DNA of 64,000 nucleotides from the IMG/VR virus record IMGVR_UViG_3300045988_054045. One strand, written 5' to 3'. How positions within the stretch are numbered: position 1 is the first letter of the stretch; the number at the start of each line of letters is the position of its first letter. This stretch comes from a virus. Of this stretch, positions 1 to 64,000 are shown in pieces. The translations under genes and the position numbers were made by a program. Below the pieces are notes generated by a model, which saw nothing but the letters and a program-made list of their open reading frames with translations, was not told the origin of the DNA and ran no database searches.

Positions 1-3000
1 TTAACAACCTTTAATGGTAAGGAGGATTGGGAAAAAGCACTTCCTTTCTTTAAAGAGTTCCTATATCTAGATTTTGTTTCGGATGGACCTTTAGTTGAAA
101 GTTATCTTGCTCTGAAGACAAAAAATGGTAATATCCAGTACGAGTCAGCTATTAGTGATTTACTTCAACTTAGTACAAGTATCTTCTTCAACTCATACTT
201 CTCCCATAATTTAGTTCCAAAGGAAACTAGTACTCAGGAATTTAGAAGGAGACAAGAAGAAGTATTTGGTGCTGAGAATCTAACTTCTATAAAAAGAGGT
301 TCTAAGGATATTGGTATTCTTCTACCTAGCTATGTGCCAGTAATGGAAGATGTTGCAGCAGCCTATGCTATGACCACCGATGCTTATGTAAGTGGCATCG
401 CTAGGGATGGTGAGGGTCGTGCACTATCTGGAGTTGCTATGTCTATGCTTGGCACTAATTATAGAAACCAATGGGTAAATCAGTGCATGAATCCAGGTTC
501 TGCCACTAATGCCTTCTCCCTTTTAAATAGCTCTTTCCTTCATAGAGGAATGGTAGTGTCAAGAGAGTACAAGGGTAAAATAGGTAGCAAGAAGCACATT
601 GACTTCAATATGTCAGAGTCTTTCTATACTGCATTTGTAAGTAATTATTTATGTAATATAGTAGGTAATACAGATGCAGCATTCTTACCTTCTGTTATCT
701 CAGATAAATCCTCTCTGATTCACATGGTTGAAAATCTAAAGTCTACTAGTGGATTAGACAAGCCCTACGCGAACCTAACTAAGGATGAAACCATAGCTAT
801 TATAAACAAGGAGCTTGGAGATTGTTATGTAAAGATAATAAACTCTATAACCTCAGAGTGGGAACAATTAAACTCTGCTCTTAGGAGTATTGATACTTCT
901 TTAGTGTTTAACAATCCAGTTCAGTATCCGTTGTTGGCAAGTAAGAAGGTAATTCCTGTATTTAACCCAATGACTAACTTTGCGGAAGTGAATGCAGTCT
1001 ATGGGAATGATTCAAGAAAGGTTCTTGAAGAGGTATTGAGAGTATATCAAAACATTGTTAGGGGTAAAGACCTTGAAATTAAGGATGAAGTATCATTCCA
1101 AGGTAGCAAAACTTTATCATTCAACAGAACTTTAATATCTCTTACTAATAGGTTTAATCCAGAGTATTTTACTAGAGCTGGTCTTAACGTAGAAGAAGTA
1201 TTTGGTAAGCTTACTAACAGTGAGGACTTTTGGAGGATTAAAGAGGTAGAGTTATTAACTGACCTACTTGACAATGATTTCATGATTGAAACCACTGATG
1301 AAAGAGGTAATGCTCTTACCACTCCAGAGGTAGCATATCTAGCTAAGAACAAGGATTGGATAAAGTTCTCTACCAAAAGAGTAATATTGGCTAAGTATAC
1401 TAATTTTGGTAAAACTTTTGACATTACTAAATGGTCAGACCTATATTCCATAGGAGGTTACACCGAGAATGGAATAACTTATAATTGGGGAACTCCTGGA
1501 TTTAGTTTTTCTAAATTCCTAGAGATAAGAGGAGGAGAACTACAATTACATCCTGATTTGGCTAGATTTAACGTAATGGACTATCTACTTAGCCAAGAGT
1601 ACGTACTCTCTACCGTTGGAACTCATGCTAATCATCCAGCTAAGAAGGCTACTTCAAGCCCAAATGACTTAGTAGAAGAAGCTGCAAGATATATTGCTCA
1701 GCATAAGAGAAATGTATCATACACAGCTGCCAAGCAAGTTATGATTCAAGGTCTAATAAATGGTATATTACCTGAGTATACAATTGCTGTAATTGAGGAT
1801 GATACCGCCCCAACCTATAATCCTATGGGAGACCATGATGAGCATGGAGTTAAGCAATATGATGGTAGTACATTTGTATCCCCTGAGACAATGTATCTGG
1901 AGAATAATTCTCTTGGTGGTGCTAAGGTGGGTGTGGATAAGAAACCATTTATTCACTTCTACAAGGAAGGTAGTGCTACTGGTGGTATTATTAAAACTGC
2001 TGGATTTGCCTTAACCAACTTTACTATGCGAAATAGCAAGTTCTATCAGAGAATGGTAAAGAAGATGTGGGGCAAAACATGGGAATTTGAGGGTTCTCTG
2101 TTTAATGATAATGTATTGGTAGATTTCCAGGGTAATCTCATACCTTATGAGGATGTTTATTACAAAGGAACTGATGGTAAATTTTATATGATTAATAGTA
2201 TTACATATGTGCCAGAGGACGGTACATATATGATTATTAAATCTGAAGTTGAACCTGATGGTACTATTGTAAGACAACTTCCAGCTGAGATTACTCCCAA
2301 ACCTGGAGAAGGTCCGAGAGTTACAGCTAGTGGAACAACTCTTTATCCAGTAACAACCAACTTTGGCTTATATCAAATGTTTGGAGGCTGGAACTCCTAT
2401 TCTAAATCAGAAGATGGTTTAATTCCATCTGAGGTTTCAGTAAGGAATGTTGTTAAAGCCGTTAACGGTGTGGGAGTTAAAGTGTCTGATTCCGTTGTTT
2501 CCCAATCGGATGTGGTTCAGCCATTAAAATGGGCATCTATTCAATACGTGGTAACAGCAGGTGCTATTAAGCAAGGTGCAGCTAATGTTAATTTGAAGCA
2601 TGCTTATTTTGATGATAATCCATATCTGACTATGAAGTTTAAGACTACTGATATTGGTATTCAGCTAGATGCAGAACATAATGCTGATGAATCTACGCTG
2701 TCTATTATGACTCAGGTAGTTAATGCTTTGTCTTCTAGAGGTTACACTTCAGAGCAAGCTGGAGAAGTTTATGAAGCTATGTTTGCCCTAACTGAGGCTG
2801 GAATCAACGATTACGTTGAAGGATTTAGACAATACATGGATGATAGTGACCCTACTAAGTTCAAGGATGCTATAATCTCTACAATAGTTAAGTCTATTCA
2901 GAATAGTACTAGCAGAGATGGAAATCTTATGCAGGCTGTTATGGATACATTAATATCTGATACTAAGGCAGGTAAACTGGTAAAGTATAAGAATGTTGAG

Positions 3001-6000
3001 GGGGTAATTCCATTTAGTGACCCAAGCATCTTTAATGGACTTTGTTCTGCTATATCGTCCACTTTAACTAAGGCAGCTATTAGATTACAATTTAATGGTA
3101 GCCTTGCTGTATTGAATCCTTCTCATAAGATTTGGAAGCTGTATGGTGATAGAATGTATGATTCTTTTAATAATGATGAAGAAATTCAGAAGTTACAGGA
3201 ATTGTATAACTCTAAGCCTATAACTAACCTGTCGGAGTTGAGACTTGGTAGACACTATACAATTACTGTGGGTGATACTACATCTACAGAATTTATAGAA
3301 ACTCCTCAGCAGTACTGGGATTTAAGAAGCAGACTAACTCAGTCCGAACTAATGGGAATACCATTTAGTATTGTTGAAAACATTACAGCAGGTCGTGATT
3401 TAGCATCTTATAACTTCACGTTCAAGGACGTAGATGGAAACCTCTACAATATGTGGGATTTAGATGTAGTTAAAAATCTTTACTCTACCACTGACTCTAA
3501 AGAAAGAATACTCCTAAGAAGAGAGCTTCAGAATGCTTTGGGTGCAGTTAGTAATGGTAGGCTTGATTCTGTGTCCATTAATGGGGCAATAGTACAAGTA
3601 GATAAATCTTCTCTACAAACTCAGCCATTTGAGCTAATAATGCCTAAGATTTACGCTAGTAGATTCGGGCTGAAGAGAGGTGATAGTCTAGCAACCATTA
3701 AAAATGATGACACATTCTTCCTAAAGAGGATGTTATCAAATTGGGAAAGTAAAGTTAATGATGCTGATTTCGACATTGAACTGAAGAGGTTAAATGGTAA
3801 GCACGTATATCTAGTAGACAAGAGAGTTTATAAAGATACTCACTTGACTCCTGTGGAAATTGAGACTAGGTGGGATGGAGCTAAGCTTTACAGAGTTAAT
3901 AGCTCTGGAGAGAAGCTACACAGACTATCTGATGAATCAGATAGAATATACACTGATGTTAATGGTAATGAAGTAATTGTTACTAATAATACTCAGTTCT
4001 ATATTGATTCATTTAATTACCACACTATAAAGGTATCTAATAGTGCTGCTATGAGTAAGGATATTAGTAAGATTATTCAGCCTATACTAAGCTCAAAGTC
4101 TAAGGTGGCGAGTAGATTCGCCAAGTATATAGGTAAGAATGACCCTACTGATATTATAACTTATGTGAATAAGCTATACTCAGAAAGTATTAGTAAGTTG
4201 AGAATTAATCCTAGAGCTAAGATAGAAGACCCAAGTATTGATGCAATCAGAGATTCTGCTGCTGAATTACATACGTCTTTTATTAAATCTTTGGATGTTC
4301 TAGCTGCTCGTATCCCTGCTCAGTCTATGCAATCATTTATGCCTATGAGAGTAGTGGGATTTGACGAGACTGACACAAACTCCGCCTACGTTAATTACTT
4401 CCAGTTTTGGCTACAGGGTTCTGACTTGGATATTGATAAAGTTTCCTTGTTAGGATATTCATTTGACAGGACAGGTAAGTATGTTGGATGGAGTCCATAC
4501 TTTAATTTGAGTTCTCAGAGTGCATTAGTGGAATCTGAGAAGCTGCCATTCCCTACAAATAAAGAGTTAGAGTTGGTTGAGACTGATGATACAGCATTGA
4601 CTAATTGGGCTTATGATTTTGTAGGTTCAGGGAAATTGTTTAACTTTAGTGGTTCAAAAGTTCTATTCCTGCCAGAATATGACTTGGACAATTCTTTAGG
4701 TTCAATACAATCTTTATCGAACTTCTTAAGAATGATTAAGAAAAACGGCGGTAAATTGTATATCCCTAAAGGTTCTAGGCTTCCTTTTAACGAAATGAAG
4801 GAGTTGATTGACCGACACAATTTATACGTAAGGAACTCTAGTAACCCAGAGGATATGATTAAGAACTTCATATCTTCTTATATGTTCAAGATTAGTGATA
4901 ATCCTATTAATTTAATGCAATCACAATCATCTATTGATGATGCTGTGGCATTGTTAAAGGATATAGCTAAAGGGTCAACAGAAGGTCAGAGAACTCTACA
5001 ATTTACTCCAGGTAATGTAGTAAATAAGTATGAGTCTATGTATGATTTTCAATCTGGTAAGAAGAACGTTGGTATAGTTGCATCTGCTATTAAAGTGTAT
5101 GATGGTCTAACCCATTATTATAACACTACACTAGGTAGCGGTGATGTAATGAAGCAATCTGGACTATTATTCAACAGAGTTGTTTGTGGTAAAACTTTTA
5201 GACTGTTAGCTAACTCATATACTAGTAATCTAGAATCCGTAAGAAATCCCGAAGTATTAGATGCGTTACAGAACGTAGATAATGACACTGATGCTAAGTT
5301 AGTATTCTCTGCATTAATGTCTGCTGCAACTGATAATGCTAAAGACCCGATATTGGCTAAAATCAATGCTGGTCCTAACATGATGGGATTATATACTTAT
5401 GGTACAGCTATTGGTATTCCTTTAAATGATTTAGCTGGTACTATGATGTCTAAGACTGCTCGTATCCTTTCTAAGCTTATGGACTCTAATGTATTTAATA
5501 GGAAAGATGGTATGTCAATTACCAGTGCTATTAAGTATATCGAAAATGGTCCTAGCATTGGGGAATTAGACCCTGAATTCATCTCTATACTAAAGAAGGA
5601 GTTTGGGTCTGGCACAGATGCATCTGACTTCGTAATTGGTAAGATGTTACAATATAGACTCTCTGACTTATCTAAAGGTCACGAATTGATTGATAGCTTA
5701 AGAAAGAGAATAAGGTCTATGGAGGCGTCTATGAACAAGGTTTCAATGTATAAGTTTCTAGAAGAGTTATCTGATTATATTAGATTCGTCTATATCATAA
5801 ATAATGATGTAATCACTAACTCTGAAGGGGTACAATACAGAGCCATTGATTCGATAAAACAATTAGTTCAGGGTGCATCTGAGATGGGTAGGTTAAGGAG
5901 TATATATGCTCTTAATCAAGGTCTTCCTAACAAAGTAGAGGATAAATTTAAGTTTATCGATAAATTTGAAAGTATCTTCGAGGATAGAATAAGGGAGATT

Positions 6001-7518
6001 TCAGGTGAAGAGAAGGAATCAACTGTAATGGTTAATGGAATGGTTATGAAAGTTTCTGACGTTATCTCAAAGCTAAGGAATCTAACTAACGATGAAAGTA
6101 ATCCATACAGAATTTCTTTCAGCAGATTCATGTCTGACGAAGAGTATAGAAATACCTTAATTGCTCTATATGGAGGATTAAAGCATTCATTCAATGTGTT
6201 AGATGCAGCTTGGTCAGTACCTCACTACAGGGGCTACTTAGAAACTTTCCATATGGATATGGAAGGTAATTACATGATTATGTCTAAGTACAGAATGATG
6301 AGGGATTTAGGTCCTAGAATCATCAAAGATGGTAGCTTCTATAGCAGTAAGGAAAGGTCTAATGTTTATAAGAAGCTTCAATCATTCTGTGATATGACTC
6401 TTAGAAACACTTGGATGAAAACTTCTGAAAAGGTAATTACAGTCCCAGCAGGTGTAACTATTATGAATAGTATTGGTAATACCTTTACTACTCAAGGTGA
6501 TACCCCTATTATGTTAGGAACGAGGTGGGGTAATGAGTCATTTAAGATGTGGATGGATTCTGTGGTGATTCCCGAATTAAAGGATATAGAACCTAATGAA
6601 TTTATTCAATCTCTAAGTCCTATTAGATTAGATAGAACACTTAGTGGTAACTCTGCATTTGTGTATTCTTTACCAACTAATATGTTGCCTAAGTCTACAT
6701 CAGAGATAGAGCGTTTAAACAGATATAAGAGAGCCTTTAATCAATTACAAGGTGCTCCTACATATCAAGGTTATCCACTAACTGATTTATTCTTCTATTA
6801 TAATCTGATAAACTTTAACAACACTGTCTCTCAAAGTTCTTTGACTACAATCTTTGAGGACATCATTAGAACAAAGTCATCCCCACTGGTTGAGGAATTT
6901 CATAAATTCACATCAGTGTTAGATTCTAACTCAGAGTTAGTTGAGGGGGTAGATTTCTCTTATGAAGAAGCTCAAAAGTGGTGTGCCCCTATTGAGGATA
7001 CTAATTATTCTACTAGTTATTATGTCAGAGACTATAACAACGCAGATATGAAGTATCATCTATTTGTAAGAAAATCTAACTCTGCTGACGTTGGTGAGGT
7101 AGATGGAGATTTTGACTATGATTCCGATTATATGGATTGGGTTGGAGATGATTATGATAATGGAGACATGGGTGGACGTCAATATGGTCCTAACCTAGAG
7201 GATTATACAAAGGTTATTGAAAATACCAACTATACTAATCCCTGGGATACAGCTGACATATATAATGACTACAACATAAGAATTGACTCAAATTCTGTAA
7301 TTAATCTTGATGCTGACAAGAAGCTAAAATCTATAAGCTATAAGGGTAAAACCTATAGTAAGGAGGTTCTAGTGAGTCTAGCTAAATCACTAGGTGGCTC
7401 TGAATCAGATTTAGATATACCTTATGTAACCAGAGTTGTTGATGGCATAAACGTGAAAGCTATTGATGGCTTACAGTATTCTGCAATCATAACTCAACTA
7501 TTAGACAATCCTTGTTAA
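1..7518 (+). CDS. Giant virion-type RNA polymerase (crAss-like vRNAP family), 5' partial; reading frame is open from base 1
   Basis: Frame 1 has no stop from nt 1 to the TAA at 7516-7518. The track start at 334 is only the first GTG, so the protein exceeds 2500 aa. A DLDID (DxDxD metal-binding type) motif lies at nt 4423-4437 in the context FWLQGSDLDIDKVSLLGY. Coupled giant ORFs follow it, as in crAss-like transcription/ejection blocks. Confidence 0.7.
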   Translation, partial: LTTFNGKEDWEKALPFFKEFLYLDFVSDGPLVESYLALKTKNGNIQYESAISDLLQLSTSIFFNSYFSHNLVPKETSTQEFRRRQEEVFGAENLTSIKRGSKDIGILLPSYVPVMEDVAAAYAMTTDAYVSGIARDGEGRALSGVAMSMLGTNYRNQWVNQCMNPGSATNAFSLLNSSFLHRGMVVSREYKGKIGSKKHIDFNMSESFYTAFVSNYLCNIVGNTDAAFLPSVISDKSSLIHMVENLKSTSGLDKPYANLTKDETIAIINKELGDCYVKIINSITSEWEQLNSALRSIDTSLVFNNPVQYPLLASKKVIPVFNPMTNFAEVNAVYGNDSRKVLEEVLRVYQNIVRGKDLEIKDEVSFQGSKTLSFNRTLISLTNRFNPEYFTRAGLNVEEVFGKLTNSEDFWRIKEVELLTDLLDNDFMIETTDERGNALTTPEVAYLAKNKDWIKFSTKRVILAKYTNFGKTFDITKWSDLYSIGGYTENGITYNWGTPGFSFSKFLEIRGGELQLHPDLARFNVMDYLLSQEYVLSTVGTHANHPAKKATSSPNDLVEEAARYIAQHKRNVSYTAAKQVMIQGLINGILPEYTIAVIEDDTAPTYNPMGDHDEHGVKQYDGSTFVSPETMYLENNSLGGAKVGVDKKPFIHFYKEGSATGGIIKTAGFALTNFTMRNSKFYQRMVKKMWGKTWEFEGSLFNDNVLVDFQGNLIPYEDVYYKGTDGKFYMINSITYVPEDGTYMIIKSEVEPDGTIVRQLPAEITPKPGEGPRVTASGTTLYPVTTNFGLYQMFGGWNSYSKSEDGLIPSEVSVRNVVKAVNGVGVKVSDSVVSQSDVVQPLKWASIQYVVTAGAIKQGAANVNLKHAYFDDNPYLTMKFKTTDIGIQLDAEHNADESTLSIMTQVVNALSSRGYTSEQAGEVYEAMFALTEAGINDYVEGFRQYMDDSDPTKFKDAIISTIVKSIQNSTSRDGNLMQAVMDTLISDTKAGKLVKYKNVEGVIPFSDPSIFNGLCSAISSTLTKAAIRLQFNGSLAVLNPSHKIWKLYGDRMYDSFNNDEEIQKLQELYNSKPITNLSELRLGRHYTITVGDTTSTEFIETPQQYWDLRSRLTQSELMGIPFSIVENITAGRDLASYNFTFKDVDGNLYNMWDLDVVKNLYSTTDSKERILLRRELQNALGAVSNGRLDSVSINGAIVQVDKSSLQTQPFELIMPKIYASRFGLKRGDSLATIKNDDTFFLKRMLSNWESKVNDADFDIELKRLNGKHVYLVDKRVYKDTHLTPVEIETRWDGAKLYRVNSSGEKLHRLSDESDRIYTDVNGNEVIVTNNTQFYIDSFNYHTIKVSNSAAMSKDISKIIQPILSSKSKVASRFAKYIGKNDPTDIITYVNKLYSESISKLRINPRAKIEDPSIDAIRDSAAELHTSFIKSLDVLAARIPAQSMQSFMPMRVVGFDETDTNSAYVNYFQFWLQGSDLDIDKVSLLGYSFDRTGKYVGWSPYFNLSSQSALVESEKLPFPTNKELELVETDDTALTNWAYDFVGSGKLFNFSGSKVLFLPEYDLDNSLGSIQSLSNFLRMIKKNGGKLYIPKGSRLPFNEMKELIDRHNLYVRNSSNPEDMIKNFISSYMFKISDNPINLMQSQSSIDDAVALLKDIAKGSTEGQRTLQFTPGNVVNKYESMYDFQSGKKNVGIVASAIKVYDGLTHYYNTTLGSGDVMKQSGLLFNRVVCGKTFRLLANSYTSNLESVRNPEVLDALQNVDNDTDAKLVFSALMSAATDNAKDPILAKINAGPNMMGLYTYGTAIGIPLNDLAGTMMSKTARILSKLMDSNVFNRKDGMSITSAIKYIENGPSIGELDPEFISILKKEFGSGTDASDFVIGKMLQYRLSDLSKGHELIDSLRKRIRSMEASMNKVSMYKFLEELSDYIRFVYIINNDVITNSEGVQYRAIDSIKQLVQGASEMGRLRSIYALNQGLPNKVEDKFKFIDKFESIFEDRIREISGEEKESTVMVNGMVMKVSDVISKLRNLTNDESNPYRISFSRFMSDEEYRNTLIALYGGLKHSFNVLDAAWSVPHYRGYLETFHMDMEGNYMIMSKYRMMRDLGPRIIKDGSFYSSKERSNVYKKLQSFCDMTLRNTWMKTSEKVITVPAGVTIMNSIGNTFTTQGDTPIMLGTRWGNESFKMWMDSVVIPELKDIEPNEFIQSLSPIRLDRTLSGNSAFVYSLPTNMLPKSTSEIERLNRYKRAFNQLQGAPTYQGYPLTDLFFYYNLINFNNTVSQSSLTTIFEDIIRTKSSPLVEEFHKFTSVLDSNSELVEGVDFSYEEAQKWCAPIEDTNYSTSYYVRDYNNADMKYHLFVRKSNSADVGEVDGDFDYDSDYMDWVGDDYDNGDMGGRQYGPNLEDYTKVIENTNYTNPWDTADIYNDYNIRIDSNSVINLDADKKLKSISYKGKTYSKEVLVSLAKSLGGSESDLDIPYVTRVVDGINVKAIDGLQYSAIITQLLDNPC

Positions 7519-7519
7519 T

Positions 7520-8605
7520 ATGGCAGTATGTCTTAATAAAAATTCAGTAGAGTACCAGACATTGTTGAAGATGTCTGGTCTCTCTGAATTTAAATTTAAT
7601 GCTTTTACATCTACATTTGTAGATAAATTTGGTAGGTATCCAGAACTCGATGAGATACCTGGGGCTGACTCTAGACCTTATCTGAATAACTCTTTGTCAG
7701 TCAAAACAATAGATGATACGAGTTTCGTAAAGAATGATAAGATATTTTCTCAAACTGGCACAACAGATGTCAAAGAGGCTAATATTAGGATAAATAACAC
7801 GTATCGAGACTTGGAGGTTAAGCTAACCCCTTCTAGTGAGGTGTCTACGATACAAGTTAGGAAACGCCCAAATAAATGGGACAATGTATATGAGGGGGGA
7901 ATAATTATTGATGACTCCACATCTTCCTCTAGGAATGTTGGAGTTTTTAATAGTATATTAGAGAAATTAGCAAACCTCTATGGTATTAATTTTATTAGCA
8001 TTACTAACGGGGAACTATCCTCAGAACAATGGAAGGGAGTCGTAGATGATGCTAAAACAACTAACGCTTTCGTCTACAATGGTAATATATACATTAATAT
8101 AGATAATTCTAGCATTGATGCTCCATTGCACGAAATGTTACACCTATTCTTGGGTTCAGTTAGGTACAGTGACCCTCAACTATATTTTTCAATGGTGGAG
8201 GCTATGAATGAATTACCTAACAAAGCACTATTGGCTAGAAATTATAAGGACAGAACAGATTCTGACATAAATGAGGAATTGTTGGTGTTGGAGTTTTCAA
8301 AATATGTAACTGGACAAGATAGTATTATTAGTAAGTTGCCAGTTAATGTGCTACATAAAACATTCTACAATATGGGTAGAGTGTTAGACTCTATCTTATT
8401 TGGAGAGCAGAGTATAGCTACTATGGACACAAAGAGTCTATTCAACTCCTCTTTAGTAAAACTGTCTGAATATCTAGGTTCTGCACTAACTAATAATCAA
8501 TATTCAGGAACCTTTAATGTTAAGTCAGCTGAGGTTCACAGAGTATTAGCTAACGTTAAATCAGATTTAATGAAGAATAAAGACCTAAAAGAATTTTGTG
8601 GATAA
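7520..8605 (+). CDS. Zincin-like metallopeptidase-motif protein (HExxH + downstream Glu)
   Basis: HEMLH at nt 8129-8143 in the context IDAPLHEMLHLFLGS. A Glu lies 19 residues after the second His (VEAMNE), which is gluzincin-like spacing. The ATG is 1 nt after the upstream TAA (TAATATG). Confidence 0.55.
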   Translation: MAVCLNKNSVEYQTLLKMSGLSEFKFNAFTSTFVDKFGRYPELDEIPGADSRPYLNNSLSVKTIDDTSFVKNDKIFSQTGTTDVKEANIRINNTYRDLEVKLTPSSEVSTIQVRKRPNKWDNVYEGGIIIDDSTSSSRNVGVFNSILEKLANLYGINFISITNGELSSEQWKGVVDDAKTTNAFVYNGNIYINIDNSSIDAPLHEMLHLFLGSVRYSDPQLYFSMVEAMNELPNKALLARNYKDRTDSDINEELLVLEFSKYVTGQDSIISKLPVNVLHKTFYNMGRVLDSILFGEQSIATMDTKSLFNSSLVKLSEYLGSALTNNQYSGTFNVKSAEVHRVLANVKSDLMKNKDLKEFCG

Positions 8606-11600
8606 TGGGATGCATTTATGATTACAAAGGACATATCTTCCAATCTGAATTAGAATTAGATGATTTCTTACTTGAAAGGGGACATTTAGTATCTAAGTAT
8701 GGGGACATTGTGTTTAGTAAAAGCAATAGGGCTATCCAGACTTATGACTCCGTAATGAACTTAAAGATGGATACTGAGGCTCTTAAAGCAAGTAAGATAA
8801 TCTCTGAGGTTGAAGATGGAAAAAATGATATTGAAAACATTAATGTATCTGGAAATGGATATATTGGTGTGAATAAGTTTCTACAAGGTCTTAGAAACTT
8901 GGAGGGGGACTTATTATTCCCAGAATTTAGACCTGAAAATTATTGGAAGGAGATTAAGCCAAGATGGGCAGGAGGCAAGTTTGACAAAGAGGAGGCTGAT
9001 GCAATATTTGGTGAGGGAGTAGAAACTAGACCTATTGTAAGTGATGAGGAGTTTGCTAGAGCAAGAGAGGTTATTGAAAACAAATGGAAAGCTCAGGGTA
9101 AAATTGGTACTGAACTGCATAAGGCAATACAAAAGTATTTCAGTGAATCAAAGAGTGGTAGGAATATAAGGGAATCAGATGATAACTTCCTAATCAATAC
9201 GTATTTCCCATCTATATTAGACACTAAGCTAGTTCCAAGCAAGGTTATTGCAGAAACCGTCAAATACTGTAGAGACCTAGAGAAATCATTACAGAGAGAA
9301 TTTGGTGAAGACTTGATATACCTTCCAGAAGTTGCAGTTTCTGGAACTACTTCTCAAATAGGAGAATCTGGAAATCCCAATAAGCTATTAGGAGTTATTG
9401 ACTTACTAGTAATTGATGGAAGGGGAAATGCCCACATTATTGACTACAAGACATCACCCAGACCATATGTAGGAACTGCTTCTGAAGCTGGGTATGATTC
9501 TGCTAAAATCTTGACCTTCAAATACCAGCTAGGTGTGTATGAGCGTCTATTAAGAAAATATGGAATAAACACTAGCGGTTCTAGGTTGTTTGTAGCCCCC
9601 ATTCAGCTGTCAGATTTTAAGAGAGAAGGTGACGATTGGGTATACAGTGGTATAAAAGAATATTCAGGTCATGTAGAAGACTTGACTCAAGATATTAAGA
9701 CAAATATTAATATACAAGAGAATATTGACGAATTCCTTCCAGCACCGTTTGTTACTAAAGCTACAACGGAAAACCTACTCCAAACTGTAACCAGTGTAAT
9801 GTCAAAGTGGTTCCCTAAATATGATAGCGTTCCAGGAGAAATCACGGATGATATGGTAGCTGAAACTATAAAAGAAGGGAAGGGTGATAAGCCTAACCCT
9901 GAAACAGGTAAGTATGTATACTCTCCAAAAGGCAATGGGTATCCTCTTAAGGGAGATACATATGAGGAGCTATTTGTAAAGGTAAAAAGAAGGATGAATA
10001 GTATAGCCAACAATAAGATAAACACCACTCAGGTTATTAAGGAGGGTTTAATAAAGGCTATAGAGGATGAGAATCCGTACTATGAGTTTACAAAAGCACA
10101 AATTCCAGACAATCCTAGTGGAGTTAATGGATGGTTTCAAAGAAGAATGTCTAGATATTGTAACCGTAATTGGGAAGTGGTCGACTGTGAACCTGCAGAA
10201 TATCTAGGGTGCATACTACTCAGAAATAAATTTACTAATCAAATAGATGTAGTGAAAATTAGTACATCAATGCTAAAAAGGTCTAGAGAGTTAGTAAAGG
10301 GAAGACATGGTCTTACTGGAGCATTCGAAAGTGATATTATATCGCAGAATAAACCTAACTCTTTGATGATGGAAAGTGTTAATGGTAATATAGAACTAAT
10401 GGAAGCTATGTTAGTGCTTAATAATTTACCTAGTCTGTTTGAGGAGAACGCTATAGTAGGAGAAGTTAGTGTATATAACCCATTTAGAGAGGAGGGTATA
10501 TCTGCAGACAATAAACAGCTGTTATACTGCTTCAATGAGTTGGACAAGCTGTCTCCTATTGGCGTAAATAACATGAAGGGAAGAAACGCTGCTGTTAAGA
10601 TGGCGAATAGGTATGATATATTCTATAACAGGTTTAGGGAGATTATATCTAATGTTAAGGATGATACTAAGATAAACAAGAAGTGGAGAAAGTTTACTGA
10701 ATCTACCAGTGCTCTAGATGCTTGCATTGGAGACCCAACCCAGCTTAGACTAGAGCTTCTTAACCTTAGAAAAGAGTTTTTGGAAGCATTTCCTAACGTT
10801 AATGATACTAGACCTAACGATGATGTAATAGGTATGCCTCACGTCCAAGTATACAGGATGCTAGAAATGGCTATTGGTGAAATAGACGGTCTTGACTTCA
10901 GACAGCAGCTTAGTGACCATGATAAGTGGTTAGAATCAATTTATGTATGGAAAGCTGGTATGGAAGGTACATATCTTGATAATCCTGGTAATATGAAGAG
11001 TCCTATCCTAAATAAGTTGACCTCTTTAGTAACTGTGGCTTATCAGAATATCAGGGATACCGTAAATAGGTCTCAGGGAGAAATCAGGAATTTAGTCAAT
11101 GAATTAAAGAAGGACCAGAACTTCACCTATTTAAAGGAGAGGACAATAGGTAATCAGGCTACTCTATACAGAGATATGATAGTATATACAGATGATGGTG
11201 ATATACTACTAAAGAATCCAGACGACCCAACAACTGGGCTATCTGAGGCACAGAGGAAATTTCTGAAGTATTTTCTTAAAACGGTTAATTCCAACAGATT
11301 TAAGAATATGACTGAGGAAGAATTAGAGGAACTAAGGTTGTCAGGCGATGTTAGGTATTACAGGCTACCTCTAGCTGCTGGTAATGCTACATCTATTGCC
11401 TCAAGTAAGGGACTATTATCTGCAATAAAAGACAAGCTCCAGGATTGGAATCCAAAGAAGGCTGTAGAAAGGGCTAAAACAAAGGTAGAGGGCTTCTTAG
11501 ACCCAACTGACGTTAAAATTGAGAAAGTCCGTAAGGGTGAGCTATGGGAGATGACCAACTCATTTGATATTGGTGAAAAGGGTTCAGAGATACGATTAAG

Positions 11601-13305
11601 TCTAATAGAGGACAGGAAGCCAGAGTTCTTTGAAGCAAACCTTGAAACCCTGTTACTTAAACATATTACTGCATACTCAGCTAAGGAACACTTAGATGAA
11701 ATCTTCCCATCACTTCAAGCTCTAGCTATCCATTTAAGTGACATGGGTACTATTCTGAATGATAAGTTTGAAGATGATTTAAAGTATTTAAGTGACTACG
11801 TTAGAAATAAGATATTTAATCAATCTCTAATTTCTGACGACCGTAAACCTTTAGCGGCAATAACTGGAGGATTGATGGGATTTGCATCAAAGATTGCATT
11901 AGCATTCTCTCCAGTTCAAATGTATCAGCATTTAGATGGAATCTGGAAGGATATATCATTGGTAATAAGAAAACCAGATGGAGGTTTAGCTTTTACTAAG
12001 GAGAATATGACTAAGGCTTATAAGTATGCTATAGCTGATGCTATTCATTATGGTAATACCAAATCCATGTCAGAGTTATTAAATGAACAATATGGTCTTA
12101 ATGATATGGACATGAATACTTATGCTGATAAGATAAAGTCAGACCAAGCAGGTATATGGAACTTTTGGGCTTCAGCATTTAGATTTGCATCAAGACCTGA
12201 CTTCTATAACAGAATGACTATATTCGGAGCACAAATGAGGGGTGACGGATGTTGGGAAGCACACTCTGTGGTGAATGGTAAGTTAGTTTATGACTGGAAG
12301 AAGGATAGTAGATTTAGTGCATATGCTAATGGTAATACGTCTAGTCCCGATTACAAAAAGCAAGAAGCACTGTACTACACTATGGCACACCAGTTAGTTA
12401 AGGAGCACACTAGGAATGCAGATGGCTCATTATTCAGAGTGGGTGACGCTCTACCAAAGGCATACACCGTTCAACAATCGGAGAGCCATAAGGCTTTAGC
12501 TGACTCTATATATGGATATTATTCTCATGAGAAGAAATCTATGTTTCAAAGTACTCTAATTGGAGGTCTATTCTTCCAAATGTGCACATATTGGTCTTCT
12601 AAGAAGAATCAATATCTAGCCCCTGAAGGTATAAAACTACAGGGCAGACTAGTCCACTACGAAGAGAATGGTCAAAAGTATTATCACAAATTAGATGATA
12701 AGGGACAGCTTACAGATGAAGCAACTACTGAAGATACAGGATTTCCATTTTATAAATGGGAAGGACGATTTGAGGAAGGTATCTTATTGACTTTCACTAA
12801 GGTTTTAAATGACTTAGTAGTAGGTTCTTATAAAAAGGGTAGTATAAGAGAGGGATGGAAACTAATGACTAATGACATCTGGAATAATGAAGATGAGAAT
12901 CTTAGAAGGGCGTATAGGTCTAATTTACGTCAATTGTTCTATGACTTGTTCATGTTATTATTCGTTGGGGCAGTAGTCAGTGGCTCTTTGGCAGAATTTG
13001 TTAAGGATGATATTAAGGAGAGAGGTAATGATACCATGAATGATGCTGTAATAAACACAACTCTATCTCTTGGTAGTAAGATACTTACCAACTCTGCTTA
13101 TGACTTTAACTTCCTTGATGCTATTGCTGGACGAGGAACACAATGGACTCCATTCTCATTTGAAACACTTAACAGAACAGTAGATACATTCTCAAGTGTA
13201 ATATCAGGAGATAAGTCTTTGTATCAGGGTTTAATTAATACTGTGGCAGCTACTAGAGCTACTAAGCCAATCTGGGATTATATAGACCCAACTAAGGAAG
13301 AATAG
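8605..13305 (+). CDS. Giant (about 1566 aa) protein with N-terminal PD-(D/E)XK nuclease motif and a C-terminal hydrophobic helix; probable virion/ejected protein
   Basis: GVIDLLVIDGRGNAHIIDYKTSP (nt 9391-9459): D at 9400-9402 and D-Y-K at 9442-9450, with an upstream helix GTELHKAIQKYF. The ATG at 8605 overlaps the upstream stop (TAATG); the track's TTG at 8596 is less likely. Hydrophobic stretch LFYDLFMLLFVGAVVSGSLAEF at about nt 12931-12996. Confidence 0.6.
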   Translation: MGCIYDYKGHIFQSELELDDFLLERGHLVSKYGDIVFSKSNRAIQTYDSVMNLKMDTEALKASKIISEVEDGKNDIENINVSGNGYIGVNKFLQGLRNLEGDLLFPEFRPENYWKEIKPRWAGGKFDKEEADAIFGEGVETRPIVSDEEFARAREVIENKWKAQGKIGTELHKAIQKYFSESKSGRNIRESDDNFLINTYFPSILDTKLVPSKVIAETVKYCRDLEKSLQREFGEDLIYLPEVAVSGTTSQIGESGNPNKLLGVIDLLVIDGRGNAHIIDYKTSPRPYVGTASEAGYDSAKILTFKYQLGVYERLLRKYGINTSGSRLFVAPIQLSDFKREGDDWVYSGIKEYSGHVEDLTQDIKTNINIQENIDEFLPAPFVTKATTENLLQTVTSVMSKWFPKYDSVPGEITDDMVAETIKEGKGDKPNPETGKYVYSPKGNGYPLKGDTYEELFVKVKRRMNSIANNKINTTQVIKEGLIKAIEDENPYYEFTKAQIPDNPSGVNGWFQRRMSRYCNRNWEVVDCEPAEYLGCILLRNKFTNQIDVVKISTSMLKRSRELVKGRHGLTGAFESDIISQNKPNSLMMESVNGNIELMEAMLVLNNLPSLFEENAIVGEVSVYNPFREEGISADNKQLLYCFNELDKLSPIGVNNMKGRNAAVKMANRYDIFYNRFREIISNVKDDTKINKKWRKFTESTSALDACIGDPTQLRLELLNLRKEFLEAFPNVNDTRPNDDVIGMPHVQVYRMLEMAIGEIDGLDFRQQLSDHDKWLESIYVWKAGMEGTYLDNPGNMKSPILNKLTSLVTVAYQNIRDTVNRSQGEIRNLVNELKKDQNFTYLKERTIGNQATLYRDMIVYTDDGDILLKNPDDPTTGLSEAQRKFLKYFLKTVNSNRFKNMTEEELEELRLSGDVRYYRLPLAAGNATSIASSKGLLSAIKDKLQDWNPKKAVERAKTKVEGFLDPTDVKIEKVRKGELWEMTNSFDIGEKGSEIRLSLIEDRKPEFFEANLETLLLKHITAYSAKEHLDEIFPSLQALAIHLSDMGTILNDKFEDDLKYLSDYVRNKIFNQSLISDDRKPLAAITGGLMGFASKIALAFSPVQMYQHLDGIWKDISLVIRKPDGGLAFTKENMTKAYKYAIADAIHYGNTKSMSELLNEQYGLNDMDMNTYADKIKSDQAGIWNFWASAFRFASRPDFYNRMTIFGAQMRGDGCWEAHSVVNGKLVYDWKKDSRFSAYANGNTSSPDYKKQEALYYTMAHQLVKEHTRNADGSLFRVGDALPKAYTVQQSESHKALADSIYGYYSHEKKSMFQSTLIGGLFFQMCTYWSSKKNQYLAPEGIKLQGRLVHYEENGQKYYHKLDDKGQLTDEATTEDTGFPFYKWEGRFEEGILLTFTKVLNDLVVGSYKKGSIREGWKLMTNDIWNNEDENLRRAYRSNLRQLFYDLFMLLFVGAVVSGSLAEFVKDDIKERGNDTMNDAVINTTLSLGSKILTNSAYDFNFLDAIAGRGTQWTPFSFETLNRTVDTFSSVISGDKSLYQGLINTVAATRATKPIWDYIDPTKEE

Positions 13306-13309
13306 GATA

Positions 13310-13852
13310 ATGTTAATAGGAATTTCTGGTAAGAAACAGTGTGGTAAAGATACTATATGCAAAATAATTAAAGCATTAGATGAAAGATGGGTAAAACATG
13401 CATTTGCAGATAAGCTAAAACAAGCTTTAGCTGTAATACTTGATGTAAAGGTGGAAGCTTTTGAAGATAATATATTCAAAATGTCAGATAGCACTATTGC
13501 TAAGCCAGAGGGAGGATTCTATACATATAGAGAATTGCTACAGAAGTTTGGAACTGAGGTCGGAAGAAACATTAGCCCTAATGTATGGGTAGATGCTTTA
13601 TTTTCCAACTATTCCTTAGAAGACGACTTTTGGGTTGTAACGGATGTAAGATTTCCGTCTGAAGCAGATGCTATCAGAGAACATGGTGGTATATTAATAA
13701 GGGTGAACAGAGACACAGGATACGTGGATAACCATCCGTCTGAAACCGCATTGGATGATTATATGGACTTTGACTATATTATAACCAATGATAATTTAGA
13801 TGATACTATTGAAAAAGTAAAAAACATAATGAAGGAAAACTACTTCATATAA
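13310..13852 (+). CDS. Deoxynucleoside monophosphate (dNMP) kinase-like P-loop protein
   Basis: N-terminal P-loop IGISGKKQCGKDT, followed by FADKLK, GTEVGR and VVTDVRFPSEADAI segments typical of the phage dNMP kinase family. Confidence 0.65.
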   Translation: MLIGISGKKQCGKDTICKIIKALDERWVKHAFADKLKQALAVILDVKVEAFEDNIFKMSDSTIAKPEGGFYTYRELLQKFGTEVGRNISPNVWVDALFSNYSLEDDFWVVTDVRFPSEADAIREHGGILIRVNRDTGYVDNHPSETALDDYMDFDYIITNDNLDDTIEKVKNIMKENYFI

Positions 13853-13859
13853 ACAATTA

Positions 13860-13906
13860 GGGCGATACTGGTGATTAATTTCACTGGTATCGCCCTTATT
13901 TTTTTC
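13860..13906 (+). terminator. Rho-independent terminator at the convergence point of the two arms
   Basis: Arms GGGCGATACTGGTGA / TCACTGGTATCGCCC form a 15-bp stem with 2 G-U pairs in + sense, loop TTAATT, then TTATTTTTTTC. In - sense the two wobbles become C-A mismatches and no U-tract follows. Confidence 0.7.
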
Positions 13907-14470
13907 TTAATCCTTCTTTTCTACATATTCAGGTTCTCTTTCGTCCTGTTGCTTTAGATAAGTAAACATCTTCTTACCTAATGCTTTGTAATCTTTATCT
14001 TCTTTAGATTTAGAAGCTCTCTTAGCCATTCTAATTAATGTTCTCGTATTCTTTCTACTAAAGATTCTCTCCCCACCTTCTAATTCCATTTGAGTAGAAC
14101 CATCAGGTGCAATTACCTTCATCTTAGGTAATTCCTCGTCCTCTTCAATATCGAGTTCATCTCCCTCTTCGATTCCAGAGCCTTGATTAACCTCTAATAC
14201 AAACTTAACATTATCTTCTTCAGCTATATTCTCATTCTCAGGTTCTCCCTGATATACTGATATTACTTCCATATCTTCACTAATAAAGATAATATCTAAA
14301 GGAACTTTAGTATCTTTCATCCAAAATCCTACAGTCTGAGGTCCTTCGAAGAAGAATAGCATACCCTCATCATCTTTTAGTTCTGTGACTCCCTGTAATC
14401 CCTTGATTCTTTCCTCCTCAGTCCTAGCACAAGTCACATTATATTCCTTGTCTCCTATTTCAATTTTCAT
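13907..14470 (-). CDS. DUF192 (COG1430)-like protein with acidic/basic C-terminal tail
   Basis: ARTEEERIKGLQGVTELKDDEGMLFFFEGPQTVGFWMKDTKVPLDIIFISEDMEVISV matches the DUF192 pattern (ER.kGLm...GMLF...fWMk.t..pLDiiFi). Last gene of the - strand operon. Confidence 0.55.
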   Translation of the reverse strand: MKIEIGDKEYNVTCARTEEERIKGLQGVTELKDDEGMLFFFEGPQTVGFWMKDTKVPLDIIFISEDMEVISVYQGEPENENIAEEDNVKFVLEVNQGSGIEEGDELDIEEDEELPKMKVIAPDGSTQMELEGGERIFSRKNTRTLIRMAKRASKSKEDKDYKALGKKMFTYLKQQDEREPEYVEKKD

Positions 14471-15726
14471 TACTCAACTGTCTTTAATAATCCTGTGTTA
14501 TCAACTGTATTCTCTAGAATCTCGTGTACAAGTAACTTACCTGCTTCAATAGCAGCCTCATCGGAACCATCTTGCATTAACTTTTCTAATTGCTTAGTAA
14601 CATCAAGATTAAAGATGATTTCTTCTCTTTCTACCTCAGCGTGTTGCTTTATATCACCACCCTTTTCCTCAGTAATAACTGGAATACCTTTAGTAGTTAC
14701 TTCCTCAAACTTTCCATCTACATCCTCTAAATGGTGTTTATGAGCGTGCAATGCTCCGTCTGGTATTACATTAACAGCTCCACCATTTTTGAAGCCAGCC
14801 ACCTCTTCCATTCTAACTTCCTCTTGGATTTTCTTAGCTTTGCTTTTCTTTCCATTGGATAACTTAATTACCCTCTTAGCAAACTCTCTATCCATTTTAA
14901 GTCCAGATTTACCAGCTCTTACAGCACTTTGCTGATAACCTCCATTTAGTTGAAGCTGAGTGCCCAATCCTATTAGTGGATTGTTAGAAGCAGTAAATGC
15001 CATCTGTGCTTCATCAGCTATGTTACTCATTTTTGACTGCTGCATTTGGGCATTATGTATTTGCTGGTTAGCCTTGTTTCTAGCTTTCCCACTAAGTAGA
15101 CCATACTTCTTTCCACTCTTGGTAAGAGCATCATCTACTGTGGCTTGAGTTCCTCCATATGATGAACCTACCTGTTCAAATGCTTCATTATCTTTAGTAA
15201 TAGTATCTGCCTTTTTAGCTCCTATTGCATTTACTAATCCCAGAGGAGTCAGTTTAAGGAACTTGCTGTCCAATATCTTATCTGCTGTAGTCATTTGGTC
15301 AGTACCAACTCCCAAAGCTGTTAATCCATCAGATAGCATACCACCTACCTTCATAGCACCACCAATAATAGTACCAACTCCAGGAATAGCCATTGCAGCG
15401 TTAGCAGCAGCATCATAACCTTGATTTAGACCTTCTGTAAGAGCTGATTGCTCTGTCTTTGGAATTAAACTTCCAGCTACGTCAGCTATACTTCCCGCAA
15501 TACCAAACCCCTTATTAAGATTAGCTTTCTTTGTGTATGCTCTCTGTATCTTAGAGGCTTGATTCTGGTTCCATTGTTTTACACTATCTGGAAGCTCTAG
15601 GGTAGTGGGAAATGAAGGAGTCTGAATCATAGATGTAAGACTAGCAGGTTGAGGTAAAGGAGGAGTTAGATTACTCCCCCCTGTTAATACCCCTGAATTT
15701 TGATATTTCTGTATACGTTTACGCAT
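14470..15726 (-). CDS. Gly/Ala-rich virion (possible ejection/cargo) protein, function unknown
   Basis: 418-aa ORF whose ends overlap its neighbours. Glycine-zipper-like hydrophobic tracts (GFGIAGSIADVAGSLIP, AIPGVGTIIGGAMKVGGMLSDGLTALGVG) and a His cluster PDGALHAHKHHLEDVDG. Confidence 0.5.
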   Translation of the reverse strand: MRKRIQKYQNSGVLTGGSNLTPPLPQPASLTSMIQTPSFPTTLELPDSVKQWNQNQASKIQRAYTKKANLNKGFGIAGSIADVAGSLIPKTEQSALTEGLNQGYDAAANAAMAIPGVGTIIGGAMKVGGMLSDGLTALGVGTDQMTTADKILDSKFLKLTPLGLVNAIGAKKADTITKDNEAFEQVGSSYGGTQATVDDALTKSGKKYGLLSGKARNKANQQIHNAQMQQSKMSNIADEAQMAFTASNNPLIGLGTQLQLNGGYQQSAVRAGKSGLKMDREFAKRVIKLSNGKKSKAKKIQEEVRMEEVAGFKNGGAVNVIPDGALHAHKHHLEDVDGKFEEVTTKGIPVITEEKGGDIKQHAEVEREEIIFNLDVTKQLEKLMQDGSDEAAIEAGKLLVHEILENTVDNTGLLKTVE

Positions 15727-18700
15727 AACTTACAATATATAATGTTTTTAAAGCTGTTATTATAGCTAACTCATCACCAGTATACCTCACCTTAATCTTT
15801 ACATATTTATCCCTAATTCTAGTTTCTTTCCTTTCATTAGACCATTTATTAACATCTAATGACAAGAAATTAGCACTATAACCTCGGTCTCTTAATTCAG
15901 ATGGAATATCAGAATCACTAGTAATGTTAAGAGCAGTCATACTCTCTGGTAATGGATTATTAACTAGGTTAAGAGGGGGATAAGTATTACCATCCTTATC
16001 TTTAACAGTCCAAGCTAATTCATTCTTAGCCCAGTAAGTTATAGAAGGAATTTGAATATCCCATTTATCCTCTAGGTAGTCCATGTTACCATTTATTCTA
16101 CCATATTCCATAACCTCATACCATTTACCATTTTGAACTAGTACATTTGTATATCCAGCTGATACAAGTGAGCTATATCTATCTTGAGTTATCTCTTGTA
16201 AATATCTCTTCTTAAAAGGACATGCTTTGATATGAGTAGCTATCTTAAATTCATTTAGTTGTTTATCATGCACAATTTCTGAACCAGATATGTATTGATA
16301 GTCTCTACCTGCTGAGGTTACAGACTGATAGTGGTCTTCAATCTCATTCAGACTATCTACCCTTGAATAGAATAGTGGGAACATAATTGACATATCTTTA
16401 TACTTAGTAGTACTGTATAATATGTCTCTTTGTTCGGGTATAATATCCAAATAGTCGTGATTATAAACTATATCTGCACCATTGTATTGGTATAGATGTT
16501 TAGTAGCCTCTTGCCTAAAATAAGCATTCCTTTTATCGTTGGCAAAGTTATATACTTCTCCGACAACTTCAAAATGGAAGGATTCAGGTTGAGTCTTATT
16601 GCTTATAATCTGCAGATTATTGAAGATTTTATGTACAGATGGATTATCAACCACAATAAATTCAAACTCAAACGGATGTTGCTTTCCATACCAGTAGCAA
16701 GAACTAATAGGTTTCTTAGTAGTCATTAGTCCAGCTTGACCATGTTTCCAGAATGAAGTAGTAAGTAAATCATATCTCATCTTAGTAACTACAGTTACAT
16801 TAGAATACAATGTTTTTACTATGTTCTTAACTTCACCTTCAACTAAGTCAGTTCCCTGATTATAAACAACAGCTTTAATAGGTATTGTCCATCTACTATC
16901 TCCTACAGAGTTAGCATTAACAGATACTTGATTACCATTGGTAATAAAGAACTTGTTTCTAACCCTATCATCAGCAATGCTATATTCAATACTAGAACCA
17001 CTAATATCTAGATTTAATTGAAGATTTCCCAGTTTTGCCTTACCGTCTACAACTGTTAGTACATTATCAACTATTGCCCCTCCTTGCATACCAATAAGAG
17101 GATAGTTAGAAGTTAGCTTAGTAATAGTCTTAGATGTATCTCTGTCAAAACTAAAGAATATATTATCAATATTTTCAGAATATGATGGCACCCATGAGTA
17201 GAATGTAACAAACTTTTGCATAACTTCATTATAACATAAGTTCCAAACATTCTCTTCTAATGTATTAATATCATCATAGAACGTGAACATTACATCCTGC
17301 TTAAACCTGTTATAATGTGTTTTTACGTTCCTAATACCAATAATAGGAGTCTTTTCCTTCTCCGTAAGCGAGATATTATCATTTAAGAACTTCTGTACCT
17401 TAAAATCTGAGATAACTTCAAAGGTCTGTCCATTAGTTCTCCAAATCTTCTTCCCAACGGTATCCACTCCATAAACGTAATAGGGAGTTTTTATGACACT
17501 TTCACCCCACTGAGTACCGAATGTATCACTGAGCATTTTTGGATTCTCTGGCAGCACGTTAGAGGTGTTTATGAAGATATTTCCGCCTGCACCTTCCCCT
17601 GCAACGGCTCTTTCATTGACTGGTATCAAAGCAACACCATGTTCAAATACGCAGATAATGTTACCAAACCATTCAACTAGCTTTACAATACTACCATAGG
17701 TTAGAGGATAATCCCTATAATGAGTTAATTTAAATACTCTATATCCATTTTTAAATGAATCATTTACATTAATGTCAGAGTACATAACTCTAATATGGAA
17801 TTTATTCTTAATAGCTGGAACATTAGGTAGTTCATAATAATACTTATCAGATGTTGTGCTGTTAATACCAGCATTTGTAACAAATGATTCAGGTATTTTT
17901 GATTCTCCAGTTACTGACATGGCTTGCAATGGATAGAACCCTCTAGCTTTACCAGTAAGCCCCAATTCAGAAGTATAAGACATATCAATGCTTCTCATGG
18001 ATAAATTAACATTGCTACATACTTTTATAGTAACCCAGTGTCCCATCTTAATAGCATTAACATCACCTCTATTGATTTTACCATTTTTCTCACTATCTCC
18101 AATAGTATAATTGTCTTTCCACGACATTTGGTCTACAATATCATCATTGATAGGAGCTGATGAGTCCTGGAAGTTCCTACACATTCTGTGTGTATAGTTA
18201 CCTATATAACAATCACCTCTAAATAGGTTTTTAGCTATCATAGTATTCTCATCTTCATCCAAATCATCCCACAACATTCTGTTACAGATTGCATAGAAAG
18301 CAGAGGAATCCTCATATCTGATTTCGAAGTACGTGTCTAACAGGTTCTCCTCATAGTTAGGAATTTTAATATCAATAAGACTCATCTTATTAGTATTATA
18401 ACCCTCTAAGCCTATATAGGGTCCCCAACTACCTCTTAATAGATTCCTTGCATTAGAAGACTTATTAGTGTAGTTGTAGTAAGAAACTCTCCATGCTTCT
18501 TCTGCTTCTCCAGCTCTGGCACTAAATAGTTGTTTCTTACCCTTTAATGCCTTAACATTATCACCAATAGCCATAATGTTATATGTTTCATCTTGGGTAG
18601 AATCATTAGTAGTATATGACAGATTGTAGAAATGTGTACCACTTCTATCAAAGTACTTCTTACTAAACTGAGATTTAGCCATCTTAACCTCAAACTGAGT

Positions 18701-20410
18701 ACCAGTAAACAGCTGATTAAAATAAGACTGTCTTAATTCAAATTCTGGACATAGAGCTGCATATCCTTCTAATACATTATCCTTTTCGATGTCTTCACAC
18801 CTTCTATCAAAGTCATGTGTTAGAACTCCATCATTGTCCAAGAATCTCTCTACCCTATACTTATCATTTCCAGATGGAAGAACTGGTAAATGACTTGTGT
18901 TCTCTAATCCTATGGTTACAGCTTGGGCTAGTGTAGTAGGGATTCTCTTTTGTCTTACAAAGAAGAATCCTTTAGTATATCTCTTCAATTCTCTAACAGC
19001 GTCCTTACTGATTTTAATGTCAAATCCGATAGGAATTGTACCACTCTCAGCTAATTGATTACCGTTATACTTAATTTTGATTACACCCTTAGAATTCTCA
19101 TTCTGACTGTCTAACTTACTTGTCTCCTTATTGATAGGAATATATTCCCTATTTGCTTGGATAACAGCTATATTAGTAGTACTATTGGGGTCAAATCCTT
19201 CCTTAAACAAAGGATAGTCTTCCCAGGGTATTCTATCTGGGTCTCCAGGTACAGTTAATCTGCTAACACCTCTAATGTTGAATACTGGAGATAATGTATA
19301 ATCATTAAGGATATATACTACCCCTAGCCTATATATTTCATCATTCCAGTATCCTAACCTATTATAGATGTTCATCACATTATAATACTCATACTGTCCT
19401 GATTCATCCTTATAGTCCTTATCTACCCTACCTATGTTATTCTCTACATTCAATTCAGGTAGAAAATGCAGAGATAGGTCAGTAAGCTCCTTATATTCAA
19501 TATCTGGATTAGCTACATTACCTAAGAATAACATATTCTGACAAGTAGTTTGTGCAGCTGCACTATTAACTACATTGTAAGCTACATTAATATCGTTGAT
19601 ACTAACTGCCTGAACTGTTTCAAATCCAGTAATACTAATCTTAGCTACATTGTTATATACAGCAAACTGTTTCATAATCTTGAATGAAGTAGTCATTTCA
19701 TTTCCATCAATATCTGATGTACTCCTTGTATAATAGACTACTACATTATTATAAGATGAATCTATATTAGTTAACAAGAATGAAGCTGATTTATAACTGT
19801 TCTCATCTCTAATTCCACCTTGTATAGAGGATGGGTCATTCAAATTACCAACATGGCAAGTTACTATGCCTGACTCAGCTATAAAATCTGTCTCATTCCC
19901 ATCTGAATCTGATAACTTAAAGTAAAACACATAATTACCAACTCTTAAATTACCACTGGTATTCAATCCCATAAATGTAAGATTGGCTATGTTATTAGTT
20001 TTCTTATAAAGAGATATATCAGACTCAAAGGAATCTATATCGTATATATTGGTGTCATTATCTCCTTCTCTGTCTACAATCTGATAAGTATTCATACCTG
20101 TAGATGAGAATCTTGTGTTTATTAGCTTAGGATAGTTACTTCCATCATTAAGGATAAGATTTACCGAACCATCATAAGATTGCTGCGTTACAATATCAAT
20201 AGGATGGTTTAGGTCGAAGCTAAGTAATTCTGTATCTAAGTTAATTAAACTACCCTTTGGATACAGAATTACTCCATCTTCTACTATATCTTCATTAGTT
20301 CTGAGTACTCTTAAAGGATTATACTCATACACTAAAGCTCCTTTTTGTTGAAGTTGATTCAATCCTAAGTCAAGGTCTAATACCTTACCACTTAGTGATT
20401 TGAAATTCAT
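15719..20410 (-). CDS. Large tail structural protein (1563 aa), function unknown
   Basis: Uninterrupted 4.7-kb ORF, 8-nt overlap with the downstream gene, located after the head/connector genes. No enzymatic motif recognised. Confidence 0.6.
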   Translation of the reverse strand: MNFKSLSGKVLDLDLGLNQLQQKGALVYEYNPLRVLRTNEDIVEDGVILYPKGSLINLDTELLSFDLNHPIDIVTQQSYDGSVNLILNDGSNYPKLINTRFSSTGMNTYQIVDREGDNDTNIYDIDSFESDISLYKKTNNIANLTFMGLNTSGNLRVGNYVFYFKLSDSDGNETDFIAESGIVTCHVGNLNDPSSIQGGIRDENSYKSASFLLTNIDSSYNNVVVYYTRSTSDIDGNEMTTSFKIMKQFAVYNNVAKISITGFETVQAVSINDINVAYNVVNSAAAQTTCQNMLFLGNVANPDIEYKELTDLSLHFLPELNVENNIGRVDKDYKDESGQYEYYNVMNIYNRLGYWNDEIYRLGVVYILNDYTLSPVFNIRGVSRLTVPGDPDRIPWEDYPLFKEGFDPNSTTNIAVIQANREYIPINKETSKLDSQNENSKGVIKIKYNGNQLAESGTIPIGFDIKISKDAVRELKRYTKGFFFVRQKRIPTTLAQAVTIGLENTSHLPVLPSGNDKYRVERFLDNDGVLTHDFDRRCEDIEKDNVLEGYAALCPEFELRQSYFNQLFTGTQFEVKMAKSQFSKKYFDRSGTHFYNLSYTTNDSTQDETYNIMAIGDNVKALKGKKQLFSARAGEAEEAWRVSYYNYTNKSSNARNLLRGSWGPYIGLEGYNTNKMSLIDIKIPNYEENLLDTYFEIRYEDSSAFYAICNRMLWDDLDEDENTMIAKNLFRGDCYIGNYTHRMCRNFQDSSAPINDDIVDQMSWKDNYTIGDSEKNGKINRGDVNAIKMGHWVTIKVCSNVNLSMRSIDMSYTSELGLTGKARGFYPLQAMSVTGESKIPESFVTNAGINSTTSDKYYYELPNVPAIKNKFHIRVMYSDINVNDSFKNGYRVFKLTHYRDYPLTYGSIVKLVEWFGNIICVFEHGVALIPVNERAVAGEGAGGNIFINTSNVLPENPKMLSDTFGTQWGESVIKTPYYVYGVDTVGKKIWRTNGQTFEVISDFKVQKFLNDNISLTEKEKTPIIGIRNVKTHYNRFKQDVMFTFYDDINTLEENVWNLCYNEVMQKFVTFYSWVPSYSENIDNIFFSFDRDTSKTITKLTSNYPLIGMQGGAIVDNVLTVVDGKAKLGNLQLNLDISGSSIEYSIADDRVRNKFFITNGNQVSVNANSVGDSRWTIPIKAVVYNQGTDLVEGEVKNIVKTLYSNVTVVTKMRYDLLTTSFWKHGQAGLMTTKKPISSCYWYGKQHPFEFEFIVVDNPSVHKIFNNLQIISNKTQPESFHFEVVGEVYNFANDKRNAYFRQEATKHLYQYNGADIVYNHDYLDIIPEQRDILYSTTKYKDMSIMFPLFYSRVDSLNEIEDHYQSVTSAGRDYQYISGSEIVHDKQLNEFKIATHIKACPFKKRYLQEITQDRYSSLVSAGYTNVLVQNGKWYEVMEYGRINGNMDYLEDKWDIQIPSITYWAKNELAWTVKDKDGNTYPPLNLVNNPLPESMTALNITSDSDIPSELRDRGYSANFLSLDVNKWSNERKETRIRDKYVKIKVRYTGDELAIITALKTLYIVSYA

Positions 20411-20411
20411 A

Positions 20412-23400
20412 TTATGTGTATATAGATTTATTACTCTTCAGAACATTCACTGCCAAATCTGGAGCATGACTATCTTTACCTTTCTTCCAAGTTCCTAGAC
20501 GAGTATCTAACGTCTTAACTAAGATTTCATTATAGTAACCATCAGGTATTTCTCCAGATAGATTCTCATACGCATAGGAAGTGACAAATACATCATTAAA
20601 TGTTCTATCAAACGTCCAGGTGCTACCCGTCCAGTCAATCATAGTCTTAACAGATAAGGCTTTCGGCTTTATAGAGTTGAATGTTATACTACCATCTGCA
20701 TTTACTGTATAACCAACACTAGAATCAGCAATATAAATCTTGCCCTTATCTACTCCAGACAATGAATCAGAAGTTATAGTATATGCAGAGTATGCGTTAG
20801 TGTAACAGTTAAGAATGTCAGCATCCTTAGAATAGTCCAAATCATCACCAATAGAAACTACGGTAGACATTGACTGATTCTTATGGATATTAAATATAGG
20901 TAGGTAATTATTTAGCCCTTCTACAGCAGCCATCCATCTTGTCATGTGAGTTTCTATAGGGGTAGTATCACCTCCCAAATAGAAATTTACATCCACATTG
21001 GTACCACCATTCGGAATATTAATATTTATAGTACATAAGGTATCAGAAGCTACATGGTATACATAGTCGAGATTATTTGGACCTACAAAATAAACAGTTC
21101 TGTTTCCTTTCTGAAGTATTAACAGCTGACTTAGTAGGCATCTAACCATCTTATCTACCCTAATGAGGTTTCTACTACTTGTTGAAGTACTTTCAGTACG
21201 TCTAGAAGCAAGATTAACTGGATGATGAACTCCGCTTGTGTCTTTCCATGTCGCAAATAGGAAGTTATCTCCTCCATCAACCTCATTCTTACTACAACTC
21301 CAGCCATTATATGTCCTCCTTGTAGCATTGTACCATAATGAAGCACTGTCTCCATCCTTACCTCCGAATATACCTACAGTACCGTTACCCATGTTTGATA
21401 AGCTAGTTTGGAGTCCTGTATCATCAACTCCAGCACCACTATTTTGACCACTACCTACAGCAGCACCACTGGCAGTTACAGAACAGTTATACTCCATATT
21501 CTTATCACTAGCAAGTACACACCTAAGATTACCATTCTCTTCTCCAAATGAGAATAACTTCTCCTTTTGAGTCAAGTCCATAGATGGCTTATATGCTTGG
21601 TCAAGTACCTCCTGACTAAAGGTTTTGGAAGCTACAGCTCCAGCGTTTGAGTAAATATATCTTGTAGTAGATAGCTGACCTACTAACTGATTATTAGTCC
21701 AAGAGAATCTAGTAGCTATTTTAGATGTAGGGTCTGATATACTGGCAGTTAGAGTAGAATTGTTATTAGTAGTTACTTCTGAATGGTCAAAATCACAAGA
21801 AGACACACTTGGAGTAGTTCCGAAATAGTTATCAACAATTTTAGCATCTGGAACACCAGCATACATCTTCTTATCATAATCATATCCAGCAGCAGGTGTT
21901 ACTTTGACTTCATAAGTTCCAGTTTTACCTACCTCATATTTATAGTTTGATACGTCTGTATCTAATGAGGGCACTTCTGAAATAAATTGGGATGTATTTA
22001 CCCTTGTAATAGAAGAGTGTGATGTAGCTGTTCCTGCCTTCAATGTTAAAGAAGGAGTTCCTACCTTTTTCACTAATGAATTTACTTCACTCTTAACTTC
22101 TAGCAATACCTTCTGCCTTGCACTTCCACTAGGTAAACCAGTATTGAAGTCTGGCACTTCTTCGTAAAACTCATTGAAATAACCTCCAGTGTAAACTAGT
22201 TTATATCCTACAGTTTTTTTAACACCAGCCACATATCTATCAATTCTGACTATATAAATCCAATTCTTCTGTATTGTACTATCATCAAATGGAATGATTT
22301 CTTCGAAACTTCCATTATAATACTCTTTAGAAATTGCATATTTATAGGCACCATTTAAGTTAGCGGCATCTTTTGCATTAGCTGAATCAGTAAGACTTAT
22401 AAATGTAAACTCTATCTTTTCTATATCAGAATCCTCATTAAGGTTGTAATAGTCATATCCCCAACCTATCTTTAGATACGTATCAGTAACATAAAAACGC
22501 CACTCTCCTAATACTTCCGAATTAGTTCTAATGGCGTCAAAGTCAATAGTGCCACTTTTAGCCATCCTTTCAAGAACTCCATAAGGGCAAGCTGGCATAA
22601 TCTTGTATTGAGTTTTGCCTGTTTTACCACTCTTAACAATAGTAGATTGAACAGAGGAAGAATCAGCTTCAATTAATCCTACTTCATCTGGATTGTTTTT
22701 AGTCGTCCCTTTGAACACTCCAGTAGTTTCTCCAGAAAATTCTACACTAATAACCTTTGATTCATCATTACATGAATACTTTCTAATGAGGTTAAATGTA
22801 TCGAAAGTCTTTAGTTCAACTACTAATATTAAAGCTCCAGATGACTTAGCACTAAATACCTGTACTAACTCTTTGGATTTTATAACATCCACCATAGGGG
22901 TGTTACTATTCTCATAAATCCATAGACCATTCTTATATATCTTTAGATTCTTCTCATCTATATAATCAATGCTTCCACTACTATTTATAACACCCAATCT
23001 AAGTTTAATTACTCCCTTATTAATAGCTCCTTTAATAGCCGAGTCTATCGCATTAGTAACTATTACAAATCTATCTCCTGGATGAAATATCTTAACTTCA
23101 TCAGAGTTATTAACTTGGAATAGTTTTTGTTTCTGGTATTCTAACTCTATATAAGGAACACTTCCCTTCATCGTTATAAAATCAGAAAATTCAACTTCAA
23201 TCGGAGTAACGTTTAAATCCTCTCCCTCATATAATTGCTGGGGAGATGGGAATGAGCCTATTTGACTCTTACCTGTAATTGGGTTATGAGCTGCAACGTA
23301 AATAATACCTCCATGTTCCTTCATTCCTACAGGTACATATCCTTTATCAAGATAAGCTGTATGAACTTCTCCATTTCCCATATCATTCTGTAACACAAAC

Positions 23401-23525
23401 TCATTACCATTATATGTTATTATAGTACCATTTAAGCAGTTTGTTAATACATTGCTGGGAGTGGTTAATGGGTGTAAATCCATTATTAAACCCTCACCAA
23501 AGGTATTAATTGCTTCTTTTCTCAT
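20412..23525 (-). CDS. Large tail structural protein (1037 aa), function unknown
   Basis: Uninterrupted 3.1-kb ORF whose stop lies 1 nt from the next start. Beta-rich, Ser/Thr/Asn-rich composition typical of tail or baseplate-like proteins. Confidence 0.6.
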   Translation of the reverse strand: MRKEAINTFGEGLIMDLHPLTTPSNVLTNCLNGTIITYNGNEFVLQNDMGNGEVHTAYLDKGYVPVGMKEHGGIIYVAAHNPITGKSQIGSFPSPQQLYEGEDLNVTPIEVEFSDFITMKGSVPYIELEYQKQKLFQVNNSDEVKIFHPGDRFVIVTNAIDSAIKGAINKGVIKLRLGVINSSGSIDYIDEKNLKIYKNGLWIYENSNTPMVDVIKSKELVQVFSAKSSGALILVVELKTFDTFNLIRKYSCNDESKVISVEFSGETTGVFKGTTKNNPDEVGLIEADSSSVQSTIVKSGKTGKTQYKIMPACPYGVLERMAKSGTIDFDAIRTNSEVLGEWRFYVTDTYLKIGWGYDYYNLNEDSDIEKIEFTFISLTDSANAKDAANLNGAYKYAISKEYYNGSFEEIIPFDDSTIQKNWIYIVRIDRYVAGVKKTVGYKLVYTGGYFNEFYEEVPDFNTGLPSGSARQKVLLEVKSEVNSLVKKVGTPSLTLKAGTATSHSSITRVNTSQFISEVPSLDTDVSNYKYEVGKTGTYEVKVTPAAGYDYDKKMYAGVPDAKIVDNYFGTTPSVSSCDFDHSEVTTNNNSTLTASISDPTSKIATRFSWTNNQLVGQLSTTRYIYSNAGAVASKTFSQEVLDQAYKPSMDLTQKEKLFSFGEENGNLRCVLASDKNMEYNCSVTASGAAVGSGQNSGAGVDDTGLQTSLSNMGNGTVGIFGGKDGDSASLWYNATRRTYNGWSCSKNEVDGGDNFLFATWKDTSGVHHPVNLASRRTESTSTSSRNLIRVDKMVRCLLSQLLILQKGNRTVYFVGPNNLDYVYHVASDTLCTININIPNGGTNVDVNFYLGGDTTPIETHMTRWMAAVEGLNNYLPIFNIHKNQSMSTVVSIGDDLDYSKDADILNCYTNAYSAYTITSDSLSGVDKGKIYIADSSVGYTVNADGSITFNSIKPKALSVKTMIDWTGSTWTFDRTFNDVFVTSYAYENLSGEIPDGYYNEILVKTLDTRLGTWKKGKDSHAPDLAVNVLKSNKSIYT

Positions 23526-24108
23526 ATTTTATAAGTTCATAGTTGTTACTACTAATAAGTATGTCCTTGAACGTACTTGGATTATCTCTCACTAATGCAA
23601 TTTCTAAATCATTGCATTTCATTTTATCTTTAAAGAATGTATATCCCATATCCGTAACATATCTAAACCTTACAATGTATTTAGACCAACTATAGAACAC
23701 CTTAGCCTCATCAAAGACCTTCATTCCAAGTTTATTATAGAATGTGAAATTCTTCTTCTTTCTTCCTCTTCCAGTGGTTGACTTAATAACAGAAGCATAT
23801 TCTTCCTCAGTCAATCCTATATAATAGTATCCGTCCCACTCTGTAACTTTCTTAGAGTATAATACTCTTAGCTTTCTTCTTAACATTCTTCTATAATAAT
23901 TATAGTGTTTTATAGAATCACGTGTAAGCTGTCCACAGTAGAACCAGTATCTATACTTAGTACTACTAATAAGAGTATCACATCCTCTAAGATTGTAATA
24001 GTATAGCATTCTCCATCCATACTCAACAGCTCGTTTAACATCTTCTGGAGGTACAGTGGGAAATTGGGCTATTAGGTCGGGTAAATAATCATTGACACGT
24101 TTAAGCAT
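23506..24108 (-). CDS. Hypothetical basic protein (head-tail module)
   Basis: 200-aa ORF rich in Lys/Arg/Tyr, with start and stop overlapping its neighbours. In crAss-like modules this position is occupied by HU/IHF-fold proteins, but I cannot verify that fold by eye. Confidence 0.5.
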   Translation of the reverse strand: MLKRVNDYLPDLIAQFPTVPPEDVKRAVEYGWRMLYYYNLRGCDTLISSTKYRYWFYCGQLTRDSIKHYNYYRRMLRRKLRVLYSKKVTEWDGYYYIGLTEEEYASVIKSTTGRGRKKKNFTFYNKLGMKVFDEAKVFYSWSKYIVRFRYVTDMGYTFFKDKMKCNDLEIALVRDNPSTFKDILISSNNYELIKYEKRSN

Positions 24109-24566
24109 TAATAATATTGTTTACCTTGATTAGTATATTCTAACACTCTATCTCTATGCTCAGGGTCAAGATATATTAGTTTTTCTCTCATAACCCCCTT
24201 AGATTGGAAGTGAAATACCATCTGGTATGCACAGAAATTAGATGCTAGGAAATCTACTTTAGCCCACTTACCATTTCTTCTTGCCTTAGAGAACTCATCC
24301 CTTTCAAATCTCTTCATTTTTAGTTCAGCTCTCTTAGACCGAGTTGGGAGAATAAATGTAGCATTATTTTCAATTATATCTTCTAAAACCATATTTAAGG
24401 CACTCTTAAATATCTTCTTAGCGATAACTTCCTTGTGCCTATTACCTATTAATTCCTCACACGCCTTTGATGTCATCTTCATCTTCTTAGTAGGAAATGA
24501 GATAAACAATTCGTCTATATTCATGGCGTATCCTGTAGCATAATTCATTACTTTCCAAATTTCCAA
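24108..24566 (-). CDS. Hypothetical protein (head-tail module; weak HU/IHF-like pattern, unverified)
   Basis: 152-aa ORF. The segment KEVIAKKIFKSALNMVLEDIIENNATFILP only loosely resembles HU-family helix-arm organisation. Confidence 0.45.
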   Translation of the reverse strand: MEIWKVMNYATGYAMNIDELFISFPTKKMKMTSKACEELIGNRHKEVIAKKIFKSALNMVLEDIIENNATFILPTRSKRAELKMKRFERDEFSKARRNGKWAKVDFLASNFCAYQMVFHFQSKGVMREKLIYLDPEHRDRVLEYTNQGKQYY

Positions 24567-25237
24567 GTTTTGTTAAATATCTTCCTATTCCAGCTAGTCT
24601 TAGCATCTAGGATTTCATTCATATCATTCTGATTAATATACATTGGAACTCTAGCAGCATCACATAGTTTATACCATCTTTGCTCAAGAAGTTGTGCCTC
24701 CTGTAGCATATTCTGGCTATGTGTAATCCACCCCTCTTTAAATCTCTTAGTGTAAGCACAATAGCAAGCTATTGCATCTTTCTCTTTTTCATTTAAATAG
24801 GGAAGACCATCATCGTCTAGTAGTATTCCCTTATATAGTATATTGACAGAGCCGTAGTCCTTATCAAAATAAAGAGTATCATTTACTCTTTCATACTTTG
24901 CCAACTTACCACTAATATATAAAGGATTACTATATAGCTTCCGCCCCTCTATATAGTTCTCAATAAATTGTGATTGGTAATCTCCATTAACTGTATCATT
25001 AGTAGTATATTTCCAATCCTCAAAATCATATGTTACAGCCTCTACAAAGTCACAATTACAAGGTAGAGTAACAGTAAGTGTCTCGCAATCTATCTTACAT
25101 CTATATCTATATAATTTAGTTTGTCTATTACCTATTTTATTCCAGGCAATCAGACCTATTTCTTCGAACTCTTCTGGAGCTAATTCTATTCCATATAATA
25201 GGTTAGCCTGAGCGTATGCTGATTGAAAGTTTTCCAT
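24548..25237 (-). CDS. Hypothetical protein (head-tail connector region)
   Basis: 229-aa ORF with overlapping start and stop, and a Cys cluster CKIDCETLTVTLPCNCDF. Confidence 0.55.
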   Translation of the reverse strand: MENFQSAYAQANLLYGIELAPEEFEEIGLIAWNKIGNRQTKLYRYRCKIDCETLTVTLPCNCDFVEAVTYDFEDWKYTTNDTVNGDYQSQFIENYIEGRKLYSNPLYISGKLAKYERVNDTLYFDKDYGSVNILYKGILLDDDGLPYLNEKEKDAIACYCAYTKRFKEGWITHSQNMLQEAQLLEQRWYKLCDAARVPMYINQNDMNEILDAKTSWNRKIFNKTWKFGK

Positions 25238-25911
25238 TATTTAGGAGTTTGGTCATTAGGTAATATTGGAGCAGCTAACTGTCTGTAATAACGTAGCTTC
25301 TTCTCTGTCAATCTCTTCTTTATTTCTGCATCAATGAAAGTCATATTATTAATGTCTAATGCTGAACAACATCCGTATGTTTGTAACTGTCTTGGGTCTT
25401 TAAATATACCGACTACAGATACTTGCTTAATAACAGGAAGATTGAATATCCAGCAGTCATACATATTGTTAGCATTTGGAGTTACATCCACATATACATA
25501 AGGCTTGTTCTTAGCCCTCTTCCTATATTTATGATACTGCATCACAGTAGGACTTACATACCATATAAATGGCTGACCTTTATCCACAGAACCAATATAT
25601 TCAATTCCACCATCAAATTCGGTTATTAGTTGTGGTATTTCAAAATGGAATGTAGGAGTACCATCCGCCTTATTTCCACACGTACAGTTCTCTATATCCT
25701 TACAATCAACGTTTATACAGTTTATAGACATTAATAAATCCCTTTTAGGAATAAGTCCCTTCATGGAATATTCCTTAATGATTTGAAGTCTTTCATCTAC
25801 AATGTCATCTTCTAATTGTTCTATTGATAATGTATTGGAAGTGGTATATCCTCTAAGTCCAGATACTATATCGTTATAGATTGCAGATGCTAATTTAAAA
25901 TAATATCCCAT
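25237..25911 (-). CDS. Hypothetical protein (head-tail connector region)
   Basis: 224-aa ORF with a Cys cluster CINVDCKDIENCTCGN. Its ATG at 25909-25911 directly abuts the U-tract of the upstream terminator. Confidence 0.55.
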   Translation of the reverse strand: MGYYFKLASAIYNDIVSGLRGYTTSNTLSIEQLEDDIVDERLQIIKEYSMKGLIPKRDLLMSINCINVDCKDIENCTCGNKADGTPTFHFEIPQLITEFDGGIEYIGSVDKGQPFIWYVSPTVMQYHKYRKRAKNKPYVYVDVTPNANNMYDCWIFNLPVIKQVSVVGIFKDPRQLQTYGCCSALDINNMTFIDAEIKKRLTEKKLRYYRQLAAPILPNDQTPK

Positions 25912-25955
25912 AAATACAAAATAAAAAAGGCGAAGGCTTAATTTGCCCTCGCCTT
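25912..25955 (-). terminator. Rho-independent terminator/attenuator after the 290-aa structural gene
   Basis: - strand RNA: AAGGCGAGGGC / GCCTTCGCCTT (11 bp, one G-U), loop AAATTAA, then UUUUUUAUUUUGUAUUU running into the next ATG. Confidence 0.75.
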
Positions 25956-25972
25956 CGTATTAGTAGTCTATA

Positions 25973-26845
25973 TTAAGCTACTGGAGCGTTCTCTGCACCT
26001 GGTTTCTTGATTTCTGTAATAGTACCAAGAACTTTCAGAGCAGTCTCAAATCCAGTTGCTAATGAATCTAGTACATAGAATACGTGAGTAGTCTTTGATG
26101 TTACTTGCTGACCTACAGCTGCACCACCGAATAGACCTCTATCAACCTTATACTCAATGATGTACTGGTTGTACTTAGCTCCTGGAACAGGAAGCTCTTC
26201 TTGATTAACAGCCTCGAACTTTCTAGCTTCGATAGTAGGTAATCTAAGGTCTTTTAGGATATGAGTATAAGTACCGAATCCTTCTACACTCTTAGTGATT
26301 GTACCTTCAATAACATCCTCAAATACTTCATTAGTAAGTGGGTTGTTAGCTGCTGTGTTAAGTTTTTGAATCTTAGCTTCAGTGAATAGTTGATACTCGT
26401 CGACTCCATGAATTGTTAGTTTAGCGTCAGATGTCTCAACTTTAATATACTTGTCGCCATAGAAAGCCTGAATCTTGTCAATAACCCTCTTAATTTCCTT
26501 TGCTACATCAGCAGCTTCTGTGCTTGCAGAAGTAATTCTGAACTCATAAACAAAAGGCTTACCTTTGAATACGAAGTCATTAGCATAGTAAGAGTTTTGG
26601 CTTCCAGATAATCTCATGTATAACTTCAACCTATAGATGCCTACGCCTGGGTTAGTAATAGTAAACTCTGCCTTACCAATCACTGGGTCAGAAGCAGCTC
26701 TCTTGTACATTGCGCTTACATTGCTCTTTAGGTACTTGTTAACACGTCTAACTTCAACGTAGTCAGAACCTTTAACAATCTTATCTAAACCAGTGGTTAC
26801 ATCTTTCAGTGAGTTTAATACAATAGTGTTAGTGTACTGAAACAT
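25973..26845 (-). CDS. Abundant virion protein (possible auxiliary/decoration capsid protein)
   Basis: 290-aa ORF with codon usage like the putative MCP (ggt/gct/tct/aac-rich). It is followed by the strongest terminator in the window. No motif-level assignment. Confidence 0.5.
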   Translation of the reverse strand: MFQYTNTIVLNSLKDVTTGLDKIVKGSDYVEVRRVNKYLKSNVSAMYKRAASDPVIGKAEFTITNPGVGIYRLKLYMRLSGSQNSYYANDFVFKGKPFVYEFRITSASTEAADVAKEIKRVIDKIQAFYGDKYIKVETSDAKLTIHGVDEYQLFTEAKIQKLNTAANNPLTNEVFEDVIEGTITKSVEGFGTYTHILKDLRLPTIEARKFEAVNQEELPVPGAKYNQYIIEYKVDRGLFGGAAVGQQVTSKTTHVFYVLDSLATGFETALKVLGTITEIKKPGAENAPVA

Positions 26846-26852
26846 AAATTAA

Positions 26853-27803
26853 TTAATTTTTTGATTGTGACTGTTGCTGAACTGGATTTGCAATAGTCTG
26901 ATTAACTGCTAAATTAGTTTGAAGCCTTGGGTCACCTGCGTTCTCCAATAATAGCTTTGCCAGTTCATTTATAATCTCTTGACACACATAATCTGGAAAC
27001 TCCATGACTTGTGATGTATCTTCAACCATTTCTATCTGGTCTTGTGTAAGTCTAATTTTTTGAGGAGTCTTAATGTAATCAACGAATATATCAGTTAATT
27101 GAAATACAGAAGAATCCTTGCCATACCTAATTTCAAGTCTAACTTGAGATGGATTTCCATACCTATTAACTCCTGGCTGTTCTACTAAATCGACTGATTT
27201 ACCTCCAATAGTAATCTTTGTTGGAAGTGAGCCATCTGTACCAGTAGTTTGTTGAATAGTTGTGTTTGCTGATATACTTCCCTCACCAGCAGTAAGTCTA
27301 ACTGGATTAGTAGGCATCGTTGTAGCACTATTTACGTTGTGTATGAAGTAATAAGGATTTCTATAAGAGGGTTGCATATAGAAGTTCCTTATTATCTGCG
27401 ACCATAAATCTGAGGTTAATCTCTTAGCACCTATTTGTACATAAGTACCAGCATCATAACACTCATAAGTCTTTACTACTTTGAAATTGCATACACAATT
27501 CAAAATATGTAAATAGTCCAGTGGTAGATTTACTTCATAAACAGCACCATACAATGAGTTAGTTTGGGAACTAACAGCAGCGTATGTGTTTGTAGCCAGA
27601 GTAGGCTGGAGGATGGCAGTAGATTTTAAAACTCTAATGTCATCAGTTGATTGTTGATTTACATCATAAATGTTATACTTCTTATTAATGTATTGGTATA
27701 TAGCCTTATTTAATAAGTAGTTAAAGTCCTCAAGTAAAATACTAGGAGCAGCAGTTTTATTCATTTCAACTAGTGCTCCACGGTACACTTGTTTTGCTGT
27801 CAT
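26853..27803 (-). CDS. Hypothetical head-module protein
   Basis: 316-aa ORF, tightly spaced between head genes. Confidence 0.55.
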   Translation of the reverse strand: MTAKQVYRGALVEMNKTAAPSILLEDFNYLLNKAIYQYINKKYNIYDVNQQSTDDIRVLKSTAILQPTLATNTYAAVSSQTNSLYGAVYEVNLPLDYLHILNCVCNFKVVKTYECYDAGTYVQIGAKRLTSDLWSQIIRNFYMQPSYRNPYYFIHNVNSATTMPTNPVRLTAGEGSISANTTIQQTTGTDGSLPTKITIGGKSVDLVEQPGVNRYGNPSQVRLEIRYGKDSSVFQLTDIFVDYIKTPQKIRLTQDQIEMVEDTSQVMEFPDYVCQEIINELAKLLLENAGDPRLQTNLAVNQTIANPVQQQSQSKN

Positions 27804-27813
27804 TTAGGTAATG

Positions 27814-28650
27814 TTATTTCTTTGATGTACCTTCTTCTAAGTACATATCAGGATAAGTATCTCTCTTGATAAGTTCAAGCACCTTACTGTTAGTAGGGTT
27901 CTTCATCCATGTGATAACTGCATCATCAGTTGCACCTAGTACAATGCTATCACCATATAGATAAACCTTGTTCTTAACATATATGACGTTTTTGTCTTTA
28001 GCGTCAATAAACATCAATCTCAGATTAATATCACCACCTGTGTACAGGTCAATAATCTTCTCTGGAGATTTATGTGAAATTTCAAGTAAGTAGTCTGTAA
28101 TGTCTGCGTCTGGTGCATTACGCATATTCTTACCAAGTAATCTAGCTTTAAGTGCTCTACCTTCTGCACCTTTAGGGTCTCCATATATGTAAGAGTCAGC
28201 ATCATGGATAAGTTTCTTCTTAGAAATCCTCTTAGCAGTATCATATCCAGGTCTTTCTACATATAGTTCAGCAGTACCATAACGTGCACGAGCCTTACCT
28301 TCAGCTATTTCTCCGTCAATTAGTAGATTACCTTTAGAATCCCTTGCATCTCTAGATAGAGCAATGAGAGGGCAATGTTGGATTGAGTGCCACTCAGCAG
28401 CTTGCCATTCATCGTTAAGGTTAAATGTAGTTCCATCTTCAATAATGAAGACCTTATTCTCAGGGATTAGGGGTTTGCCTTCATTTCTATCCTTATCAGA
28501 GATAATCATATCACCCTTGCTATCAACTGGTCTAACGCAATCAGGGAATCTACCAGTTTTTGGGTCTCTTACAGGATTCATAAAGTATTTCTGTCCGACT
28601 TTACCGAACACACTTCTCAAAATAATTATATCGTCTAAAACATCAGCCAT
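27814..28650 (-). CDS. Hypothetical head-module protein
   Basis: 278-aa ORF directly downstream of the putative MCP. Confidence 0.55.
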   Translation of the reverse strand: MADVLDDIIILRSVFGKVGQKYFMNPVRDPKTGRFPDCVRPVDSKGDMIISDKDRNEGKPLIPENKVFIIEDGTTFNLNDEWQAAEWHSIQHCPLIALSRDARDSKGNLLIDGEIAEGKARARYGTAELYVERPGYDTAKRISKKKLIHDADSYIYGDPKGAEGRALKARLLGKNMRNAPDADITDYLLEISHKSPEKIIDLYTGGDINLRLMFIDAKDKNVIYVKNKVYLYGDSIVLGATDDAVITWMKNPTNSKVLELIKRDTYPDMYLEEGTSKK

Positions 28651-28752
28651 ATTAATTCTTATTTTTGTTGTATATCATACACTATCTTTATAATGAGTAT
28701 GAGAGGGACTATATTAGCCCCTCCCAACACATCTTGATTTTTATGTTATTTA

Positions 28753-30174
28753 TTAGGCTTCTTTCATAATGAAGCTTCTGTATGGAGAGAATACTCCAAC
28801 ACCAGAATAACCCCAGTTGATAACCTTAGATGCAGCTGTAGTACTTGAAACAATACCAGAGCTTAGACCATCTAGACCACCCACACCTGGGTACTTATTA
28901 GTAATGAAGTCACCACCCTTTAATGTGAACATTTGGATAGCTGGTTCACCACTAGTCTTATCAGCAGTAAGGTCAAGCATTAGACCAAAGCCTTTCTCAG
29001 AACCCCATTCACGAGAGAATGTTCTATCAACCTTGAATGAAATAGTGTTACCACCGATTTCATAGCTATTGAATGTAGCACCAACGTCTACATATCCATT
29101 AGCCTTCTTAGACCATAGATAAGTTCCACAAGTTTTGAATCTAGCAAGCCACTCTGATAGACAGCTCTGAATGTCATTCCACATCTTTTCGTTGCAGATG
29201 AATACGTACTTGTTACCTGTTGGGTTCTCACTCTTTTCATTCATCATAGCCATAGCAGTAGTGAATGCTTCTGGAGTAAGTTTGTTATATACGTACTTAG
29301 ATGCAAATCTCTCGATTTGTGGGATGATACCGTCACCAATATAGATTGGACGACCAGTGTCAGGGTCAGAGATTGTTGGTTTACCGTTCTTATCTACGTT
29401 AGTCTTATTGAATAATAGACCTTGATTACGAACTTCCAAGAAGTTTCTTAATAGATTCTTCTCAAGAGTATCCATCTTATACATTGTCTCTTTTACAGCA
29501 CCATTACCTTCACCCTTACCAATGCTGATGAATGTTTGCTCAAGTGGCTTGAATAGAGAAGTATAGCTATCATCAACACGGTGTGTAGTGATGTAACCTC
29601 TGTGTCTTTCAATGTTAGATTGATACTTAACATATCCCTCTTCATGTGCTTCAGGCATAGCGTTAGATTGGAAACGAGTAGTGTCACCAATTTGGCATCC
29701 GTCTAAGTCTAGGATTGAAGAATAGTCGTTATCAATTAGTCTTACCTCAACTGTCCAATAGTTATCTGCAACTCTTGTAGGTCTGGAGATAACTTGGCAT
29801 TGCTGCATAGTCTTGTCAATCTTGAAAATGTCATACTTCTGGTAATAGTTCTCTTTGAACGCCATTACGATGGTTGTACCACCTTCACCATTAGTTGCTG
29901 GAACATCTGCGAACTCAACTCTCTTAATGTAGTTAGTTTCAACTTCCCACTCGAAGTACATACTATCAATGCTTCTGTACTTGCTATTTGATTTAGAATC
30001 CATGTAGAAGATATTTCTTAGAGATTCTGTTAAGTAAGAAGCAGTTAAGTTAGGGTAGAGTCTTGAAACTATACCAAGTCTAGTTGGTTTTGTGCCTAAG
30101 AACTTATAGAAATCTTCATAAGTTCTAGTTTCGCTCATTGTAGGGCGATTGGTTACGAAATTTGCTACTATCAT
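28753..30174 (-). CDS. Putative major capsid protein
   Basis: 473 aa, about the size expected for crAss-like MCPs. It lies immediately downstream of an acidic coiled-coil scaffold-like gene under a consensus promoter, and has highly-expressed-style codon usage. No sequence motif is diagnostic by eye. Confidence 0.5.
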   Translation of the reverse strand: MIVANFVTNRPTMSETRTYEDFYKFLGTKPTRLGIVSRLYPNLTASYLTESLRNIFYMDSKSNSKYRSIDSMYFEWEVETNYIKRVEFADVPATNGEGGTTIVMAFKENYYQKYDIFKIDKTMQQCQVISRPTRVADNYWTVEVRLIDNDYSSILDLDGCQIGDTTRFQSNAMPEAHEEGYVKYQSNIERHRGYITTHRVDDSYTSLFKPLEQTFISIGKGEGNGAVKETMYKMDTLEKNLLRNFLEVRNQGLLFNKTNVDKNGKPTISDPDTGRPIYIGDGIIPQIERFASKYVYNKLTPEAFTTAMAMMNEKSENPTGNKYVFICNEKMWNDIQSCLSEWLARFKTCGTYLWSKKANGYVDVGATFNSYEIGGNTISFKVDRTFSREWGSEKGFGLMLDLTADKTSGEPAIQMFTLKGGDFITNKYPGVGGLDGLSSGIVSSTTAASKVINWGYSGVGVFSPYRSFIMKEA

Positions 30175-30191
30175 ACTTTATAATTTAAATT

Positions 30192-31283
30192 TTAATCTAA
30201 ATCATCGATTGTTAATACTTTTTTAGCAGGAGCAGCTTTACCACCTGCTGGTTTCTTGACTACTGTCTTAGCTGCATTAGGGGCTTTACCACCCTTAGCA
30301 TCTTCAAATCCCTTATTATAATTGTATTTGGATGCTTCTGTAATCTTCTGTTTGTAATAATCAGTAATTTGACTAAATGCCTCTTGTCCCTTCAGTGCAT
30401 ACCAAACCATTCCCACTAAGGTTTTAGGGTCATTCAACGCTTTAGCGATGTGTCTCACTCCTGTAACATCTGAATCTAAGATAAAGCTAGCAATTTCATT
30501 CATATCGTCCTCAGACAAGGTTAGTGAGGACTCACCCAAATCAATGGTATCATTCTCTTGAATTGCAGCTACAATAGTATCTTCGAACTCTTGAGCAGCT
30601 TTTTCAGCAGCTAATCTTTGTTCTTCTTCCTCTTGTTGAGCTAGCAACTCTTCTTTCTTCTTATATTCGTTGCGGATACCTTGAACCTTTTTCTGATATA
30701 GAGTCTCATTCTGCTTAGCTAATTCTAACTCAGCAGCAGCATCTTCATCAGTAAGTTCTGGGATTTTAGCTTTTAAATCTATAAGATACAGTTCATCATC
30801 TGGAATAGAATCAACCTCATACACAGGAGTGTCTTCTTGGTTATTAGCTAAGTAGTCTTGAATGGCTTGCTGAGCAATATATTTCTTATATTCCTCTACG
30901 TTTAGATTATTTTCTCTAAGCTCATTAATAAGAGAAATCTCATCCTCTCCTAACCCATAATCGTCGTTTGACTCATTATAGTTTAGGATTTGTAATTGTT
31001 CCTCTCTTGAAAGCTCATCAAAACTCTTTTCCTCAATCTCTCCTGCCTCGTTCTCAAACTTGATTGCTTTAGGATTGATTCCTTTATCTTTTAGTAGACT
31101 AGAAATGAGGTCATCATCCTCTGGCTCGTCTGAAGGTTCACCATTATCAGGCTCTGGGTCTTGAGGTACAGAACCATCAAGCCAGGGCTTTTCATAGGTC
31201 TCTTCATCGAACTCTTCTTGAGGGGTTACGTCTTCGTCTAATCCTACATCGTCAATGTCTAAATCCTCTAATTTCATACTCAT
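30192..31283 (-). CDS. Acidic coiled-coil protein (scaffold-like)
   Basis: Very Asp/Glu-rich with heptad-like stretches (QKKVQGIRNEYKKKEELLAQQEEEEQRLAAEKAAQEFE). I place the start at the ATG at 31281-31283 (MSMKLEDLD), because the track's upstream extension runs through the promoter and inverted-repeat region. Confidence 0.55.
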   Translation of the reverse strand: MSMKLEDLDIDDVGLDEDVTPQEEFDEETYEKPWLDGSVPQDPEPDNGEPSDEPEDDDLISSLLKDKGINPKAIKFENEAGEIEEKSFDELSREEQLQILNYNESNDDYGLGEDEISLINELRENNLNVEEYKKYIAQQAIQDYLANNQEDTPVYEVDSIPDDELYLIDLKAKIPELTDEDAAAELELAKQNETLYQKKVQGIRNEYKKKEELLAQQEEEEQRLAAEKAAQEFEDTIVAAIQENDTIDLGESSLTLSEDDMNEIASFILDSDVTGVRHIAKALNDPKTLVGMVWYALKGQEAFSQITDYYKQKITEASKYNYNKGFEDAKGGKAPNAAKTVVKKPAGGKAAPAKKVLTIDDLD

Positions 31284-31307
31284 ATTATTCCCTTTTAAAG
31301 TTATTTG

Positions 31308-31338
31308 CAAAATTAAGGAATTTTTAGGGTGTCCCAAA
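31308..31338 (-). promoter_or_regulatory. Bacteroidota-type promoter (TTTG-N19-TAATTTTG) for the scaffold-like/MCP genes
   Basis: On the - strand: TTTG (31338-31335), a 19-nt spacer, then TAATTTTG (31315-31308), about 25 nt upstream of the ATG at 31283. This matches the published Bacteroides -33/-7 consensus TTTG/TAnnTTTG. Confidence 0.55.
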
Positions 31339-31376
31339 ATGAAAGATTGAAATTCCTTAATATTTAAGGACACCCT
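31312..31376. repeat. Two interleaved inverted repeats (12 nt and 9 nt) overlapping the promoter
   Basis: ATTAAGGAATTT 31312-31323 pairs with AAATTCCTTAAT 31350-31361. AGGGTGTCC 31326-31334 pairs with GGACACCCT 31368-31376. The order is A-B-A'-B', a pseudoknot-type topology. Confidence 0.7.
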
Positions 31377-31382
31377 TAGTTA

Positions 31383-31976
31383 TTATCCCTGTATTGCCTT
31401 GATGTAATCCAATATACCCTCTATGTGTAGGCGAGCTATAGTTGCTCTACCTTCATCTGATAGTAGATATTCTACGTCCTCTTTATTATCTTGAAACAGA
31501 TTCTCAGTTAAAACTGCTGGGCACTTAGTCTCCCTGCATATAGCTAAATTCTGTTTCCAATATACTTGTGTTTGTGAATATTTCCTTAGTGCTAAACCCT
31601 CTTTACGTGCTGCTTCGAACAAGCACTCTGCCAGTTTCTTACTCTTACTTGAGCTATTGTTGGAGACAAATACACTCCAGCCTTTAGCATTCATCCAATC
31701 TGCCCCGCTACCAGCAGCATTACAGTGAATCGACACCAATACAGTATTAGCTTTTCCATGTTTATCACAGTATTGGTTTACTATTCGGCATCTCTGCATC
31801 AGTGGTACATCAGTATCATCTGTAACTACCAATTCTACATCGAAACCTTTATCCATTAATTGTTTCTTTACTTCGTTAGCAATCTCTCTACAGTATTTAT
31901 ACTCTCTAAGCCTTCCATCTGGACTTCTTTTTCCAGATGTAGACTCTCCATGACCTGCATCCAATAGAATTATCAT
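31383..31976 (-). CDS. N-acetylmuramoyl-L-alanine amidase (Amidase_3 family) endolysin
   Basis: LLDAGHGESTSGKRSP ... VLVSIHCNAAGSG ... CPAVLTENLFQDNKEDVEYL reproduce the Amidase_3 pattern (DaGHG, SiH.NA, PavLvE.gF..n). Confidence 0.8.
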   Translation of the reverse strand: MIILLDAGHGESTSGKRSPDGRLREYKYCREIANEVKKQLMDKGFDVELVVTDDTDVPLMQRCRIVNQYCDKHGKANTVLVSIHCNAAGSGADWMNAKGWSVFVSNNSSSKSKKLAECLFEAARKEGLALRKYSQTQVYWKQNLAICRETKCPAVLTENLFQDNKEDVEYLLSDEGRATIARLHIEGILDYIKAIQG

Positions 31977-32287
31977 AGTTTACTAAATTTTAGACAAGTA
32001 TCAAGAGTTGATAATGTTATCTTTCCTTCACTGTCAAGCTCTTGTATTCTCTTCTTTATAATCCCAAGCTGAGAATAGTTAATATCTATTTCCTTTTGTA
32101 TATCTTTACTTGGATTCCATCTAATTTGACCACCATCTTCTTTATATTGTATCTCATCTTTCTCTTCATCTGTGAATCTTAGTGACTTCACTAACTCTAC
32201 AATTTCAACTAAGTCACTCATATTGCCTGCTGTAGGAAGCATGGCAATTATAGTTAATCTGTCTCTAATACCTAAGTTTACAACCAT
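31973..32287 (-). CDS. Hypothetical protein
   Basis: I place the start at the internal ATG (MVVNLG...), because the track's longer form overlaps the end of the 1108-aa gene. No TM segment, so it is not an obvious holin. Confidence 0.5.
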   Translation of the reverse strand: MVVNLGIRDRLTIIAMLPTAGNMSDLVEIVELVKSLRFTDEEKDEIQYKEDGGQIRWNPSKDIQKEIDINYSQLGIIKKRIQELDSEGKITLSTLDTCLKFSKL

Positions 32288-32291
32288 AATA

Positions 32292-35200
32292 TTATGTATG
32301 AAAATCCATAACCAACCCATCTCTTACTGTAAGATAAACGTGCCCTCTACCAGACACCTTATATGTACCAGAACGGGGAATATTTAGCTTAGGTGTACCA
32401 TTCGCCTCATAACCTTCCACAAACCCAAATCCTTCAGCATACGTTCTTTTGGTACTAAGGGAGAATCCATCGAACCACGCTGCCCATACTTCACCCTTAC
32501 CTGGATATCTAGCAGTCTTTTCTGAATTTACTGATGTAAATATTCCTGCACCCATCATGGTAAACACCATAATAGGCATAGCCCATACTCCAGTCTGTAT
32601 TTTGATGCAGGTTTCCCAGTCACTTCCAATCCAACTATAATTAACAGATGCCCATCCAAGCTCTATCTTCTTGTCCGTACCACCTCCATAGTCAAATGTC
32701 TCCCACTCCAATCTGTTACTTCCATCCTTATTAAGCTTGAACCCACCAATCTGACCATCATAAGCTGTAATATTCCAGCACTGAATATCAGTTGCCCTAA
32801 CCTTCTTAAAATCACAATCTTGTGCCCATATATTCCCATATTTACTAACTGTAAAGAATGGCTGAAACTTGCCATCGACCTCATGACCTACACTCAACCC
32901 CCTCGACTGAATCCAACCATTAACATCTAATAAAGCATCTTGGAATTGTCCCTTATCATTAAACAATCCGCTCAGTTTCATAGCTGGATTGCCTGCAATA
33001 CTAAACACAAACTGGTCTGCATTCATATAGATTTCAGTCTTATTTCTATATGTAGGATTACCATTCTCATCCAAGATAGGTTCTCCCTCCAGATTTAGAG
33101 CTGGAACTTGGTCGATAGTTCCATCTGCGTTTACAACATCTCTAATTTCTAAACCAGCATTTCTAAACTTAAGTAACACACTCTCTTCTGAGAAATCAAT
33201 AACTGAAGTACCATTATTAAGGTAGAACTCTCCAGTTAAGAATACATTCTCACCATACAGACCATATCCGTAAGGTTGCTTAGTTCCAAAGATTTCGTTA
33301 CGTATTCCAGATAAGTTACCAAGTCTTACTCTAGTAATCTTAGTATATGTACACTTATACTCTTTATCCCTAAATACTATCGCAGAATCTTTAGTAGGAA
33401 CTTCAGTTAGGAAGTAACCATATTCAGCTGGGTTATTAAGAATATCTTGTGTGATTTGGGTATTTTCTCCATCATTTATAAGTACTGTATCCTTACCCTT
33501 AGTCTGTAAGAAGATTAATGGGTGCTTCTTATCAATATCGCCTCCGAAATTATCGGGATTTACACTACCTGGATTCACTGTTTGATAATAGAAATCACTG
33601 GCACTTTCTCTAACATATATATCACCTTTCTTCTTAATATTGGCTTTCTTAGTAGCCCATGTAGGTGTAATGTATAACGCAGAATAGTCAGGTCTATTAA
33701 GTCCCGATAATACATCTATATAAGGACCACAATCATCAGTAGAGGTAATATAAACAGCATTCTGCCTTTCAATATTATAGATATTACCCATCTGAACCAT
33801 ATCATCATCCTTAGCTATATCGTCGAGTCTATCCTCTTTTGCAGTAGCATTACCATCGGCTGTACCATTATCAGTTGTTCTTGCAGGTTCATACTCATTA
33901 GTATTCGAGTTGTATAATGTTTCAGTCTTATTATACTGAGTGTCATTATAACTCTGCTCAAAGTCAGTAAGCTTACCTTCATCATCATAGTGATACTCTG
34001 TATAAACATCAAATACTGATAAAGCCTTTTGCATTATATAAGTATAAGAATCCACCTGAGAGGTAACTATAGCATCGTAGTATTTAATGTTTCCATTATT
34101 ATACTTCTGACATCTAATTATATCTCCTGGCTTAAAATAAGGATAGTCTTCATTCTTACATTCTACTATCCATATATTAGATACTGAGGGTAGCTTAGAA
34201 CTTGACCCTTCAAGTCCAAAGTACTTATAATAGGGATAGACACAGTATAAGTTAGAACCATCACTAGATGTCTTTCCATCCTTTTTATAGTTCACCTCTC
34301 TACTCTTAGGAACCATAAAAAACTTAGTTCTTTTATTAAAGGTGTCTATGTTTGCCCACTTTTTAGGAACTGTTCCTGCAAGAGGTCCTTCTCCCTCTGT
34401 ATCCCATTCAGTTACTTCTCTTGACTTAGTAATAAATATTACTTTGATGTTGCCTTTATAAGTATTAAATTCCTTCTCAGTTATTCCAGAGCCTGGATTG
34501 CTAGCACTGTATTCTTCCCATGATTTGTCTAAAACATTCAAATCATATAAGCTACTTGTGCCTTTAAATAGAGGACTATTTATTACTACGGTAATGTCTT
34601 TTATATAGATTATAAAGTTATAGTCCACGAAAGATTTAGCAGTATAACTACCACTAGCATTAGCTAATTCCGTAGTGAAGGTTTCAGTTACAGTATAATT
34701 ACTCTTTAAATCATTAAATAAGAAATAATTATTAGATGGCATTAATTTCTCAAGATTACTTTTGGCATCCTCAGTTCCCCATGTACCAATCCCAGATAAA
34801 TCATTCTGAGTTATAATTTTAGGCTGATATGCAGCTGTACACTTACTTGAGTTGCTAACCCAAAGGCTACCATTAGTTGCACTAATCTTATTAATAACCA
34901 TCTCATATACTCTCATAGCCTTACGAACTACAAGATAATCCACAGTTAATGTATTAGTATCAGCGTCCAATCTCCATCCATAACCACCAAATCCTGATGC
35001 AAATTCTGGAGAAGTAAGACTTCCGCTTGTTACTAAATCACCATACATACGAACATTCTGGTTAAATGTCCAGTTATTCTCTGACACACCTTTACCCTTA
35101 AATGTCCAATTACCTGTGATGTACTCATCTACTCTTTTCTTAGCCAAATCGTCAGCGGCATAGCCACCTATAAACTCAGCATTAAGGTTGTTAACTAACT

Positions 35201-35618
35201 TAGAAGAAGCCACTATTAAAGGAGGTCCAACAGTATTGATTTCCAGTTGACCTGTCATCGTGTCTCCCTTACGTCTTACATACCCATCACCAGCACCTTC
35301 TGCCGCCTCAATTAGGGCTATATATCTCTCGTCATAAGAAATATATAGTGTAGTAGTAAGTGTATTGTAAACGAAGAATCCATCACCAGGATACTCCATT
35401 TGCTCCATCTCAAGTAAGCTCCCAACTATGATAGTTTGACTCTTAATTTCTGACTCAGTAACCTTATCAAGTAATGCTAACACATCACTAAGAACCCTTG
35501 AACTGTTACCAGTCTTAATATAAACCTTTCCAAGAGTTTCAAGTACTAAATCAGTGTACTTATTGCCAACTATTACTTTGTCACCTCCTAAGAATGACTC
35601 TGTTCTAATGTTGTCCAT
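32292..35618 (-). CDS. Tail fibre/spike protein (1108 aa)
   Basis: KGDTMTGQLEI motif, common in phage fibre shafts, and a beta-rich Asn/Thr/Gly composition. Confidence 0.6.
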   Translation of the reverse strand: MDNIRTESFLGGDKVIVGNKYTDLVLETLGKVYIKTGNSSRVLSDVLALLDKVTESEIKSQTIIVGSLLEMEQMEYPGDGFFVYNTLTTTLYISYDERYIALIEAAEGAGDGYVRRKGDTMTGQLEINTVGPPLIVASSKLVNNLNAEFIGGYAADDLAKKRVDEYITGNWTFKGKGVSENNWTFNQNVRMYGDLVTSGSLTSPEFASGFGGYGWRLDADTNTLTVDYLVVRKAMRVYEMVINKISATNGSLWVSNSSKCTAAYQPKIITQNDLSGIGTWGTEDAKSNLEKLMPSNNYFLFNDLKSNYTVTETFTTELANASGSYTAKSFVDYNFIIYIKDITVVINSPLFKGTSSLYDLNVLDKSWEEYSASNPGSGITEKEFNTYKGNIKVIFITKSREVTEWDTEGEGPLAGTVPKKWANIDTFNKRTKFFMVPKSREVNYKKDGKTSSDGSNLYCVYPYYKYFGLEGSSSKLPSVSNIWIVECKNEDYPYFKPGDIIRCQKYNNGNIKYYDAIVTSQVDSYTYIMQKALSVFDVYTEYHYDDEGKLTDFEQSYNDTQYNKTETLYNSNTNEYEPARTTDNGTADGNATAKEDRLDDIAKDDDMVQMGNIYNIERQNAVYITSTDDCGPYIDVLSGLNRPDYSALYITPTWATKKANIKKKGDIYVRESASDFYYQTVNPGSVNPDNFGGDIDKKHPLIFLQTKGKDTVLINDGENTQITQDILNNPAEYGYFLTEVPTKDSAIVFRDKEYKCTYTKITRVRLGNLSGIRNEIFGTKQPYGYGLYGENVFLTGEFYLNNGTSVIDFSEESVLLKFRNAGLEIRDVVNADGTIDQVPALNLEGEPILDENGNPTYRNKTEIYMNADQFVFSIAGNPAMKLSGLFNDKGQFQDALLDVNGWIQSRGLSVGHEVDGKFQPFFTVSKYGNIWAQDCDFKKVRATDIQCWNITAYDGQIGGFKLNKDGSNRLEWETFDYGGGTDKKIELGWASVNYSWIGSDWETCIKIQTGVWAMPIMVFTMMGAGIFTSVNSEKTARYPGKGEVWAAWFDGFSLSTKRTYAEGFGFVEGYEANGTPKLNIPRSGTYKVSGRGHVYLTVRDGLVMDFHT

Positions 35619-35946
35619 TGTTCGCTTTCAACGTTTTAAATATTCTCTCGAACTCATCAATGTCAGCCTCTCCAAACTTGATTGGTTTCCCAAATAGCTT
35701 AACGACATAACCATTTTTAGCACGAGTCTTCATAACGTCACGTAGCGCATTTCCAAATAAATCTATATTTAAATTACCACCCTTATCAAGGAATGGTTCC
35801 AAATACATTCCATACTTGTCCTCCATATTATTAACTACGTAAGTTATGAGAGCATCAGTACCTATTGTGTTTATACCAAATAAGTTACTTACCAAGTTTT
35901 TAGTGAATGTGTTTGCTGCTTGAAATATCAATTCTTTATCACTCAT
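35605..35946 (-). CDS. Hypothetical protein
   Basis: 113-aa ORF with overlapping start and stop codons relative to its neighbours. Confidence 0.5.
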   Translation of the reverse strand: MSDKELIFQAANTFTKNLVSNLFGINTIGTDALITYVVNNMEDKYGMYLEPFLDKGGNLNIDLFGNALRDVMKTRAKNGYVVKLFGKPIKFGEADIDEFERIFKTLKANNGQH

Positions 35947-36395
35947 TATTTAGCTGTTTTATTCATCATGAGTTCATCAAATCTCTTTTTCATCTCTGGG
36001 TCACTCTCCATTAGTTCTAATAATGTATTGACCTTCTCTTCTTTAGCTTTTATCTGCGATTGTATATACTCTTTACTTTTTCTAATAGTAGCCAATAAAT
36101 TCTCAGCAGCCACTTTACCGTCTGGAGAATTTACATATTCTGCACTAAACTTAGTACCTAAGAAAGACATAAATCCTGCTTCATAGGTTTGTTTAGCCAT
36201 CTGATATTCCTGAGTTTTAGCCAATACATTTTGCTCATCAACAGACAATGACCCAACCTCCCTGTTTATTTCATCAAGGATAGGTTGAGTCTTTTGTTGT
36301 GCCTGCTGAGCTTGTTGCATCACTTGTAGTTGCTGCATATATTGGTTTTGTAAATCAGTATAGTTAGTACCGAAAGGTTGACCAAATAAGCTCAT
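35946..36395 (-). CDS. Hypothetical Gln-rich coiled-coil protein
   Basis: 149 aa with QNQYMQQLQVMQQAQQAQQKTQ followed by helical heptad-like sequence. Confidence 0.5.
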   Translation of the reverse strand: MSLFGQPFGTNYTDLQNQYMQQLQVMQQAQQAQQKTQPILDEINREVGSLSVDEQNVLAKTQEYQMAKQTYEAGFMSFLGTKFSAEYVNSPDGKVAAENLLATIRKSKEYIQSQIKAKEEKVNTLLELMESDPEMKKRFDELMMNKTAK

Positions 36396-36404
36396 AATAC
36401 ATTA

Positions 36405-36875
36405 TTATGCTGAAGGTGTTGCTGTAACTGGAACTTGAATCTCAAATACTGAGTATGCACAATTACCTTTAACTGGCAATGATGTTGGTAACTCATTCAA
36501 GATAGCTTGATTTACTATGCTAACTCCATTTGGAATTATAATGTCAACTGCCTTATCTATCATAGGCGTTACCTTTACAGTAGTACTTGATGTAGAAGGA
36601 GCTGATGTTAATACAGTTGATGCAGTGTTAGTTACAACTTTGGTTTCTCCCTTGCAGTCAGTATATTGAACTGTATGAATAAGGTCAAATTTAGTAATTT
36701 GAGTATATCTCTCACCACCCGCTGCAGCATCTGTTTCTGTTGCCATAGCTGCCCATCTCTGTGTGGCTGTTAATGTAGACACTGGAGCTACAGATGCTCT
36801 TGCCCCGCATGGTAACGATACATTAAATTCAATCACCTGAGCAGTTCCTGAAATAGGAGTAATTTTTACTTTCAT
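36405..36875 (-). CDS. Hypothetical Ser/Thr/Ala-rich beta protein (possible decoration/fibre component)
   Basis: 156-aa ORF. Its start follows the terminator of the upstream unit via a CA-rich leader. Confidence 0.5.
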   Translation of the reverse strand: MKVKITPISGTAQVIEFNVSLPCGARASVAPVSTLTATQRWAAMATETDAAAGGERYTQITKFDLIHTVQYTDCKGETKVVTNTASTVLTSAPSTSSTTVKVTPMIDKAVDIIIPNGVSIVNQAILNELPTSLPVKGNCAYSVFEIQVPVTATPSA

Positions 36876-36892
36876 AAGTGTTTGTGTTTAGG

Positions 36893-36932
36893 TATAAATA
36901 ATAAAAGGGAGACTACTTTCATAATCTCCCTT
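36893..36932 (-). terminator. Rho-independent terminator of the 36940-37812 gene
   Basis: - strand RNA: AAGGGAGA / UCUCCCUU (8 bp perfect), 12-nt loop, then UUAUUAUUUAU. Confidence 0.65.
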
Positions 36933-36939
36933 CAATATC

Positions 36940-37812
36940 TTACTGAGCTGTACAAGAAGAACAAGTACTATTGACAGCTGTGTTTACTGCATTCCAGTTA
37001 GAAGCAGCTTGACCAGCATACATACCTGTTCCATATTGTGTAAACGGACTACAGTATAGTGGAGAGATACTAGGAACTGGAGCGCATAGGTCACTGTAAG
37101 CATATTTCAGCTGTCCAGTAATCTTATGGTCTAATTGTCTCTGTAAATCACCAGCAGCAACTAATAGTTGTTTCTCTGACTTGCAGCAGCAGTTGTCTGA
37201 ATATCTTTCAGCATTAACTTTGTTAAGTTCGAACATTAGAGGTAGAGCAGCGGCAGTAGCAGCTTCCTTCTTCTCTAATTCATTGATTCTTGTACTTAAT
37301 CTTTCGAAGATGTCAGTCTTTTCTTGTACATCTTGTTCTCTCCTCTTATAAAGCTCATCACATAGTCTTAGGTTTTGAGCATTATCACGAGTGATTATAT
37401 CAACGTACATTCCACTCTTCTCTTGTAGGTCTTCTACTCTACCCTTCCAGATTTGGTTTGTTAGAATTTGAGTTTCGTTTCCAATTCTTTCATTGATAGC
37501 TAAATTCCTACCATTGATATAAGTATATAAATCAATATCATCTTGTAAGGACTGTACTCTGTTGTTCCAAGCTAGATTCTGAGACATCTCTCCTTGAGCC
37601 ATAGCAGTCTGCATAGCTCTTTCAGCTAGACAGTTACCGTTATTACCTCCGAACAGACCTCCAAGAATGCCGTTGTTACCACAGCCACAGCCGTTGTTAC
37701 CTGAAAAAGCTCCAAGTGCTGTTCCAATAATACCTAGAGTAAGGGCTGCATTGGTTTTACCTTTCTTACCAAATTTGTCCTCTGCCTCTTGCATTGTCAA
37801 AAATTCTGCCAT
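36940..37812 (-). CDS. Membrane-anchored Gly/Cys-rich coiled-coil protein, function unknown (monocistronic unit)
   Basis: N-terminal hydrophobic helix AALTLGIIGTALGAF, then GNNGCGCGNNGILGGLFGGNNGNC, a long helical region, and a Cys-rich C-terminus (CCCK ... CSSCTAQ). It has its own promoter and terminator. Confidence 0.6.
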   Translation of the reverse strand: MAEFLTMQEAEDKFGKKGKTNAALTLGIIGTALGAFSGNNGCGCGNNGILGGLFGGNNGNCLAERAMQTAMAQGEMSQNLAWNNRVQSLQDDIDLYTYINGRNLAINERIGNETQILTNQIWKGRVEDLQEKSGMYVDIITRDNAQNLRLCDELYKRREQDVQEKTDIFERLSTRINELEKKEAATAAALPLMFELNKVNAERYSDNCCCKSEKQLLVAAGDLQRQLDHKITGQLKYAYSDLCAPVPSISPLYCSPFTQYGTGMYAGQAASNWNAVNTAVNSTCSSCTAQ

Positions 37813-37852
37813 AAATTTGTTGTGTTTGTGTGTGTTTTTAATCCCAATCTCT

Positions 37853-37864
37853 AAAGCGCGCTTT
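37853..37864. promoter_or_regulatory. Perfect 12-nt palindrome AAAGCGCGCTTT in the 5' leader
   Basis: The only GC-rich island in an AT-rich 189-nt intergenic region. It lies between the -7 box and the ATG and is followed by a CA-rich leader. Confidence 0.4.
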
Positions 37865-37880
37865 CTTAATTTTCATAGTG

Positions 37881-37912
37881 CAAAGTTAATGATTCTTAAA
37901 GGTCATACCAAA
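37881..37912 (-). promoter_or_regulatory. Bacteroidota-type promoter (TTTG-N20-TAACTTTG)
   Basis: On the - strand: TTTG (37912-37909), a 20-nt spacer, then TAACTTTG (37888-37881), about 70 nt upstream of the ATG at 37812. Confidence 0.55.
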
Positions 37913-38001
37913 GAAATATTGTTAATCAATGTTAACTACAAAATAATTGTATTAAAATATTTAAAAATCATTTCTATGGTATGATTAGCCTATATAATTT
38001 G

Positions 38002-41000
38002 TTATAGCCATTCAGAAGGTACTAATCTAGACTCTAATTGGTCAGCGTTGGTAATGTTACTCTTCTTAACCCCAGTTAAGTAACCTTGTACAATATTTAA
38101 TATTGGGTATGTAGAAGAACTAAATGTCGGAACTGCACCTTGCAGCTTAGTGCAGTAATAAAACATACCACTAATATCATTAATATTATAGCATAACTTC
38201 AACAGGTCCTCAGTGATTAAAAGTAAACCATAGTCAGTCTCTTCATCTGAACCTCCAGTAGTAACTGCAAATAAGTTAGATGCATTAACTATTCTCGTGT
38301 TGTTTTTAAACAAGTTAGGGAAATCAAACTGGGGATATATCTCCTGAGTTCCTCCTGCATTGTATGCCCGCTTGTCAAATTTACAATTAGCCCAAACTTC
38401 AGAGATAATCTTTAGGTTAGGATTGTTAGCAAATAGGTTACTATTTACATCTACCCCAACCTCAAATACTGTTTGTGAGAACATTCCAGTAATGTCTTCC
38501 AGTTTTGCGTTATACTTAAATAGGTCAGGCGGATATTTAATACCTCTTGTAAACGTATCACCTTGTAGATTAACAAAAGCACAGAACCTTGTAGTCCTAA
38601 ATACTCCTTGCATTTTAGGAGTATCAATAAGTGATTCAAATAATTTACATGGTATTCTACCTATCATTCCGTCCCACTTTCCAGTTTGCTCAATAGACCA
38701 ATCTCCTGAATCAGGCATAAACACTCTGACTTGTTCTGGATAATTAAAATCTATCATAGAATCTTCAAGAGTACAATCAGCATGACAGTATCTAAAGTAA
38801 TCTGTTGGAATCATATAATTCTGATAACCCACTTCAGCACGACCAGTTCCAGCTTGGCTAATAGCCGTTTTCTGCTGTGTGTCATACTTGAAGTACTTTT
38901 CAGTAAGTCTAGTTTTAACTTCTTCTAAACCACTTTCTGTACTTGAAGCTCCTTCCCATCCATAACCATCAAGATACCAAACATCGAATGCCTGCTCTCC
39001 TGGATTATAGTCTTCACTACCAGAATCTTCATTCCTATCATAGTTATATGACTTCTTCATATTACTTACATCTAACTTATAGGTAACTCTGTTTCCAGCA
39101 TTCTTAACAATGTGGTCAGCCCATGTTGTCCACGTGCTGTTAAGGATTAACTCAGAGCCTATATCCATAGTTCTAGTCTCGTCGTATCCAAGACACCAGC
39201 AACCTTTGAACACACCCTTCATGTTGGTAATTGTCCTGTTTATAGATTTAGTTCCATCGCTATTATCCCTACTCATAAAAAATAGACGGTAAGGAATATA
39301 TCCAAACACACCACTATTCTCAAACGCGTAGGAAACATCTTGAAGTGGACAATTCTTAAATCCTTCTCCTACTAGCTTAAGCTTAAGGTTGTAACAACCA
39401 CTAAACAAACTCTTTATACTAGTAAGACTTATACAATCATCAAACATTCCTGCTGGGGGGAATTGATATATTTTACCATCATTATCTAAGTCAATTCCAC
39501 TAAAGAATCCTTCGATACTATTCAATATTCTACAATTCCTAAATATATTAGAAGGGATACTTTGTGCTCCAGACTCCTCAGTGCATTTCAATCCATTGAG
39601 GATGCCAATAGCCTGCCTTAGTGTTCCACTAATCCCCTGGAACATATCTGCCATTTCTGATAGATTTACAGTTGCCTCTCCTCCACTATATTGGAAAGGA
39701 TATTGTATAGAACTAAATGTTGGTATGTACCAAGTAGTACTTCCATCATTAATAGTTTGACTTATTCCTCCAAACACATTGGGTCCAATTTTTCCTACTA
39801 GTTTAACTCCTGCATATACGGAATCATTTAGAATCAGAGACTGAGCCACTTTGTTAATTGTATGGAACAAGTAAGTGTTACCACTACTATCGTTATCTAC
39901 TGTCATTCTTACTCCACTACACCCAGTGAACACCCCCTTTGGATATGGACTTACTAAATTCCTAAGATTTGTAAAGAATGTTTTAGAGCTTAGTAATCCG
40001 TCTGAAAGAACAACTGCCCTAGTATTCTCACAACTCTTTAGCTGTTGACAATCTCTAAACATATAATCAATCTTTACTAAGGGACTGTATTTACCATCAG
40101 CTGGAGCAAAAATATTATTATCAATCCACTCTAGGCTAGTACTATCAAATGCAGCTTCTGCATCCGTAAGTTTGGGTAGGAAATCTAATATTCCCCAAGT
40201 AGAGTCCTTAGATGGACTGTAATCAGAGGTTCTAGAGAAGAATGGACCAGTTAGGTTAGTTCCACTAAATGCTTCCTTAATACTACTAACATTAGGACAT
40301 ACTCTAAACAAATCATACCACATATCTCCAGTAATATTGGCACAACCTTTGAACATTCCTTCTAATGAAACAATGTTATCAGTAAGCCTTACCATTAGGT
40401 ACTTGAAATCATTATATGATACCTTAGCACATCCCTCAAACATAAAGTAAACATCAGTAAGTTTTTGACTAAATGTTATATTGGTGACATCATTCCCCTC
40501 TAAGAAAACATCTGTGCCATATTGTGTATATATCAAATCTGGATTTAGATAAAGTTGGCTACAACCCCTAAATGTTTCTCCTCCTTCAAGGGAAAGATGC
40601 CCTTTAATTCTCTGAAGAGAAATACAATCTCTAAACGCACCTCTAGGCACTTCTATTGGATTATCCCTATCATTCTTGCACCTTACTTCTACTAATTGCT
40701 TACAACTTATAGCTTCAATACTCTCCAGATTCGGGAATGCAGTTAAATCTAGAAAATCTGGAGCTTGGTCATTATACTTCAAGGATGATAATGATGTATT
40801 AGATATAACCAACCTCTTTAAGCTGAAGAAGTTAGGTTGTCCGTTAACATACAAGGAAGCTAACGTAATATCACTAGTCATAGTTCTACTCAAGTCTAAT
40901 GTCTCTAAATTCCAAGCACCTGTTAACTCAAGTTTTAGAGAAGGGTTGTTCTGACCAGGAATACTAAATTCCTTCATACCTGGACAGTTATCTATTGTTA

Positions 41001-44000
41001 CTTGAACTAATGGGCTAACAGAATTATTAACTGATGAGTAAGGAATCTGAATAGTTTCCATGCTTTCACAGTTTCTAATAATTACTGTTTTTACATTCGG
41101 TGGGATGTTCAAAGTCTTTAATGCACCACAGTTATTTATTTCTATAGATGTTAACTTCAAACAATCATCAATCAGCAATGATTCTAGGAATGATTGATTC
41201 TCTAGTTTAAGACTAGTAATATCAGTTCCAGACATATTTAGAATCTTTAATACAGCTGATGTAGGGAATGTAATCTTAGTAATAGAAGAATAAGAAACAT
41301 CCAACTCCTGAATCTTACGACAACCACTTAAGTCTAATGTATATGCAGAAGCAGTAGAACCAATCAGTTTAACCTTACTTAGATTTAACTTCTTTATATT
41401 CTTTAGACCAATATCATTAGCCTCATTGTATACACCTCCCTGGAAGAAGTAAGCAGCATCCACATTAGTCAAGCCACTTAAGTCTAGCTCTTGTAACATA
41501 GGTAGGTTAATATTATCCAAACCTGTCCAAGGGTAGCTCTTGAATTTAGTAAAGTCCGTTATATACTTGTTAGCATACATATACACCACTGTTTCACCAG
41601 TAGGCATAGGTAAAATAACTGAAGTAGGAGTTTCACTAATCCAGAAAGCACCAGTAGTTTTATCGTGTGAATAATGATATAATATTTGGCTACTTGCTGT
41701 AATATCTGTACTAAACCTAACCTCAGTAGCTGAACCAGTAGCTTTATTAGAAGCCCACAGACCAGTGATAGGAGATTCAATAGTAGTTGGTAGCAAGTTA
41801 GTATTATCCTTATAACCATACACACCATCTAAGAACATTATTCTCTTTCTAAACCAATCCTTAACGTGCATTACACGATTACCATGTAAGAACTTTAATT
41901 GGCTAAAGTCAGTACTATCCTCATATTTACCTGTGTTTGGGTCATATGTCTTAGATATAGCAAGATATTTAATCTTGTAATCATAATTAAACATAATAGA
42001 ACCTGTTTTTTCAGTATATGACTGATAGTAATCCTTAATGAACTTATCAGGGTCTGGGAATAGGTTAGTTCTTAGATTCACATATAATGATTCCAAGCTA
42101 GTTCTGTTTTCAGTACTACCGCTATCTATACCAGCTAAGTTCTCTAATACTTCCCAAATTCTATTCCACCAAGATGCAAAGAATTGTTTATAACTATCAG
42201 TAGATACATAATTCTTCTCCTGTGTATATTGAGTAATACCAGTATCCTGTGAAGAGATATTATACCATCTATGTAGATGTGCCCAATATTCTACAATATC
42301 TTGTCCAGCATTGTTCAAACCAAATGCCGTATCCATATCATAGAAGCAACAATACCATACATCAGTACCCCAACTACGAATAGTTAAGTTCTTACACATA
42401 GAGTCCACACAACCAAATAGTAATGCAATCATAAAATAAGCACAAGCATTATCCCAGTTTAGATGCTGGTCACAAGCACTAAAGTTATAATAAGCATTCT
42501 TATCCAAATCATAGAACTCTCCAGGAATAGGTTTAGTTGGGGTTTGTCCAGCATCATCCATTGTATATTTCTGGATACGAGTAAGAGCCATATTAGCCAT
42601 CTGAGTATAGAACTTCTGTACTTGATTATAACCGATTGATTCATCCCTAGATGTATACATTACATCACCCATGAACTGCACAATCTTCATATCGTCTTGT
42701 TGGAATGCACCTTGTGCAGAAGAGTTTTGGTTGATTTCAACAGAATATACACCGTTGCTAACTCCAGTATTCCATCTATCAATATTCTCTGTATAATCAG
42801 TTACCAATGTTGGCCCATCTTGATTTATCTTAGTGTAATCAGTAAGTAACTTCAATCCAAGATTAAAGAAGGCATACCTACCTAAGTTAAAGTTATAGAT
42901 ACCACAGAATTTAGGTTGTTTAATAGTTCCATCAGCATCAGGTGCATATCTAATAAACAGAAGAACTGGGAAACCTTCAGAGGTATGTTTAATTTTACCT
43001 CTAATTGAGTTAGCCTTATCAGCATCTCCTCCCCAAACATCATTACCTAACGACATAGGTGGTGTAGCTCCAAATGGGGTAATGGATTGTCCAGCAGAAT
43101 TTGTAGCTCTACCATTAACAATCTGACCAATTACTACATTATTAACGTGAGCGGAGTCTACTACGTCAGCCTTTAATGTAAATTCATTTTCAGGCAACCA
43201 ATCATCAGTAGGTTGGAATAGCATCTTCTTACCTGTTTGGTCTACATCCCCCATGTAGATTTCAAAGTTCTTAGCATTATATGATAGAGAAGATGTACCT
43301 TGTAGACCAATAGTAACACCGTTGTTCTCGGATACACCACTAGGTGTACTAATAACTACTTTACCTTTACTATCTTGATAAGTAATCTTTACGGGGAACT
43401 TAGTACCCATTACTTCTACCTTATCAGATGCAGAGAATATAGCAGTTGAGTAAGGCTCAAACAATGTTGGGCTATTAGATGTTTCCTCTACTAATACAAT
43501 AGGGTAAGGAGTGTTGATTTCCATCTGTTCAACTAGCTTAGCATATAGCAATTCACCAGTTAGGAAACCACCTTTACCACCATCAAGAGTTTTATCCCAA
43601 ATTAGACAGTTACCTGCACTATCAAATAGGTTCTTAGTTCTCAACTCAGCATCAAGAGAAGCATCAATTTGTCCTCTAACTAGTCTGGCTTGCTCTGTTG
43701 CAGATATATAGTTTTGTACAATGGCATATTCACTTTGTGAAGACGTATATAGTTTAATATCGTAGATACTAACATCAGAGAATCTACTTCTAATTCCATT
43801 ATCGTTTCTACATCCGAAATAGAAATCAGTACCAAACATCCAGTCAATGTCTGATTGAAGTACTCTACTTACAGCAGATAGTACACCATTTACATAGATT
43901 TTGAAGTACCAAGCATTTCCTGATAGTAGTGACACATCTAGGTCTACAGTTAATAACTCATTTTGAGGTAATTTAACCGTTAGTGTGTCAGCAGAACCTA

Positions 44001-45732
44001 TCTTACATACAGCTTTCTCTAATGAAATTTCATATCCAGTCTTTAGCTCTCCATCCTCATATTGACCAATACCACATACCACTTCCTCTGGATAAGAAGA
44101 AGCCTCTGCTTTATAAGTACAAGATATATGGAAACCTACGGGTTGGAAGAACGATACACCAGCACCAATATCAACAGCAGGGAACATTTGCTCTGCTACC
44201 TCTAAATAACCATATGCTTCACCGCTTAGCCTTGTTGCAGGTATTTGATTTACTCCATCACTGTCTTGCAAGAAACCACTAGTTTTACCATTTACACCCT
44301 TTAGAGTAAAGTTTACCCCATCTGGAAATTTGGATGCAAATGCACCTTCATATATAAACTCCCCACTGTTCTTAATAGGATAATTCCAAGTACCAGTTGC
44401 AGTGTTAGGAAATCCAGTAATTTTACTGAAGTATGCAAGTAGTGTATGCATATCGTTATTAGCATACATCTCTGTACTAACGCTTTCTACTATTCTACAA
44501 GTAACAGTCTTAGTATATTGTGCAGATGTATCACCAGGGTCATTAACCGCATATCCAAACAGTGTAATTCTTAAATACTCACCTGGATTATTAACAGATA
44601 GATTTACTGTACTATATACGAACCTATTAGTTTCACTCTTGTTAATATTCTTAATTGTACCAGTATCAAGTAATGACACTTCACCACTTTCATTCATTAA
44701 ATGGATTTTGTAATCCATGTTGAATGTACTGTATTTACTAAGACCATAGCTAAAGTAGTAGCTAAATCCAAGTTGTGAACCTTGACCATATTGAGTCAAA
44801 TCATCAATAGTCTCCCCAGGATTTGATGATGGAGTAAACTCTGTAATATCCTCAGTTACAATAACTAGGTTATTACTATCAGCTACAGTAACGTCAAACT
44901 TGATTTGCTCTGAAGATAGTACCTCACCATTAAGAGTAGTACTAGCTTGTGCAACGAAGTAAAATCTCTGACCAGCTTTAGGATTGAAGTGTTCACTCTC
45001 GAATAGCAACTTACGAGCATCATAGCTTAATGCTCTAATAGCTGTAGTAATGTTACCTACTCTAGCTACTTCAATACCATTAATAGTCATCCAGAACTCT
45101 GCGGGACTTTGAAGAATGTTATTAGTTACAGTATAGTTAAGAGGTACTTCTGCAACACCACCCATATACATAGTCTTAGGTGGAATGGATTGAATTTCTA
45201 GAGATATAGCTCCAGCTACAATCTTTACATATGTAGGGGTTGCATAAGTATTATCATTATCATAGGCAGATAATTCTACGTCAGTAGTTCCTGATAATCC
45301 AGTAATAGTAATATCAGTTCTAGCCATAGAATATTTCTTCCATGTTCCTAATGTCTTGTTGGTAGCTAAATCTTTAGCAATTACAGTAAATGACTTTTTA
45401 ACACCGCCACTCTTAATTAATATATTAAGCGTAACAGTATTGGTAGCAGTATAGACAGTAGTTCCTTCAGCTACATCAATAGTATATTCAGAACCATCAC
45501 CACCTTCTCCACCACCGCCACCTCCACCTTTGGCACCATTAAGGTATATCCAGGCAAGGTTTTGCTCTAGCTTAGTCATTCTATTATCTAGCTTTGTAAA
45601 GCCATTGTCAATCGAAACTGAATCCCCAGCTTCATTTAAGAAGCCAGGGTTAGTCAGTTCCAATTCTGAAGCATTAGAAGCACCGTCAATTACCCATTTT
45701 CCAGTGACTTCATCATAATGTTTTATTTTCAT
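38002..45732 (-). CDS. Giant multidomain fibre/receptor-binding protein (2576 aa): N-terminal anchor + poly-Gly linker, LamG-like, CotH-like, classical LRR, BspA-type LRR
   Basis: GGGGGGGEGGDG linker (nt about 45495-45530). LamG-like YFKIYVNGVLSAV ... VSIYDIKLY (about 43700-44350). CotH-like GLQGTSSLSYNAKNFEIYM ... FTLKADVVDSAHV ... YDMDTAFG (about 42300-43330). LRRs LDLSGCRKIQELDVSYSSITKITF and similar (about 40680-41520). Repeated MF.GC..L units (about 38100-40660). Confidence 0.6.
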   Translation of the reverse strand: MKIKHYDEVTGKWVIDGASNASELELTNPGFLNEAGDSVSIDNGFTKLDNRMTKLEQNLAWIYLNGAKGGGGGGGEGGDGSEYTIDVAEGTTVYTATNTVTLNILIKSGGVKKSFTVIAKDLATNKTLGTWKKYSMARTDITITGLSGTTDVELSAYDNDNTYATPTYVKIVAGAISLEIQSIPPKTMYMGGVAEVPLNYTVTNNILQSPAEFWMTINGIEVARVGNITTAIRALSYDARKLLFESEHFNPKAGQRFYFVAQASTTLNGEVLSSEQIKFDVTVADSNNLVIVTEDITEFTPSSNPGETIDDLTQYGQGSQLGFSYYFSYGLSKYSTFNMDYKIHLMNESGEVSLLDTGTIKNINKSETNRFVYSTVNLSVNNPGEYLRITLFGYAVNDPGDTSAQYTKTVTCRIVESVSTEMYANNDMHTLLAYFSKITGFPNTATGTWNYPIKNSGEFIYEGAFASKFPDGVNFTLKGVNGKTSGFLQDSDGVNQIPATRLSGEAYGYLEVAEQMFPAVDIGAGVSFFQPVGFHISCTYKAEASSYPEEVVCGIGQYEDGELKTGYEISLEKAVCKIGSADTLTVKLPQNELLTVDLDVSLLSGNAWYFKIYVNGVLSAVSRVLQSDIDWMFGTDFYFGCRNDNGIRSRFSDVSIYDIKLYTSSQSEYAIVQNYISATEQARLVRGQIDASLDAELRTKNLFDSAGNCLIWDKTLDGGKGGFLTGELLYAKLVEQMEINTPYPIVLVEETSNSPTLFEPYSTAIFSASDKVEVMGTKFPVKITYQDSKGKVVISTPSGVSENNGVTIGLQGTSSLSYNAKNFEIYMGDVDQTGKKMLFQPTDDWLPENEFTLKADVVDSAHVNNVVIGQIVNGRATNSAGQSITPFGATPPMSLGNDVWGGDADKANSIRGKIKHTSEGFPVLLFIRYAPDADGTIKQPKFCGIYNFNLGRYAFFNLGLKLLTDYTKINQDGPTLVTDYTENIDRWNTGVSNGVYSVEINQNSSAQGAFQQDDMKIVQFMGDVMYTSRDESIGYNQVQKFYTQMANMALTRIQKYTMDDAGQTPTKPIPGEFYDLDKNAYYNFSACDQHLNWDNACAYFMIALLFGCVDSMCKNLTIRSWGTDVWYCCFYDMDTAFGLNNAGQDIVEYWAHLHRWYNISSQDTGITQYTQEKNYVSTDSYKQFFASWWNRIWEVLENLAGIDSGSTENRTSLESLYVNLRTNLFPDPDKFIKDYYQSYTEKTGSIMFNYDYKIKYLAISKTYDPNTGKYEDSTDFSQLKFLHGNRVMHVKDWFRKRIMFLDGVYGYKDNTNLLPTTIESPITGLWASNKATGSATEVRFSTDITASSQILYHYSHDKTTGAFWISETPTSVILPMPTGETVVYMYANKYITDFTKFKSYPWTGLDNINLPMLQELDLSGLTNVDAAYFFQGGVYNEANDIGLKNIKKLNLSKVKLIGSTASAYTLDLSGCRKIQELDVSYSSITKITFPTSAVLKILNMSGTDITSLKLENQSFLESLLIDDCLKLTSIEINNCGALKTLNIPPNVKTVIIRNCESMETIQIPYSSVNNSVSPLVQVTIDNCPGMKEFSIPGQNNPSLKLELTGAWNLETLDLSRTMTSDITLASLYVNGQPNFFSLKRLVISNTSLSSLKYNDQAPDFLDLTAFPNLESIEAISCKQLVEVRCKNDRDNPIEVPRGAFRDCISLQRIKGHLSLEGGETFRGCSQLYLNPDLIYTQYGTDVFLEGNDVTNITFSQKLTDVYFMFEGCAKVSYNDFKYLMVRLTDNIVSLEGMFKGCANITGDMWYDLFRVCPNVSSIKEAFSGTNLTGPFFSRTSDYSPSKDSTWGILDFLPKLTDAEAAFDSTSLEWIDNNIFAPADGKYSPLVKIDYMFRDCQQLKSCENTRAVVLSDGLLSSKTFFTNLRNLVSPYPKGVFTGCSGVRMTVDNDSSGNTYLFHTINKVAQSLILNDSVYAGVKLVGKIGPNVFGGISQTINDGSTTWYIPTFSSIQYPFQYSGGEATVNLSEMADMFQGISGTLRQAIGILNGLKCTEESGAQSIPSNIFRNCRILNSIEGFFSGIDLDNDGKIYQFPPAGMFDDCISLTSIKSLFSGCYNLKLKLVGEGFKNCPLQDVSYAFENSGVFGYIPYRLFFMSRDNSDGTKSINRTITNMKGVFKGCWCLGYDETRTMDIGSELILNSTWTTWADHIVKNAGNRVTYKLDVSNMKKSYNYDRNEDSGSEDYNPGEQAFDVWYLDGYGWEGASSTESGLEEVKTRLTEKYFKYDTQQKTAISQAGTGRAEVGYQNYMIPTDYFRYCHADCTLEDSMIDFNYPEQVRVFMPDSGDWSIEQTGKWDGMIGRIPCKLFESLIDTPKMQGVFRTTRFCAFVNLQGDTFTRGIKYPPDLFKYNAKLEDITGMFSQTVFEVGVDVNSNLFANNPNLKIISEVWANCKFDKRAYNAGGTQEIYPQFDFPNLFKNNTRIVNASNLFAVTTGGSDEETDYGLLLITEDLLKLCYNINDISGMFYYCTKLQGAVPTFSSSTYPILNIVQGYLTGVKKSNITNADQLESRLVPSEWL

Positions 45733-48700
45733 TGTAATGTCTTTTCAATTACTATATTGTTACTTGGATTAGTAGAACCATTTCCTCCAACCTTCTTCAA
45801 GTCCGTGTAAGCAATAGGAACATTATACTTATAAGCCCAAACCTTAGTATTGTCTTTTAGTTGTAACTTATATGATTTACCTAATATCCTATCTCTTGTA
45901 GCAGTAGTCATTGAGGGATTTTCTACCTCATCACCATTTCCTATATTCCATATAATGTAATTAGGATATTGTTGAGCAGTATTAACTTTTACTGTAGCAG
46001 TATTAGTAGTATTGTTCTCAATCTGACTGGCTACTGGGTAGTATTCTAATAACCAAGGTATATTCTTTGCAGGTAACTCCTTGTTAGAAGTTAACTTATA
46101 TCCTGTAGCTTGACACATTACATATCTTACATAATTCTGACTTGCATCAGTAGAGATTTGAACACATTGTCTTTCTCTATCTGGTAAGGAGGTATACCAT
46201 GTAGGAGTTAATGAAGGGTCGTAAACGATAGGTTCCATTGTCCTACTAGGATTTTCCCTAATATATCTAGAATTGGAGTAAGTATGCTTATGTCCGCATA
46301 GACACAGCTTAAATCCGTTATCTTGCATCCATTGACTGAACCAATAACTACCAACTGTGTTTAAGTGGCTACCACCTCTCTTAATGTCTAAGTTCTTATC
46401 ATAAGTTCCACCTTCATTCTTCTTTAAGTAACTCATAATTAAGTCAGCAGTAATAATGGTAAATGGAGCTTCATGGCAGAAAGCAACCTTCCACTTAATT
46501 TTCTCATCAGCTGCGTGTTGTGCTAAATCAGCAGTTGCCCAATCTTTTAAGTCATTATATACGTTCACACCAGTTATATCTCCGAACACATCTGTCCTCG
46601 CTAATTCAGTGATTTCAGAGTTCATAGACAAGAAATAGGTATTACCATATACAAAACTATAGCAGCAAGGTATGTACACTCCAGCAGACGAAATGGGTAC
46701 TGTATAAGGGTGTTCAAATGTGAAGAAAAATTCCACATTTACAGGACTAGTTTTACTAATATCCTCACCATCACCTAGCGTATACACATCCACAGGTGTA
46801 AGGTCATTGTTTCCAACAGTATACATTTGCTCAGTGTCCTTATAGATTGCCTCTCCACCTTTGTAGTAGTCAATCCATTCGTTGAATCTATTACCATTTT
46901 GAGTTTGGTCTCCAGTATTCATACAGAAGTGATATGGATTCTCAGTTTTATCCGCATCAATATACTCAGCGCAGATTCTCCACATTTCATATTCCTCTGC
47001 ATTAAATCCTTGTTGGTCACTTACTTGTAGGAAGTTAAATCCATTTTCAATACACTTGTCTCTGTTTCTAAGTGTAAATGACCTCTCTTCTGTCCAAGCT
47101 CCTTCTCTACCCACTTTATAGAAGTATTTCTGAGTATCAGCAGGTTCCTCAAAATCTTTAATGAACTTGTGAACTGTAAATGGAGTTCCATCTGTAGTTA
47201 TACTTCTAATCCTATTGTAAATTTTATTAGTCCAATTTTTATGGTTGGCAGGTCTATTAGGATTTTGGCTAGTGCCTTCTGAATTGAAGTCTTCCTTCTT
47301 GAAAGATTCAAACTTATTATCCTCAGTATAGTCTTCCCCATCTTTTCTAATCCAGATATACTCGTTATAATATCCAACGGATACCCAGTTAAAGCATCTA
47401 GTTTTATGAGCATCATGTCCTAATGTACAAGTAACAATATTAGGAGCACCCTCAGTCAGTAGATGTTTATTGAAGAATATATTTTTATTTTGTGAAGAGT
47501 TCTTAGGAGTATATTCTTGAATATCAATAGCTGGATTAATATTATCCATATTGATATAAGTCCAATCCTTAACATTACTCCTAGCACTTAAAGCCTTAGT
47601 AGCCTGCTTAACTGGGTCCATGTTATAGTAACGCATTAGTAACACGTTACTTCCCTTAGTAGCTATAGGAGATGCTTCACATGGCATTGATTTATCGTTA
47701 TAATTACCTATTCCGACTAAATCCACATACCATTTAATTACTCCATTAGTAGTCCACGGTGCTGTACTATTCATAACTGTACCTTCAAAATAGTCAGTAG
47801 TTTCTTCACTACTAATATAGAATGCACAGTCATAGCTAAATTTAATACAGTTATCTTTACTAGACCAAATACTATGAGCTTGAACTCCAGCACCTTCATC
47901 TCCAGCAATCTCAAGTCTTGTATTATTAAGAGTTGCATCCTTAGTCCAATACATATCAGGTTCACCAACCTTAATTAGTGTAGTATTGATATTCTCTACG
48001 GAGCATTGAGCACCTTTAATCAAGAATGTTCCTTGAGATTTAAGAGTGCCAATTAGAGGTAATGTAACCCAATCTCCACTATTTCTTTCTGTATAATGTA
48101 AGTACAGTCCCTTTAGATTTAAGTCCTTCTTACCAAGATTACATAATTCTACGAAATTGTGAGACACTGGATTATAATCTTTATCTTCTGATGTTCCTCC
48201 GCAATATACCATATTAACATATATCTTTGGAGAATCTTTAGAACCAACTTCCTCTGGAATGATTGGGAAGTATGGAGTTGTATAATAAATTCCAGTACCT
48301 TGAGTCTGAGCATTACCAGCTAGAGTATTCTTATCTAATCTATAATCATGTATATCTAACTTACCATCCTTAACCTGAATAAGGAATGTATTCTCTTTAT
48401 TTGTCATGTCAGCAAACTCAATACCAATAATCTTGGTTTTAGCAGAGCTACCACTTCCAATGACTTCGGTTAATATTCCATCCATTGTTTCTGGGTCTGG
48501 TCCAGGTCCTGGGTCTTCTCCACCACCTGTGCTACCTATTTTAATTAGTTTGTAAGTCTTAGGGTCTTTAATCCATAATGTCTGAGTATCATAGCACCAT
48601 AACAATTCTTTAGGAAGAAAGTCATTCTTATTGGCTTGCATTTCAGCATATGTACCACTTTTAATACATATATGCTTAGCATTAGGCAAATACTCTTCAT

Positions 48701-49424
48701 ACTCAGTTGGTTCAGGTGAATCAGCAAGAACTATATCCTTATTGGCTTCTTGGGTGGCATTGTCTTCCTCCTCTGAAGTACCATAATTAGGTTCTTCATT
48801 AGGCATCCCATCATAAGCATAGTACTGATTATTCGTAAAGTCTCCCGAATCTATCTGGCAGTTAAATGCAAACTCTAACTTCCTTACCTTGTCTTGTAGT
48901 ACAGATATAACCTTTAATAGGTCTTGAATGACAGTACTACTTGTCATGTGCTCTTTATTCTCAGAAGTATCTATCCAAATACCTCCTTTATCTTCAGGTG
49001 GTATATCCTGTATATAAATTTTAGAGAAGGATTCCCATACAAAGCCATTAAAATATCGTATCTCGTTAATCTCATCAACGAATACAATTTGTCCTTTGAC
49101 TCTTAAATCATCACGGTCTAGTAGTTCCTCTAAGGTTTCTACGACCACTATGGACATTCCTCCCCCACCACTTCCTCCACCTCCTTGCACTTTCCATACA
49201 TTCCACACTCCACTATAGAATTGGTACATATGATTGTCATCGGGGGAGTTTTTAACGTAACACAGCATACCTTCTTTTAGTTTATTAGTACTAAGGAAGG
49301 CTTCCATATCACTCATATTGGTAACTTGGATGTAACCACCACGTAAGTCATTAACATCTGCTAACGCAAAGTTAGCATTGTTTTTGGGTTTGAGTTGACC
49401 AATTACCTCAATATATTCATTCAT
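45729..49424 (-). CDS. Fibre-like protein (1231 aa) with N-terminal anchor + poly-Gly linker, lamin-tail-domain (LTD)-like segment and C-terminal calcineurin-like metallophosphoesterase
   Basis: GGGGSGGGG (nt about 49158-49187). LTD-like HNFVELCNLGKKDLNLKGLYLHY (about 47980-48200). Phosphoesterase motif series VSDQQG, NTGDQTQNG, VGNNDL, FCHEAP, CGHKHTY (about 46270-47040). Confidence 0.6.
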   Translation of the reverse strand: MNEYIEVIGQLKPKNNANFALADVNDLRGGYIQVTNMSDMEAFLSTNKLKEGMLCYVKNSPDDNHMYQFYSGVWNVWKVQGGGGSGGGGMSIVVVETLEELLDRDDLRVKGQIVFVDEINEIRYFNGFVWESFSKIYIQDIPPEDKGGIWIDTSENKEHMTSSTVIQDLLKVISVLQDKVRKLEFAFNCQIDSGDFTNNQYYAYDGMPNEEPNYGTSEEEDNATQEANKDIVLADSPEPTEYEEYLPNAKHICIKSGTYAEMQANKNDFLPKELLWCYDTQTLWIKDPKTYKLIKIGSTGGGEDPGPGPDPETMDGILTEVIGSGSSAKTKIIGIEFADMTNKENTFLIQVKDGKLDIHDYRLDKNTLAGNAQTQGTGIYYTTPYFPIIPEEVGSKDSPKIYVNMVYCGGTSEDKDYNPVSHNFVELCNLGKKDLNLKGLYLHYTERNSGDWVTLPLIGTLKSQGTFLIKGAQCSVENINTTLIKVGEPDMYWTKDATLNNTRLEIAGDEGAGVQAHSIWSSKDNCIKFSYDCAFYISSEETTDYFEGTVMNSTAPWTTNGVIKWYVDLVGIGNYNDKSMPCEASPIATKGSNVLLMRYYNMDPVKQATKALSARSNVKDWTYINMDNINPAIDIQEYTPKNSSQNKNIFFNKHLLTEGAPNIVTCTLGHDAHKTRCFNWVSVGYYNEYIWIRKDGEDYTEDNKFESFKKEDFNSEGTSQNPNRPANHKNWTNKIYNRIRSITTDGTPFTVHKFIKDFEEPADTQKYFYKVGREGAWTEERSFTLRNRDKCIENGFNFLQVSDQQGFNAEEYEMWRICAEYIDADKTENPYHFCMNTGDQTQNGNRFNEWIDYYKGGEAIYKDTEQMYTVGNNDLTPVDVYTLGDGEDISKTSPVNVEFFFTFEHPYTVPISSAGVYIPCCYSFVYGNTYFLSMNSEITELARTDVFGDITGVNVYNDLKDWATADLAQHAADEKIKWKVAFCHEAPFTIITADLIMSYLKKNEGGTYDKNLDIKRGGSHLNTVGSYWFSQWMQDNGFKLCLCGHKHTYSNSRYIRENPSRTMEPIVYDPSLTPTWYTSLPDRERQCVQISTDASQNYVRYVMCQATGYKLTSNKELPAKNIPWLLEYYPVASQIENNTTNTATVKVNTAQQYPNYIIWNIGNGDEVENPSMTTATRDRILGKSYKLQLKDNTKVWAYKYNVPIAYTDLKKVGGNGSTNPSNNIVIEKTLQ

Positions 49425-49426
49425 GC

Positions 49427-49463
49427 TGATAAAAATAAAGGGCTATGTTATTCACACAGCCCT
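49427..49463 (-). terminator. Rho-independent terminator abutting the start of the 1231-aa gene
   Basis: - strand RNA: AGGGCUGUG / CAUAGCCCU (9 bp, one G-U), loop UGAAUAA, then UUAUUUUUAU. The next ATG is at 49424. Confidence 0.65.
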
Positions 49464-49474
49464 CGTTTATTATA

Positions 49475-49921
49475 TTACGCTACGAATAAGCTATAAAGTA
49501 CTTCTAAGAAATCAGCTGCATTCAATTTAGTTCCATTAATTTCAACATCGTTGCCTGCATTTACCTCAATAATCTGAGCAAATTCATCTTCACTCAATGT
49601 GGTATCAATTTGTACTTCCTCTTTTCCTCTCTTATCAACGTAAGCATTATACTCCTCATTGATTTGCTTATTCCAAGCCTCAACTTGAGCTTTATCTTCT
49701 TCTGTTTTGTCTTCTTTCATTATCAGTTCTTGATAACCCTTTGGAGTTAGTTCTTTGACAGCTTCTTGTAAGTCCTCTTCAAGTTGCTTTCTTATTTTAC
49801 CTAACTCAATTCTCATACCCATTAACTTTACCTTTAAGTCTTTGCTAAGTTCCTTGTCTCCGTCTCTAAGCAGTACTTTAGTGATAAAGTTGTGCTTAAT
49901 CATCATTTCATTTAGTGTCAT
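49475..49921 (-). CDS. Hypothetical helical acidic protein (possible fibre assembly/chaperone role, unverified)
   Basis: 148-aa ORF with Lys/Glu-rich helices, located between fibre genes and followed by a terminator. Confidence 0.45.
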   Translation of the reverse strand: MTLNEMMIKHNFITKVLLRDGDKELSKDLKVKLMGMRIELGKIRKQLEEDLQEAVKELTPKGYQELIMKEDKTEEDKAQVEAWNKQINEEYNAYVDKRGKEEVQIDTTLSEDEFAQIIEVNAGNDVEINGTKLNAADFLEVLYSLFVA

Positions 49922-49925
49922 AAAA

Positions 49926-50207
49926 TTAAACTGTTAATTGTTGTTTTAAAGCTTTTACTGTTGCATCTAATAGGTTCATGCCCTTGTCTTCCAAATTTGC
50001 AGGATAGCTATTAACACTCTTGTTAATTAATCCCTCTCCCTCTTCAGAGTAACTAAATCCTCCAGTGAAAACATCCTCTAGTGTGAAGAATGACCCTGAG
50101 AAAGTAGTAATCATGTTATCTCCCATAATCTGTGCATCACCCTCAAGCTTCAGGTTAGCATCTTGATTCTTTACAGTGTACATTACTCTTTTGTTAAGTA
50201 ACTCCAT
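49926..50207 (-). CDS. Hypothetical small protein
   Basis: 93-aa ORF, 4 nt upstream of the next gene. Confidence 0.45.
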   Translation of the reverse strand: MELLNKRVMYTVKNQDANLKLEGDAQIMGDNMITTFSGSFFTLEDVFTGGFSYSEEGEGLINKSVNSYPANLEDKGMNLLDATVKALKQQLTV

Positions 50208-50320
50208 AATTAAAATTATTTAAAATTAGTTTTAGTCTAAAATCTCTTCTTAAGTTTTCGAGTGCTAAGTTAGTCATAATTTACTAATATTCAAAACAAA
50301 TTGTCTTAAATATTTATAAC

Positions 50321-53300
50321 TTACCATGTTTTAGGAGCGTATATCATTTTAAACACAAATACTGTTCTTGGTCTCCAGTCTTTAGATTGACCACTACCAG
50401 AATAACCAGTTCTCCAGTTACCTCCTTGTCCAGCTGAGCTTGTACCGTTTGTAGACCAGTTTTGATTGCCATCTGGACCAAATACGTCACGGTCATTAGC
50501 ATTATCTGACCTATAGTGTCCAAACCAGTGAGCGTGTTTAGGCATTTCAAGACCGCTAATGGTTTTACTATTAGCACCAGCTGTTCCACCAACTCTATTT
50601 GTTTCTATCTCACCAGCACCAGCCATATACGCACCATTACTATATCCACTCATGTTACCAGAACACAACACAAAGTCAGATAGGTCTACTGTGTACTGGT
50701 TGCTATAGGTTGCATAATAGGTTACACTTGACTTACCCCTACCACTTGAATCAAATAAAAGATTCTTAAACGTAGTATAGTCTGTACTGGTAGCATATGA
50801 ATTACCTACTCTATACACATAGAAATCAATGACCTCTCCAGGCACTCTTGTCTTTTTAAGGAGAGTCTTGTCTACTGGATTTATATTCCCAGATGTATAC
50901 ACCTTTACCCAAGAAGACCAAGAACTGGTTCCGTGCCTCATCCACATATTACCATTGTCAGTAAACGCTAAATTATGGGCGTGTCCACCTGATGAATCTC
51001 CCCAAGGATATACATATATTGAAGAGTGGTATGTTCCACCATCACTAAGACCGTCGGTCGTATTTTGTTTAAGGTGTGTTGCTGACCATCCTTTAGTGTT
51101 AAATCCAGATTGGTATGGAGTATAGTTAGTACTTCTTGTATCCTGATATGGTAGATAGGTCGCAGTAGTTGCACTTCCAGCCGAACTAGCATACCCAACA
51201 GTTAAAGTTTTAGTGGTTCCACCTATAGAGATTGAGATATTATTTCCAGAATTAGATAATCCAGTGAACAGTCCGTTAGCATGATACCCATCAAGCTTAT
51301 CTGCATTAGTAGATGACGCAACGTTGCCTCCCGTAATATTAGCTACTGTAGTATCATAATCAATGTACCTTTTTATACTCGTACTTACTGTTCCAGCAGT
51401 ATCACTCGTTGTCATTTGAGCTAAATAAATAGCATTTGAGTCACTATAAGTTGGTAAGAACAGAAGAGCTTGTTGTTGCCAAGAACCAGTTAAGTTTCCG
51501 TTTCTATAAGAGAATATTGAGTATCTCATTCTATCTATAGTGTAGCTTCCATTTAACTTTATGTATGCCGAACTAGCCCAAGCCCATCCATCCACTGAGA
51601 ACATACTACCAGCAGTTCTAGTTCCAGATTCACTCTTAGTGTAAGCATCTACATTAACAGTTGTATTTGTAGTTACATTTATTCCATATCTCCTAGTAAA
51701 TGAGGTAGCGTGGTAACCGTCTAATGTATCAGAATTAGTAGCATAGGGTACTGTAATATTATTAGCTGTCCCATTTTTAGTCCAAGTTAAATAGTTGCCA
51801 TTAGTTCCCAAAGCCGTTACATATAGTGAATTATGATTATGTGTACTTAATGAAATAGGCACATCATCCACAGCAAACTGACCATCACTTCTCATACCAA
51901 ATCTCTTAGCATATCTATTACCCCAATGGAACGATATAGCTGGAGAATAACTCCAAGCGGATTGATTATTTGTAACATTACCATATTCCCTAATCTGTAT
52001 AGCACCACCATACTGGGAATCTGTACTCCATGAACTCCACGACATCTGAGCACTTTTAGAACCACCTACTTGTGAGTTGATTTCATCCTTAAATGGAAGA
52101 ATTCTATTGTAACTAGAACCGCCATAAAAATTACCAGCAGAGTAAACATTTTTATTAAACCAGTGTCCAGAACTAGCGTTAGTATTATAGTGCGTATATG
52201 AACCATTTTCACTACCTATTGATGATGCTACTCCATTCATAGACCAGTTCAACTTACCTGTCATAGTATCTCCTGATTTACTTACCTTTGTTCCAGGGTC
52301 AAAGTTTCCTGAGTTCCATATTGTATATACACTACCCCATGTTCCATTAGAGCATGATTTCATATATAGATTACCACCATTGCCATAATCATGATAAATT
52401 TTGGTTTTATACCCAGTTGCATCTGAATGGCTTAATGTCACACCATATGCACCTAGGTTGTTATCTCTCCAAAATTGTGCTCTACTAATATTATCAGAGG
52501 TACCCGTAGATTCTTGTACTCCAAGAGAACCAGACGCATAGACAAAGTTAGACAATGCCTTATGACCCCCTCCACCTAGTAACACATAGGAATCACTACT
52601 TCCACTCTTTATGAAAGCTGGTGCTGTAACTCCTCCAGCCTTTATAGACATCCATTGGGTAGTAGTAGAGCCATTCTTCCCAGAGAACTTAAAGTATTCG
52701 TTACCATTATCTCCAGTTTCAAATCCAAGGTAAGAATCAGCGTCTGCATCCCCAGTGTTTTTAAAGTGGATTTTAGCATAGTCTGTGTTTCTAGACCACT
52801 GTACAACAGAATCGGTAGATATTGTAATACTTCCAGTCATTGTACCTCCAGCAAGAGGTAAAAATTTACCATTAGACCATGTAGTAGTAGCTAATTGTTG
52901 CCAAGCCTCCCAAGCTGTACCAGTTCCAAATCTAACCCATAAATTAGAATTGTCTGTAAACCCTAACTGTGCTGACTTACCACCAGTCCAGTCAGTAGTG
53001 CTACCATATTTCCTAACAGTTAATAGTCCTGTATAACTACCCCCATCAGTTAGATTAGCTTTAGCATTTGCTTTAAAATCTAACCACACGCCTGCCCCGT
53101 GTTCCTGAGGAGTGGAAGCAACATCTCTACTGTCAATATGGTTAATCGTATTATGAGAGTGTTCAGTCCTTAAACCTACTAAGTTTCTAGCATCCCATAT
53201 TTTATAATCAGTTCCATTATACCTATGCTGTAAATCGGCTTCACCGCTTCTGATATAAGTAGTTCCAGCTTGCTGTCCTAAATATGTCCAATCAGTGCCA

Positions 53301-55096
53301 GAATACATTGTAAGTCCATTACCCCCTGTAGTCTGAATTTCAGTTACTTTTAGAGTACCAGTCATTGTATCACCAGCTCTGTTTACTGCATTAGCAAATG
53401 CTCTAATGTTATCCCCATTAAATACATATGCTTTAGAACTATCACTGTTCTTAGCACCCCATATATGAGTTGGAGTTGCATTACCTGCCTCCCAATTCAT
53501 AGTTAGACCAGATGCTATCGAATATCTTACATAATTAGTAAGAACATTAGGGTCATTACCTCTAATTACATAAGTAGCATCTAGATATGTGCGGAAATTA
53601 GCCTTATCAATTACTGGAGTCCAATCACTTACTACTCCAGCAACATTTCTTCTATGCCATAATCCAGCTGTACCTGTCATAGCTTGTGCTAGTTCAGTGT
53701 AATAACCAGATGAATTATTATGTAGTATTTTAATTCTATTAGACCAAGAACCTGTTGCAGGACCATTATTCGAGTCTTGGAGTATTCCACCATAACTCCC
53801 ATAAGTAGCATCTAACAATCCAGATGGATTTAAGTCTACTTTTAATGCGGGACCTCCAGGTGTTGTAGCTCCTGCATAATTATGAGTATGGTCTCCAGTA
53901 GAAACTACCTTACCATCACTGTACAGCTTATTGTCCGCACCTATATATACTTTAGAATTAGTATAGGTCTGCGGATTATCAGTCTGAGTTAATGAACCTG
54001 TTAAGAATAGTTTAGTAGCTAATTTTTCAGTAGCTCCAGCTGTATTTCTAGTATCTTGAGTAGTTACTGTTATTTCATCACCACTCTTGGTAAATGTAAC
54101 ATTGGTTCCAGCTTTGAATGATTTATTAGGAGAAGTAGTTGGCTTATAAGTATCTACAACAGTGTCTCCTTGTTTAAAGATTAAATTATAGAAATCATAA
54201 GTTGTATCCTTACTACTAATAGTTACTTTTTTATTAGTTGCATCAGGAATTAATGTTACGTTAGTACCTTGAACTAGAGTAAATGAATTATTAGCTGCAT
54301 TAGGGTCAAATGTAGTTACCTTAGTAACAGCATCTCCAACTTGAGTCTGTAAATCTAAATTATAGATGGCTTGATGTTCAGTCAGTACTTTCTTACCCAA
54401 ACTATATAAGCAGTTATCAGTTCCAATATATACATACTGATTACTATAAGTCTGTGGTGATGTAGTCTGAGATTCTGCACCAATAAGAAATAACTTCTTA
54501 TCAATAAGGTTAGTAGCTCCAGCTGTGTTTACTGTATCGCTTCCTGGGTCAGCAGCAATAGTAACATTACCCTGACTATCTCCTGTAATAAATACATTAT
54601 CACCCTGAATAATATTCAATAGTCTAGCAGCAGAACCATCAAATGAATGCATATCCTTTCCATTATATTGGAATCTCATAGCATTAACTACTTTCTCAGC
54701 AGCTACGGCAGTTGCATCAGCAGGTAGATAATCTACATTACTAAACGCATTCTTACCTAAAGTCTTTAAAGTCCACTTATTAGCTACACCAGTAGATAAG
54801 ATAGCTTGGTCAGCTGTTGTTCCACTACCAGTTAAAGTAGTATAAGATTGAACGTGTCCATCTAATGCTAATATCTTTGTTGTTCCTCCTATGGTTAAAC
54901 TAACTTTGTTACTGTCTGCATTTGAGAAGAATCCTCCATATAGTTTACCATGAGTCCACACTTCACCAGTGTCTTGTATATAGACAATGGCTGACCAGTA
55001 TATATCTCCACTGGTATCTGCTGCACTTGTAGGTAACTTCCATGTATTAAACACACTCTTACTAGCACAGTCAATGTATTTTGTTTTAATTAGCAT
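50321..55096 (-). CDS. Long tail fibre (1591 aa) with internal repeats and MdpB/tail-collar-like C-terminal segment
   Basis: Three GDTMTG-type motifs (AGDTMTGTL, SGDTMTGKL, AGGTMTGSI). Duplicated module GAT..L..KLFL.G...QT..PQTY.N..VYIG.DN.LYS. C-terminal KTISGLEMPKHAHWF. Confidence 0.65.
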   Translation of the reverse strand: MLIKTKYIDCASKSVFNTWKLPTSAADTSGDIYWSAIVYIQDTGEVWTHGKLYGGFFSNADSNKVSLTIGGTTKILALDGHVQSYTTLTGSGTTADQAILSTGVANKWTLKTLGKNAFSNVDYLPADATAVAAEKVVNAMRFQYNGKDMHSFDGSAARLLNIIQGDNVFITGDSQGNVTIAADPGSDTVNTAGATNLIDKKLFLIGAESQTTSPQTYSNQYVYIGTDNCLYSLGKKVLTEHQAIYNLDLQTQVGDAVTKVTTFDPNAANNSFTLVQGTNVTLIPDATNKKVTISSKDTTYDFYNLIFKQGDTVVDTYKPTTSPNKSFKAGTNVTFTKSGDEITVTTQDTRNTAGATEKLATKLFLTGSLTQTDNPQTYTNSKVYIGADNKLYSDGKVVSTGDHTHNYAGATTPGGPALKVDLNPSGLLDATYGSYGGILQDSNNGPATGSWSNRIKILHNNSSGYYTELAQAMTGTAGLWHRRNVAGVVSDWTPVIDKANFRTYLDATYVIRGNDPNVLTNYVRYSIASGLTMNWEAGNATPTHIWGAKNSDSSKAYVFNGDNIRAFANAVNRAGDTMTGTLKVTEIQTTGGNGLTMYSGTDWTYLGQQAGTTYIRSGEADLQHRYNGTDYKIWDARNLVGLRTEHSHNTINHIDSRDVASTPQEHGAGVWLDFKANAKANLTDGGSYTGLLTVRKYGSTTDWTGGKSAQLGFTDNSNLWVRFGTGTAWEAWQQLATTTWSNGKFLPLAGGTMTGSITISTDSVVQWSRNTDYAKIHFKNTGDADADSYLGFETGDNGNEYFKFSGKNGSTTTQWMSIKAGGVTAPAFIKSGSSDSYVLLGGGGHKALSNFVYASGSLGVQESTGTSDNISRAQFWRDNNLGAYGVTLSHSDATGYKTKIYHDYGNGGNLYMKSCSNGTWGSVYTIWNSGNFDPGTKVSKSGDTMTGKLNWSMNGVASSIGSENGSYTHYNTNASSGHWFNKNVYSAGNFYGGSSYNRILPFKDEINSQVGGSKSAQMSWSSWSTDSQYGGAIQIREYGNVTNNQSAWSYSPAISFHWGNRYAKRFGMRSDGQFAVDDVPISLSTHNHNSLYVTALGTNGNYLTWTKNGTANNITVPYATNSDTLDGYHATSFTRRYGINVTTNTTVNVDAYTKSESGTRTAGSMFSVDGWAWASSAYIKLNGSYTIDRMRYSIFSYRNGNLTGSWQQQALLFLPTYSDSNAIYLAQMTTSDTAGTVSTSIKRYIDYDTTVANITGGNVASSTNADKLDGYHANGLFTGLSNSGNNISISIGGTTKTLTVGYASSAGSATTATYLPYQDTRSTNYTPYQSGFNTKGWSATHLKQNTTDGLSDGGTYHSSIYVYPWGDSSGGHAHNLAFTDNGNMWMRHGTSSWSSWVKVYTSGNINPVDKTLLKKTRVPGEVIDFYVYRVGNSYATSTDYTTFKNLLFDSSGRGKSSVTYYATYSNQYTVDLSDFVLCSGNMSGYSNGAYMAGAGEIETNRVGGTAGANSKTISGLEMPKHAHWFGHYRSDNANDRDVFGPDGNQNWSTNGTSSAGQGGNWRTGYSGSGQSKDWRPRTVFVFKMIYAPKTW

Positions 55097-55108
55097 ATTG
55101 TGTAATCA

Positions 55109-55116
55109 CAAAGTTA
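55109..55116 (-). promoter_or_regulatory. Possible -7 promoter box TAACTTTG (no clear -33 partner)
   Basis: Matches TAnnTTTG, 12 nt upstream of the ATG at 55096 and immediately after the terminator U-tract. No TTTG at the expected -33 spacing. Confidence 0.3.
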
Positions 55117-55142
55117 ATAAAAAGGAGGAACTAAGTCCTCCT
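55116..55142 (-). terminator. Rho-independent terminator after the 571-aa fibre gene
   Basis: - strand RNA: AGGAGGA / UCCUCCU (7 bp perfect), loop CUUAGU, then UUUUUAUU. Confidence 0.6.
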
Positions 55143-55145
55143 GAA

Positions 55146-56861
55146 TTATCTTGAATATGTTATATTTCCACTTGAGTCTACAGATGCCCATCCAGTTACT
55201 AATTCTCCTTCTATCCACAAGAAATCACTTGAGAATATTAAGTCAGCATTCTCCCCAATACTTTGAGGTAATAGGGAACTAGGTGTATAAGCTAATACAT
55301 CACGCCAACTATTGTCAGATATTGAAGTGAAGGTTAATGTATTGGTTGCATTATCCCAACTCAATCTCATGTTACCTGCTGCACCAAAAGTCAAATCTCC
55401 AGAATCTGTAGAGTTACTTAAGATTTGGGATGCTGCCTGTCCAGAGTTCTGATAATTAATAGCACGCCATGTTTGAGATACTGGAGTAATCCATGATGGA
55501 ATACCACTATTATTAATAGTAAGTACTTGTCCTACATTACCATTGGTTAAACCAGTAATTAATTTACCAGTAGTACTATCAAATACAGCTACTTGTCCGA
55601 CTACTGACCTTGAAGGTCCACTTACTACACCTGTAGTATTAGTTTGTACAAATGTCCACTTGTTCTTTACTTGTGACCAAGTAGAGGAAGTAGCAGCTGG
55701 AGTGCTTTCCTTACATATTAGTAAATCTCCAATTTCTACTGGCTCTCCATTAATGTAACCAACACTATCAGTGTATGTACCTGTTCCAAATGTTACTACA
55801 TAAGTATTGCCAACATCAGCTGAAGGGGTAAACGTACCTGGACTTGTTGTTCCTGCCTCAACTGCACCTTTATAAAGCATGGCATTGTTTGAGCCAAGAA
55901 TACTGTCTGCATAATCCTTAGCTGTTTGAATTGCATTCCAAACCATTAAAGGAGAAGCAGCAATAGCGGCAACTATATTGGTATCATTAATGTTCTCATT
56001 ATCACTAGAAGGGTCGGGTCTAGTATTTAAAATATCTTGAAGCTTCACATGACCATATAACTTAGTAGATGCACCACCATATTCAGGCTTTAAAGATAAG
56101 TGAATCTTTGGGGTAGCCTGACCTTGTACATCACCCTTTAGATTACCAATAATGTAACCATCTAATACTGATAAGTCTCCATGATTTACATTAATTGGTC
56201 CGTTAGAGTTCATACCTCCAGCTATGGTCATCTTCTGTGTAGCATCATTAAATGTTAAACCATTAGCCTTTCTCACCTGAGAGGTATCCATATTATTACT
56301 AGCCTCATTGTAAGATAGTAATATATTTCTTTCTCCCATTAGATTAGATGGAGCTAATTGTTCTACATAATCTCTGATTTCTATGTTATGGTTTTCTGCT
56401 AGTGTAATATGTCCAGTAGCATCTACTATAATATTAGGAACTACAAAGATACTTGCATTTCCTAGATTAGTAGATTGACCATAAGAACCTGGAACTACAC
56501 CACTAGTCTTGTGTAACAGTTTTCTATTAGCTGCATCCCACTCCAATGGTGGTTCAGTATCTACCCTATTAAGAGCATTACTACTAATAATAATTCTGTT
56601 ACCATCACCCTTTCTAACACTAATACTCTCTCCAGCAGTAGACATTAGGAAGAATGAATTACCAATCTGTACCTTTACTGAACCACTGACCTCTGATATT
56701 TCAATACTAGGATATCCAATACTAAAATATGTTCCACAAGTCCACATTTCCCTTGTATCTTCTATAAACACAATCGGATTTAATCCTTTAGGAATAGTGT
56801 CAATTAATGGTTCAAATACTTCCTTCCTCTTAATATAGGCGAACTTACTATCTATAACCAT
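55146..56861 (-). CDS. Tail fibre protein (571 aa), N-terminal paralogue of the 1591-aa fibre
   Basis: N-terminus is colinear with ORF 50321-55096 (KEVF/KSVF; IVFIEDTREMWTCGTYF vs IVYIQDTGEVWTHGKLY). Also has a YKGAVEAGTTSPGTFTPSADVGNTYVV fibre-type motif. Confidence 0.6.
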   Translation of the reverse strand: MVIDSKFAYIKRKEVFEPLIDTIPKGLNPIVFIEDTREMWTCGTYFSIGYPSIEISEVSGSVKVQIGNSFFLMSTAGESISVRKGDGNRIIISSNALNRVDTEPPLEWDAANRKLLHKTSGVVPGSYGQSTNLGNASIFVVPNIIVDATGHITLAENHNIEIRDYVEQLAPSNLMGERNILLSYNEASNNMDTSQVRKANGLTFNDATQKMTIAGGMNSNGPINVNHGDLSVLDGYIIGNLKGDVQGQATPKIHLSLKPEYGGASTKLYGHVKLQDILNTRPDPSSDNENINDTNIVAAIAASPLMVWNAIQTAKDYADSILGSNNAMLYKGAVEAGTTSPGTFTPSADVGNTYVVTFGTGTYTDSVGYINGEPVEIGDLLICKESTPAATSSTWSQVKNKWTFVQTNTTGVVSGPSRSVVGQVAVFDSTTGKLITGLTNGNVGQVLTINNSGIPSWITPVSQTWRAINYQNSGQAASQILSNSTDSGDLTFGAAGNMRLSWDNATNTLTFTSISDNSWRDVLAYTPSSLLPQSIGENADLIFSSDFLWIEGELVTGWASVDSSGNITYSR

Positions 56862-57247
56862 TATTCAATTATTTTAGTACTTAGTAAGTTGTCTAATCTT
56901 AAAGCTGTTTGTGCCAGCGTTTCAGTAGGAATCACATAGTTACCAGTTGCATTTACAAGTATGTCAGTACCATCTAAAACTGGATTGGTTTTAATGGGCT
57001 TCTTATTAACGGTCTTGTTTCCAATCTCGTCAATCTTATCCTGCATATTATCCAACATCTCCTGGATTTTGTCTAATATGTCAACGATTTCCTTATTATC
57101 AAGGAATACAACCCATTTCTCACCATCATATAACAGCATCTTACTGTTATCCTTAATCCAGATATGGTAAATAGTTGGAGGAGTCATATCGCCCCTCCAG
57201 AAATTTACCTGCTTATTATTTACCATTGCATCTGCCATGTTATTCAA
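56861..57247 (-). CDS. Hypothetical small fibre-associated protein
   Basis: 128 aa with an IWIKDNSKMLLYDGEKWV segment followed by a coiled-coil. Overlapping start and stop codons. Confidence 0.45.
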   Translation of the reverse strand: MNNMADAMVNNKQVNFWRGDMTPPTIYHIWIKDNSKMLLYDGEKWVVFLDNKEIVDILDKIQEMLDNMQDKIDEIGNKTVNKKPIKTNPVLDGTDILVNATGNYVIPTETLAQTALRLDNLLSTKIIE

Positions 57248-60125
57248 GTATTATAGAAGCATTAGTAGTAATATTATTAACTATCTCTTCTAATGCTGTA
57301 AGTTTGTCCATTAGTATTTTTCCTTGAGCTGCTGATAGACTTATCTTGGTATCATCTGTAACTAGGTTATTCACTACTATCGGAAGTATCCTCTTTGTAC
57401 AAGTAAACTTAAAAGCCTCCTCTTCACTTTCATTATACTCTAAATTGGTAACTATCTCTAAATCTTCATAACTGTTTAGATGATACATGGTAGTTACACT
57501 TATACTCCTAACTGAATTTATGTCAGTTTGGCTAGTCCCAACTTTATTGTATGCTACAACATAATTATCAATAGAGTACTCCACTACAGAGGTATAGGAT
57601 GAGAATAGTAATTCCATAAATTCGATAGCTTCATCTCTCACATCAAAAGGTACCTCAGAGTTTAAAATATCATTATAAATTACTGATTGGGCTGAATTTA
57701 AATCAGTTCTAATAGAGTCAACCTCTGACTTAATAGTGGTATCGTTGTAGTTCTCTAGACTGTCAACTTTATCCTTATATTGGGTGGTAAAGTCGTTAGT
57801 AGAAAGTCCTTTACCTTCTTCCTTTATTACAAATTTACTAACATCAGGAATCTCAGTCTTTAAAGCATAACCACTTAAATCAACTCCAGGTATAGCAGTA
57901 ATTTGTTGCTGAACCCAAGTTTCAGTAGCTAAACCTTCAATACTTGGGATAACGGGTGTATTAATAAGGTCATTATAATCCTTAGAGAACAGTTCTGATT
58001 TGTCTGCCTTACTATTCAAAGTATTCTTTACACTACTTATCTCAGTGTTAATACCTCCTATGGTAGTATTCTGAGCTAATATAGCATCACTCAATTTCTT
58101 GAATGTATTGTAAGATGGGTCAGCACCTTCTAAGATTATGTTAAACCTTCCATCAGTATATTCCTTAGCACTAAGTAAAGCATCGGCAGCCGCACCTGCA
58201 GATTCAGCACCAAGTTCTTCTAATGTATATGTAGGTTTAGTAGGTTGTTTAGCCCATGAAGGAACAGTAGGGTCTGTTTCTGTAAACTCTGTCAGGTAAC
58301 CTTTATCCTCTAATTCCTGTTCAGTAACTAGGTTCTCTGGCAATGAATTTAGATAACCACTATCATTTTCTAATTGAGAAACTCTAGTAGGTATTTCAGT
58401 CTTATCAGCCTTACCACTAATATCTGGAATATCAGTTTTATTAGCTTTCTTCTCAACTTCTGAGCCTAAGTTTGTTATGAGTTGCCTAACAGCAGAATCA
58501 TTGTAGTTAGTCAGCCCAGCTAATTTAGCCTTTTCCTCTATACTAAAATTCTGCTCTGATAAACCCATACCAGCCTGTTTATCAACCTTATTATTCCAAT
58601 TATCAATGTCCTGCTGATTTATGTTCTTGGCAGCACTGGCTGCAAACTGAGGTTCTAATTCTTGGGTTAAGTAACCTTTAGCCTCTAACTCTTCATCAGT
58701 AACATACTCTTCTGGAACTTCTGATAAGTATTCAGAATCATTCTCCAACTGAGAAACTTTGGTAGGTATCTCACTCCTATCAGCTTTATTAGAAACGTCT
58801 GGAATCCTATCATCTACTTCCTTCTTAGTATAGTAGTTGTTGAGTTGAATATCACCACCCTCAATAGCTGCAAGTTTATCGTCTACTTCCTCTTTAGTAT
58901 ATACAGTATGTTTGTCAGCTTTTGCAGCTAATAGCTCTCGTATAGTTGTTGTATCAATACTCTCTGGATTATATCCACTCTGGTCAAGTATTTCTACAGT
59001 TGTCTCTCCCAATCCAGGTTGGGCACTCTTAAATATATAATATAGGTTGCTAAATATTTCTTGAGTTCCAAGTAATTTAAAACCACCTATAATGCTACTA
59101 ACTCCTAGAACTGTATTAGCTCCGTTAGGAATCATAACATATATATATTCATTAGCTCCCGCATTTACTGTATAAACATTATCAATAGTTCTATCTAACT
59201 TAGTATAGTCTGGAGAAGTTCCAAAGTAATTTGGATATTTAATGTCAAATGTAACAACTCTTGTAGCACTAATATCCTCATACTTATACTTTAGAGTAAT
59301 TACCATAGATGTAGTCCTGTTAGTAAAAGTATACTCTCTTACATCAGGACTTAGTACAACATCATTGATAGACTGTTCTACAACATCCTTATAATATTCC
59401 CAAGTAACGGTTACATCCGTAGGTTCGTCTCCATAACACATATACTCTGGGTCTAGAGATATAGCCTTGACGTTATCATCAATAGATGCAGCTGCAATTT
59501 TAGCATTAACCCATTCAGTAGATGCAATTCTATTAGAATTATCTGTCATCAGGGGTAATGTAGTAGTTGGAGTTCCAGCAAAGTTAGGAGAGAATATGTC
59601 AGCTTTGTTTTTAAATCTAATTTCTATCTCGCAAGCCCATTGAGCGAGTTTAAGATTAATCTCATCAATAACCTTATTAATGTCGAAGGCTATTGAATCA
59701 GTTACAAAGGTATATAAATCTTTTTGATTAGACAAGTTACCTTTGATGTTTCCCCACTTTAGAGCATATTCATCTGCTATACCGAGGTTAATTCTGGCTA
59801 TTGTTCTTTGGTATTCATCAGTTAATTCTGAGAATAAATTCTCCTTCTGAAATCCATCGTCTCCACCAGTACACCCATAATATTTAGAAGTATCACAATC
59901 ATCCTTGATACAGATGTGTTCTACTCCTTCCTCTTCTATTTTTACCCCATCTATCTTCTCTATAGTAATAACACCATAGTCAGCACAGATTCCTTCAACT
60001 TCTTCTTTTTCTATAACTCCATCTATTATCTTGGTGTCTGGCTTTATATTGGAGATAGAATGTGGGTAATCAGGTAAAATGGGAGCCTCTTGTTCTTGTT
60101 CGTCAAGACGTATAAACTCTGCCAT
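57240..60125 (-). CDS. Tail fibre protein (961 aa) with duplicated KAD..EIPT.VSQLENDS.YL modules
   Basis: Two copies of a roughly 45-aa module (nt about 58285-58435 and 58665-58805) plus related KADK heptad-like segments. Confidence 0.6.
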   Translation of the reverse strand: MAEFIRLDEQEQEAPILPDYPHSISNIKPDTKIIDGVIEKEEVEGICADYGVITIEKIDGVKIEEEGVEHICIKDDCDTSKYYGCTGGDDGFQKENLFSELTDEYQRTIARINLGIADEYALKWGNIKGNLSNQKDLYTFVTDSIAFDINKVIDEINLKLAQWACEIEIRFKNKADIFSPNFAGTPTTTLPLMTDNSNRIASTEWVNAKIAAASIDDNVKAISLDPEYMCYGDEPTDVTVTWEYYKDVVEQSINDVVLSPDVREYTFTNRTTSMVITLKYKYEDISATRVVTFDIKYPNYFGTSPDYTKLDRTIDNVYTVNAGANEYIYVMIPNGANTVLGVSSIIGGFKLLGTQEIFSNLYYIFKSAQPGLGETTVEILDQSGYNPESIDTTTIRELLAAKADKHTVYTKEEVDDKLAAIEGGDIQLNNYYTKKEVDDRIPDVSNKADRSEIPTKVSQLENDSEYLSEVPEEYVTDEELEAKGYLTQELEPQFAASAAKNINQQDIDNWNNKVDKQAGMGLSEQNFSIEEKAKLAGLTNYNDSAVRQLITNLGSEVEKKANKTDIPDISGKADKTEIPTRVSQLENDSGYLNSLPENLVTEQELEDKGYLTEFTETDPTVPSWAKQPTKPTYTLEELGAESAGAAADALLSAKEYTDGRFNIILEGADPSYNTFKKLSDAILAQNTTIGGINTEISSVKNTLNSKADKSELFSKDYNDLINTPVIPSIEGLATETWVQQQITAIPGVDLSGYALKTEIPDVSKFVIKEEGKGLSTNDFTTQYKDKVDSLENYNDTTIKSEVDSIRTDLNSAQSVIYNDILNSEVPFDVRDEAIEFMELLFSSYTSVVEYSIDNYVVAYNKVGTSQTDINSVRSISVTTMYHLNSYEDLEIVTNLEYNESEEEAFKFTCTKRILPIVVNNLVTDDTKISLSAAQGKILMDKLTALEEIVNNITTNASIILE

Positions 60126-60128
60126 ATT

Positions 60129-61109
60129 TTAGATTTGTATAATTTGATAGGCATATGTCATAGGGTCTAAGAAGGATATAATAGTTGCTTCATTAACCTT
60201 ATGAATGGTTTTGGTAATTGTCATTGATAAACTAGTATCACCGATAGGAAATACTTTATTATATAATGAGCCTTCCATGTAACATACATTCTCATTAAAC
60301 ATATTATTAACTGAGTTCCACCTTAAAGTTGTATCATGGCAACCTCTAAGGAATGTGTTACCTTTGCAGTCAGCTTCCAATACATTGTCATATGTATCTC
60401 CCAAGAATATGTTGTTAGTACATCCTTGCTTTAGTTCATTGTGCTTAGTATTGTGTAATTCTGAACTATCAGTAATAACCCCTCCAGTTAAATCTGAGAA
60501 TGTATAAAAGTCTCCATATGCCGCCCCAAGATTAAGATTAGTATTATCTAATTCTTCAGCCGTTCTTCTAAACTTTATATTCTTAAAGTCATAGTGTGCT
60601 GAGTTGTAATGATTGTCTCTAAGAAATGTTATTTTGCCCTTAGTAGTAACACCATCTTCGAGAGTTTCCTGAGTCGGGTCGTATTCTATAACCCAATCCT
60701 TCATTTTATCATCATCAATAACAACTCTTGGGTCTAATCTATTATTAGTAATAGCTGTAACAATCAGTTTCCAAATAGGTGAGGGGTTAGTGGAGCTGTT
60801 AATGCCCCACGTAACCTTCTGACCAGAACTATTAGTAACATTAGAAGAATATATAGTTTGAAAGTCTGTAATAACATACCTTGCCCCTGTTACTAAACTC
60901 TTCTTACCTATATTGTCATTGAGTACTGCATAGGTGACTTCTAAGGGTTTGGATTGTCCCCCTTCTCCAGTATAATCAATGATACCTATATTCTTTCTCA
61001 GTTGCTCTTGCTCTAACTCAGTTAATCCACCTAATAGGTCTTTCTTCTTGAAATAATTATTCAAATCATGAATACAGGCATAACGTCTTGTATCCCTTTC
61101 TATTGCCAT
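60129..61109 (-). CDS. Hypothetical tail-associated protein (possible beta-helix repeats)
   Basis: 326 aa with a short repeated N.F/N.L pattern (TNNIFLGDTYDNVLEADCKGNTFLRGCHDTTLRWNSVNNMFNENV). Confidence 0.45.
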   Translation of the reverse strand: MAIERDTRRYACIHDLNNYFKKKDLLGGLTELEQEQLRKNIGIIDYTGEGGQSKPLEVTYAVLNDNIGKKSLVTGARYVITDFQTIYSSNVTNSSGQKVTWGINSSTNPSPIWKLIVTAITNNRLDPRVVIDDDKMKDWVIEYDPTQETLEDGVTTKGKITFLRDNHYNSAHYDFKNIKFRRTAEELDNTNLNLGAAYGDFYTFSDLTGGVITDSSELHNTKHNELKQGCTNNIFLGDTYDNVLEADCKGNTFLRGCHDTTLRWNSVNNMFNENVCYMEGSLYNKVFPIGDTSLSMTITKTIHKVNEATIISFLDPMTYAYQIIQI

Positions 61110-61110
61110 G

Positions 61111-61296
61111 TTAATTATTCATTAAGAATTCATATATTCCATCTATCTTATCAAAGTATTGACAAGTCTGAATGAAGGATATTTGGTGGAGAATCATATC
61201 GTAGTTCTCCACATATCCCTTGTTTAACCTTTTGAGGAATTTGTCAAAGTCTTTGATTACTTTCAACTTTAGGTTAGTTATTGCATCCACAACCAC
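61111..61296 (-). CDS. Hypothetical small protein
   Basis: 61-aa ORF packed between neighbours; coding status uncertain. Confidence 0.35.
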   Translation of the reverse strand: MVVDAITNLKLKVIKDFDKFLKRLNKGYVENYDMILHQISFIQTCQYFDKIDGIYEFLMNN

Positions 61297-62068
61297 CTCC
61301 TCCTATAGTATTCTTATCAACCATAACATCTTTACATATTCCTCCACATTGAGTTATGTCTTCTAAGACTCTCTGAGCTTCATAATATTGACCTAACTCA
61401 ATTAGATATTTGATAACATTAATAGCCATCCATATAATATCTCTATTATAGATTAGCATCTTAACATCATCGGTTCTATTCTTACATCTTCCTGGCAAAT
61501 CTCCTAGAAGATTCTTACATAGTCTGTAGAAGCATTCATTAATATGGCAAACACAGAATGTGTTCTTATCACCTCTAATGATAGTAGTAGTCTTCTCAGT
61601 AACTGTAGCTGGAGGCATAGCATTTACCTCTAATATCTCCTCTACTGTTACTGCAATAGACTCTTCATCAACATACTTCATGAATGTTTCAGACTGTGTA
61701 TCATAGTAATAAACAGAATTATAAGCTGTTAGTGCAGTAGGATTTCTATCCAACACATACTTTAACCATACATCAGTTGGTAGTATAATATGTGTAACTT
61801 CATACAGACCATCAATAGGCATCTCTAATTCAGATTCATCAATGCAGTCTATAACGTGTTCTACAACATCATATTTCTGTGTTACTTCGTCTCCAGAAGA
61901 TTTAATGCTTGTTATAGCATTAAGAGTAATAGTTTGGCTGTAGGCATAATTACGAGTACTTACTGTGATTTCACTAGTCTCATTTAAGTACTCGTCATTA
62001 TCCTTTTCCAATCCAGTAATCGTAATACCACAAGCACCTTTCTTGCATATTTTAAATACTGAATCCAT
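61274..62068 (-). CDS. Hypothetical Cys-rich protein
   Basis: 264 aa, ending in GGGGCGCNN, with several Cys pairs. Confidence 0.5.
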   Translation of the reverse strand: MDSVFKICKKGACGITITGLEKDNDEYLNETSEITVSTRNYAYSQTITLNAITSIKSSGDEVTQKYDVVEHVIDCIDESELEMPIDGLYEVTHIILPTDVWLKYVLDRNPTALTAYNSVYYYDTQSETFMKYVDEESIAVTVEEILEVNAMPPATVTEKTTTIIRGDKNTFCVCHINECFYRLCKNLLGDLPGRCKNRTDDVKMLIYNRDIIWMAINVIKYLIELGQYYEAQRVLEDITQCGGICKDVMVDKNTIGGGGCGCNN

Positions 62069-62070
62069 AA

Positions 62071-62448
62071 TTATACATTAAAGTCAGCTCTTACTTTAGT
62101 CTTTATATTTCCTACTAGTGTAAGGTAGTCTAAATATTTCTGTCTATCTGTCTGGTCATCGGATAGTCCTAGAACAATACTATTAGAGCTGTTGATTAAA
62201 TCAAACTCCTCATCTTGGTCTACATACTGCCTAATAATGGCTTTGATGCATTCTTTGTGGTCTGGTTGACCAAACAGATGAACTTGAATATACGTCCACC
62301 TTGTCTCTTGTGTTACCTCTTCAGTCTCAGGGTCAGTAACCTCTACTACTTTAGACTGAATATCATAATTATAGTAATATGTGCCATTACCTAGCTTCTC
62401 TATTGAGTTAGGTTGTACATTCATTTCTATTCTTTTTGGTTCTAACAT
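62071..62448 (-). CDS. Hypothetical acidic protein overlapping the RT 3' end
   Basis: 125-aa ORF whose start overlaps the last 41 nt of the RT gene. It is acidic and beta-rich, so it does not resemble Avd. Confidence 0.45.
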   Translation of the reverse strand: MLEPKRIEMNVQPNSIEKLGNGTYYYNYDIQSKVVEVTDPETEEVTQETRWTYIQVHLFGQPDHKECIKAIIRQYVDQDEEFDLINSSNSIVLGLSDDQTDRQKYLDYLTLVGNIKTKVRADFNV

Positions 62449-63643
62449 AAGGTCTTATTTTAAAATTTACTGGGAATGAATATCTGGTTAGAGAGTAGAA
62501 TAGTTCCCTGCTCTTACTCTCAAAGTAATAAGATTTGTTATTGTATACAAAGTTAACTCTAAAACACTTACTATAGCTAACCATATCCACAACATGAATA
62601 TACTTGTTATAAAATCTAGAAATATTAGACTTCTTCCCGTCCCAATTAGAGAACCTTAAACCTGTATCTCTTTGAATCTTTCTTAACAGATTCTTTGAAT
62701 TACAGAATTTCAGCCAACCAAAATAGGATTGCATTCTCCTTCTTAGTTCTTGTCTGTCTATTTTACCAGTTTGGTATCTACTAACAAGTCTAAATAACCT
62801 AATTTTAATTGACTTTCTCAGTAATACATGGGTGTGATAGAACCTATAGCCAACGAAGTCTATACCTCTAACATCTACTGGGAATATTTGGTAATTTGAT
62901 TTCAACCTTAAATTTAGAACCTCTTTTAAGTACATCTTTATTGCTATGAGTACTCTTCTCAAGAAGTCCTTATCACTGCTGAGAATTACAATATCATCAG
63001 CATACCTGAAGTAGAATTTACATTTTAATTCTTCCTTAACCCAATGGTCAAAGTAAGCTAAGTATAAGTTTGCAAAGAATTGAGAAAGATAGTTTCCAAT
63101 AGGAACGCCGTCTGCTGAATAAATGATTCCGATTAGCAGGATTAATAAATTTTTATCCTTAATCTTACGTTTGATTATATCACACAATATGTCATGGTCA
63201 ATAGAAGGATAAAACTTCTTTACATCCATCTTTAAACAATAGAGTGTTTCATTTGGATGCTTTACCAAAGCTGCTTTTAAATCGTATGCTACATTATGAA
63301 TACCTCTATCCTTAATACAAGAATAAGTTTGCTTGATGAATATCTTAGTCCAGATAGGCTCCATTACATTCATAATAGCATGATGTGTTATTCTATCTGG
63401 ATAGTATGGTAATCTAAATATCAACCTTTCTTTGGGTTCATATATTTTAAATGTACTATACTCAGAAGTTTCATAAACTAAATCTCTTAGCTGTTCTGAA
63501 AGTCTTCTATTCTCTTCCTCTCTGTTCTTATCATGTTTGAGGATTCCCCATCTTACTGATTTATGCTTTCTAGCTTTATCATCTGCTTTCTCAATATTCT
63601 CTATATCATATACCTGTTCATGTAAATAGCCTATACGCTTCAA
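62408..63643 (-). CDS. DGR-type reverse transcriptase
   Basis: RT motifs read in order: KERLIFRLPYYPDRITHHAI, LKMDVKKFYPSIDH, GVPIGNYLSQFFANLYL (nt 63080-63100 encode IGNYLSQ), FRYADDIVILS (YADD at nt 62993-63004), IDFVGYRF. The start is TTG: a TAA lies two codons upstream and there is no in-frame ATG for about 90 codons. Confidence 0.85.
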   Translation of the reverse strand: MKRIGYLHEQVYDIENIEKADDKARKHKSVRWGILKHDKNREEENRRLSEQLRDLVYETSEYSTFKIYEPKERLIFRLPYYPDRITHHAIMNVMEPIWTKIFIKQTYSCIKDRGIHNVAYDLKAALVKHPNETLYCLKMDVKKFYPSIDHDILCDIIKRKIKDKNLLILLIGIIYSADGVPIGNYLSQFFANLYLAYFDHWVKEELKCKFYFRYADDIVILSSDKDFLRRVLIAIKMYLKEVLNLRLKSNYQIFPVDVRGIDFVGYRFYHTHVLLRKSIKIRLFRLVSRYQTGKIDRQELRRRMQSYFGWLKFCNSKNLLRKIQRDTGLRFSNWDGKKSNISRFYNKYIHVVDMVSYSKCFRVNFVYNNKSYYFESKSRELFYSLTRYSFPVNFKIRPYVRTKKNRNECTT

Positions 63644-63717
63644 GTCTTATATATTTATTGTGGAAGCTTTCGAGAATTAACCTACTAACACCCTGTTATT
63701 AAATACTACGTTGTCTT

Positions 63718-63743
63718 TTGCCAAGAGGCAAGGGTGCTGTTTA
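63718..63743 (-). repeat. Spacer stem-loop plus distal arm of a 14-nt inverted repeat bracketing the TR
   Basis: - strand RNA: UAAACAGCACCCUU (63743-63730) is the exact complement of AAGGGUGCUGUUUA (63938-63925). It is immediately followed by the hairpin UUGCC-UCUU-GGCAA (63731-63718). Confidence 0.6.
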
Positions 63744-63782
63744 GACTGTAAAATAAAACAAATTACCTAAAGAAATATATAA

Positions 63783-63938
63783 TAAGCCTACATTAGTATT
63801 AGCATTGCTGACTCCATTATTAGAATTGAAGTAGCTAAGACTAGCATTACTACCATTATTAGCGTTGCTGCTAACGATGAGTGTTTTGTAATAATTTTCT
63901 TGTCCAGCACCAACAGAATATAGGTAAACAGCACCCTT
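63783..63938 (-). repeat. DGR template repeat (TR) candidate, non-coding; 5' boundary uncertain
   Basis: Lies directly upstream of the RT in the same orientation. Stops occur in all frames upstream, and there is no start codon. In the frame set by the VR match it has at least 10 AAY codons within 29 codons (AGC AGC AAC GCT AAT AAT GGT AGT AAT ... AAT ACT AAT GTA GGC). Confidence 0.65.
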
Positions 63939-63966
63939 AATCTCGTATTGTTATCTTATATAATTA

Positions 63967-64000
63967 TTAAACTACTTTATTTAGTGTCCTGAAGCCCACA
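63967..64000 (-). CDS. 3' end of the presumed DGR target gene (partial; ...VGFRTLNKVV*), containing the last bases of the VR
   Basis: Open frame from the window edge to the TAA at 63969-63967. Nt 63991-64000 (+: GAAGCCCACA) aligns to the TR at 63783-63792 (+: TAAGCCTACA) with 8/10 identity, and both mismatches fall at TR adenines on the coding strand. The GFR motif is typical of C-type-lectin-fold VR ends. Confidence 0.5.
   Translation of the reverse strand, partial: VGFRTLNKVV

Follow-up and report, generated by a model that had tools for sequence, protein, structure and literature searches.

A diversity-generating retroelement without an Avd gene in a crAss-like phage, and its predicted Bordetella-type template RNA

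We analyzed a 64,000-nt stretch of viral DNA (IMG/VR record IMGVR_UViG_3300045988_054045), referred to below as the window, which very probably carries an active diversity-generating retroelement (DGR). Its components are arranged in the order target gene with variable repeat (VR), template repeat (TR) and reverse transcriptase (RT), and no Avd gene was found in the 74 kb scanned. This reading is based on the type of RT, the TR/VR pair, the adenine rule that governs the differences between the two repeats, VRs that differ from genome to genome, the fold of the target protein, and covariation in the RNA. A preliminary description of this DNA had left open whether the lineage was already known. 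However, Avd-less target-VR-TR-RT DGRs of crAss-like phages have been published in 2020 (PMC7290462), 2024 (PMC11054128) and 2025 (PMC12386605, dealing with the Zeta group), and we therefore regard the present cassette as a well-documented example and not as a discovery. DGRs of crAss phages are not mentioned in Yutin et al. 2021. The positions of the features are given in Table 1.

Table 1. Features of the DGR cassette, in the direction of transcription (positions refer to the window).
Feature	Position	Strand	Remarks
End of target gene (...VGFRTLNKVV*)	63967..64000	-	PHROG 5302 'tail protein', E = 7.6e-88
Last 9 nt of VR (TGTGGGCTT)	63992..64000	-	IMH-like invariant 3' edge; from comparison with contig L004
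Duplex 5' arm (AGGGUGCUGUUUA)	63925..63937	-	Predicted 13-bp long-range duplex bracketing the TR
Template repeat (TR)	63784..63886	-	~103 nt, non-coding
AU-rich linker, TR to 3' arm	63744..63783	-	~40 nt; no conserved hairpin
Duplex 3' arm (UAAACAGCACCCU)	63731..63743	-	Predicted to pair with 5' arm; covariation
4-bp hairpin with tetraloop (UGCC-UCUU-GGCA), then A-run (AAAA)	63716..63730	-	Predicted to stack on the duplex
Conserved spacer stem-loop (GGGUG UUAGUAGG...CUCGAAA GCUUCC)	63662..63693	-	RNAalifold covariation
DGR RT gene	62408..63643	-	411 aa, TTG start; ORF and motifs, Pfam RVT_1

The window matches a 189,018-bp contig (L004) with 0 mismatches across 11.6 kb, and this contig is the source of the VR sequence. 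The contigs measure 186-189 kb, the GC content of the window is ~36%, and no near-identical DNA was found among GenBank phages. Pfam searches returned Crass_capsid (54 bits) and crAss_MUZ (98.7 bits), both above their cut-offs, as well as CrAss_Ring_1/2, and the TerL protein is ~30% identical to those of named Crassvirales. These sequence matches support the earlier view that the phage is crAss-like (Crassvirales sensu lato), with a genome of about 189 kb. From genome size and GC content we infer that it belongs to the Zeta group; two DGR-positive phages of 'TFP group 1' in PMC12386605 are similar in both respects (ct1MR12, 189,162 bp, and ct5Hm1, 189,255 bp; GC 36.4-36.5%). The protein accessions DAW05285 and DAW70047 do not appear in the accessible part of the supplements of that paper. 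The genome that harbours the DGR is that of a very abundant human-gut phage; its RT falls in a 90%-identity cluster of 2,690 members, and ~10,000 representatives at 50% identity exist for the C-terminal module of the target. In this genome, the cassette is located after the portal gene. More than 25 kb of fibre genes had been proposed to lie downstream of it, of which several large same-strand ORFs do match tail-fibre PHROGs, supporting the full claim only in part. The 2394-aa ORF at 334-7518(+), examined because the phage had been said to encode a vRNAP, has no match in PHROG, Pfam or PDB.

The ORF at 62408-63643(-) is an intact DGR-type RT. The motif series attributed to it was confirmed: the ORF carries GVPIGNYLSQFFANLYL and FRYADDIV, with IGNYLSQ at residues 182-188 and YADD at residues 214-217 of an RT core that spans residues 1-328. 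Its TTG start lines up with the annotated ATG start of the RT of crAssphage LMMB, and the protein matches Pfam RVT_1 with an E-value of 4.7e-18. Among annotated RTs, LMMB and the cr-phages have the nearest ones (54-59% identity). The best sequence relative in the PDB is the bRT of the Bordetella phage BPP-1 DGR (8ub7; phmmer E = 3.6e-47 over residues 6-328), and the AF2 model of the RT (pLDDT 84) has 8ub7_A as its best Foldseek match, the shared core fold giving a TM-score of 0.92 (normalised to target; 34% identity) and an rmsd of 2.3 A. The RT is about 85 residues longer than bRT at its C-terminus. This extension (residues about 329-411) is conserved and basic, with a net charge of +11, and it matches nothing significantly in Pfam or in a PDB profile search; residues 337-395 of the AF2 model fold as a beta-beta-beta-alpha-beta mini-domain.

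Generic matches of the RT to group II, retron and DRT models of NCBIfam and PADLOC might be taken to mean that it belongs to a different retroelement or defence system (retron, group II intron or Abi/DRT) and that the adjacent repeat is coincidental. All these matches are sub-threshold and lie far under the curated cut-offs (TIGR04416, 103 bits against a cut-off of 300), compared with 165 bits for bRT and 388 bits for PHROG 1423. Group II and retron-type RTs give phmmer E-values of 1e-13 to 1e-15, so that the Bordetella-phage RT is the closest in sequence as well as in fold, and a search of positions 9400-11400 of L004 against Rfam gives neither a group II intron nor a retron RNA. Moreover, across the genomes compared below, 552 of 559 TR/VR mismatches in a 100-nt repeat fall on adenines, which makes coincidence impossible. 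The adenine specificity of the repeat pair thus refutes this explanation, to which we assign a negligible probability.

The TR had been sought at 63783-63938. This tract is non-coding and AAY-rich, as described (10 of its 33 codons are AAY when read in the frame of the target gene), but the true TR is narrower (63886-63784(-)), and the extra 5' part contains the 5' arm of the RNA duplex (63937-63925). The near-repeat expected in the upstream gene is present: a VR of ~100 nt lies at the 3' end of a 681-aa gene, at an offset of 208 nt upstream of the TR. Its nominal positions are 64094-63992(-), and only the final 9 nt are inside the window; in L004, the VR occupies positions 9550-9652, of which 9550-9643 correspond to the part outside the window (nominal 64094-64001). 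Of the 35 adenines in the TR, 31 fall on the first or second codon position in the frame of the VR. The prediction that mismatches would be adenine-specific was borne out, as all 26 TR/VR mismatches in this genome are at TR adenines and, over 23 genomes with 23 distinct VRs, 552 mismatches are at adenines versus 7 elsewhere. Hence the repeat, its adenine specificity and the affinity of the RT, which are the points on which the preliminary description had made its DGR assignment depend, were all resolved in favour of a DGR.

The homology between the two repeats ends in GT(G/A)GGCTT, and the A/G difference at TR position 98, fixed in 23/23 genomes, marks the limit of information transfer. The last ~8 nt of the TR (GTAGGCTT) form an IMH*-like 3' edge; unlike in BPP-1, neither a GC-rich IMH nor a downstream hairpin (cruciform) is recognisable here. 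Almost all VRs have G at six TR adenines that belong to AGY codons (at two of them, positions 45 and 51, in 23/23), so that either most raw cDNAs give non-viable proteins or transfer has a stronger bias than assumed. Inside the window, neither generic repeat finding nor a scan with adenines masked revealed a TR-like repeat, and there is no remote second VR either there or in near-complete genomes: in an A-to-N pattern scan of IMG/VR, each genome gave the TR and the adjacent VR only. The downstream fibre genes had been proposed as the diversified targets; instead, it is the 681-aa gene upstream of the cassette that is diversified.

The target ORF ends with a stop codon at 63969-63967 and, as noted before, its C-terminus contains a GFR motif; the full protein is tail-fibre-like. 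In GenBank, it is labelled 'Head fiber protein', and the exact RT is labelled 'hypothetical protein'. A comparison of 114 target proteins that are 97-98% identical revealed 114 distinct C-termini versus 67 distinct N-terminal parts. Nearly all the differences between these proteins fall on 13 sites within residues 643-671, and residues 641-680 have an entropy of 0.94 bit per site, compared with at most 0.08 elsewhere. Nearly all VR residues (3978/3990 cells) are within the codon sets that adenine mutagenesis can generate. Because the target has no match in the PDB by sequence, its fold had to be compared. The AF2 model (pLDDT >93 for residues 250-680) has TaqVP (5vf4; probability 0.99, E = 6e-3), Mtd, FGE and TvpA as its top Foldseek matches in the PDB. 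These C-type-lectin folds are matched with weak E-values (6e-3 to 0.5), yet the list of hits is a specific one, and in the model the C-terminal domain is similar to DGR variable proteins that have this fold.

These data also bear on the possibility that the DGR is a fossil which has lost homing, the VR differences being due to past activity or to ordinary diversifying selection. The cassettes of some relatives have indeed decayed: in L009/L044, 17 mismatches lie outside the adenines and the TR has lost 6 nt, and L012/L092 have 4 non-adenine mismatches. In the present genome, however, the RT ORF and all its catalytic motifs are intact and not one mismatch falls outside the adenines; 18/29 related loci share an identical TR; and the VRs differ in 114/114 proteins, many of which share an identical N-terminal 636 aa. 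In addition, assemblies break in the VR: contigs end within it or at its edge, and three independent IMG/VR contigs stop at exactly the last base of the window, which suggests diversification inside a single sample. We therefore consider loss of activity very improbable.

Structure prediction suggests that the TR is embedded in a conserved RNA. The duplex that brackets it, the hairpin and the A-run are supported by covariation and match the 'cPRT Stop' of the Bordetella DGR. In the duplex, 7/13 pairs have changed on both sides, and 92% of the cells are paired versus 36-55% when the 3' partner is slid. When the hairpin is included, 94% of the cells are paired and 9 pairs have changed on both sides; the observed values were reached by 0/500 shuffles on four measures and by 5/500 on the fifth. 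The hairpin covaries in LMMB and in L098 (G-C to A-U and C-G to U-A) and corresponds to the 5' portion of the RT-17 consensus in Rfam. By analogy, the 5' arm corresponds to the strand that avd contributes to the 'cPRT Stop' duplex, cDNA synthesis is predicted to stop there, and the conserved stem-loop in the spacer is a candidate RT-binding element. A second long-range AU duplex, formed by the TR 3' flank and the region before the RT start, was rejected since it behaved like shuffles (p = 0.35 for the window's genome).

A hairpin of the Avd-binding type was sought in the AU-rich linker, for which RNAalifold predicts 0 pairs; lacking a conserved hairpin, the linker has no counterpart of the Avd-binding stem-loop. 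Presumably, the linker holds the priming nucleotide, which was not located, as RNAduplex analysis of the TR 3' end against the linker gave no template:primer pairing consistent across lineages. An end-to-end alignment with Rfam RT-17 (RF03020) was obtained for the spacer between the hairpin and the RT start (63735-63642), both having UGCCUCUUGGCAAAA and the UAGUAG...CGAAA stem-loop. The RT-17 score is 28.9 bits, against a gathering threshold of 40.4 bits, and therefore denotes resemblance and not family membership; RT-18 (RF03021) is likewise sub-threshold, and 0/14 related loci reach the threshold.

The overall plan is thus close to that of BPP-1. The duplex joining the sequences up- and downstream of the TR is 11 bp in BPP-1 and 13 bp here (10.1101/2023.10.23.563531), and in both systems it is followed by a tetraloop hairpin, unpaired adenosines and a spacer stem-loop, which contacts the RT in BPP-1. 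Both also have a target with a C-type-lectin fold and adenine-specific transfer from TR to VR, the latter deduced here from sequence comparison. The present cassette differs from BPP-1 in lacking an Avd gene and the Avd-binding stem-loop just 3' of the TR, and the upstream duplex arm, which in BPP-1 is inside avd, is located in non-coding DNA.

A close described relative is the DGR of crAssphage LMMB (PMC7290462; MT006214), which has the same order of target gene, VR(IMH), TR(IMH*) and RT, without avd. The LMMB RT is 57% identical to the present one over its full length, C-terminal extension included, and its RNA follows the same plan, with a 23-bp TR-bracketing duplex, the hairpin UACC-UCUU-GGUA and then AAAAGAUAACG. 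In PMC7290462, the LMMB RT is grouped with lineage 3 as defined by Wu et al. 2018, and the architecture of the present cassette corresponds to this Avd-less 'lineage 3' or crAss-like layout. LMMB differs in being a 98-kb Carjivirus (Intestiviridae), as compared with ~189 kb here, and in having its cassette between the tail-needle and IHF genes, with a 486-aa tail-collar fibre as target, instead of after the portal gene. The Zeta DGRs of PMC12386605 also share the order tail-fibre gene, VR, TR and RT, a GxxxSQ RT and a target that ends in a C-type-lectin domain. They come from a group with genomes of 156-189 kb; of its 18 DGR-positive genomes, 16 lack Avd. Their RTs are 321-414 aa long and have different C-termini, ascribed in that work to the thumb subdomain; the TR-bracketing duplex, hairpin and A-run are not described there. 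The epsilon crAss-like DGR (crAssE-Sib; PMC11054128) similarly combines a compact RBP-VR-TR-RT layout and a C-type-lectin-fold target in a large phage, but the epsilon RTs have a GxxxSP motif and myDGR does not detect them, whereas the RT described here has the canonical GxxxSQ.

The absence of an Avd-like gene, already remarked upon in the preliminary description, was upheld: none of 49 small ORFs in the window and 10 kb upstream (~74 of the ~189 kb) has a Pfam match to Avd or 23S_rRNA_IVP, Avd being small and easy to miss, and the gap between VR and TR, only about 105 nt, leaves no room for a gene. Avd accompanies roughly three quarters of DGRs and is not universal. It is missing from about one quarter of DGRs overall and from 'lineage 3' as a whole (PMC7290462). 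An Avd-like four-helix-bundle protein could nevertheless be supplied in trans, encoded either by another part of the 189-kb genome or by the host. This would be in line with the extent of our scan, with the essential role of Avd in the only DGR reconstituted biochemically, and with the presence of Avd in two Zeta crAss-like phages, Lera and ct1yV3. We consider it unlikely, given the large Avd-less fraction of DGRs, the lack of a conserved stem-loop in the spacer where Avd-containing DGRs have the Avd-binding hairpin, and the fact that nearly all relatives, with RTs of 49-99% identity, keep the target-VR-TR-RT order with no space for an inserted gene.

For a DGR working without Avd, the function of Avd in BPP-1 is either performed by the RT on its own, perhaps via its basic C-terminal mini-domain, or not needed at all. 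As a tentative proposal, which we hold to be somewhat doubtful, the crAss-type DGR would truly consist of two components, a single protein and a single RNA, and in it the ~60-residue mini-domain of the RT would do the job of Avd, that is, brace the template:primer duplex and the RNA, and the Avd-binding stem-loop would have been lost.

By analogy with BPP-1, an RNA extending from the 5' arm across the TR and spacer would be transcribed and fold, and the RT would bind the spacer and self-prime near the 3' end of the TR. TR A98 (GTA, where the VR always has GTG) is never transferred, which would place the start of the cDNA just 5' of GUAGG. The RT would then copy the TR, misincorporating opposite adenines, and halt at the 13-bp duplex, after which the cDNA would take the place of the VR. 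The expected outcome is the randomisation of 13 residues (643-671) on the ligand-binding face, with a repertoire of at most about 1e19 sequences, and this probably retargets host-surface recognition.

The cassette offers a clean natural record of hypervariation in a receptor-binding protein, in a phage group without a cultured host, and the GenBank entries of the RT and the target can now be re-annotated. A modest new point is that the RNA architecture of the Avd-dependent Bordetella system is retained, with covariation, in a lineage that has neither Avd nor the Avd-binding hairpin. Because the Bordetella-type RNA is kept without this hairpin, the way in which an Avd-less DGR works becomes directly testable with a defined RT and RNA. 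If the two-component proposal is true, it would explain for the first time, in mechanistic terms, how the large share of DGRs without Avd works, and would provide a smaller chassis for DGR-based directed evolution.

The preliminary description placed a non-coding tract directly upstream of the RT gene and, beyond it, the end of an ORF with a GFR motif. Both are present: the tract, 323 nt long and on the same strand as the RT gene, contains the template repeat (TR), and the last 11 codons of the upstream ORF read VGFRTLNKVV-stop. Within the window itself, neither generic repeat finding nor a scan scoring only non-adenine positions revealed a copy of the candidate TR. Contig L004 (ENA ERZ917278, 189,018 bp), which shows 0 mismatches to the window across 11.6 kb, extends beyond it (window position = 73644 - L004 position). 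The upstream ORF corresponds on L004 to a 681-aa gene (7632-9677), and the near-repeat anticipated at its 3' end was indeed found there, as a near-copy of the gene-RT intergenic tract at an offset of 208 nt. This copy holds the variable repeat (VR). Features of the cassette are listed in the table.

Diversity-generating retroelement (DGR) cassette and its predicted RNA: features
Feature	Window position	L004 position	Strand	Remarks
VR		9550-9652	(-) in window frame	only last 9 nt inside window
Duplex 5' arm	63937-63925		(-)	AGGGUGCUGUUUA; perfect 13-bp inverted repeat around TR
TR	63886-63784	9758-9860	(-)	homology to VR
Duplex 3' arm	63743-63731		(-)	UAAACAGCACCCU; perfect 13-bp inverted repeat around TR
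Tetraloop hairpin, 4 bp	63730-63719		(-)	directly after 3' arm; A-run next
Further spacer stem-loop	63693-63662		(-)	covariation
DGR RT gene, 411 aa	62408-63643		(-)	TTG start; motifs GVPIGNYLSQFFANLYL and FRYADDIV; Pfam RVT_1

Among the IMG/VR loci L032, L034, L039 and L041, three independent contigs stop at the last base of the window and the fourth stops 29 nt inside the VR. The shared stop base (window 64000 = L004 9644, TGTGGGCTTCAG...) is the invariant 3' edge of the VR. Assemblies seem to break at the hypervariable repeat, and nt 64000 is therefore probably a contig end; the breaks also hint, indirectly, that different VR variants coexist within a sample.

As had been expected, the TR/VR mismatches fall almost wholly at TR adenines. 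In the window's genome all 26 mismatches over 99 aligned nt fall at TR adenines, as do 146 of 147 when six genomes are pooled. A further 23 IMG/VR loci were retrieved with a TR 34-mer, and the 23 genomes with an intact TR/VR pair contain 552 mismatches at TR adenines versus 7 elsewhere. No two of these 23 genomes share a VR, and 18 of 29 loci have the identical TR. In the VR frame, 19, 12 and 4 TR adenines occupy codon positions 1, 2 and 3, respectively, and 10 of the 33 TR codons are AAY. At TR position 98, GTA in the TR is always the synonymous GTG in the VR; since this difference is never transferred, cDNA synthesis would start just 5' of it.

TR adenines at positions 36, 45, 51, 74 and 78 (window about 63851, 63842, 63836, 63813 and 63809) belong to AGY (Ser) codons, and in 20 to 23 of the 23 VRs they are replaced by G, which gives Gly; positions 45 and 51 have G in 23/23. 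The TR thus seems to encode residues not tolerated by the target protein, in which case the majority of cDNAs, before selection, should lead to defective fibres. Some close relatives (L009/L044, L012/L092, L046 and L056) have decaying cassettes, one with 17 non-adenine mismatches and a 6-nt TR deletion and others with shortened TR/VR homology; all retain the RT ORF.

The RT motifs attributed to the 411-aa ORF are all in place, and it matches Pfam RVT_1 with E = 4.7e-18. By sequence, its closest solved structure is 8ub7, the Bordetella-phage DGR RT (bRT; E = 3.6e-47, residues 6-328), with group II and retron-type RTs reaching 1e-13 to 1e-15 at best. Its AF2 model (pLDDT 84) superimposes on 8ub7_A with a target-normalised TM-score of 0.92 and an rmsd of 2.3 A. 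Group II, retron and DRT RT models (NCBIfam, PADLOC) gave generic matches far under their cut-offs. Many contigs from human-gut metagenomes, L004 among them, encode exactly this protein, which is a "hypothetical protein" in GenBank (DAW05285.1, DAW70047.1). It exceeds the bRT-like core by ~85 residues; among these, residues 337-395 are confidently modelled as a beta-beta-beta-alpha-beta mini-domain, and a disordered basic tail comes after it. This extension (net charge +11) is kept in relatives down to ~60% identity, and no relatives of it were found in Pfam or PDB. The TR/VR pair, the adenine-restricted mismatches and the bRT-like RT support the DGR interpretation of the cassette: the element is a real DGR and very probably active.

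The target matches PHROG 5302 ("tail protein") and is called "Head fiber protein" in GenBank. Its ~430-aa C-terminal module is joined to many different N-termini (10,005 representatives). The 114 full-length targets with 97-98% identity have 114 distinct C-terminal 45-mers versus 67 distinct N-terminal parts. Per-site entropy reaches 0.94 bit across residues 641-680 but stays at <=0.08 elsewhere, with 13 hypervariable sites between residues 643 and 671. In 3978 of 3990 cells the residue is one that adenine substitution of the TR codon can produce, and the upper bound of the VR repertoire is ~1e19. The best PDB fold matches of the AF2 model (pLDDT >93, residues 250-680) are TaqVP, Mtd, formylglycine-generating enzyme and TvpA, a set that represents the C-type-lectin family among DGR variable proteins; the E-values are weak (6e-3 to 0.5). 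At 90% identity, the 97-98% identical targets (P0031, P0151-P0269) form nearly all singleton clusters, one per VR variant, reflecting either hypervariation that defeats clustering or a database quirk.

The lack of an Avd-like gene also held: no Avd-like family was detected among 49 small ORFs in the window and 10 kb upstream. The next ORF (62071-62448), overlapping the RT gene by 41 nt (62408-62448), encodes an acidic 125-aa protein of PHROG 11557 (unknown function) that was not Avd-like with Pfam and PADLOC.

The TR-bracketing duplex followed by a short hairpin and an A-run matches the "cPRT Stop" known from the Bordetella DGR RNA. In that RNA, TR-upstream sequence and spacer pair in an 11-bp duplex, followed by a short stem-loop and adenosines in A-minor contacts, and the element is required for both start and stop of cDNA synthesis; the survey in that work covered Avd-containing DGRs only (bioRxiv 10.1101/2023.10.23.563531). 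In relatives the arms keep their positions and co-vary in sequence, for example AGGGCACUAUUUA/UAAAUAGUGUCCU and AGGUUGUUAUUUU/GGAAUAACAACCU, and crAssphage LMMB has a 23-bp version. In a MAFFT alignment of 24 intergenic regions, built without fitting to structure, 94% of duplex and hairpin cells are paired, with both-sided changes in 9 of 17 pairs. None of 500 shuffles reached the observed values on four of five measures (5/500 on the further-pair-type count), and slid controls gave 36-55% pairing. The 40-nt linker from TR to 3' arm contains no conserved hairpin; an equivalent of the Avd-binding stem-loop is thus missing, in keeping with the absence of Avd. An AU-rich long-range pairing, plausible at first, was no better than shuffles, and a template:primer duplex was sought and not located. 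The spacer (63735-63642 = L004 9909-10002) matches Rfam RT-17 end-to-end at 28.9 bits, below the gathering threshold of 40.4, which none of 14 related loci reached, and RT-18 more weakly, also sub-threshold. Both families seem to describe the spacer RNA found in related RT-associated elements; this lineage lies outside their reach. In locus L074 (about 2900-3000), a ~70-nt tandem duplication in the spacer, upstream of the RT start, spans hairpin to stem-loop.

Matches of window ORFs to Pfam Crass_capsid, crAss_MUZ and CrAss_Ring_1/2 bear out the crAss-like assignment. TerL shares ~30% identity with named Crassvirales and 59% with a gut phage that carries no annotation. Contigs reach 186-190 kb, and the window has ~36% GC. 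Zeta crAss-like genomes span 156-189 kb, and the DGR-positive ct1MR12, ct5Hm1, ctZY71 and C017_43 have 186.7-189.3 kb and 36.4-36.5% GC (PMC12386605); the host phage fits this group, particularly these four. The 2394-aa ORF 334-7518(+), presumed to be a vRNAP, had no PHROG, Pfam or PDB match; the 1569-aa ORF 8596-13305(+) has a PD-(D/E)XK nuclease domain. Within ORF 57240-60125(-), which encodes a 961-aa fibre-like protein, a 140-nt direct repeat with 71% identity (58291-58430 and 58666-58805) specifies a peptide repeat (...IPTKVSQLENDSEYL... and ...IPTRVSQLENDSGYL...); the protein's L004 ortholog weakly matches Pfam Phage_fiber_rpt. In two relatives, L003 and L005 (369-1013), a GIY-YIG/I-TevI-type homing-endonuclease gene lies upstream of the terminase; L004, which represents the window's genome, lacks it at this site.

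The DGR call is correct and concerns a known type of element, with little new, because Avd-less crAss-like cassettes have already been published. CrAssphage LMMB was reported in 2020 with an Avd-less target-VR-TR-RT cassette, which was placed in Wu et al.'s lineage 3 (PMC7290462), and in August 2025 DGRs were described in 18 of 43 Zeta genomes, with Avd in only two of the 18 (PMC12386605). The variant seen in epsilon crAss-like phages is GxxxSP (PMC11054128). Only three features go slightly beyond this literature: a cPRT-Stop-like RNA element that covariation supports in an Avd-less lineage, the missing Avd-binding hairpin and the RT's C-terminal orphan domain, which is basic and conserved. 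Taken jointly, they suggest a possible one-protein DGR.

Follow-up and report, generated by a model that had tools for sequence, protein, structure and literature searches.

DGRs are the principal means of targeted hypermutation in gut phages, and the way in which their reverse transcriptase (RT) is confined to its template has been explained only recently, for one Avd-dependent element only. [quoted passage not shown] (bioRxiv 10.1101/2023.10.23.563531; also cited as Nature 2025;638:1122). In the BPP-1 RNA the cPRT Stop is an 11-bp avd:Sp duplex, formed between the last avd codons, which lie upstream of the template region (TR), and Sp59-70; the Sp strand leads directly into a short stem-loop (Sp71-78), which is followed by three unpaired bases, and A80 and A81 make A-minor contacts on the G:C pairs of C68 and C69 in the duplex (bioRxiv 10.1101/2023.10.23.563531). 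The BPP-1 cDNA ends just ahead of this duplex, and cis-primed synthesis was abolished when the upstream strand was deleted, when the avd:Sp pairing was disrupted or when the stem-loop was removed: the cPRT Stop positions the template:primer duplex and blocks the RT (bioRxiv 10.1101/2023.10.23.563531). Compensatory mutations failed to restore activity in Bordetella, which implies that base-pairing alone is not the whole function of the duplex there (bioRxiv 10.1101/2023.10.23.563531). In a survey included in the same study, duplexes of this kind, with a mean length of 13 bp, were predicted in 207 of 278 Avd-containing DGRs; an adjacent stem-loop was present in 47 of the 207, and adenosines came after it in 45 of those 47 (bioRxiv 10.1101/2023.10.23.563531).

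Structured RNAs located just upstream of bacterial and phage RT genes have also been described as the motifs RT-17 (RF03020), RT-18 (RF03021) and RT-10, the last of which is the BPP-1 spacer (Weinberg et al. 2017, PMC5737381).

The DNA analysed here, referred to below as the window, is a stretch of 64,000 nucleotides from the virus record IMGVR_UViG_3300045988_054045 of IMG/VR; the features under study lie close to its end and are all encoded on the minus strand (Table 1). A megablast search of positions 62400-64000 against a phage collection gave zero matches. Protein searches placed the RT among those of crAss-like phages, and the unchanged RT protein was found on long human-gut metagenome contigs. 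The contigs with the same RT defined the TR as window positions 63885-63787 (99 nt), with homology extending to 63784; in one of them, L001, the VR is located at 9551-9652 and the TR at 9759-9860, the latter corresponding to window positions 63885-63784. The TR repeat was not found elsewhere in the 64-kb window, the VR being located past the window end. In full contigs such as L001 the target gene codes for 681 aa and matches PHROG phrog_5302, 'tail protein' (E 1e-90). The target stop codon and the TR are separated by 81 nt, and the TR-RT spacer is 143 nt long.

Table 1. Features of the DGR locus at the end of the 64-kb window.
Feature	Position	Strand	Remarks
Tail-protein target gene, 3' end	63967..64000	-	Stop codon 63969-63967; only the last few VR bases are inside the window
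5' arm AAGGGTGCTGTTTA	63938-63925	-	Conserved 13-bp core 63937-63925
Template region (TR)	63784..63885	-	About 99-102 nt, adenine-rich; direct repeat with the VR in L001
3' arm TAAACAGCACCCTT	63743-63730	-	Core 63743-63731; in the TR-RT spacer, 43 nt past the TR
Stem-loop UGCC-UCUU-GGCA	63719..63730	-	Adjoins the 3' arm, with zero unpaired bases between
Adenosine run, unpaired	63716..63718	-	AAAAG/AAAAAA kept in all lineages examined
Predicted single-stranded segment GACAACGUAGUAUUUAAUAACA	63694..63715	-	Conserved columns without consensus pairs
Stem-loop with conserved UAGUAG and CGAA internal-loop bases	63662..63693	-	RNAalifold pairs 347-377 etc.
Rfam RT-17-like spacer segment	63642..63735	-	Full-model match, below the gathering score
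DGR reverse transcriptase, 411 aa, TTG start	62408..63643	-	RVT_1; GNYLSQ motif in the translation
Small acidic ORF, 125 aa	62071..62448	-	Overlaps the RT stop

Comparison of the RT with bRT (PDB 8UB7) by phmmer gave an E value of 3.6e-47, residues 6-328 being aligned to residues 7-324, that is, to the full length of bRT. In at least 70 related contigs, the mismatches between VR and TR were nearly all located at TR adenines. Together with the position of the VR at the 3' end of the target gene, these sequence features identify the locus as a DGR. Contigs with an identical RT, recovered from different samples (L001-L011), carried VRs that differed from one another, with 17-27 VR/TR mismatches each. 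Such differences indicate that the element is active, and at the level of sequence they are direct evidence that diversification of the tail protein is ongoing in human gut samples.

A sequence-only reading of the window had singled out the two 14-mers listed in Table 1 as the arms of a long-range stem in the DGR RNA. The two are exact reverse complements, 181 nt apart and both on the minus strand, and the coordinates assigned to them were right. The hairpin reported to follow directly after the distal arm, UUGCC-UCUU-GGCAA, was confirmed at 63731-63718; its first U residues are common to the end of the 3' arm, and U63731-A63718 is an alternative closing pair. As had been proposed, the stem closes the TR into a loop; the whole TR lies within these 181 nt. 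The 5' arm, which had been assigned to the 5' region of the TR, lies outside it, 39 nt ahead of the TR and 28 nt past the target stop codon.

Perfect inverted repeats of at least 14 nt with a loop of no more than 300 nt were present in 3 of 2000 dinucleotide shuffles of positions 63600-64000. The 64-kb window contains one other perfect inverted repeat of at least 14 nt, located at 20223-20273 and having a loop of about 23 nt. When a 361-nt RNA (63990..63630) was folded, 11 central pairs of the 14 showed a pair probability of 0.95 or higher, and the hairpin at 63719..63730 a probability of 0.98. Both the stem and the hairpin were also part of the minimum free energy (MFE) structure of the stretch whose folding had been proposed as a check in the sequence-only reading. 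The fold of the whole region was not more stable than those of its shuffles (z = -1.2).

A scan of IMG/VR with the RT yielded 80 loci, with RT identities of 99 to 49%, and 47 distinct homologues with an RT identity of at least 63% were aligned with MAFFT (alignment A1). The 13-bp core was paired in 98.2% of the cells of A1, and 4 of the 13 pairs had changed on both sides (36 cells). Neither the observed pairing nor the observed covariation score was reached in any of 500 shuffles, and when the partner was slid by 1-3 columns, as a control, 35-56% of cells were paired. RNAalifold, run on A1 without any hint, predicted the same 13 pairs and the hairpin. The two G:C pairs adjacent to the hairpin are G:C in 46 of the 47 sequences, and the remaining stem varies. 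The 5' arm of L069 was misaligned by MAFFT and therefore counted as unpaired in A1; a duplex search identified in this locus a 13-bp stem that includes 2 G·U pairs. Arms that had changed together could also be recognised by eye: AGGGGUACUAUUUA with UAAAUAGUACCCU and AAGGAUACUGUUUA with UAAACAGUAUCC, as well as AGGGCACUAUUUA with UAAAUAGUGUCCU, AGGGCGCUAUUUC with GAGAUAGCGUCCU and AGGUUGUUAUU with AAUAACAACCU.

In alignment A1 the stem had 59 G·U cells and 3 A·C cells. The complementarity therefore holds only in RT-sense RNA, and not in the other strand or in DNA, in agreement with the suggestion that the arms pair in the DGR RNA, the 3' arm being part of the spacer between TR and RT.

The same arrangement was found over a wider range of relatives. 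In 14 RT lineages (100 to 49% identity) the 14 nt that precede the hairpin have a strong complement upstream of the TR, with an empirical P of 0.001 or lower in 12 of the 14 and of 0.018 and 0.035 in the other two. The hairpin UGCC-UCUU-GGCA is invariant across the 47 close homologues and is compensated in distant lineages, where it appears as UUACC/GGUAA, UUGUC/GACAA and UUGGC/GCCAA. The distance between the duplex and the TR, 39 nt in the window, is 0-10 nt in many other lineages.

An independent sample was obtained by searching IMG/VR with the hairpin motif CCTTGCCNCTTGGCAAAA alone, which returned at least 120 loci. Among the matches listed, 96 loci had enough flanking sequence, with 68 distinct 3' arms; a complement of -12 kcal/mol or lower was present upstream in 89 of these 96 listed loci and in the downstream control region in 28 of the 96. 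The form common to the listed matches consists of AGGUU, a bulged G and 8-9 variable pairs, then GACCU on the opposite strand. Cognate pairing was evaluated with 52 arms, among the matches listed, which differed at 4 or more positions. A raw-energy rank test was confounded by the GC content of the arms, and a row- and column-centred permutation test was used. For the 52 listed arms, pairing with the cognate upstream region was stronger than non-cognate pairing (residual of -4.3 vs +0.3 kcal/mol, z = -15.2), and none of 10000 permutations of the cognate pairing was as extreme; the cognate region ranked first for 23 of the 52. The loop between the arms contained a TR with adenine-specific mismatches in 46 of these 52, again among the matches listed, and a DGR-type RT, recognised as an ORF with YxDD and GxxxSQ, was located within 1.5 kb downstream in 82 of 101 listed loci. 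The layout is the same in the annotated CrAssphage LMMB (Carjivirus).

These findings identify the inverted repeat as a real, conserved RNA stem and not a product of chance; the compensatory covariation in related phage DGRs, suggested as a check in the sequence-only reading, was found in A1, in the 14 lineages and in the 52 listed arms. Over dozens of lineages, covariation separates a freely variable stem from parts that are fixed, namely the AGG/CCU end, the hairpin and the adenosines.

The architecture of this RNA shows similarities to that of BPP-1. In both elements a duplex joins a segment upstream of the TR to one in the spacer downstream of it, with a length of 11 bp in BPP-1 and of 13-14 bp here; the spacer strand passes without interruption into a short hairpin with a tetraloop, after which come unpaired adenosines; two consecutive C:G pairs are located at the hairpin end of the duplex, involving C68/C69 of Sp in BPP-1 and C63733/C63732 in the window; and a single-stranded stretch precedes a longer stem-loop. 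In addition, the RT is homologous to bRT over the full length of the latter. Because every sequence-level feature of the cPRT Stop is present and the RT aligns with bRT, we read the two 14-mers as the strands of a cPRT Stop-type duplex of the DGR RNA, a reading to which, arguing from this analogy, we assign a probability of about 0.75. It is well supported that the clamp is of a kind already described and solved, the present locus being a further case, in a DGR of a crAss-like phage. What the locus contributes is a clear natural record of covariation and the occurrence of the clamp in apparently Avd-less DGRs of crAss-like phages.

By the same analogy, this assembly would be in contact with the palm and thumb of the RT. 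The adenosines at 63716..63718 stand at the position of the Bordetella A-minor adenosines and may have the same role, docking on the invariant G:C pairs of the stem. The segment GACAACGUAGUAUUUAAUAACA is a candidate equivalent of the 'thumb ring', and the stem-loop at 63662..63693 a candidate RT-binding stem-loop.

The two elements differ in several respects. The structure of BPP-1 has been solved and its mutants assayed, whereas the clamp described here is known from sequence and predicted pairing. The upstream strand is non-coding here and corresponds to the 3' end of avd in BPP-1; the hairpin has 4 bp and a UCUU loop, in place of 2 bp and UNCG; and the RT is extended at its C terminus by a basic tail. 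Free covariation is seen in the variable part of the stem, in contrast to the inactivity of the compensatory mutants of Bordetella. The duplex abuts the TR in Bordetella and is 39 nt away from it here, where a cDNA stopped at the duplex would carry about 35 extra nt that are non-homologous. Finally, neither an Avd gene nor an Avd-binding stem-loop was found at this locus, so that its RNP must differ from the one solved.

A likeness exists also with the a1/a2 repeats of the retron msr-msd RNA, a long-range inverted repeat that closes the template RNA into a loop. In retrons, a1/a2 pairing places the 2'-OH priming nucleotide beside the template end, and reverse transcription is bounded. What is shared with the present element is the long-range inverted repeat closing the template RNA into a loop. 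Retrons have an RT of a different clade and a priming guanosine located in the msr, and show neither adenine mutagenesis nor a VR/TR pair.

The spacer segment 63735-63642 matched the Rfam model RT-17 over model positions 1-95 of 95 with 28.9 bits (E 6e-4), the gathering score of this model being 40.4; the match to RT-18 was weaker and also below the gathering score. None of 10 relatives compared with Rfam reached the gathering threshold. Like RT-17, the segment has a CCU-UGCC-loop-GGCA-AAA start and a UAGUAG...CGAAA stem-loop. The hairpin that adjoins the 3' arm is the first helix of the match, and the stem-loop at 63662..63693 the second helix of both the RT-17 and the RT-18 match. The RT-17 model starts at 'gaCCu' with these bases unpaired; it is thus a model without the long-range helix to the upstream arm.

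Other explanations of the stem were considered. It could be a purely structural or processing element, which protects the RNA from nucleases or marks a cleavage out of the tail-gene/RT mRNA, without any control of the RT. Conservation of the stem as RNA is compatible with such an element, contact with the RT being argued here by analogy, and the distance of 39 nt between the stem and the TR, which are not abutting, also agrees with it. However, the module that contacts the RT in the solved RNP is reproduced here by the AGG/CCU end, which is invariant, the abutting hairpin and the A-run, and the element is found just upstream of a DGR RT (82 of 101 loci, among the matches listed). A stem of 13-14 bp is, moreover, short for RNase III. 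We consider this explanation improbable.

The sequence-only reading had noted a second AGGGTG, located by it at about 63691-63700, and had suggested that this motif competes for the CACCCT core of the arms. The motif is actually at 63694-63689, and its bases belong to the conserved local stem-loop described above (63662..63693), which is also part of the Rfam RT-17/18 models. A switch in which CACCCU in the 3' arm pairs at times with the 5' arm and at times with this AGGGUG would account for the MFE structure of the spacer folded without the 5' arm, in which CACCCU:AGGGUG is formed. In the full RNA, however, the probability of this pairing was about 0, and in the alignment it was 78% paired, showed no compensatory change and had values that were reached by 500 of 500 shuffles. 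The proposed competition is not supported, and a switch is very unlikely.

Even less credit can be given to a repeat that acts as DNA, in the form of a cruciform or as a protein or recombination site, comparable to the homing hairpin/cruciform beside the Bordetella VR. The 5' arm is indeed only 28 nt past the target gene, but the excess of G·U over A·C cells (59 vs 3) is not that of a DNA element, the arms are 181 nt apart and form no local hairpin, and the partner arm is part of the spacer, next to RNA motifs that are associated with RTs. A chance inverted repeat in AT-rich intergenic DNA, a region with many imperfect inverted repeats, has next to no probability given the 3 of 2000 shuffles, and is refuted by the covariation across dozens of lineages seen in A1, in the 14 lineages and in the 52 listed arms.

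If the repeat is a cPRT Stop-type duplex, as we propose, the following series of events can be envisaged. The RNA, read from the minus strand, extends from the end of the tail gene over the TR and the 143-nt spacer and on into the RT gene. Within it, the segment located 39 nt ahead of the TR is paired with the one that lies in the spacer, 43 nt past the TR, which leaves the TR in a 181-nt loop, and the spacer strand of the duplex continues into the 4-bp tetraloop hairpin, the unpaired adenosines, the conserved single strand and the second stem-loop. By analogy with Bordetella, this assembly would dock on the reverse transcriptase and keep both the TR 3' end and the priming nucleotide within the active site, allowing the cDNA to start in cis. 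The duplex would be a physical barrier at which the RT stops after the TR has been copied, and the adenine-mutagenised cDNA would in this way be confined to the template. The suggestion, made in the sequence-only reading, that the clamp sets the limits of the cDNA agrees with the Bordetella cPRT Stop, on the strength of the homologous architecture.

In the cPRT Stop, the primer strand, with its priming adenosine about 2 nt 5' of the spacer strand, is paired to the 3' end of the TR. A priming site analogous to Sp A56 was looked for: among the relatives compared, neither a conserved template:primer duplex nor a conserved priming adenosine was found just 5' of the 3' arm. In the window, UUUACA could pair with UGUAGG, and its A is not conserved; ACAGUC of the window is UUUGUC in relatives. 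Other candidate primer pairings were not significant.

Additional long-range pairings were also evaluated. The segment UUAUAUAUUU (63782-63773), just past the TR, is complementary to AAAUAUAUAA (63656-63647), just before the RT start. As a second long-range helix this pair was rejected: it was 97% paired in the 47-sequence alignment and almost invariant there, and its duplex energy was not significant against the null in any of the 14 lineages (P 0.01-0.9). Distant lineages have, at the same places, different and yet complementary sequences, for example UUGUUAUC/GAUAACAA in L069 and AUGUGUUU/AAACACAU in L074; duplexes of this type are AU-rich and their energies were not significant against the null. 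The sequences thus give only a hint of a second helix. A 4-bp GUCU:AGAC pairing, which would form a pseudoknot with the UUAUAUAUUU:AAAUAUAUAA helix, is invariant. The MFE structure also contained a pairing between CCUAUAUU, which follows the 5' arm, and AAUGUAGG, which belongs to the TR 3' end; it was discarded, its register being lost outside lineages with an RT identity of at least 85%.

The sequence-only reading had further proposed that the clamp could substitute for contacts of a missing accessory protein. As stated, this is not supported: the Bordetella element, which depends on Avd, has a duplex of the same kind, and such duplexes were predicted in 207 Avd-containing DGRs. Avd genes are common among DGRs without being universal. 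At the present locus, searches with Pfam, PHROGs and phmmer against the PDB detected no Avd signal in the neighbouring ORFs, and RNAalifold predicted no conserved stem-loop at the position of the Avd-binding stem-loop in the A1 consensus. In the literature, AVD genes are reported in only two zeta crAss-like phages, and Avd goes unmentioned in a study of cassettes from epsilon crAss-like phages.

Two products of the locus are of interest in this respect. The RT consists of a bRT-like core (residues 6-328) and, C-terminal to it, a very basic tail of about 83 aa (residues 329-411; window 62408-62656), which is absent from the 328-aa Bordetella bRT (PDB 8UB7). The small acidic ORF (net charge -9; phrog_11557; no Pfam match) comes directly after the RT in 81 of the 82 loci selected by RT and in 35 of the 88 selected by the hairpin motif alone, among the matches listed; the genes beyond it differ between loci. 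It may be part of the cassette, although this assignment, made from gene order, is uncertain. Its AlphaFold model (pLDDT 87.5) has a long beta-hairpin and three helices, and a fold search with this model against the PDB gave no match at E 0.001 or lower. Judged by its model, the product of the small ORF is not Avd-like; it could be an undescribed companion gene of DGRs.

It is possible, though rather doubtful, that the DGR RNP of crAss-like and related gut phages works without Avd, the positioning role being taken by the clamp module (invariant AGG/CCU end, hairpin and A-run) in combination with the RT tail and/or the small acidic protein. Any relevance of the RT tail or of the small ORF to an Avd-free RNP is speculation. 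If the proposal were true, the element would be a naturally minimal, Avd-independent DGR, and the locus offers a compact candidate system for asking whether Avd is dispensable. The clamp also provides a rule by which the boundaries of DGR RNAs can be annotated in phage genomes, and extends the Rfam RT-17-type motifs by the long-range helix that they lack.

Some loci departed from the general pattern. In L072 (RT identity 57%), positions 5740-6001 include a VR-like stretch directly ahead of the spacer hairpin, and no TR was found in the 13-kb locus; to judge from its sequence, this looks like a decayed cassette that has lost the TR. Within the DGR RNA region L068 is a chimera of two lineages, with two mismatches in its stem, and in L012 GC-rich foreign DNA occupies the place of the sequence ahead of the TR, the 5' arm included. 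The L068 chimera and the L012 replacement could be due to an assembly artefact or to natural recombination. In addition, RNAalifold predicted a short pairing of A1 columns 129-133 with 173-177 (about 63894-63890 with 63855-63851 in the window), which links a segment just upstream of the TR to one inside it, and in which changes on both sides were found in 14 and 6 sequences.

Follow-up and report, generated by a model that had tools for sequence, protein, structure and literature searches.

A non-coding, AAY-rich tract beside a reverse transcriptase gene is very probably the template repeat of a DGR in a large, apparently crAss-like gut phage

Near one end of a 64,000-nt stretch of viral DNA (hereafter the window; IMG/VR record IMGVR_UViG_3300045988_054045), a tract with the periodicity of protein-coding sequence and many AAY codons lies outside any gene, next to a reverse transcriptase (RT) gene. 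What is such a coding-like segment doing in non-coding DNA? A sequence-only reading of the interval 63783-63938 had taken it for the template repeat (TR) of a diversity-generating retroelement (DGR), on the basis of its composition and its position beside the RT. Our results support this reading, since we found a cognate variable repeat (VR) and adenine-specific differences between the two copies, and we are close to certain that the tract is the TR of a DGR in a large human gut phage, apparently a crAss-like one. The features by which a DGR is recognized are present at the locus, namely an RT of the DGR type, a TR/VR pair whose differences are confined to adenines, a VR at the 3' end of its target gene, and a hypervariable VR alongside a conserved TR.

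The letter string on which the earlier interpretation was built occurs exactly as quoted, on the minus strand and in its given place. It does hold ten AAY codons, but the list running from ACA to TTA comprises 34 codons rather than the 29 claimed. The absence of a start codon was borne out by the AAY frame, which has no ATG, GTG or TTG from the upstream TAA to the tract, and between 63990 and 63940 each of the three minus-strand frames does have a stop ahead of the tract. The interval 63783-63938 contains the repeat but was drawn too wide: homology to the VR extends over 104 nt, from 63887 to 63784, and the 51 nt upstream of the repeat within the earlier interval are taken up by one arm of an RNA helix, the 5' one (63938-63925), and by a spacer. 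The TR itself (63784-63887, minus strand; AAAACACTC...GTAGGCTT) is non-coding, contains 36 adenines, and carries the ten AAY codons in the VR reading frame. Its hypervariable span covers TR positions 10-95 (63878-63793), and its 3' end sits 140 nt before the RT start. Across the 127,798 stretches of 34 codons that the window offers in its six frames, none has more than ten AAY codons (mean, 1.64; standard deviation, 1.33); 14 overlapping stretches reach this number, and every one of them lies on this tract. The sole mechanical ORF over the tract (48 aa, GTG start, 63788-63934) is in a frame that differs from the AAY frame. Nor is the tract translated as part of a longer gene in the full contigs, where the upstream target gene ends at the TAA at 63969-63967; the frame of that gene meets many further stops beyond this TAA and is not the AAY frame. 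Marking the tract as a non-coding template is of value for annotation, as gene callers could call it as a small ORF.

Inside the window, no VR came up when both strands were scanned with mismatches tolerated at adenines, nor in a general search for repeats. The window ends within the target gene, of which the last 34 nt are present (63967-64000, minus strand; reading ...VGFRTLNKVV, with the stop TAA at 63969-63967), and 64000-63992 (TGTGGGCTT) corresponds to the final 9 nt of the VR, the remainder of which falls beyond the window end at would-be positions 64095-64001. Public assemblies that encode the identical RT protein supplied full contigs of up to 189 kb (L001-L008), and an exact-pattern scan of IMG/VR added 21 more contigs (L009-L029). 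In all of L001-L029, a gene for a 681-aa tail protein ends 324 nt upstream of the RT, and the full contigs contain the cognate repeat whose existence the sequence-only reading depended on, as a 104-nt near-copy 208 nt upstream of the TR. One of these contigs, L004 (human gut metagenome SRR413680, 189,018 bp), showed 0 mismatches to the window in the 11,000 nt compared; its TR maps to window positions 63887-63784 and its VR to would-be positions 64095-63992. When we compared the two copies in L004, we counted 26 differences, each at one of the 36 TR adenines, an outcome with a chance probability of ~1e-12.

Between the end of the VR and the stop codon of the 681-aa gene lie 8 codons (24 nt). 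Target recognition of the Bordetella type involves an IMH and IMH* at the respective 3' ends of VR and TR and a GC-rich inverted repeat beyond the VR. After the last variable adenine (TR position 95), the two copies here share ~9 nt, TGT[A/G]GGCTT, with one fixed A/G difference; no GC-rich IMH was recognized, and no inverted repeat or hairpin was found downstream of the VR. A degenerate version of the TR with every A replaced by N, run over IMG/VR, matched the TR and one VR per contig and revealed no remote second VR. TR and VR were adjacent wherever both were held in one stored stretch, and in two contigs they were split over separate stretches. The target protein matches phrog_5302, annotated as "tail protein" (E = 1e-90), and its N-terminal half carries tail-fibre-type repeats; neither the protein nor its profile had a match among Pfam, NCBIfam or PDB sequences. 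Two AlphaFold models of the C-terminal part were of low confidence (pLDDT 58 and 49), and the best Foldseek matches of the target model, to formylglycine-generating enzyme (FGE) and EgtB, were not significant (E of at least 4). FGE and EgtB represent the fold family (C-type-lectin) of known DGR variable proteins; an Ig fold is the other one on which a DGR may display its VR. The DGR accounts for the observation that the C-terminus of the tail protein differs in every assembly of this phage. In L008, the target gene encodes 708 aa rather than 681 aa.

The same adenine specificity was apparent at the population level, for which we used 24 distinct VRs from related contigs with a common TR core. 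Counted by TR base, 601 of 610 substitutions (98.5%) fell on adenines; 67.8% of the cells at TR adenines were changed, compared to 0.4-0.7% at C, G and T. The AAY positions proved to be the variable codons, as the sequence-only reading anticipated for population data: all ten AAY codons are hypervariable, with 6-11 different amino acids each, and the VR bases found at their adenines were A at a frequency of.38 and C, G and T at.21 each (n = 479). The TR was identical to that of the window for 16 of the 24 distinct VRs, and the remaining contigs had one to four TR differences, mostly at third codon positions in the VR frame. Where lineages have acquired non-adenine variants in the TR, the variant was mirrored in the VR of the same contig in 14 of 14 cases, with none of those VRs keeping the majority base. 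Such mirroring is a signature of continuing TR-to-VR information transfer, and the DGR is apparently active, to judge from these sequence comparisons. To look beyond the immediate relatives, we retrieved RT homologues down to 49% identity (L034-L113). A VR-TR-RT arrangement with adenine-specific mismatches was present at 69 of the 71 related viral loci having full upstream sequence, as well as at 74 of 80 prokaryotic genome or metagenome-assembled genome (MAG) loci, mostly from Bacteroidota, with RTs 52-73% identical. TR length variants also occur, in L010/L047 (IMGVR_UViG_3300045988_022008) and L049 (IMGVR_UViG_3300045988_025321): one such TR lacks 6 nt (two codons, GCTAAT) near the 3' end, with no in-register VR found, and another lacks about 55 nt of the interior.

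The adjacent RT gene (62408-63643, minus strand) encodes 411 aa from a TTG start and matches Pfam RVT_1 (E = 4.7e-18) and phrog_1423 (E = 2.6e-115). The two sequence marks of a DGR-type RT, motif 4 ([ILV]GxxxSQ) and a YxDD box, can be read directly in the translation as IGNYLSQ (GxxxSQ) and YADD. NCBIfam has no DGR-specific model, and all its matches were below their cut-offs. RTs annotated as parts of DGRs are homologous to the protein, in Bordetella phage as well as in crAss-like phages; those of crAss-like phages are the closest, with 57-59% identity for crAssphage LMMB and related genomes in which DGRs have been described. Most DGRs also encode Avd. Among the neighbouring proteins of 87, 139, 125, 264 and 61 aa, we found no match to Avd, the absence of which is expected for the Avd-less lineage 3 DGRs (PMC5758913) and is also a feature of published crAss-like cassettes (PMC7290462). 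Because Avd is absent, the Bordetella model is not transferable in full. Downstream, a 125-aa gene (62071-62448) begins within the RT ORF, the two having 41 nt in common (62408-62448); the 125-aa protein belongs to phrog_11557, of unknown function, is acidic, and had no Avd-like match. Two RT homologues at 57-59% identity, L099:1501-2721 and L100:1501-2718, contain 6 and 8 in-frame stops, respectively, under the standard code. These are probably stop-codon-recoded relatives; stop-codon recoding has been reported for some Zeta crAss-like phages (PMC12386605).

The sequences that flank the TR appear to form a structured RNA. A 14-nt segment 37 nt upstream of the TR (63925-63938, minus strand; AAGGGTGCTGTTTA) is the perfect complement of a segment located 40 nt downstream of the TR end (63730-63743, minus strand; TAAACAGCACCCTT), and the two arms are paired in the thermodynamic fold. 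Covariation was counted on an alignment of 18 non-redundant constructs from which the TR had been deleted. Across lineages, 8 of the 14 pairs of the helix had changed on both sides in a compensatory manner, and 92.9% of the cells were paired; none of 500 shuffles (0/500) reached the observed values on any measure, and sliding the partner by 1-3 columns reduced pairing to 36-53%. In the closer sequences the arms were aligned by MAFFT from sequence alone, and for the most distant ones complementarity served to locate the 5' arm. As a chance control for this procedure, we searched shuffled upstream sequence, in which the best complement averaged 9 of 14 positions and 13 was never reached in 2000 shuffles. 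The two-arm arrangement recurs with other sequences in relatives (AGGGGTACTATTTA / TAAATAGTACCCTT, AGGGCACTATTTA / TAAATAGTGTCCT, AGGGCGCTATTTC / GAGATAGCGTCCT, AGGTTGTTATTTT / GGAATAACAACCT and AGGTTGGTTTATT / AATAGACTAACCT). Directly after the helix comes a hairpin, GCC-TCTT-GGC (63729-63720), followed by AAAA (63719-63716; the whole at 63716-63729, minus strand); the hairpin was 100% paired, with one compensatory pair. The fold of the whole 331-nt region was not more stable than that of shuffled sequences (z = -1.0), so the structural claim rests on covariation and not on energy.

This layout has a counterpart in the Bordetella phage DGR ribonucleoprotein, where cryo-EM defined the cPRT Stop, made of an upstream:downstream duplex, a short stem-loop and adenosines (bioRxiv 10.1101/2023.10.23.563531). 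Handa et al. predicted a cPRT Stop in 207 of 278 Avd-containing DGRs, with duplexes that average 13 bp (bioRxiv 10.1101/2023.10.23.563531). The 14-bp helix, hairpin and AAAA match the cPRT Stop layout, and an architecture surveyed until now in Avd-containing DGRs is present and covaries in an Avd-less lineage as well. Moreover, a 94-nt segment between the 3' arm and the RT start (63642-63735, minus strand) gave a full-length, sub-threshold match to the Rfam family RT-17 (RF03020), with 28.9 bits where the gathering score of the family is 40.4 (E of about 1e-3). L096 and L106 scored 34.7 and 34.6 bits for RT-17 at the same position, also below 40.4, and a match to the Rfam family RT-18 was likewise below threshold. 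The match spans RT-17 model positions 1-95 and, as in RT-17, stands immediately upstream of the RT gene; the conserved blocks CCUU-GCCNCUUGGC-AAAA and UAGUAG...CGAA are common to both. RT-17 as modelled in Rfam differs from the element described here in comprising only the downstream half, without the pairing to sequence upstream of the TR. The RNA in the window appears to resemble RT-17 in position and working, without certified membership in the family. In BPP-1, Weinberg et al. (2017) located RT-10 in the interval that separates TR and RT, and they raised the possibility that further RT motifs are parts of DGRs (PMC5737381). The overlap between the downstream half of the helix and the RT-17 match links the RT-17-like RNAs of Rfam to DGR spacer RNAs.

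A mosaic arrangement was seen in L013/L095 (IMGVR_UViG_3300035647_000071). Its 5' arm and most of its TR are those of the window's lineage (with an RT of the 92%-identity type upstream), and the TR 3' end (GTCAGC), the spacer, the 3' arm (GAGATAGCGTCCTT) and the RT, at 74% identity, are those of another lineage. The helix keeps 12 of 14 pairs. L013/L095 is apparently a recombinant cassette.

Could the same observations arise in a locus that is no longer at work? If the DGR were a fossil, the TR, VR and RT would be real, homing would have ceased, and the VR differences would be relics of past activity, a scenario for which the missing canonical GC-rich IMH and VR-proximal hairpin might be cited. 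However, every independent contig has a different VR, yet the TR is identical for 16 of 24 distinct VRs; C, G and T are equally frequent at AAY adenines (.21/.21/.21), which is what repeated fresh draws would produce; recent non-adenine TR variants have reached the matching VR in 14 of 14 cases; and the RT ORF is intact in all loci examined. We therefore regard cessation as very unlikely. We give still less credence to the idea that the tract is a decaying partial duplication, a pseudogene fragment of the 3' end of the tail-protein gene that came to lie beside an RT gene by chance. The tract does resemble the end of the neighbouring gene and is untranslated, but neutral decay would not confine 98.5% of the differences to the adenines of one copy, nor leave that copy nearly invariant while the coding copy varies, nor preserve a covarying flanking RNA structure across RT lineages to about 53% identity.

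That the tract might itself be coding, either through the 48-aa GTG ORF at 63788-63934 or because recoding or read-through extends the tail-protein gene into it, could draw on the presence of that mechanical ORF in another frame and on the relatives L099 and L100, which appear to use stop-codon recoding. The AAY periodicity, however, shares its frame with the VR and not with the 48-aa ORF, and the target frame, which differs from the AAY frame, runs into TAA TAA and, beyond these, more TAA and TAG codons. In addition, the late genes of the window are long uninterrupted ORFs under the standard code, and the TR variants that distinguish lineages are third-position changes in the VR frame. A coding role is accordingly so improbable that it can be given almost no weight, and the tract is best read as the TR of a DGR that appears to be working.

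For such a DGR, the following course of events can be proposed. The TR would be transcribed within a non-coding RNA that extends from about 63940 to the RT start, in which the 14-bp helix would pair the sequences 37 nt upstream and 40 nt downstream of the TR, with the 3-bp tetraloop hairpin and A-run directly after it. By analogy with Bordetella, this helix element may position the template on the RT and, once the 5' edge of the TR is reached, bring cDNA synthesis to a stop. Misincorporating opposite adenines, the RT (62408-63643) would copy the TR into cDNA, which would then take the place of the 104-nt VR with which the adjacent tail-protein gene (681 aa) closes at its 3' end. The ten Asn (AAY) codons would be randomised, together with ATC, TAC and ACT codons, for about 10^13 possible protein variants as counted from the codon table, and the presumed effect is an altered binding of the tail protein. 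Transcription, priming, cDNA integration and a receptor-binding role for the target are steps that we infer.

The TR adenines do not all behave alike. Eight of them are followed by G (TR positions 16, 19, 37, 46, 52, 75, 79 and 99; window positions 63872, 63869, 63851, 63842, 63836, 63813, 63809 and 63789), and at these positions the VRs of this phage have G in 88-100% of cases and never C. The pattern extends to 62 related phage VR/TR pairs (L034-L113), in which an adenine before G had become G in 94% of cases (n = 416) and never C or T, and to 67 independent genome or MAG DGRs (mostly Bacteroidota; L114-L193), in which it had become G in 98% (n = 185). At four-fold synonymous third positions before G, we counted 45 G and 3 A in the phage pairs and 47 G out of 47 in the genome and MAG DGRs. 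Among 72 distinct genome or MAG TRs, sites between the first and the last AAY codon gave G in 62 of 64 cases spread over 17 pentamer contexts; the synonymous sites before G in the same span gave 28 of 28, with 26 of these in the single context GCAGG.

Amino-acid selection cannot explain this pattern and was rejected, because the bias holds at synonymous sites. Repair of a G·T mismatch to the parental G is unlikely, given that G is not enriched at AAY adenines (.21), and a general rule by which the 3' neighbour is copied was rejected because the second positions of AAY codons do not obey it. On the simplest reading, RTs of this lineage would place dC opposite a template adenine that has G on its 3' side. 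On the wider proposition, that in this Avd-less RT lineage the adenine error is programmed by the 3' neighbour, so that A before G is copied as G almost always, we are evenly divided. If it is true, AGY codons in the TR hard-wire glycine (GGY) in the VR, leaving the AAY-type adenines and a few others to truly diversify, and the rule would sharpen the prediction of which TR adenines generate diversity. For the Bordetella RT in E. coli, recent measurements showed context effects in which the 3' neighbour weighs most (PMC12875486), and the pattern described here, if the proposition holds, would be their natural-population counterpart, much stronger than the effects reported there (PMC12875486). 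We found no statement of such a rule for natural DGRs in the DGR literature, of which our coverage was limited.

The host appears to be a large crAss-like gut phage. Independent assemblies carrying the element reach 185-190 kb. Against classical crAss portals, the portal protein shows about 25% identity over 40% of its length, and against those of unclassified gut phage contigs it shows 50-69%; no near-identical genome was present in the GenBank phage collection searched. DGRs of crAss-like phages have already been published, and the element is a new member of this documented type. In Alpha crAss-like phages, the order target-VR-TR-RT, without avd and with a tail-fibre target, has been described (PMC7290462). 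Epsilon crAss-like phages have the same cassette order and an RT with GxxxSP (PMC11054128), and Zeta crAss-like phages have the same order with GxxxSQ and RTs of up to 414 aa, with DGRs in 18 of 43 genomes (PMC12386605). Of these, the Zeta description is the one that the element fits best, which makes the Zeta group a candidate placement. It has in common with both LMMB (PMC7290462) and the Zeta group (PMC12386605) the cassette order, the lack of avd, and a tail or tail-fibre target that is diversified C-terminally; with the Zeta group it further shares the genome size class, GxxxSQ and the RT length (411 aa here, up to 414 aa reported). Unlike that of LMMB, which has 486 aa, the target here has 681 aa.

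As in Bordetella phage BPP-1, the transfer from TR to VR is adenine-specific, there into the tip of a tail fibre and here into a tail protein, and the TR is flanked by an RNA duplex with a short stem-loop and adenosines after it. The element departs from BPP-1 in having no Avd, AAT rather than AAC codons, no recognizable GC-rich IMH, no VR-proximal hairpin, and a spacer RNA that resembles Rfam RT-17 and not RT-10 (PMC5737381). The order target-TR-RT without avd also characterizes the lineage 3 DGRs of Bacteroidota (Wu et al. 2018, PMC5758913), although the carrier here is a very large phage genome of the virulent type and not a bacterial chromosome or prophage.

Elsewhere in the window we noted giant ORFs at 334-7518 (plus strand, 2394 aa), 8596-13305 (plus strand, 1569 aa) and 38002-45732 (minus strand, 2576 aa). 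The 2394- and 1569-aa ORFs had no PHROG match at E <= 1e-5, and only two of the seven large ORFs scanned against PHROG, the 2394- and 1569-aa ORFs among the seven, matched any family, indicating that this phage is poorly covered by current family libraries. A 961-aa fibre-like gene (57240-60125) encodes peptide repeats (EIPTKVSQLENDS...) typical of phage fibres and contains a 140-nt direct repeat (58291-58430 and 58666-58805), the copies of which are 71% identical and 375 nt apart. In L003 and L005, at locus positions 369-1013 (about 9 kb upstream of the RT and outside the window), a 214-aa GIY-YIG/I-TevI-like homing endonuclease gene replaces the 183-aa gene of other, otherwise collinear contigs.

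Follow-up and report, generated by a model that had tools for sequence, protein, structure and literature searches.

DGRs of this kind have already been described in crAss-like phages. For the Zeta crAss-like phages, with genomes of 155-190 kb, a paper of 2025 reports DGRs with a reverse transcriptase (RT) of the GxxxSQ type and a C-type-lectin tail-fibre target (PMC12386605); most of these cassettes have no Avd, and the DGR-positive genomes of group 1 are 186,754-189,255 bp in length (PMC12386605). In crAssE-Sib (Epsilon, OR575929), a large crAss-like gut phage, the order is target with variable repeat (VR), TR and RT, and the model of the target is most similar to TaqVP (PMC11054128). Its RT is of the GxxxSP type and it has an annotated GC-rich IMH. 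CrAssphage LMMB (MT006214; Carjivirus, with a tail-collar fibre of the gp54 type), which belongs to the family Intestiviridae and has a genome of ~98 kb, carries a fibre gene with a 104-nt VR at its 3' end, an intergenic TR and an RT, in this order. In BPP-1 (Mtd, Avd, TR, bRT), the VR lies at the C-terminus of a receptor-binding protein with a C-type-lectin fold, the VR/TR differences are adenine-specific and the RT is again of the GxxxSQ type.

The DNA analysed here is a stretch of 64,000 nt from a virus (IMG/VR record IMGVR_UViG_3300045988_054045), to which we refer as the window. We considered its last 34 nt (63967-64000), read on the minus strand, as the 3' end of a phage tail-fibre gene whose last ~35 codons before a short constant tail are the VR of a DGR, and to this reading we assign a probability of about 95%. 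The anatomy of the element, the adenine specificity, the constancy of the TR as against the changing VRs, the fold of the target and the type of the RT directly support it.

The locus agrees with the published description of the Zeta crAss-like cassettes in its GxxxSQ RT, its C-terminal C-type-lectin fibre target and the lack of Avd; in addition, the related contigs are ~187-189 kb long and the RT is similar to Intestiviridae RTs. Its TerL shares 28-30% identity with the TerLs of crAss-like phages, and 59% with the one of MT835470. The assignment to the Zeta crAss-like phages (proposed Echekviridae) is an indirect one. With crAssphage LMMB the locus shares the gene order, an RT with 57-59% identity and a C-terminal target domain with ~30% identity. 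The LMMB TR ends with the same GTNGGCTT, followed by a T-rich ATATA, and the hairpin of its spacer is the same except for a compensatory change (TTACC/GGTAA vs TTGCC/GGCAA here). Besides genome size and family, LMMB differs in the VR-TR offset (270 nt and not 208), in its 3' boundary block, which is identical in VR and TR, and in the N-terminal part of the fibre. More generally, the RT relatives found in Intestiviridae crAssphages (57-59% identity) adjoin tail-collar fibres of the gp54 type.

From BPP-1 the locus differs in that it lacks Avd, in that reading the sequence downstream of the VR by eye revealed neither a GC-rich 14-bp IMH nor an obvious hairpin like that of BPP-1, in that the TR directly follows the target gene, and in that the main variable codon is AAT and not AAC. 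An Epsilon crAss-like cassette was also considered as a candidate and was rejected, the comparison with crAssE-Sib giving an E-value of 0.065 between the targets (not significant), 25% identity between the RTs and a different RT motif.

On the minus strand, positions 64000-63967, with which the window starts when it is read on that strand, are TGTGGGCTTCAGGACACTAAATAAAGTAGTTTAA, and comprise two features:

63991-64000, minus strand: last 10 nt of the VR (TGTGGGCTTC; codons V672, G673 and F674), aligned at an offset of 208 nt to the TR at 63783-63792, where the counterpart is TGTAGGCTTA

63967-63990, minus strand: 3' end of the tail-fibre target gene (681 aa), with its final seven codons (RTLNKVV) and the TAA stop at 63969-63967, a part that has no homology to the TR

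The remaining 95 nt of the VR are past the window edge. The edge copy and the TR copy are equal in 8 of 10 bases, and the two differences, A->G and A->C, are both at TR adenines. The initial annotation had described exactly these differences, had placed the end of the homology at the repeat boundary, which is indeed found right after GGCTT, and had preferred the frame GTG GGC TTC AGG ACA CTA AAT AAA GTA GTT TAA (VGFRTLNKVV*) to an alternative one (CGLQDTK*); the 681-aa ORF stops at 63967, so the former is the real frame. It had also called the match short and suggestive rather than a proof, and our estimate of chance from the window alone leads to the same judgement. Precisely, for the 9-mer TGTNGGCTT ~1.6 occurrences are expected over both strands of the window, and 3 were found; the chance of such a match in this one 34-nt stretch is ~3e-4 and, by our estimate, rises to a few percent if any TR offset is allowed, so that the window by itself makes the match no more than suggestive. 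The third copy, TGTGGGCTT at 41751-41759 on the minus strand, fits the chance expectation and has no A-tolerant TR homology around it.

To obtain the sequence past nt 64000, the RT protein encoded at 62408-63643 was looked up by exact sequence, and 24 contigs carrying it were read, which returned eight places (L001-L008). One of them, L004, is a 189,018-bp human-gut contig (ENA ERZ917278) that has 0 mismatches to the last 11,593 nt of the window and runs on past nt 64000; given this identity, we took it as the missing continuation of the window. There, the target gene is a 681-aa ORF at 7632-9677, whose stop maps to window position 63967; 325 nt separate its end from the start of the RT gene downstream. 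The full-length VR that the initial annotation had proposed to look for beyond nt 64000 is present: it occupies 105 nt at L004 9549-9653, corresponding to codons 640-674 of the ORF, and aligns ungapped to the TR at L004 9757-9861 (window 63887-63783), at an offset of 208 nt. All the VR/TR mismatches (27/27) are at TR adenines and none is at the 68 non-A positions (hypergeometric P = 4e-17). The TR is therefore described as follows:

63783-63887, minus strand: TR core of 105 nt with 37 adenines, encoding KTLIVSSNANNGSNASLSYFNSNNGVSNANTNVGL in the VR frame; nothing else in the window or in the loci matches the VR when differences at A are tolerated

The initial annotation had given the range 63793-63938, which is ~50 nt too long at the 5' side (the stretch 63888-63938 has no VR counterpart) and 10 nt short at the 3' side. 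The cassette consists, in order, of the target gene with the VR, ~100 nt, the TR, a structured spacer of ~140 nt and the RT.

The 7 further contigs from the RT look-up also show adenine-specific mismatches, with at most one non-A mismatch. From IMG/VR, 80 related loci were gathered, 70 of them with enough upstream sequence to be tested, and in 65 of the 70 the VR/TR pair is in the same place, with the adenine specificity maintained. Together with the earlier loci, these gave 74 distinct VR/TR pairs for the analyses below. No second VR was found by A-tolerant matching on both strands of the 64-kb window and of eight 21-kb loci, and a megablast of window positions 61000-64000 against GenBank phages gave no match.

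We then considered how the two repeats vary in nature. The TR is identical in 12 of the 12 loci in which it could be read alongside a VR, while the VRs read at the DNA level are all different (14/14), essentially only at adenine positions. At the protein level, a homologue search with the C-terminal 444 aa of the target gave 6,926 proteins with E <= 1e-5 among 8,000 candidates scored. The best 120 of these 6,926 are 95-100% identical to the query, and in the 109 of them that are full length, at 95-98% identity, the C-terminal 45-mers are distinct in every case (109/109). The mean column entropy in these 109 homologues is 1.07 bits at residues 640-674 and 0.03 bits at residues 1-639. The residues with high entropy (643, 647, 649, 650, 653, 658, 660, 662, 663, 667, 669, 670 and 671) are 13 in number, and their TR counterparts are ten AAY codons together with ATC, TAC and ACT. 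Clustering at 90% identity puts the RT in a cluster of 2,690 members and leaves the target as a singleton. The repertoire encoded by the TR amounts to ~1e13 protein variants if only these 13 positions, which are the ones varying in practice, are counted, and to 2.4e19 in theory. A constant TR facing ever-different VRs is, as far as sequences can tell, the population signature of a working DGR, with retrohoming as the presumed route, and the element is apparently an active and typical Avd-less DGR of a crAss-like phage.

The two mismatches at the window edge require a separate discussion. After the last variable adenine, VR and TR share only TGT(G/A)GGCTT(C/A), i.e. ~9 nt; the boundary block is GTGGGCTTC in the VR and GTAGGCTTA in the TR. 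We counted the bases at this boundary in the 51 distinct VRs that share the TR register of the window. At GTA->GTG (V672, synonymous and four-fold degenerate) the VR has G in 50 of 51 cases and A in 1, and at TTA->TTC 49 of 50 VRs have C and the remaining one has T. Judging from these counts, the edge A->G is near-deterministic and not freely randomised, and the last difference, A->C, behaves like a position that is fixed, at the limit of the repeat or just beyond it, and that is maintained as Phe674. A DGR is compatible with both. The A-specific mismatches on which the initial annotation was based thus pointed correctly to the VR, but as evidence that adenines are being randomly mutagenised they are weak; that evidence is provided by the portion of the VR that lies past the window edge.

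In BPP-1, the difference between IMH and IMH* marks which copy is the recipient. The best-surviving alternative to adenine mutagenesis at the edge is that its two mismatches are, in the same way, fixed boundary differences between VR and TR that mark the recipient copy, and we regard it as a serious reading with odds a little short of even. It would explain why GTA->GTG, although synonymous, still gives G in nearly all the VRs, and why TTC is fixed in 49 of 50, when the other sites with A before T predict a ratio of ~2:1 of C to T among the outcomes coding for Phe. In one related TR (L049), moreover, there is a G instead of an A at the final TTA position, and in crAssphage LMMB the equivalent block, GTCGGCTTCTTT, is the one that is identical in VR and TR. 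However, a near-fixed A->G is not specific to the boundary: every TR adenine before G behaves alike, including the synonymous GGA site in the middle of the VR (G in 47/51), and the same pattern of A before G is present in distant cassettes. TTC, for its part, could be explained by selection on Phe674. GTA->GTG is therefore explained by a rule of general context, and no IMH is needed for it.

Such a rule was derived from the 74 pairs, in which the base that follows a TR adenine on the 3' side determines what is found in the VR. A TR adenine before G becomes G in 92% of the cases (about 92-95% over all the comparisons, synonymous third-codon sites included); before C it gives almost only A or G; before A it gives all four bases; and before T it also gives all four bases, with A kept in 55%. 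Synonymous sites follow the rule, as with the GGA site above, with GTA (G in 51/52) and with ACA before C, which goes to G in 38/44. In 12 distant cassettes with unrelated TRs, A before G becomes G in 72/77. Selection for glycine accounts for AGY->GGY but not for the synonymous sites in GGA, GTA and ACA. For the bRT of BPP-1 an effect of the 3' neighbour on misincorporation has been measured, with dC as the main misincorporated base and an overall rate of ~30% (PMC12875486); the effect in the present cassettes would be much stronger than the one measured for bRT. The context effect may be caused by RT chemistry, by integration bias or by a constraint at the nucleic-acid level. We advance only tentatively, and as rather doubtful, the proposal that in this clade the VR base at a TR adenine is programmed by its 3' neighbour, with the boundary GTG/TTC vs GTA/TTA as a possible minimal direction signal.

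The other component of the cassette inside the window is the RT:

62408-63643, minus strand: DGR RT of 411 aa, with the motifs PIGNYLSQ (GxxxSQ) and YADD read from the translation

It matches RVT_1 (4.7e-18) and phrog_1423 (2.6e-115), and its best sequence match among solved structures is 8ub7, a 328-aa RT with the aligned motif IGSLTSQ (E 3.6e-47), which, judging from this motif, is probably the bRT of BPP-1. Against the group II intron, retron and Drt families the scores are far below the curated cut-offs. As regards Avd, no match was found in the 125-aa ORF downstream of the RT (Pfam, PHROGs, NCBIfam), in the 139-aa upstream ORF (Pfam, PHROGs) or in the 87-aa upstream ORF (Pfam). As most of the published Zeta crAss-like cassettes are Avd-less too, Avd is a frequent but not an obligatory component of DGRs. 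The 125-aa ORF, which is acidic, is at 62071-62448 on the minus strand, directly downstream of the RT, whose ORF end it overlaps by 41 nt; its only match is to phrog_11557, a family of unknown function (3.7e-15), while Pfam and NCBIfam gave none.

Two further observations concern other ORFs of these phages. An ORF for a GIY-YIG/NUMOD3 homing endonuclease is present outside the window, upstream of the terminase region, in L003 and L005 (369-1013 in both), and is absent at the same place in L001, L002, L004 and L006-L008. In the fibre-like ORF of 961 aa at 57240-60125 on the minus strand, a block at ~57500-58000 has an ungapped identity of only ~60-64% to L001, L002, L006 and L007, with the sequence around it otherwise 98-100% identical to those loci; this pattern suggests that a second fibre protein contains a hotspot of recombination or variation. 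A-tolerant matching in the window and the loci gave no TR-like repeat for this block.

A second alternative to the reading of an active DGR is that the cassette is a relic, with a VR and a TR that diverged in the past and no longer diversify. We judge this very improbable. The failure to find an Avd gene or a canonical IMH or hairpin would be in keeping with it, but the RT has an intact ORF and many contigs encode exactly this RT protein, the TR is invariant in the loci that were read, and the VRs differ in all 14 DNA-level and all 109 protein-level comparisons within genomes that are otherwise 95-100% identical. Mismatches at non-adenine positions, which a relic would have accumulated, are essentially absent.

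We give practically no weight to the last alternative, i.e. that the 10-nt similarity at the edge is due to chance and no VR exists: seen from the window alone, it has in its favour that the match is of 8 in 10 bases and that TGTNGGCTT also occurs at 41751 with ~1.6 copies expected by chance, but in L004 the match extends to 105 nt and TR adenines are the only positions at which it is broken (P 4e-17), and the same VR/TR pair is in 65 related loci.

Around the TR of this apparently active DGR, we considered the following RNA features:

63925-63938, minus strand: 5' arm of a long-range stem around the TR (AAGGGTGCTGTTTA), forming a perfect 14-nt inverted repeat with 63730-63743

63730-63743, minus strand: 3' arm of the TR-enclosing stem (TAAACAGCACCCTT), partner of 63925-63938

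63642-63735, minus strand: highly conserved TR-RT spacer with a hairpin, identified by conservation in the alignment of related cassettes and resembling Rfam RT-17

Across 20 related cassettes, pairing in the 12-bp core of the stem (63927-63938 with 63732-63743) amounts to 99.6%, and 4 of the pairs show compensatory changes; the covariation score of the stem was reached by 0 of 500 shuffles, and in slid controls the pairing drops to 32-58%. The minimum free energy fold of the whole 323-nt intergenic RNA, instead, is like that of shuffles (z = -1.23). The stem clamping the TR is hence the only RNA fold that is supported, by covariation and not by folding energy. In the spacer, the hairpin TTGCC-TCTT-GGCAA is at 63718-63731 and its stem is invariant in the 20 cassettes (TTGCC-NCTT-GGCAA). 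The Rfam search on the cassette gave only sub-threshold matches, to RT-17 and RT-18. For RT-17 (RF03020) the score is 28.9 bits in the window (E 0.005) and 34.7 bits in a relative (L081, 2910-3001), both under the gathering threshold of 40.4 bits; the hairpin and the GUGUUAGUAGGU...CUCGAA blocks align with this family, and in view of the aligned blocks and of the sub-threshold score we speak of a resemblance to RT-17 and not of membership. By analogy with the TR-spacer RNA of BPP-1, the RNA made of TR and spacer probably acts as the template-and-priming scaffold of the RT.

The target protein is identical to GenBank DAW05292.1, labelled 'Head fiber protein', and matches phrog_5302 'tail protein' (7.6e-88). 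No Pfam family was found for it at E up to 1, families of the FGE-sulfatase and DUF1566 type included, and searches of the PDB by sequence, with the single protein and with a profile of 43 sequences, gave no match; its likeness to DGR variable proteins is thus at the level of the fold only. An AlphaFold2 model was built from 43 diverse homologues, with pLDDT > 90 at residues 250-680 and a poorly defined N-terminal shaft. With Foldseek against the PDB, the first match is TaqVP (5vf4; E 4e-4, probability 1.0), followed by Mtd (1yu0-1yu4), PvdO, TvpA and EgtB/OvoA. The TM-scores are modest (0.41-0.47, normalised to the target), in part because the full 681-aa model was used. According to this confident model, the VR-bearing domain has a C-type-lectin/FGE fold, as the initial annotation had predicted from a GFR motif a few residues before the stop: the best matches among solved structures are DGR variable proteins, and V-G-F-R contains no high-entropy column among the 109 homologues. 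In the N-terminal shaft, outside the window, there is also an in-frame tandem repeat of 84 nt (8046-8198 in L001 and L003; 7965-8216 in L008), with 2 copies in most strains and 3 in L008, where the protein has 708 aa instead of 681.

In the mechanism that we propose, an RNA containing TR and spacer would be reverse-transcribed by the RT from the 3' end of the TR, with misincorporation opposite template adenines, and the resulting cDNA would replace the VR, leaving the TR unchanged. In this way ~13 codons (the ten AAY codons plus ATC, TAC and ACT) would be rewritten on the ligand-binding face of a tip with a C-type-lectin fold, and the likely effect would be that receptor binding is retuned. 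Among these steps, we infer the priming of the cDNA, the homing and the role in receptor binding.

In the light of these results, the window edge cuts through the target gene of a DGR, hence the TR and the RT that it contains are parts of an element that is complete and evidently active. The GenBank labels of its two proteins, 'hypothetical protein' for the RT (DAW05285.1) and the above 'Head fiber protein' for the target, leave this element under-annotated. The context rule at TR adenines and the covarying clamp of the TR are the only points that are perhaps worth a follow-up. If it is the RT, and not selection, that the context rule reflects, glycine codons that are structurally essential can be concealed in the TR as AGY, and true randomisation would be confined to AAY; the fixed boundary difference of GTG/TTC vs GTA/TTA could then serve as a minimal direction signal in a system that has neither Avd nor a GC-rich IMH. 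Context-dependent outcomes, if due to RT chemistry, could inform the design of synthetic DGR templates. As for the biology of the phage, the finding adds one more very abundant crAss-like phage of the human gut that continually rewrites the tip of its tail fibre, which is of relevance for host range and for the arms races between phages and their hosts.
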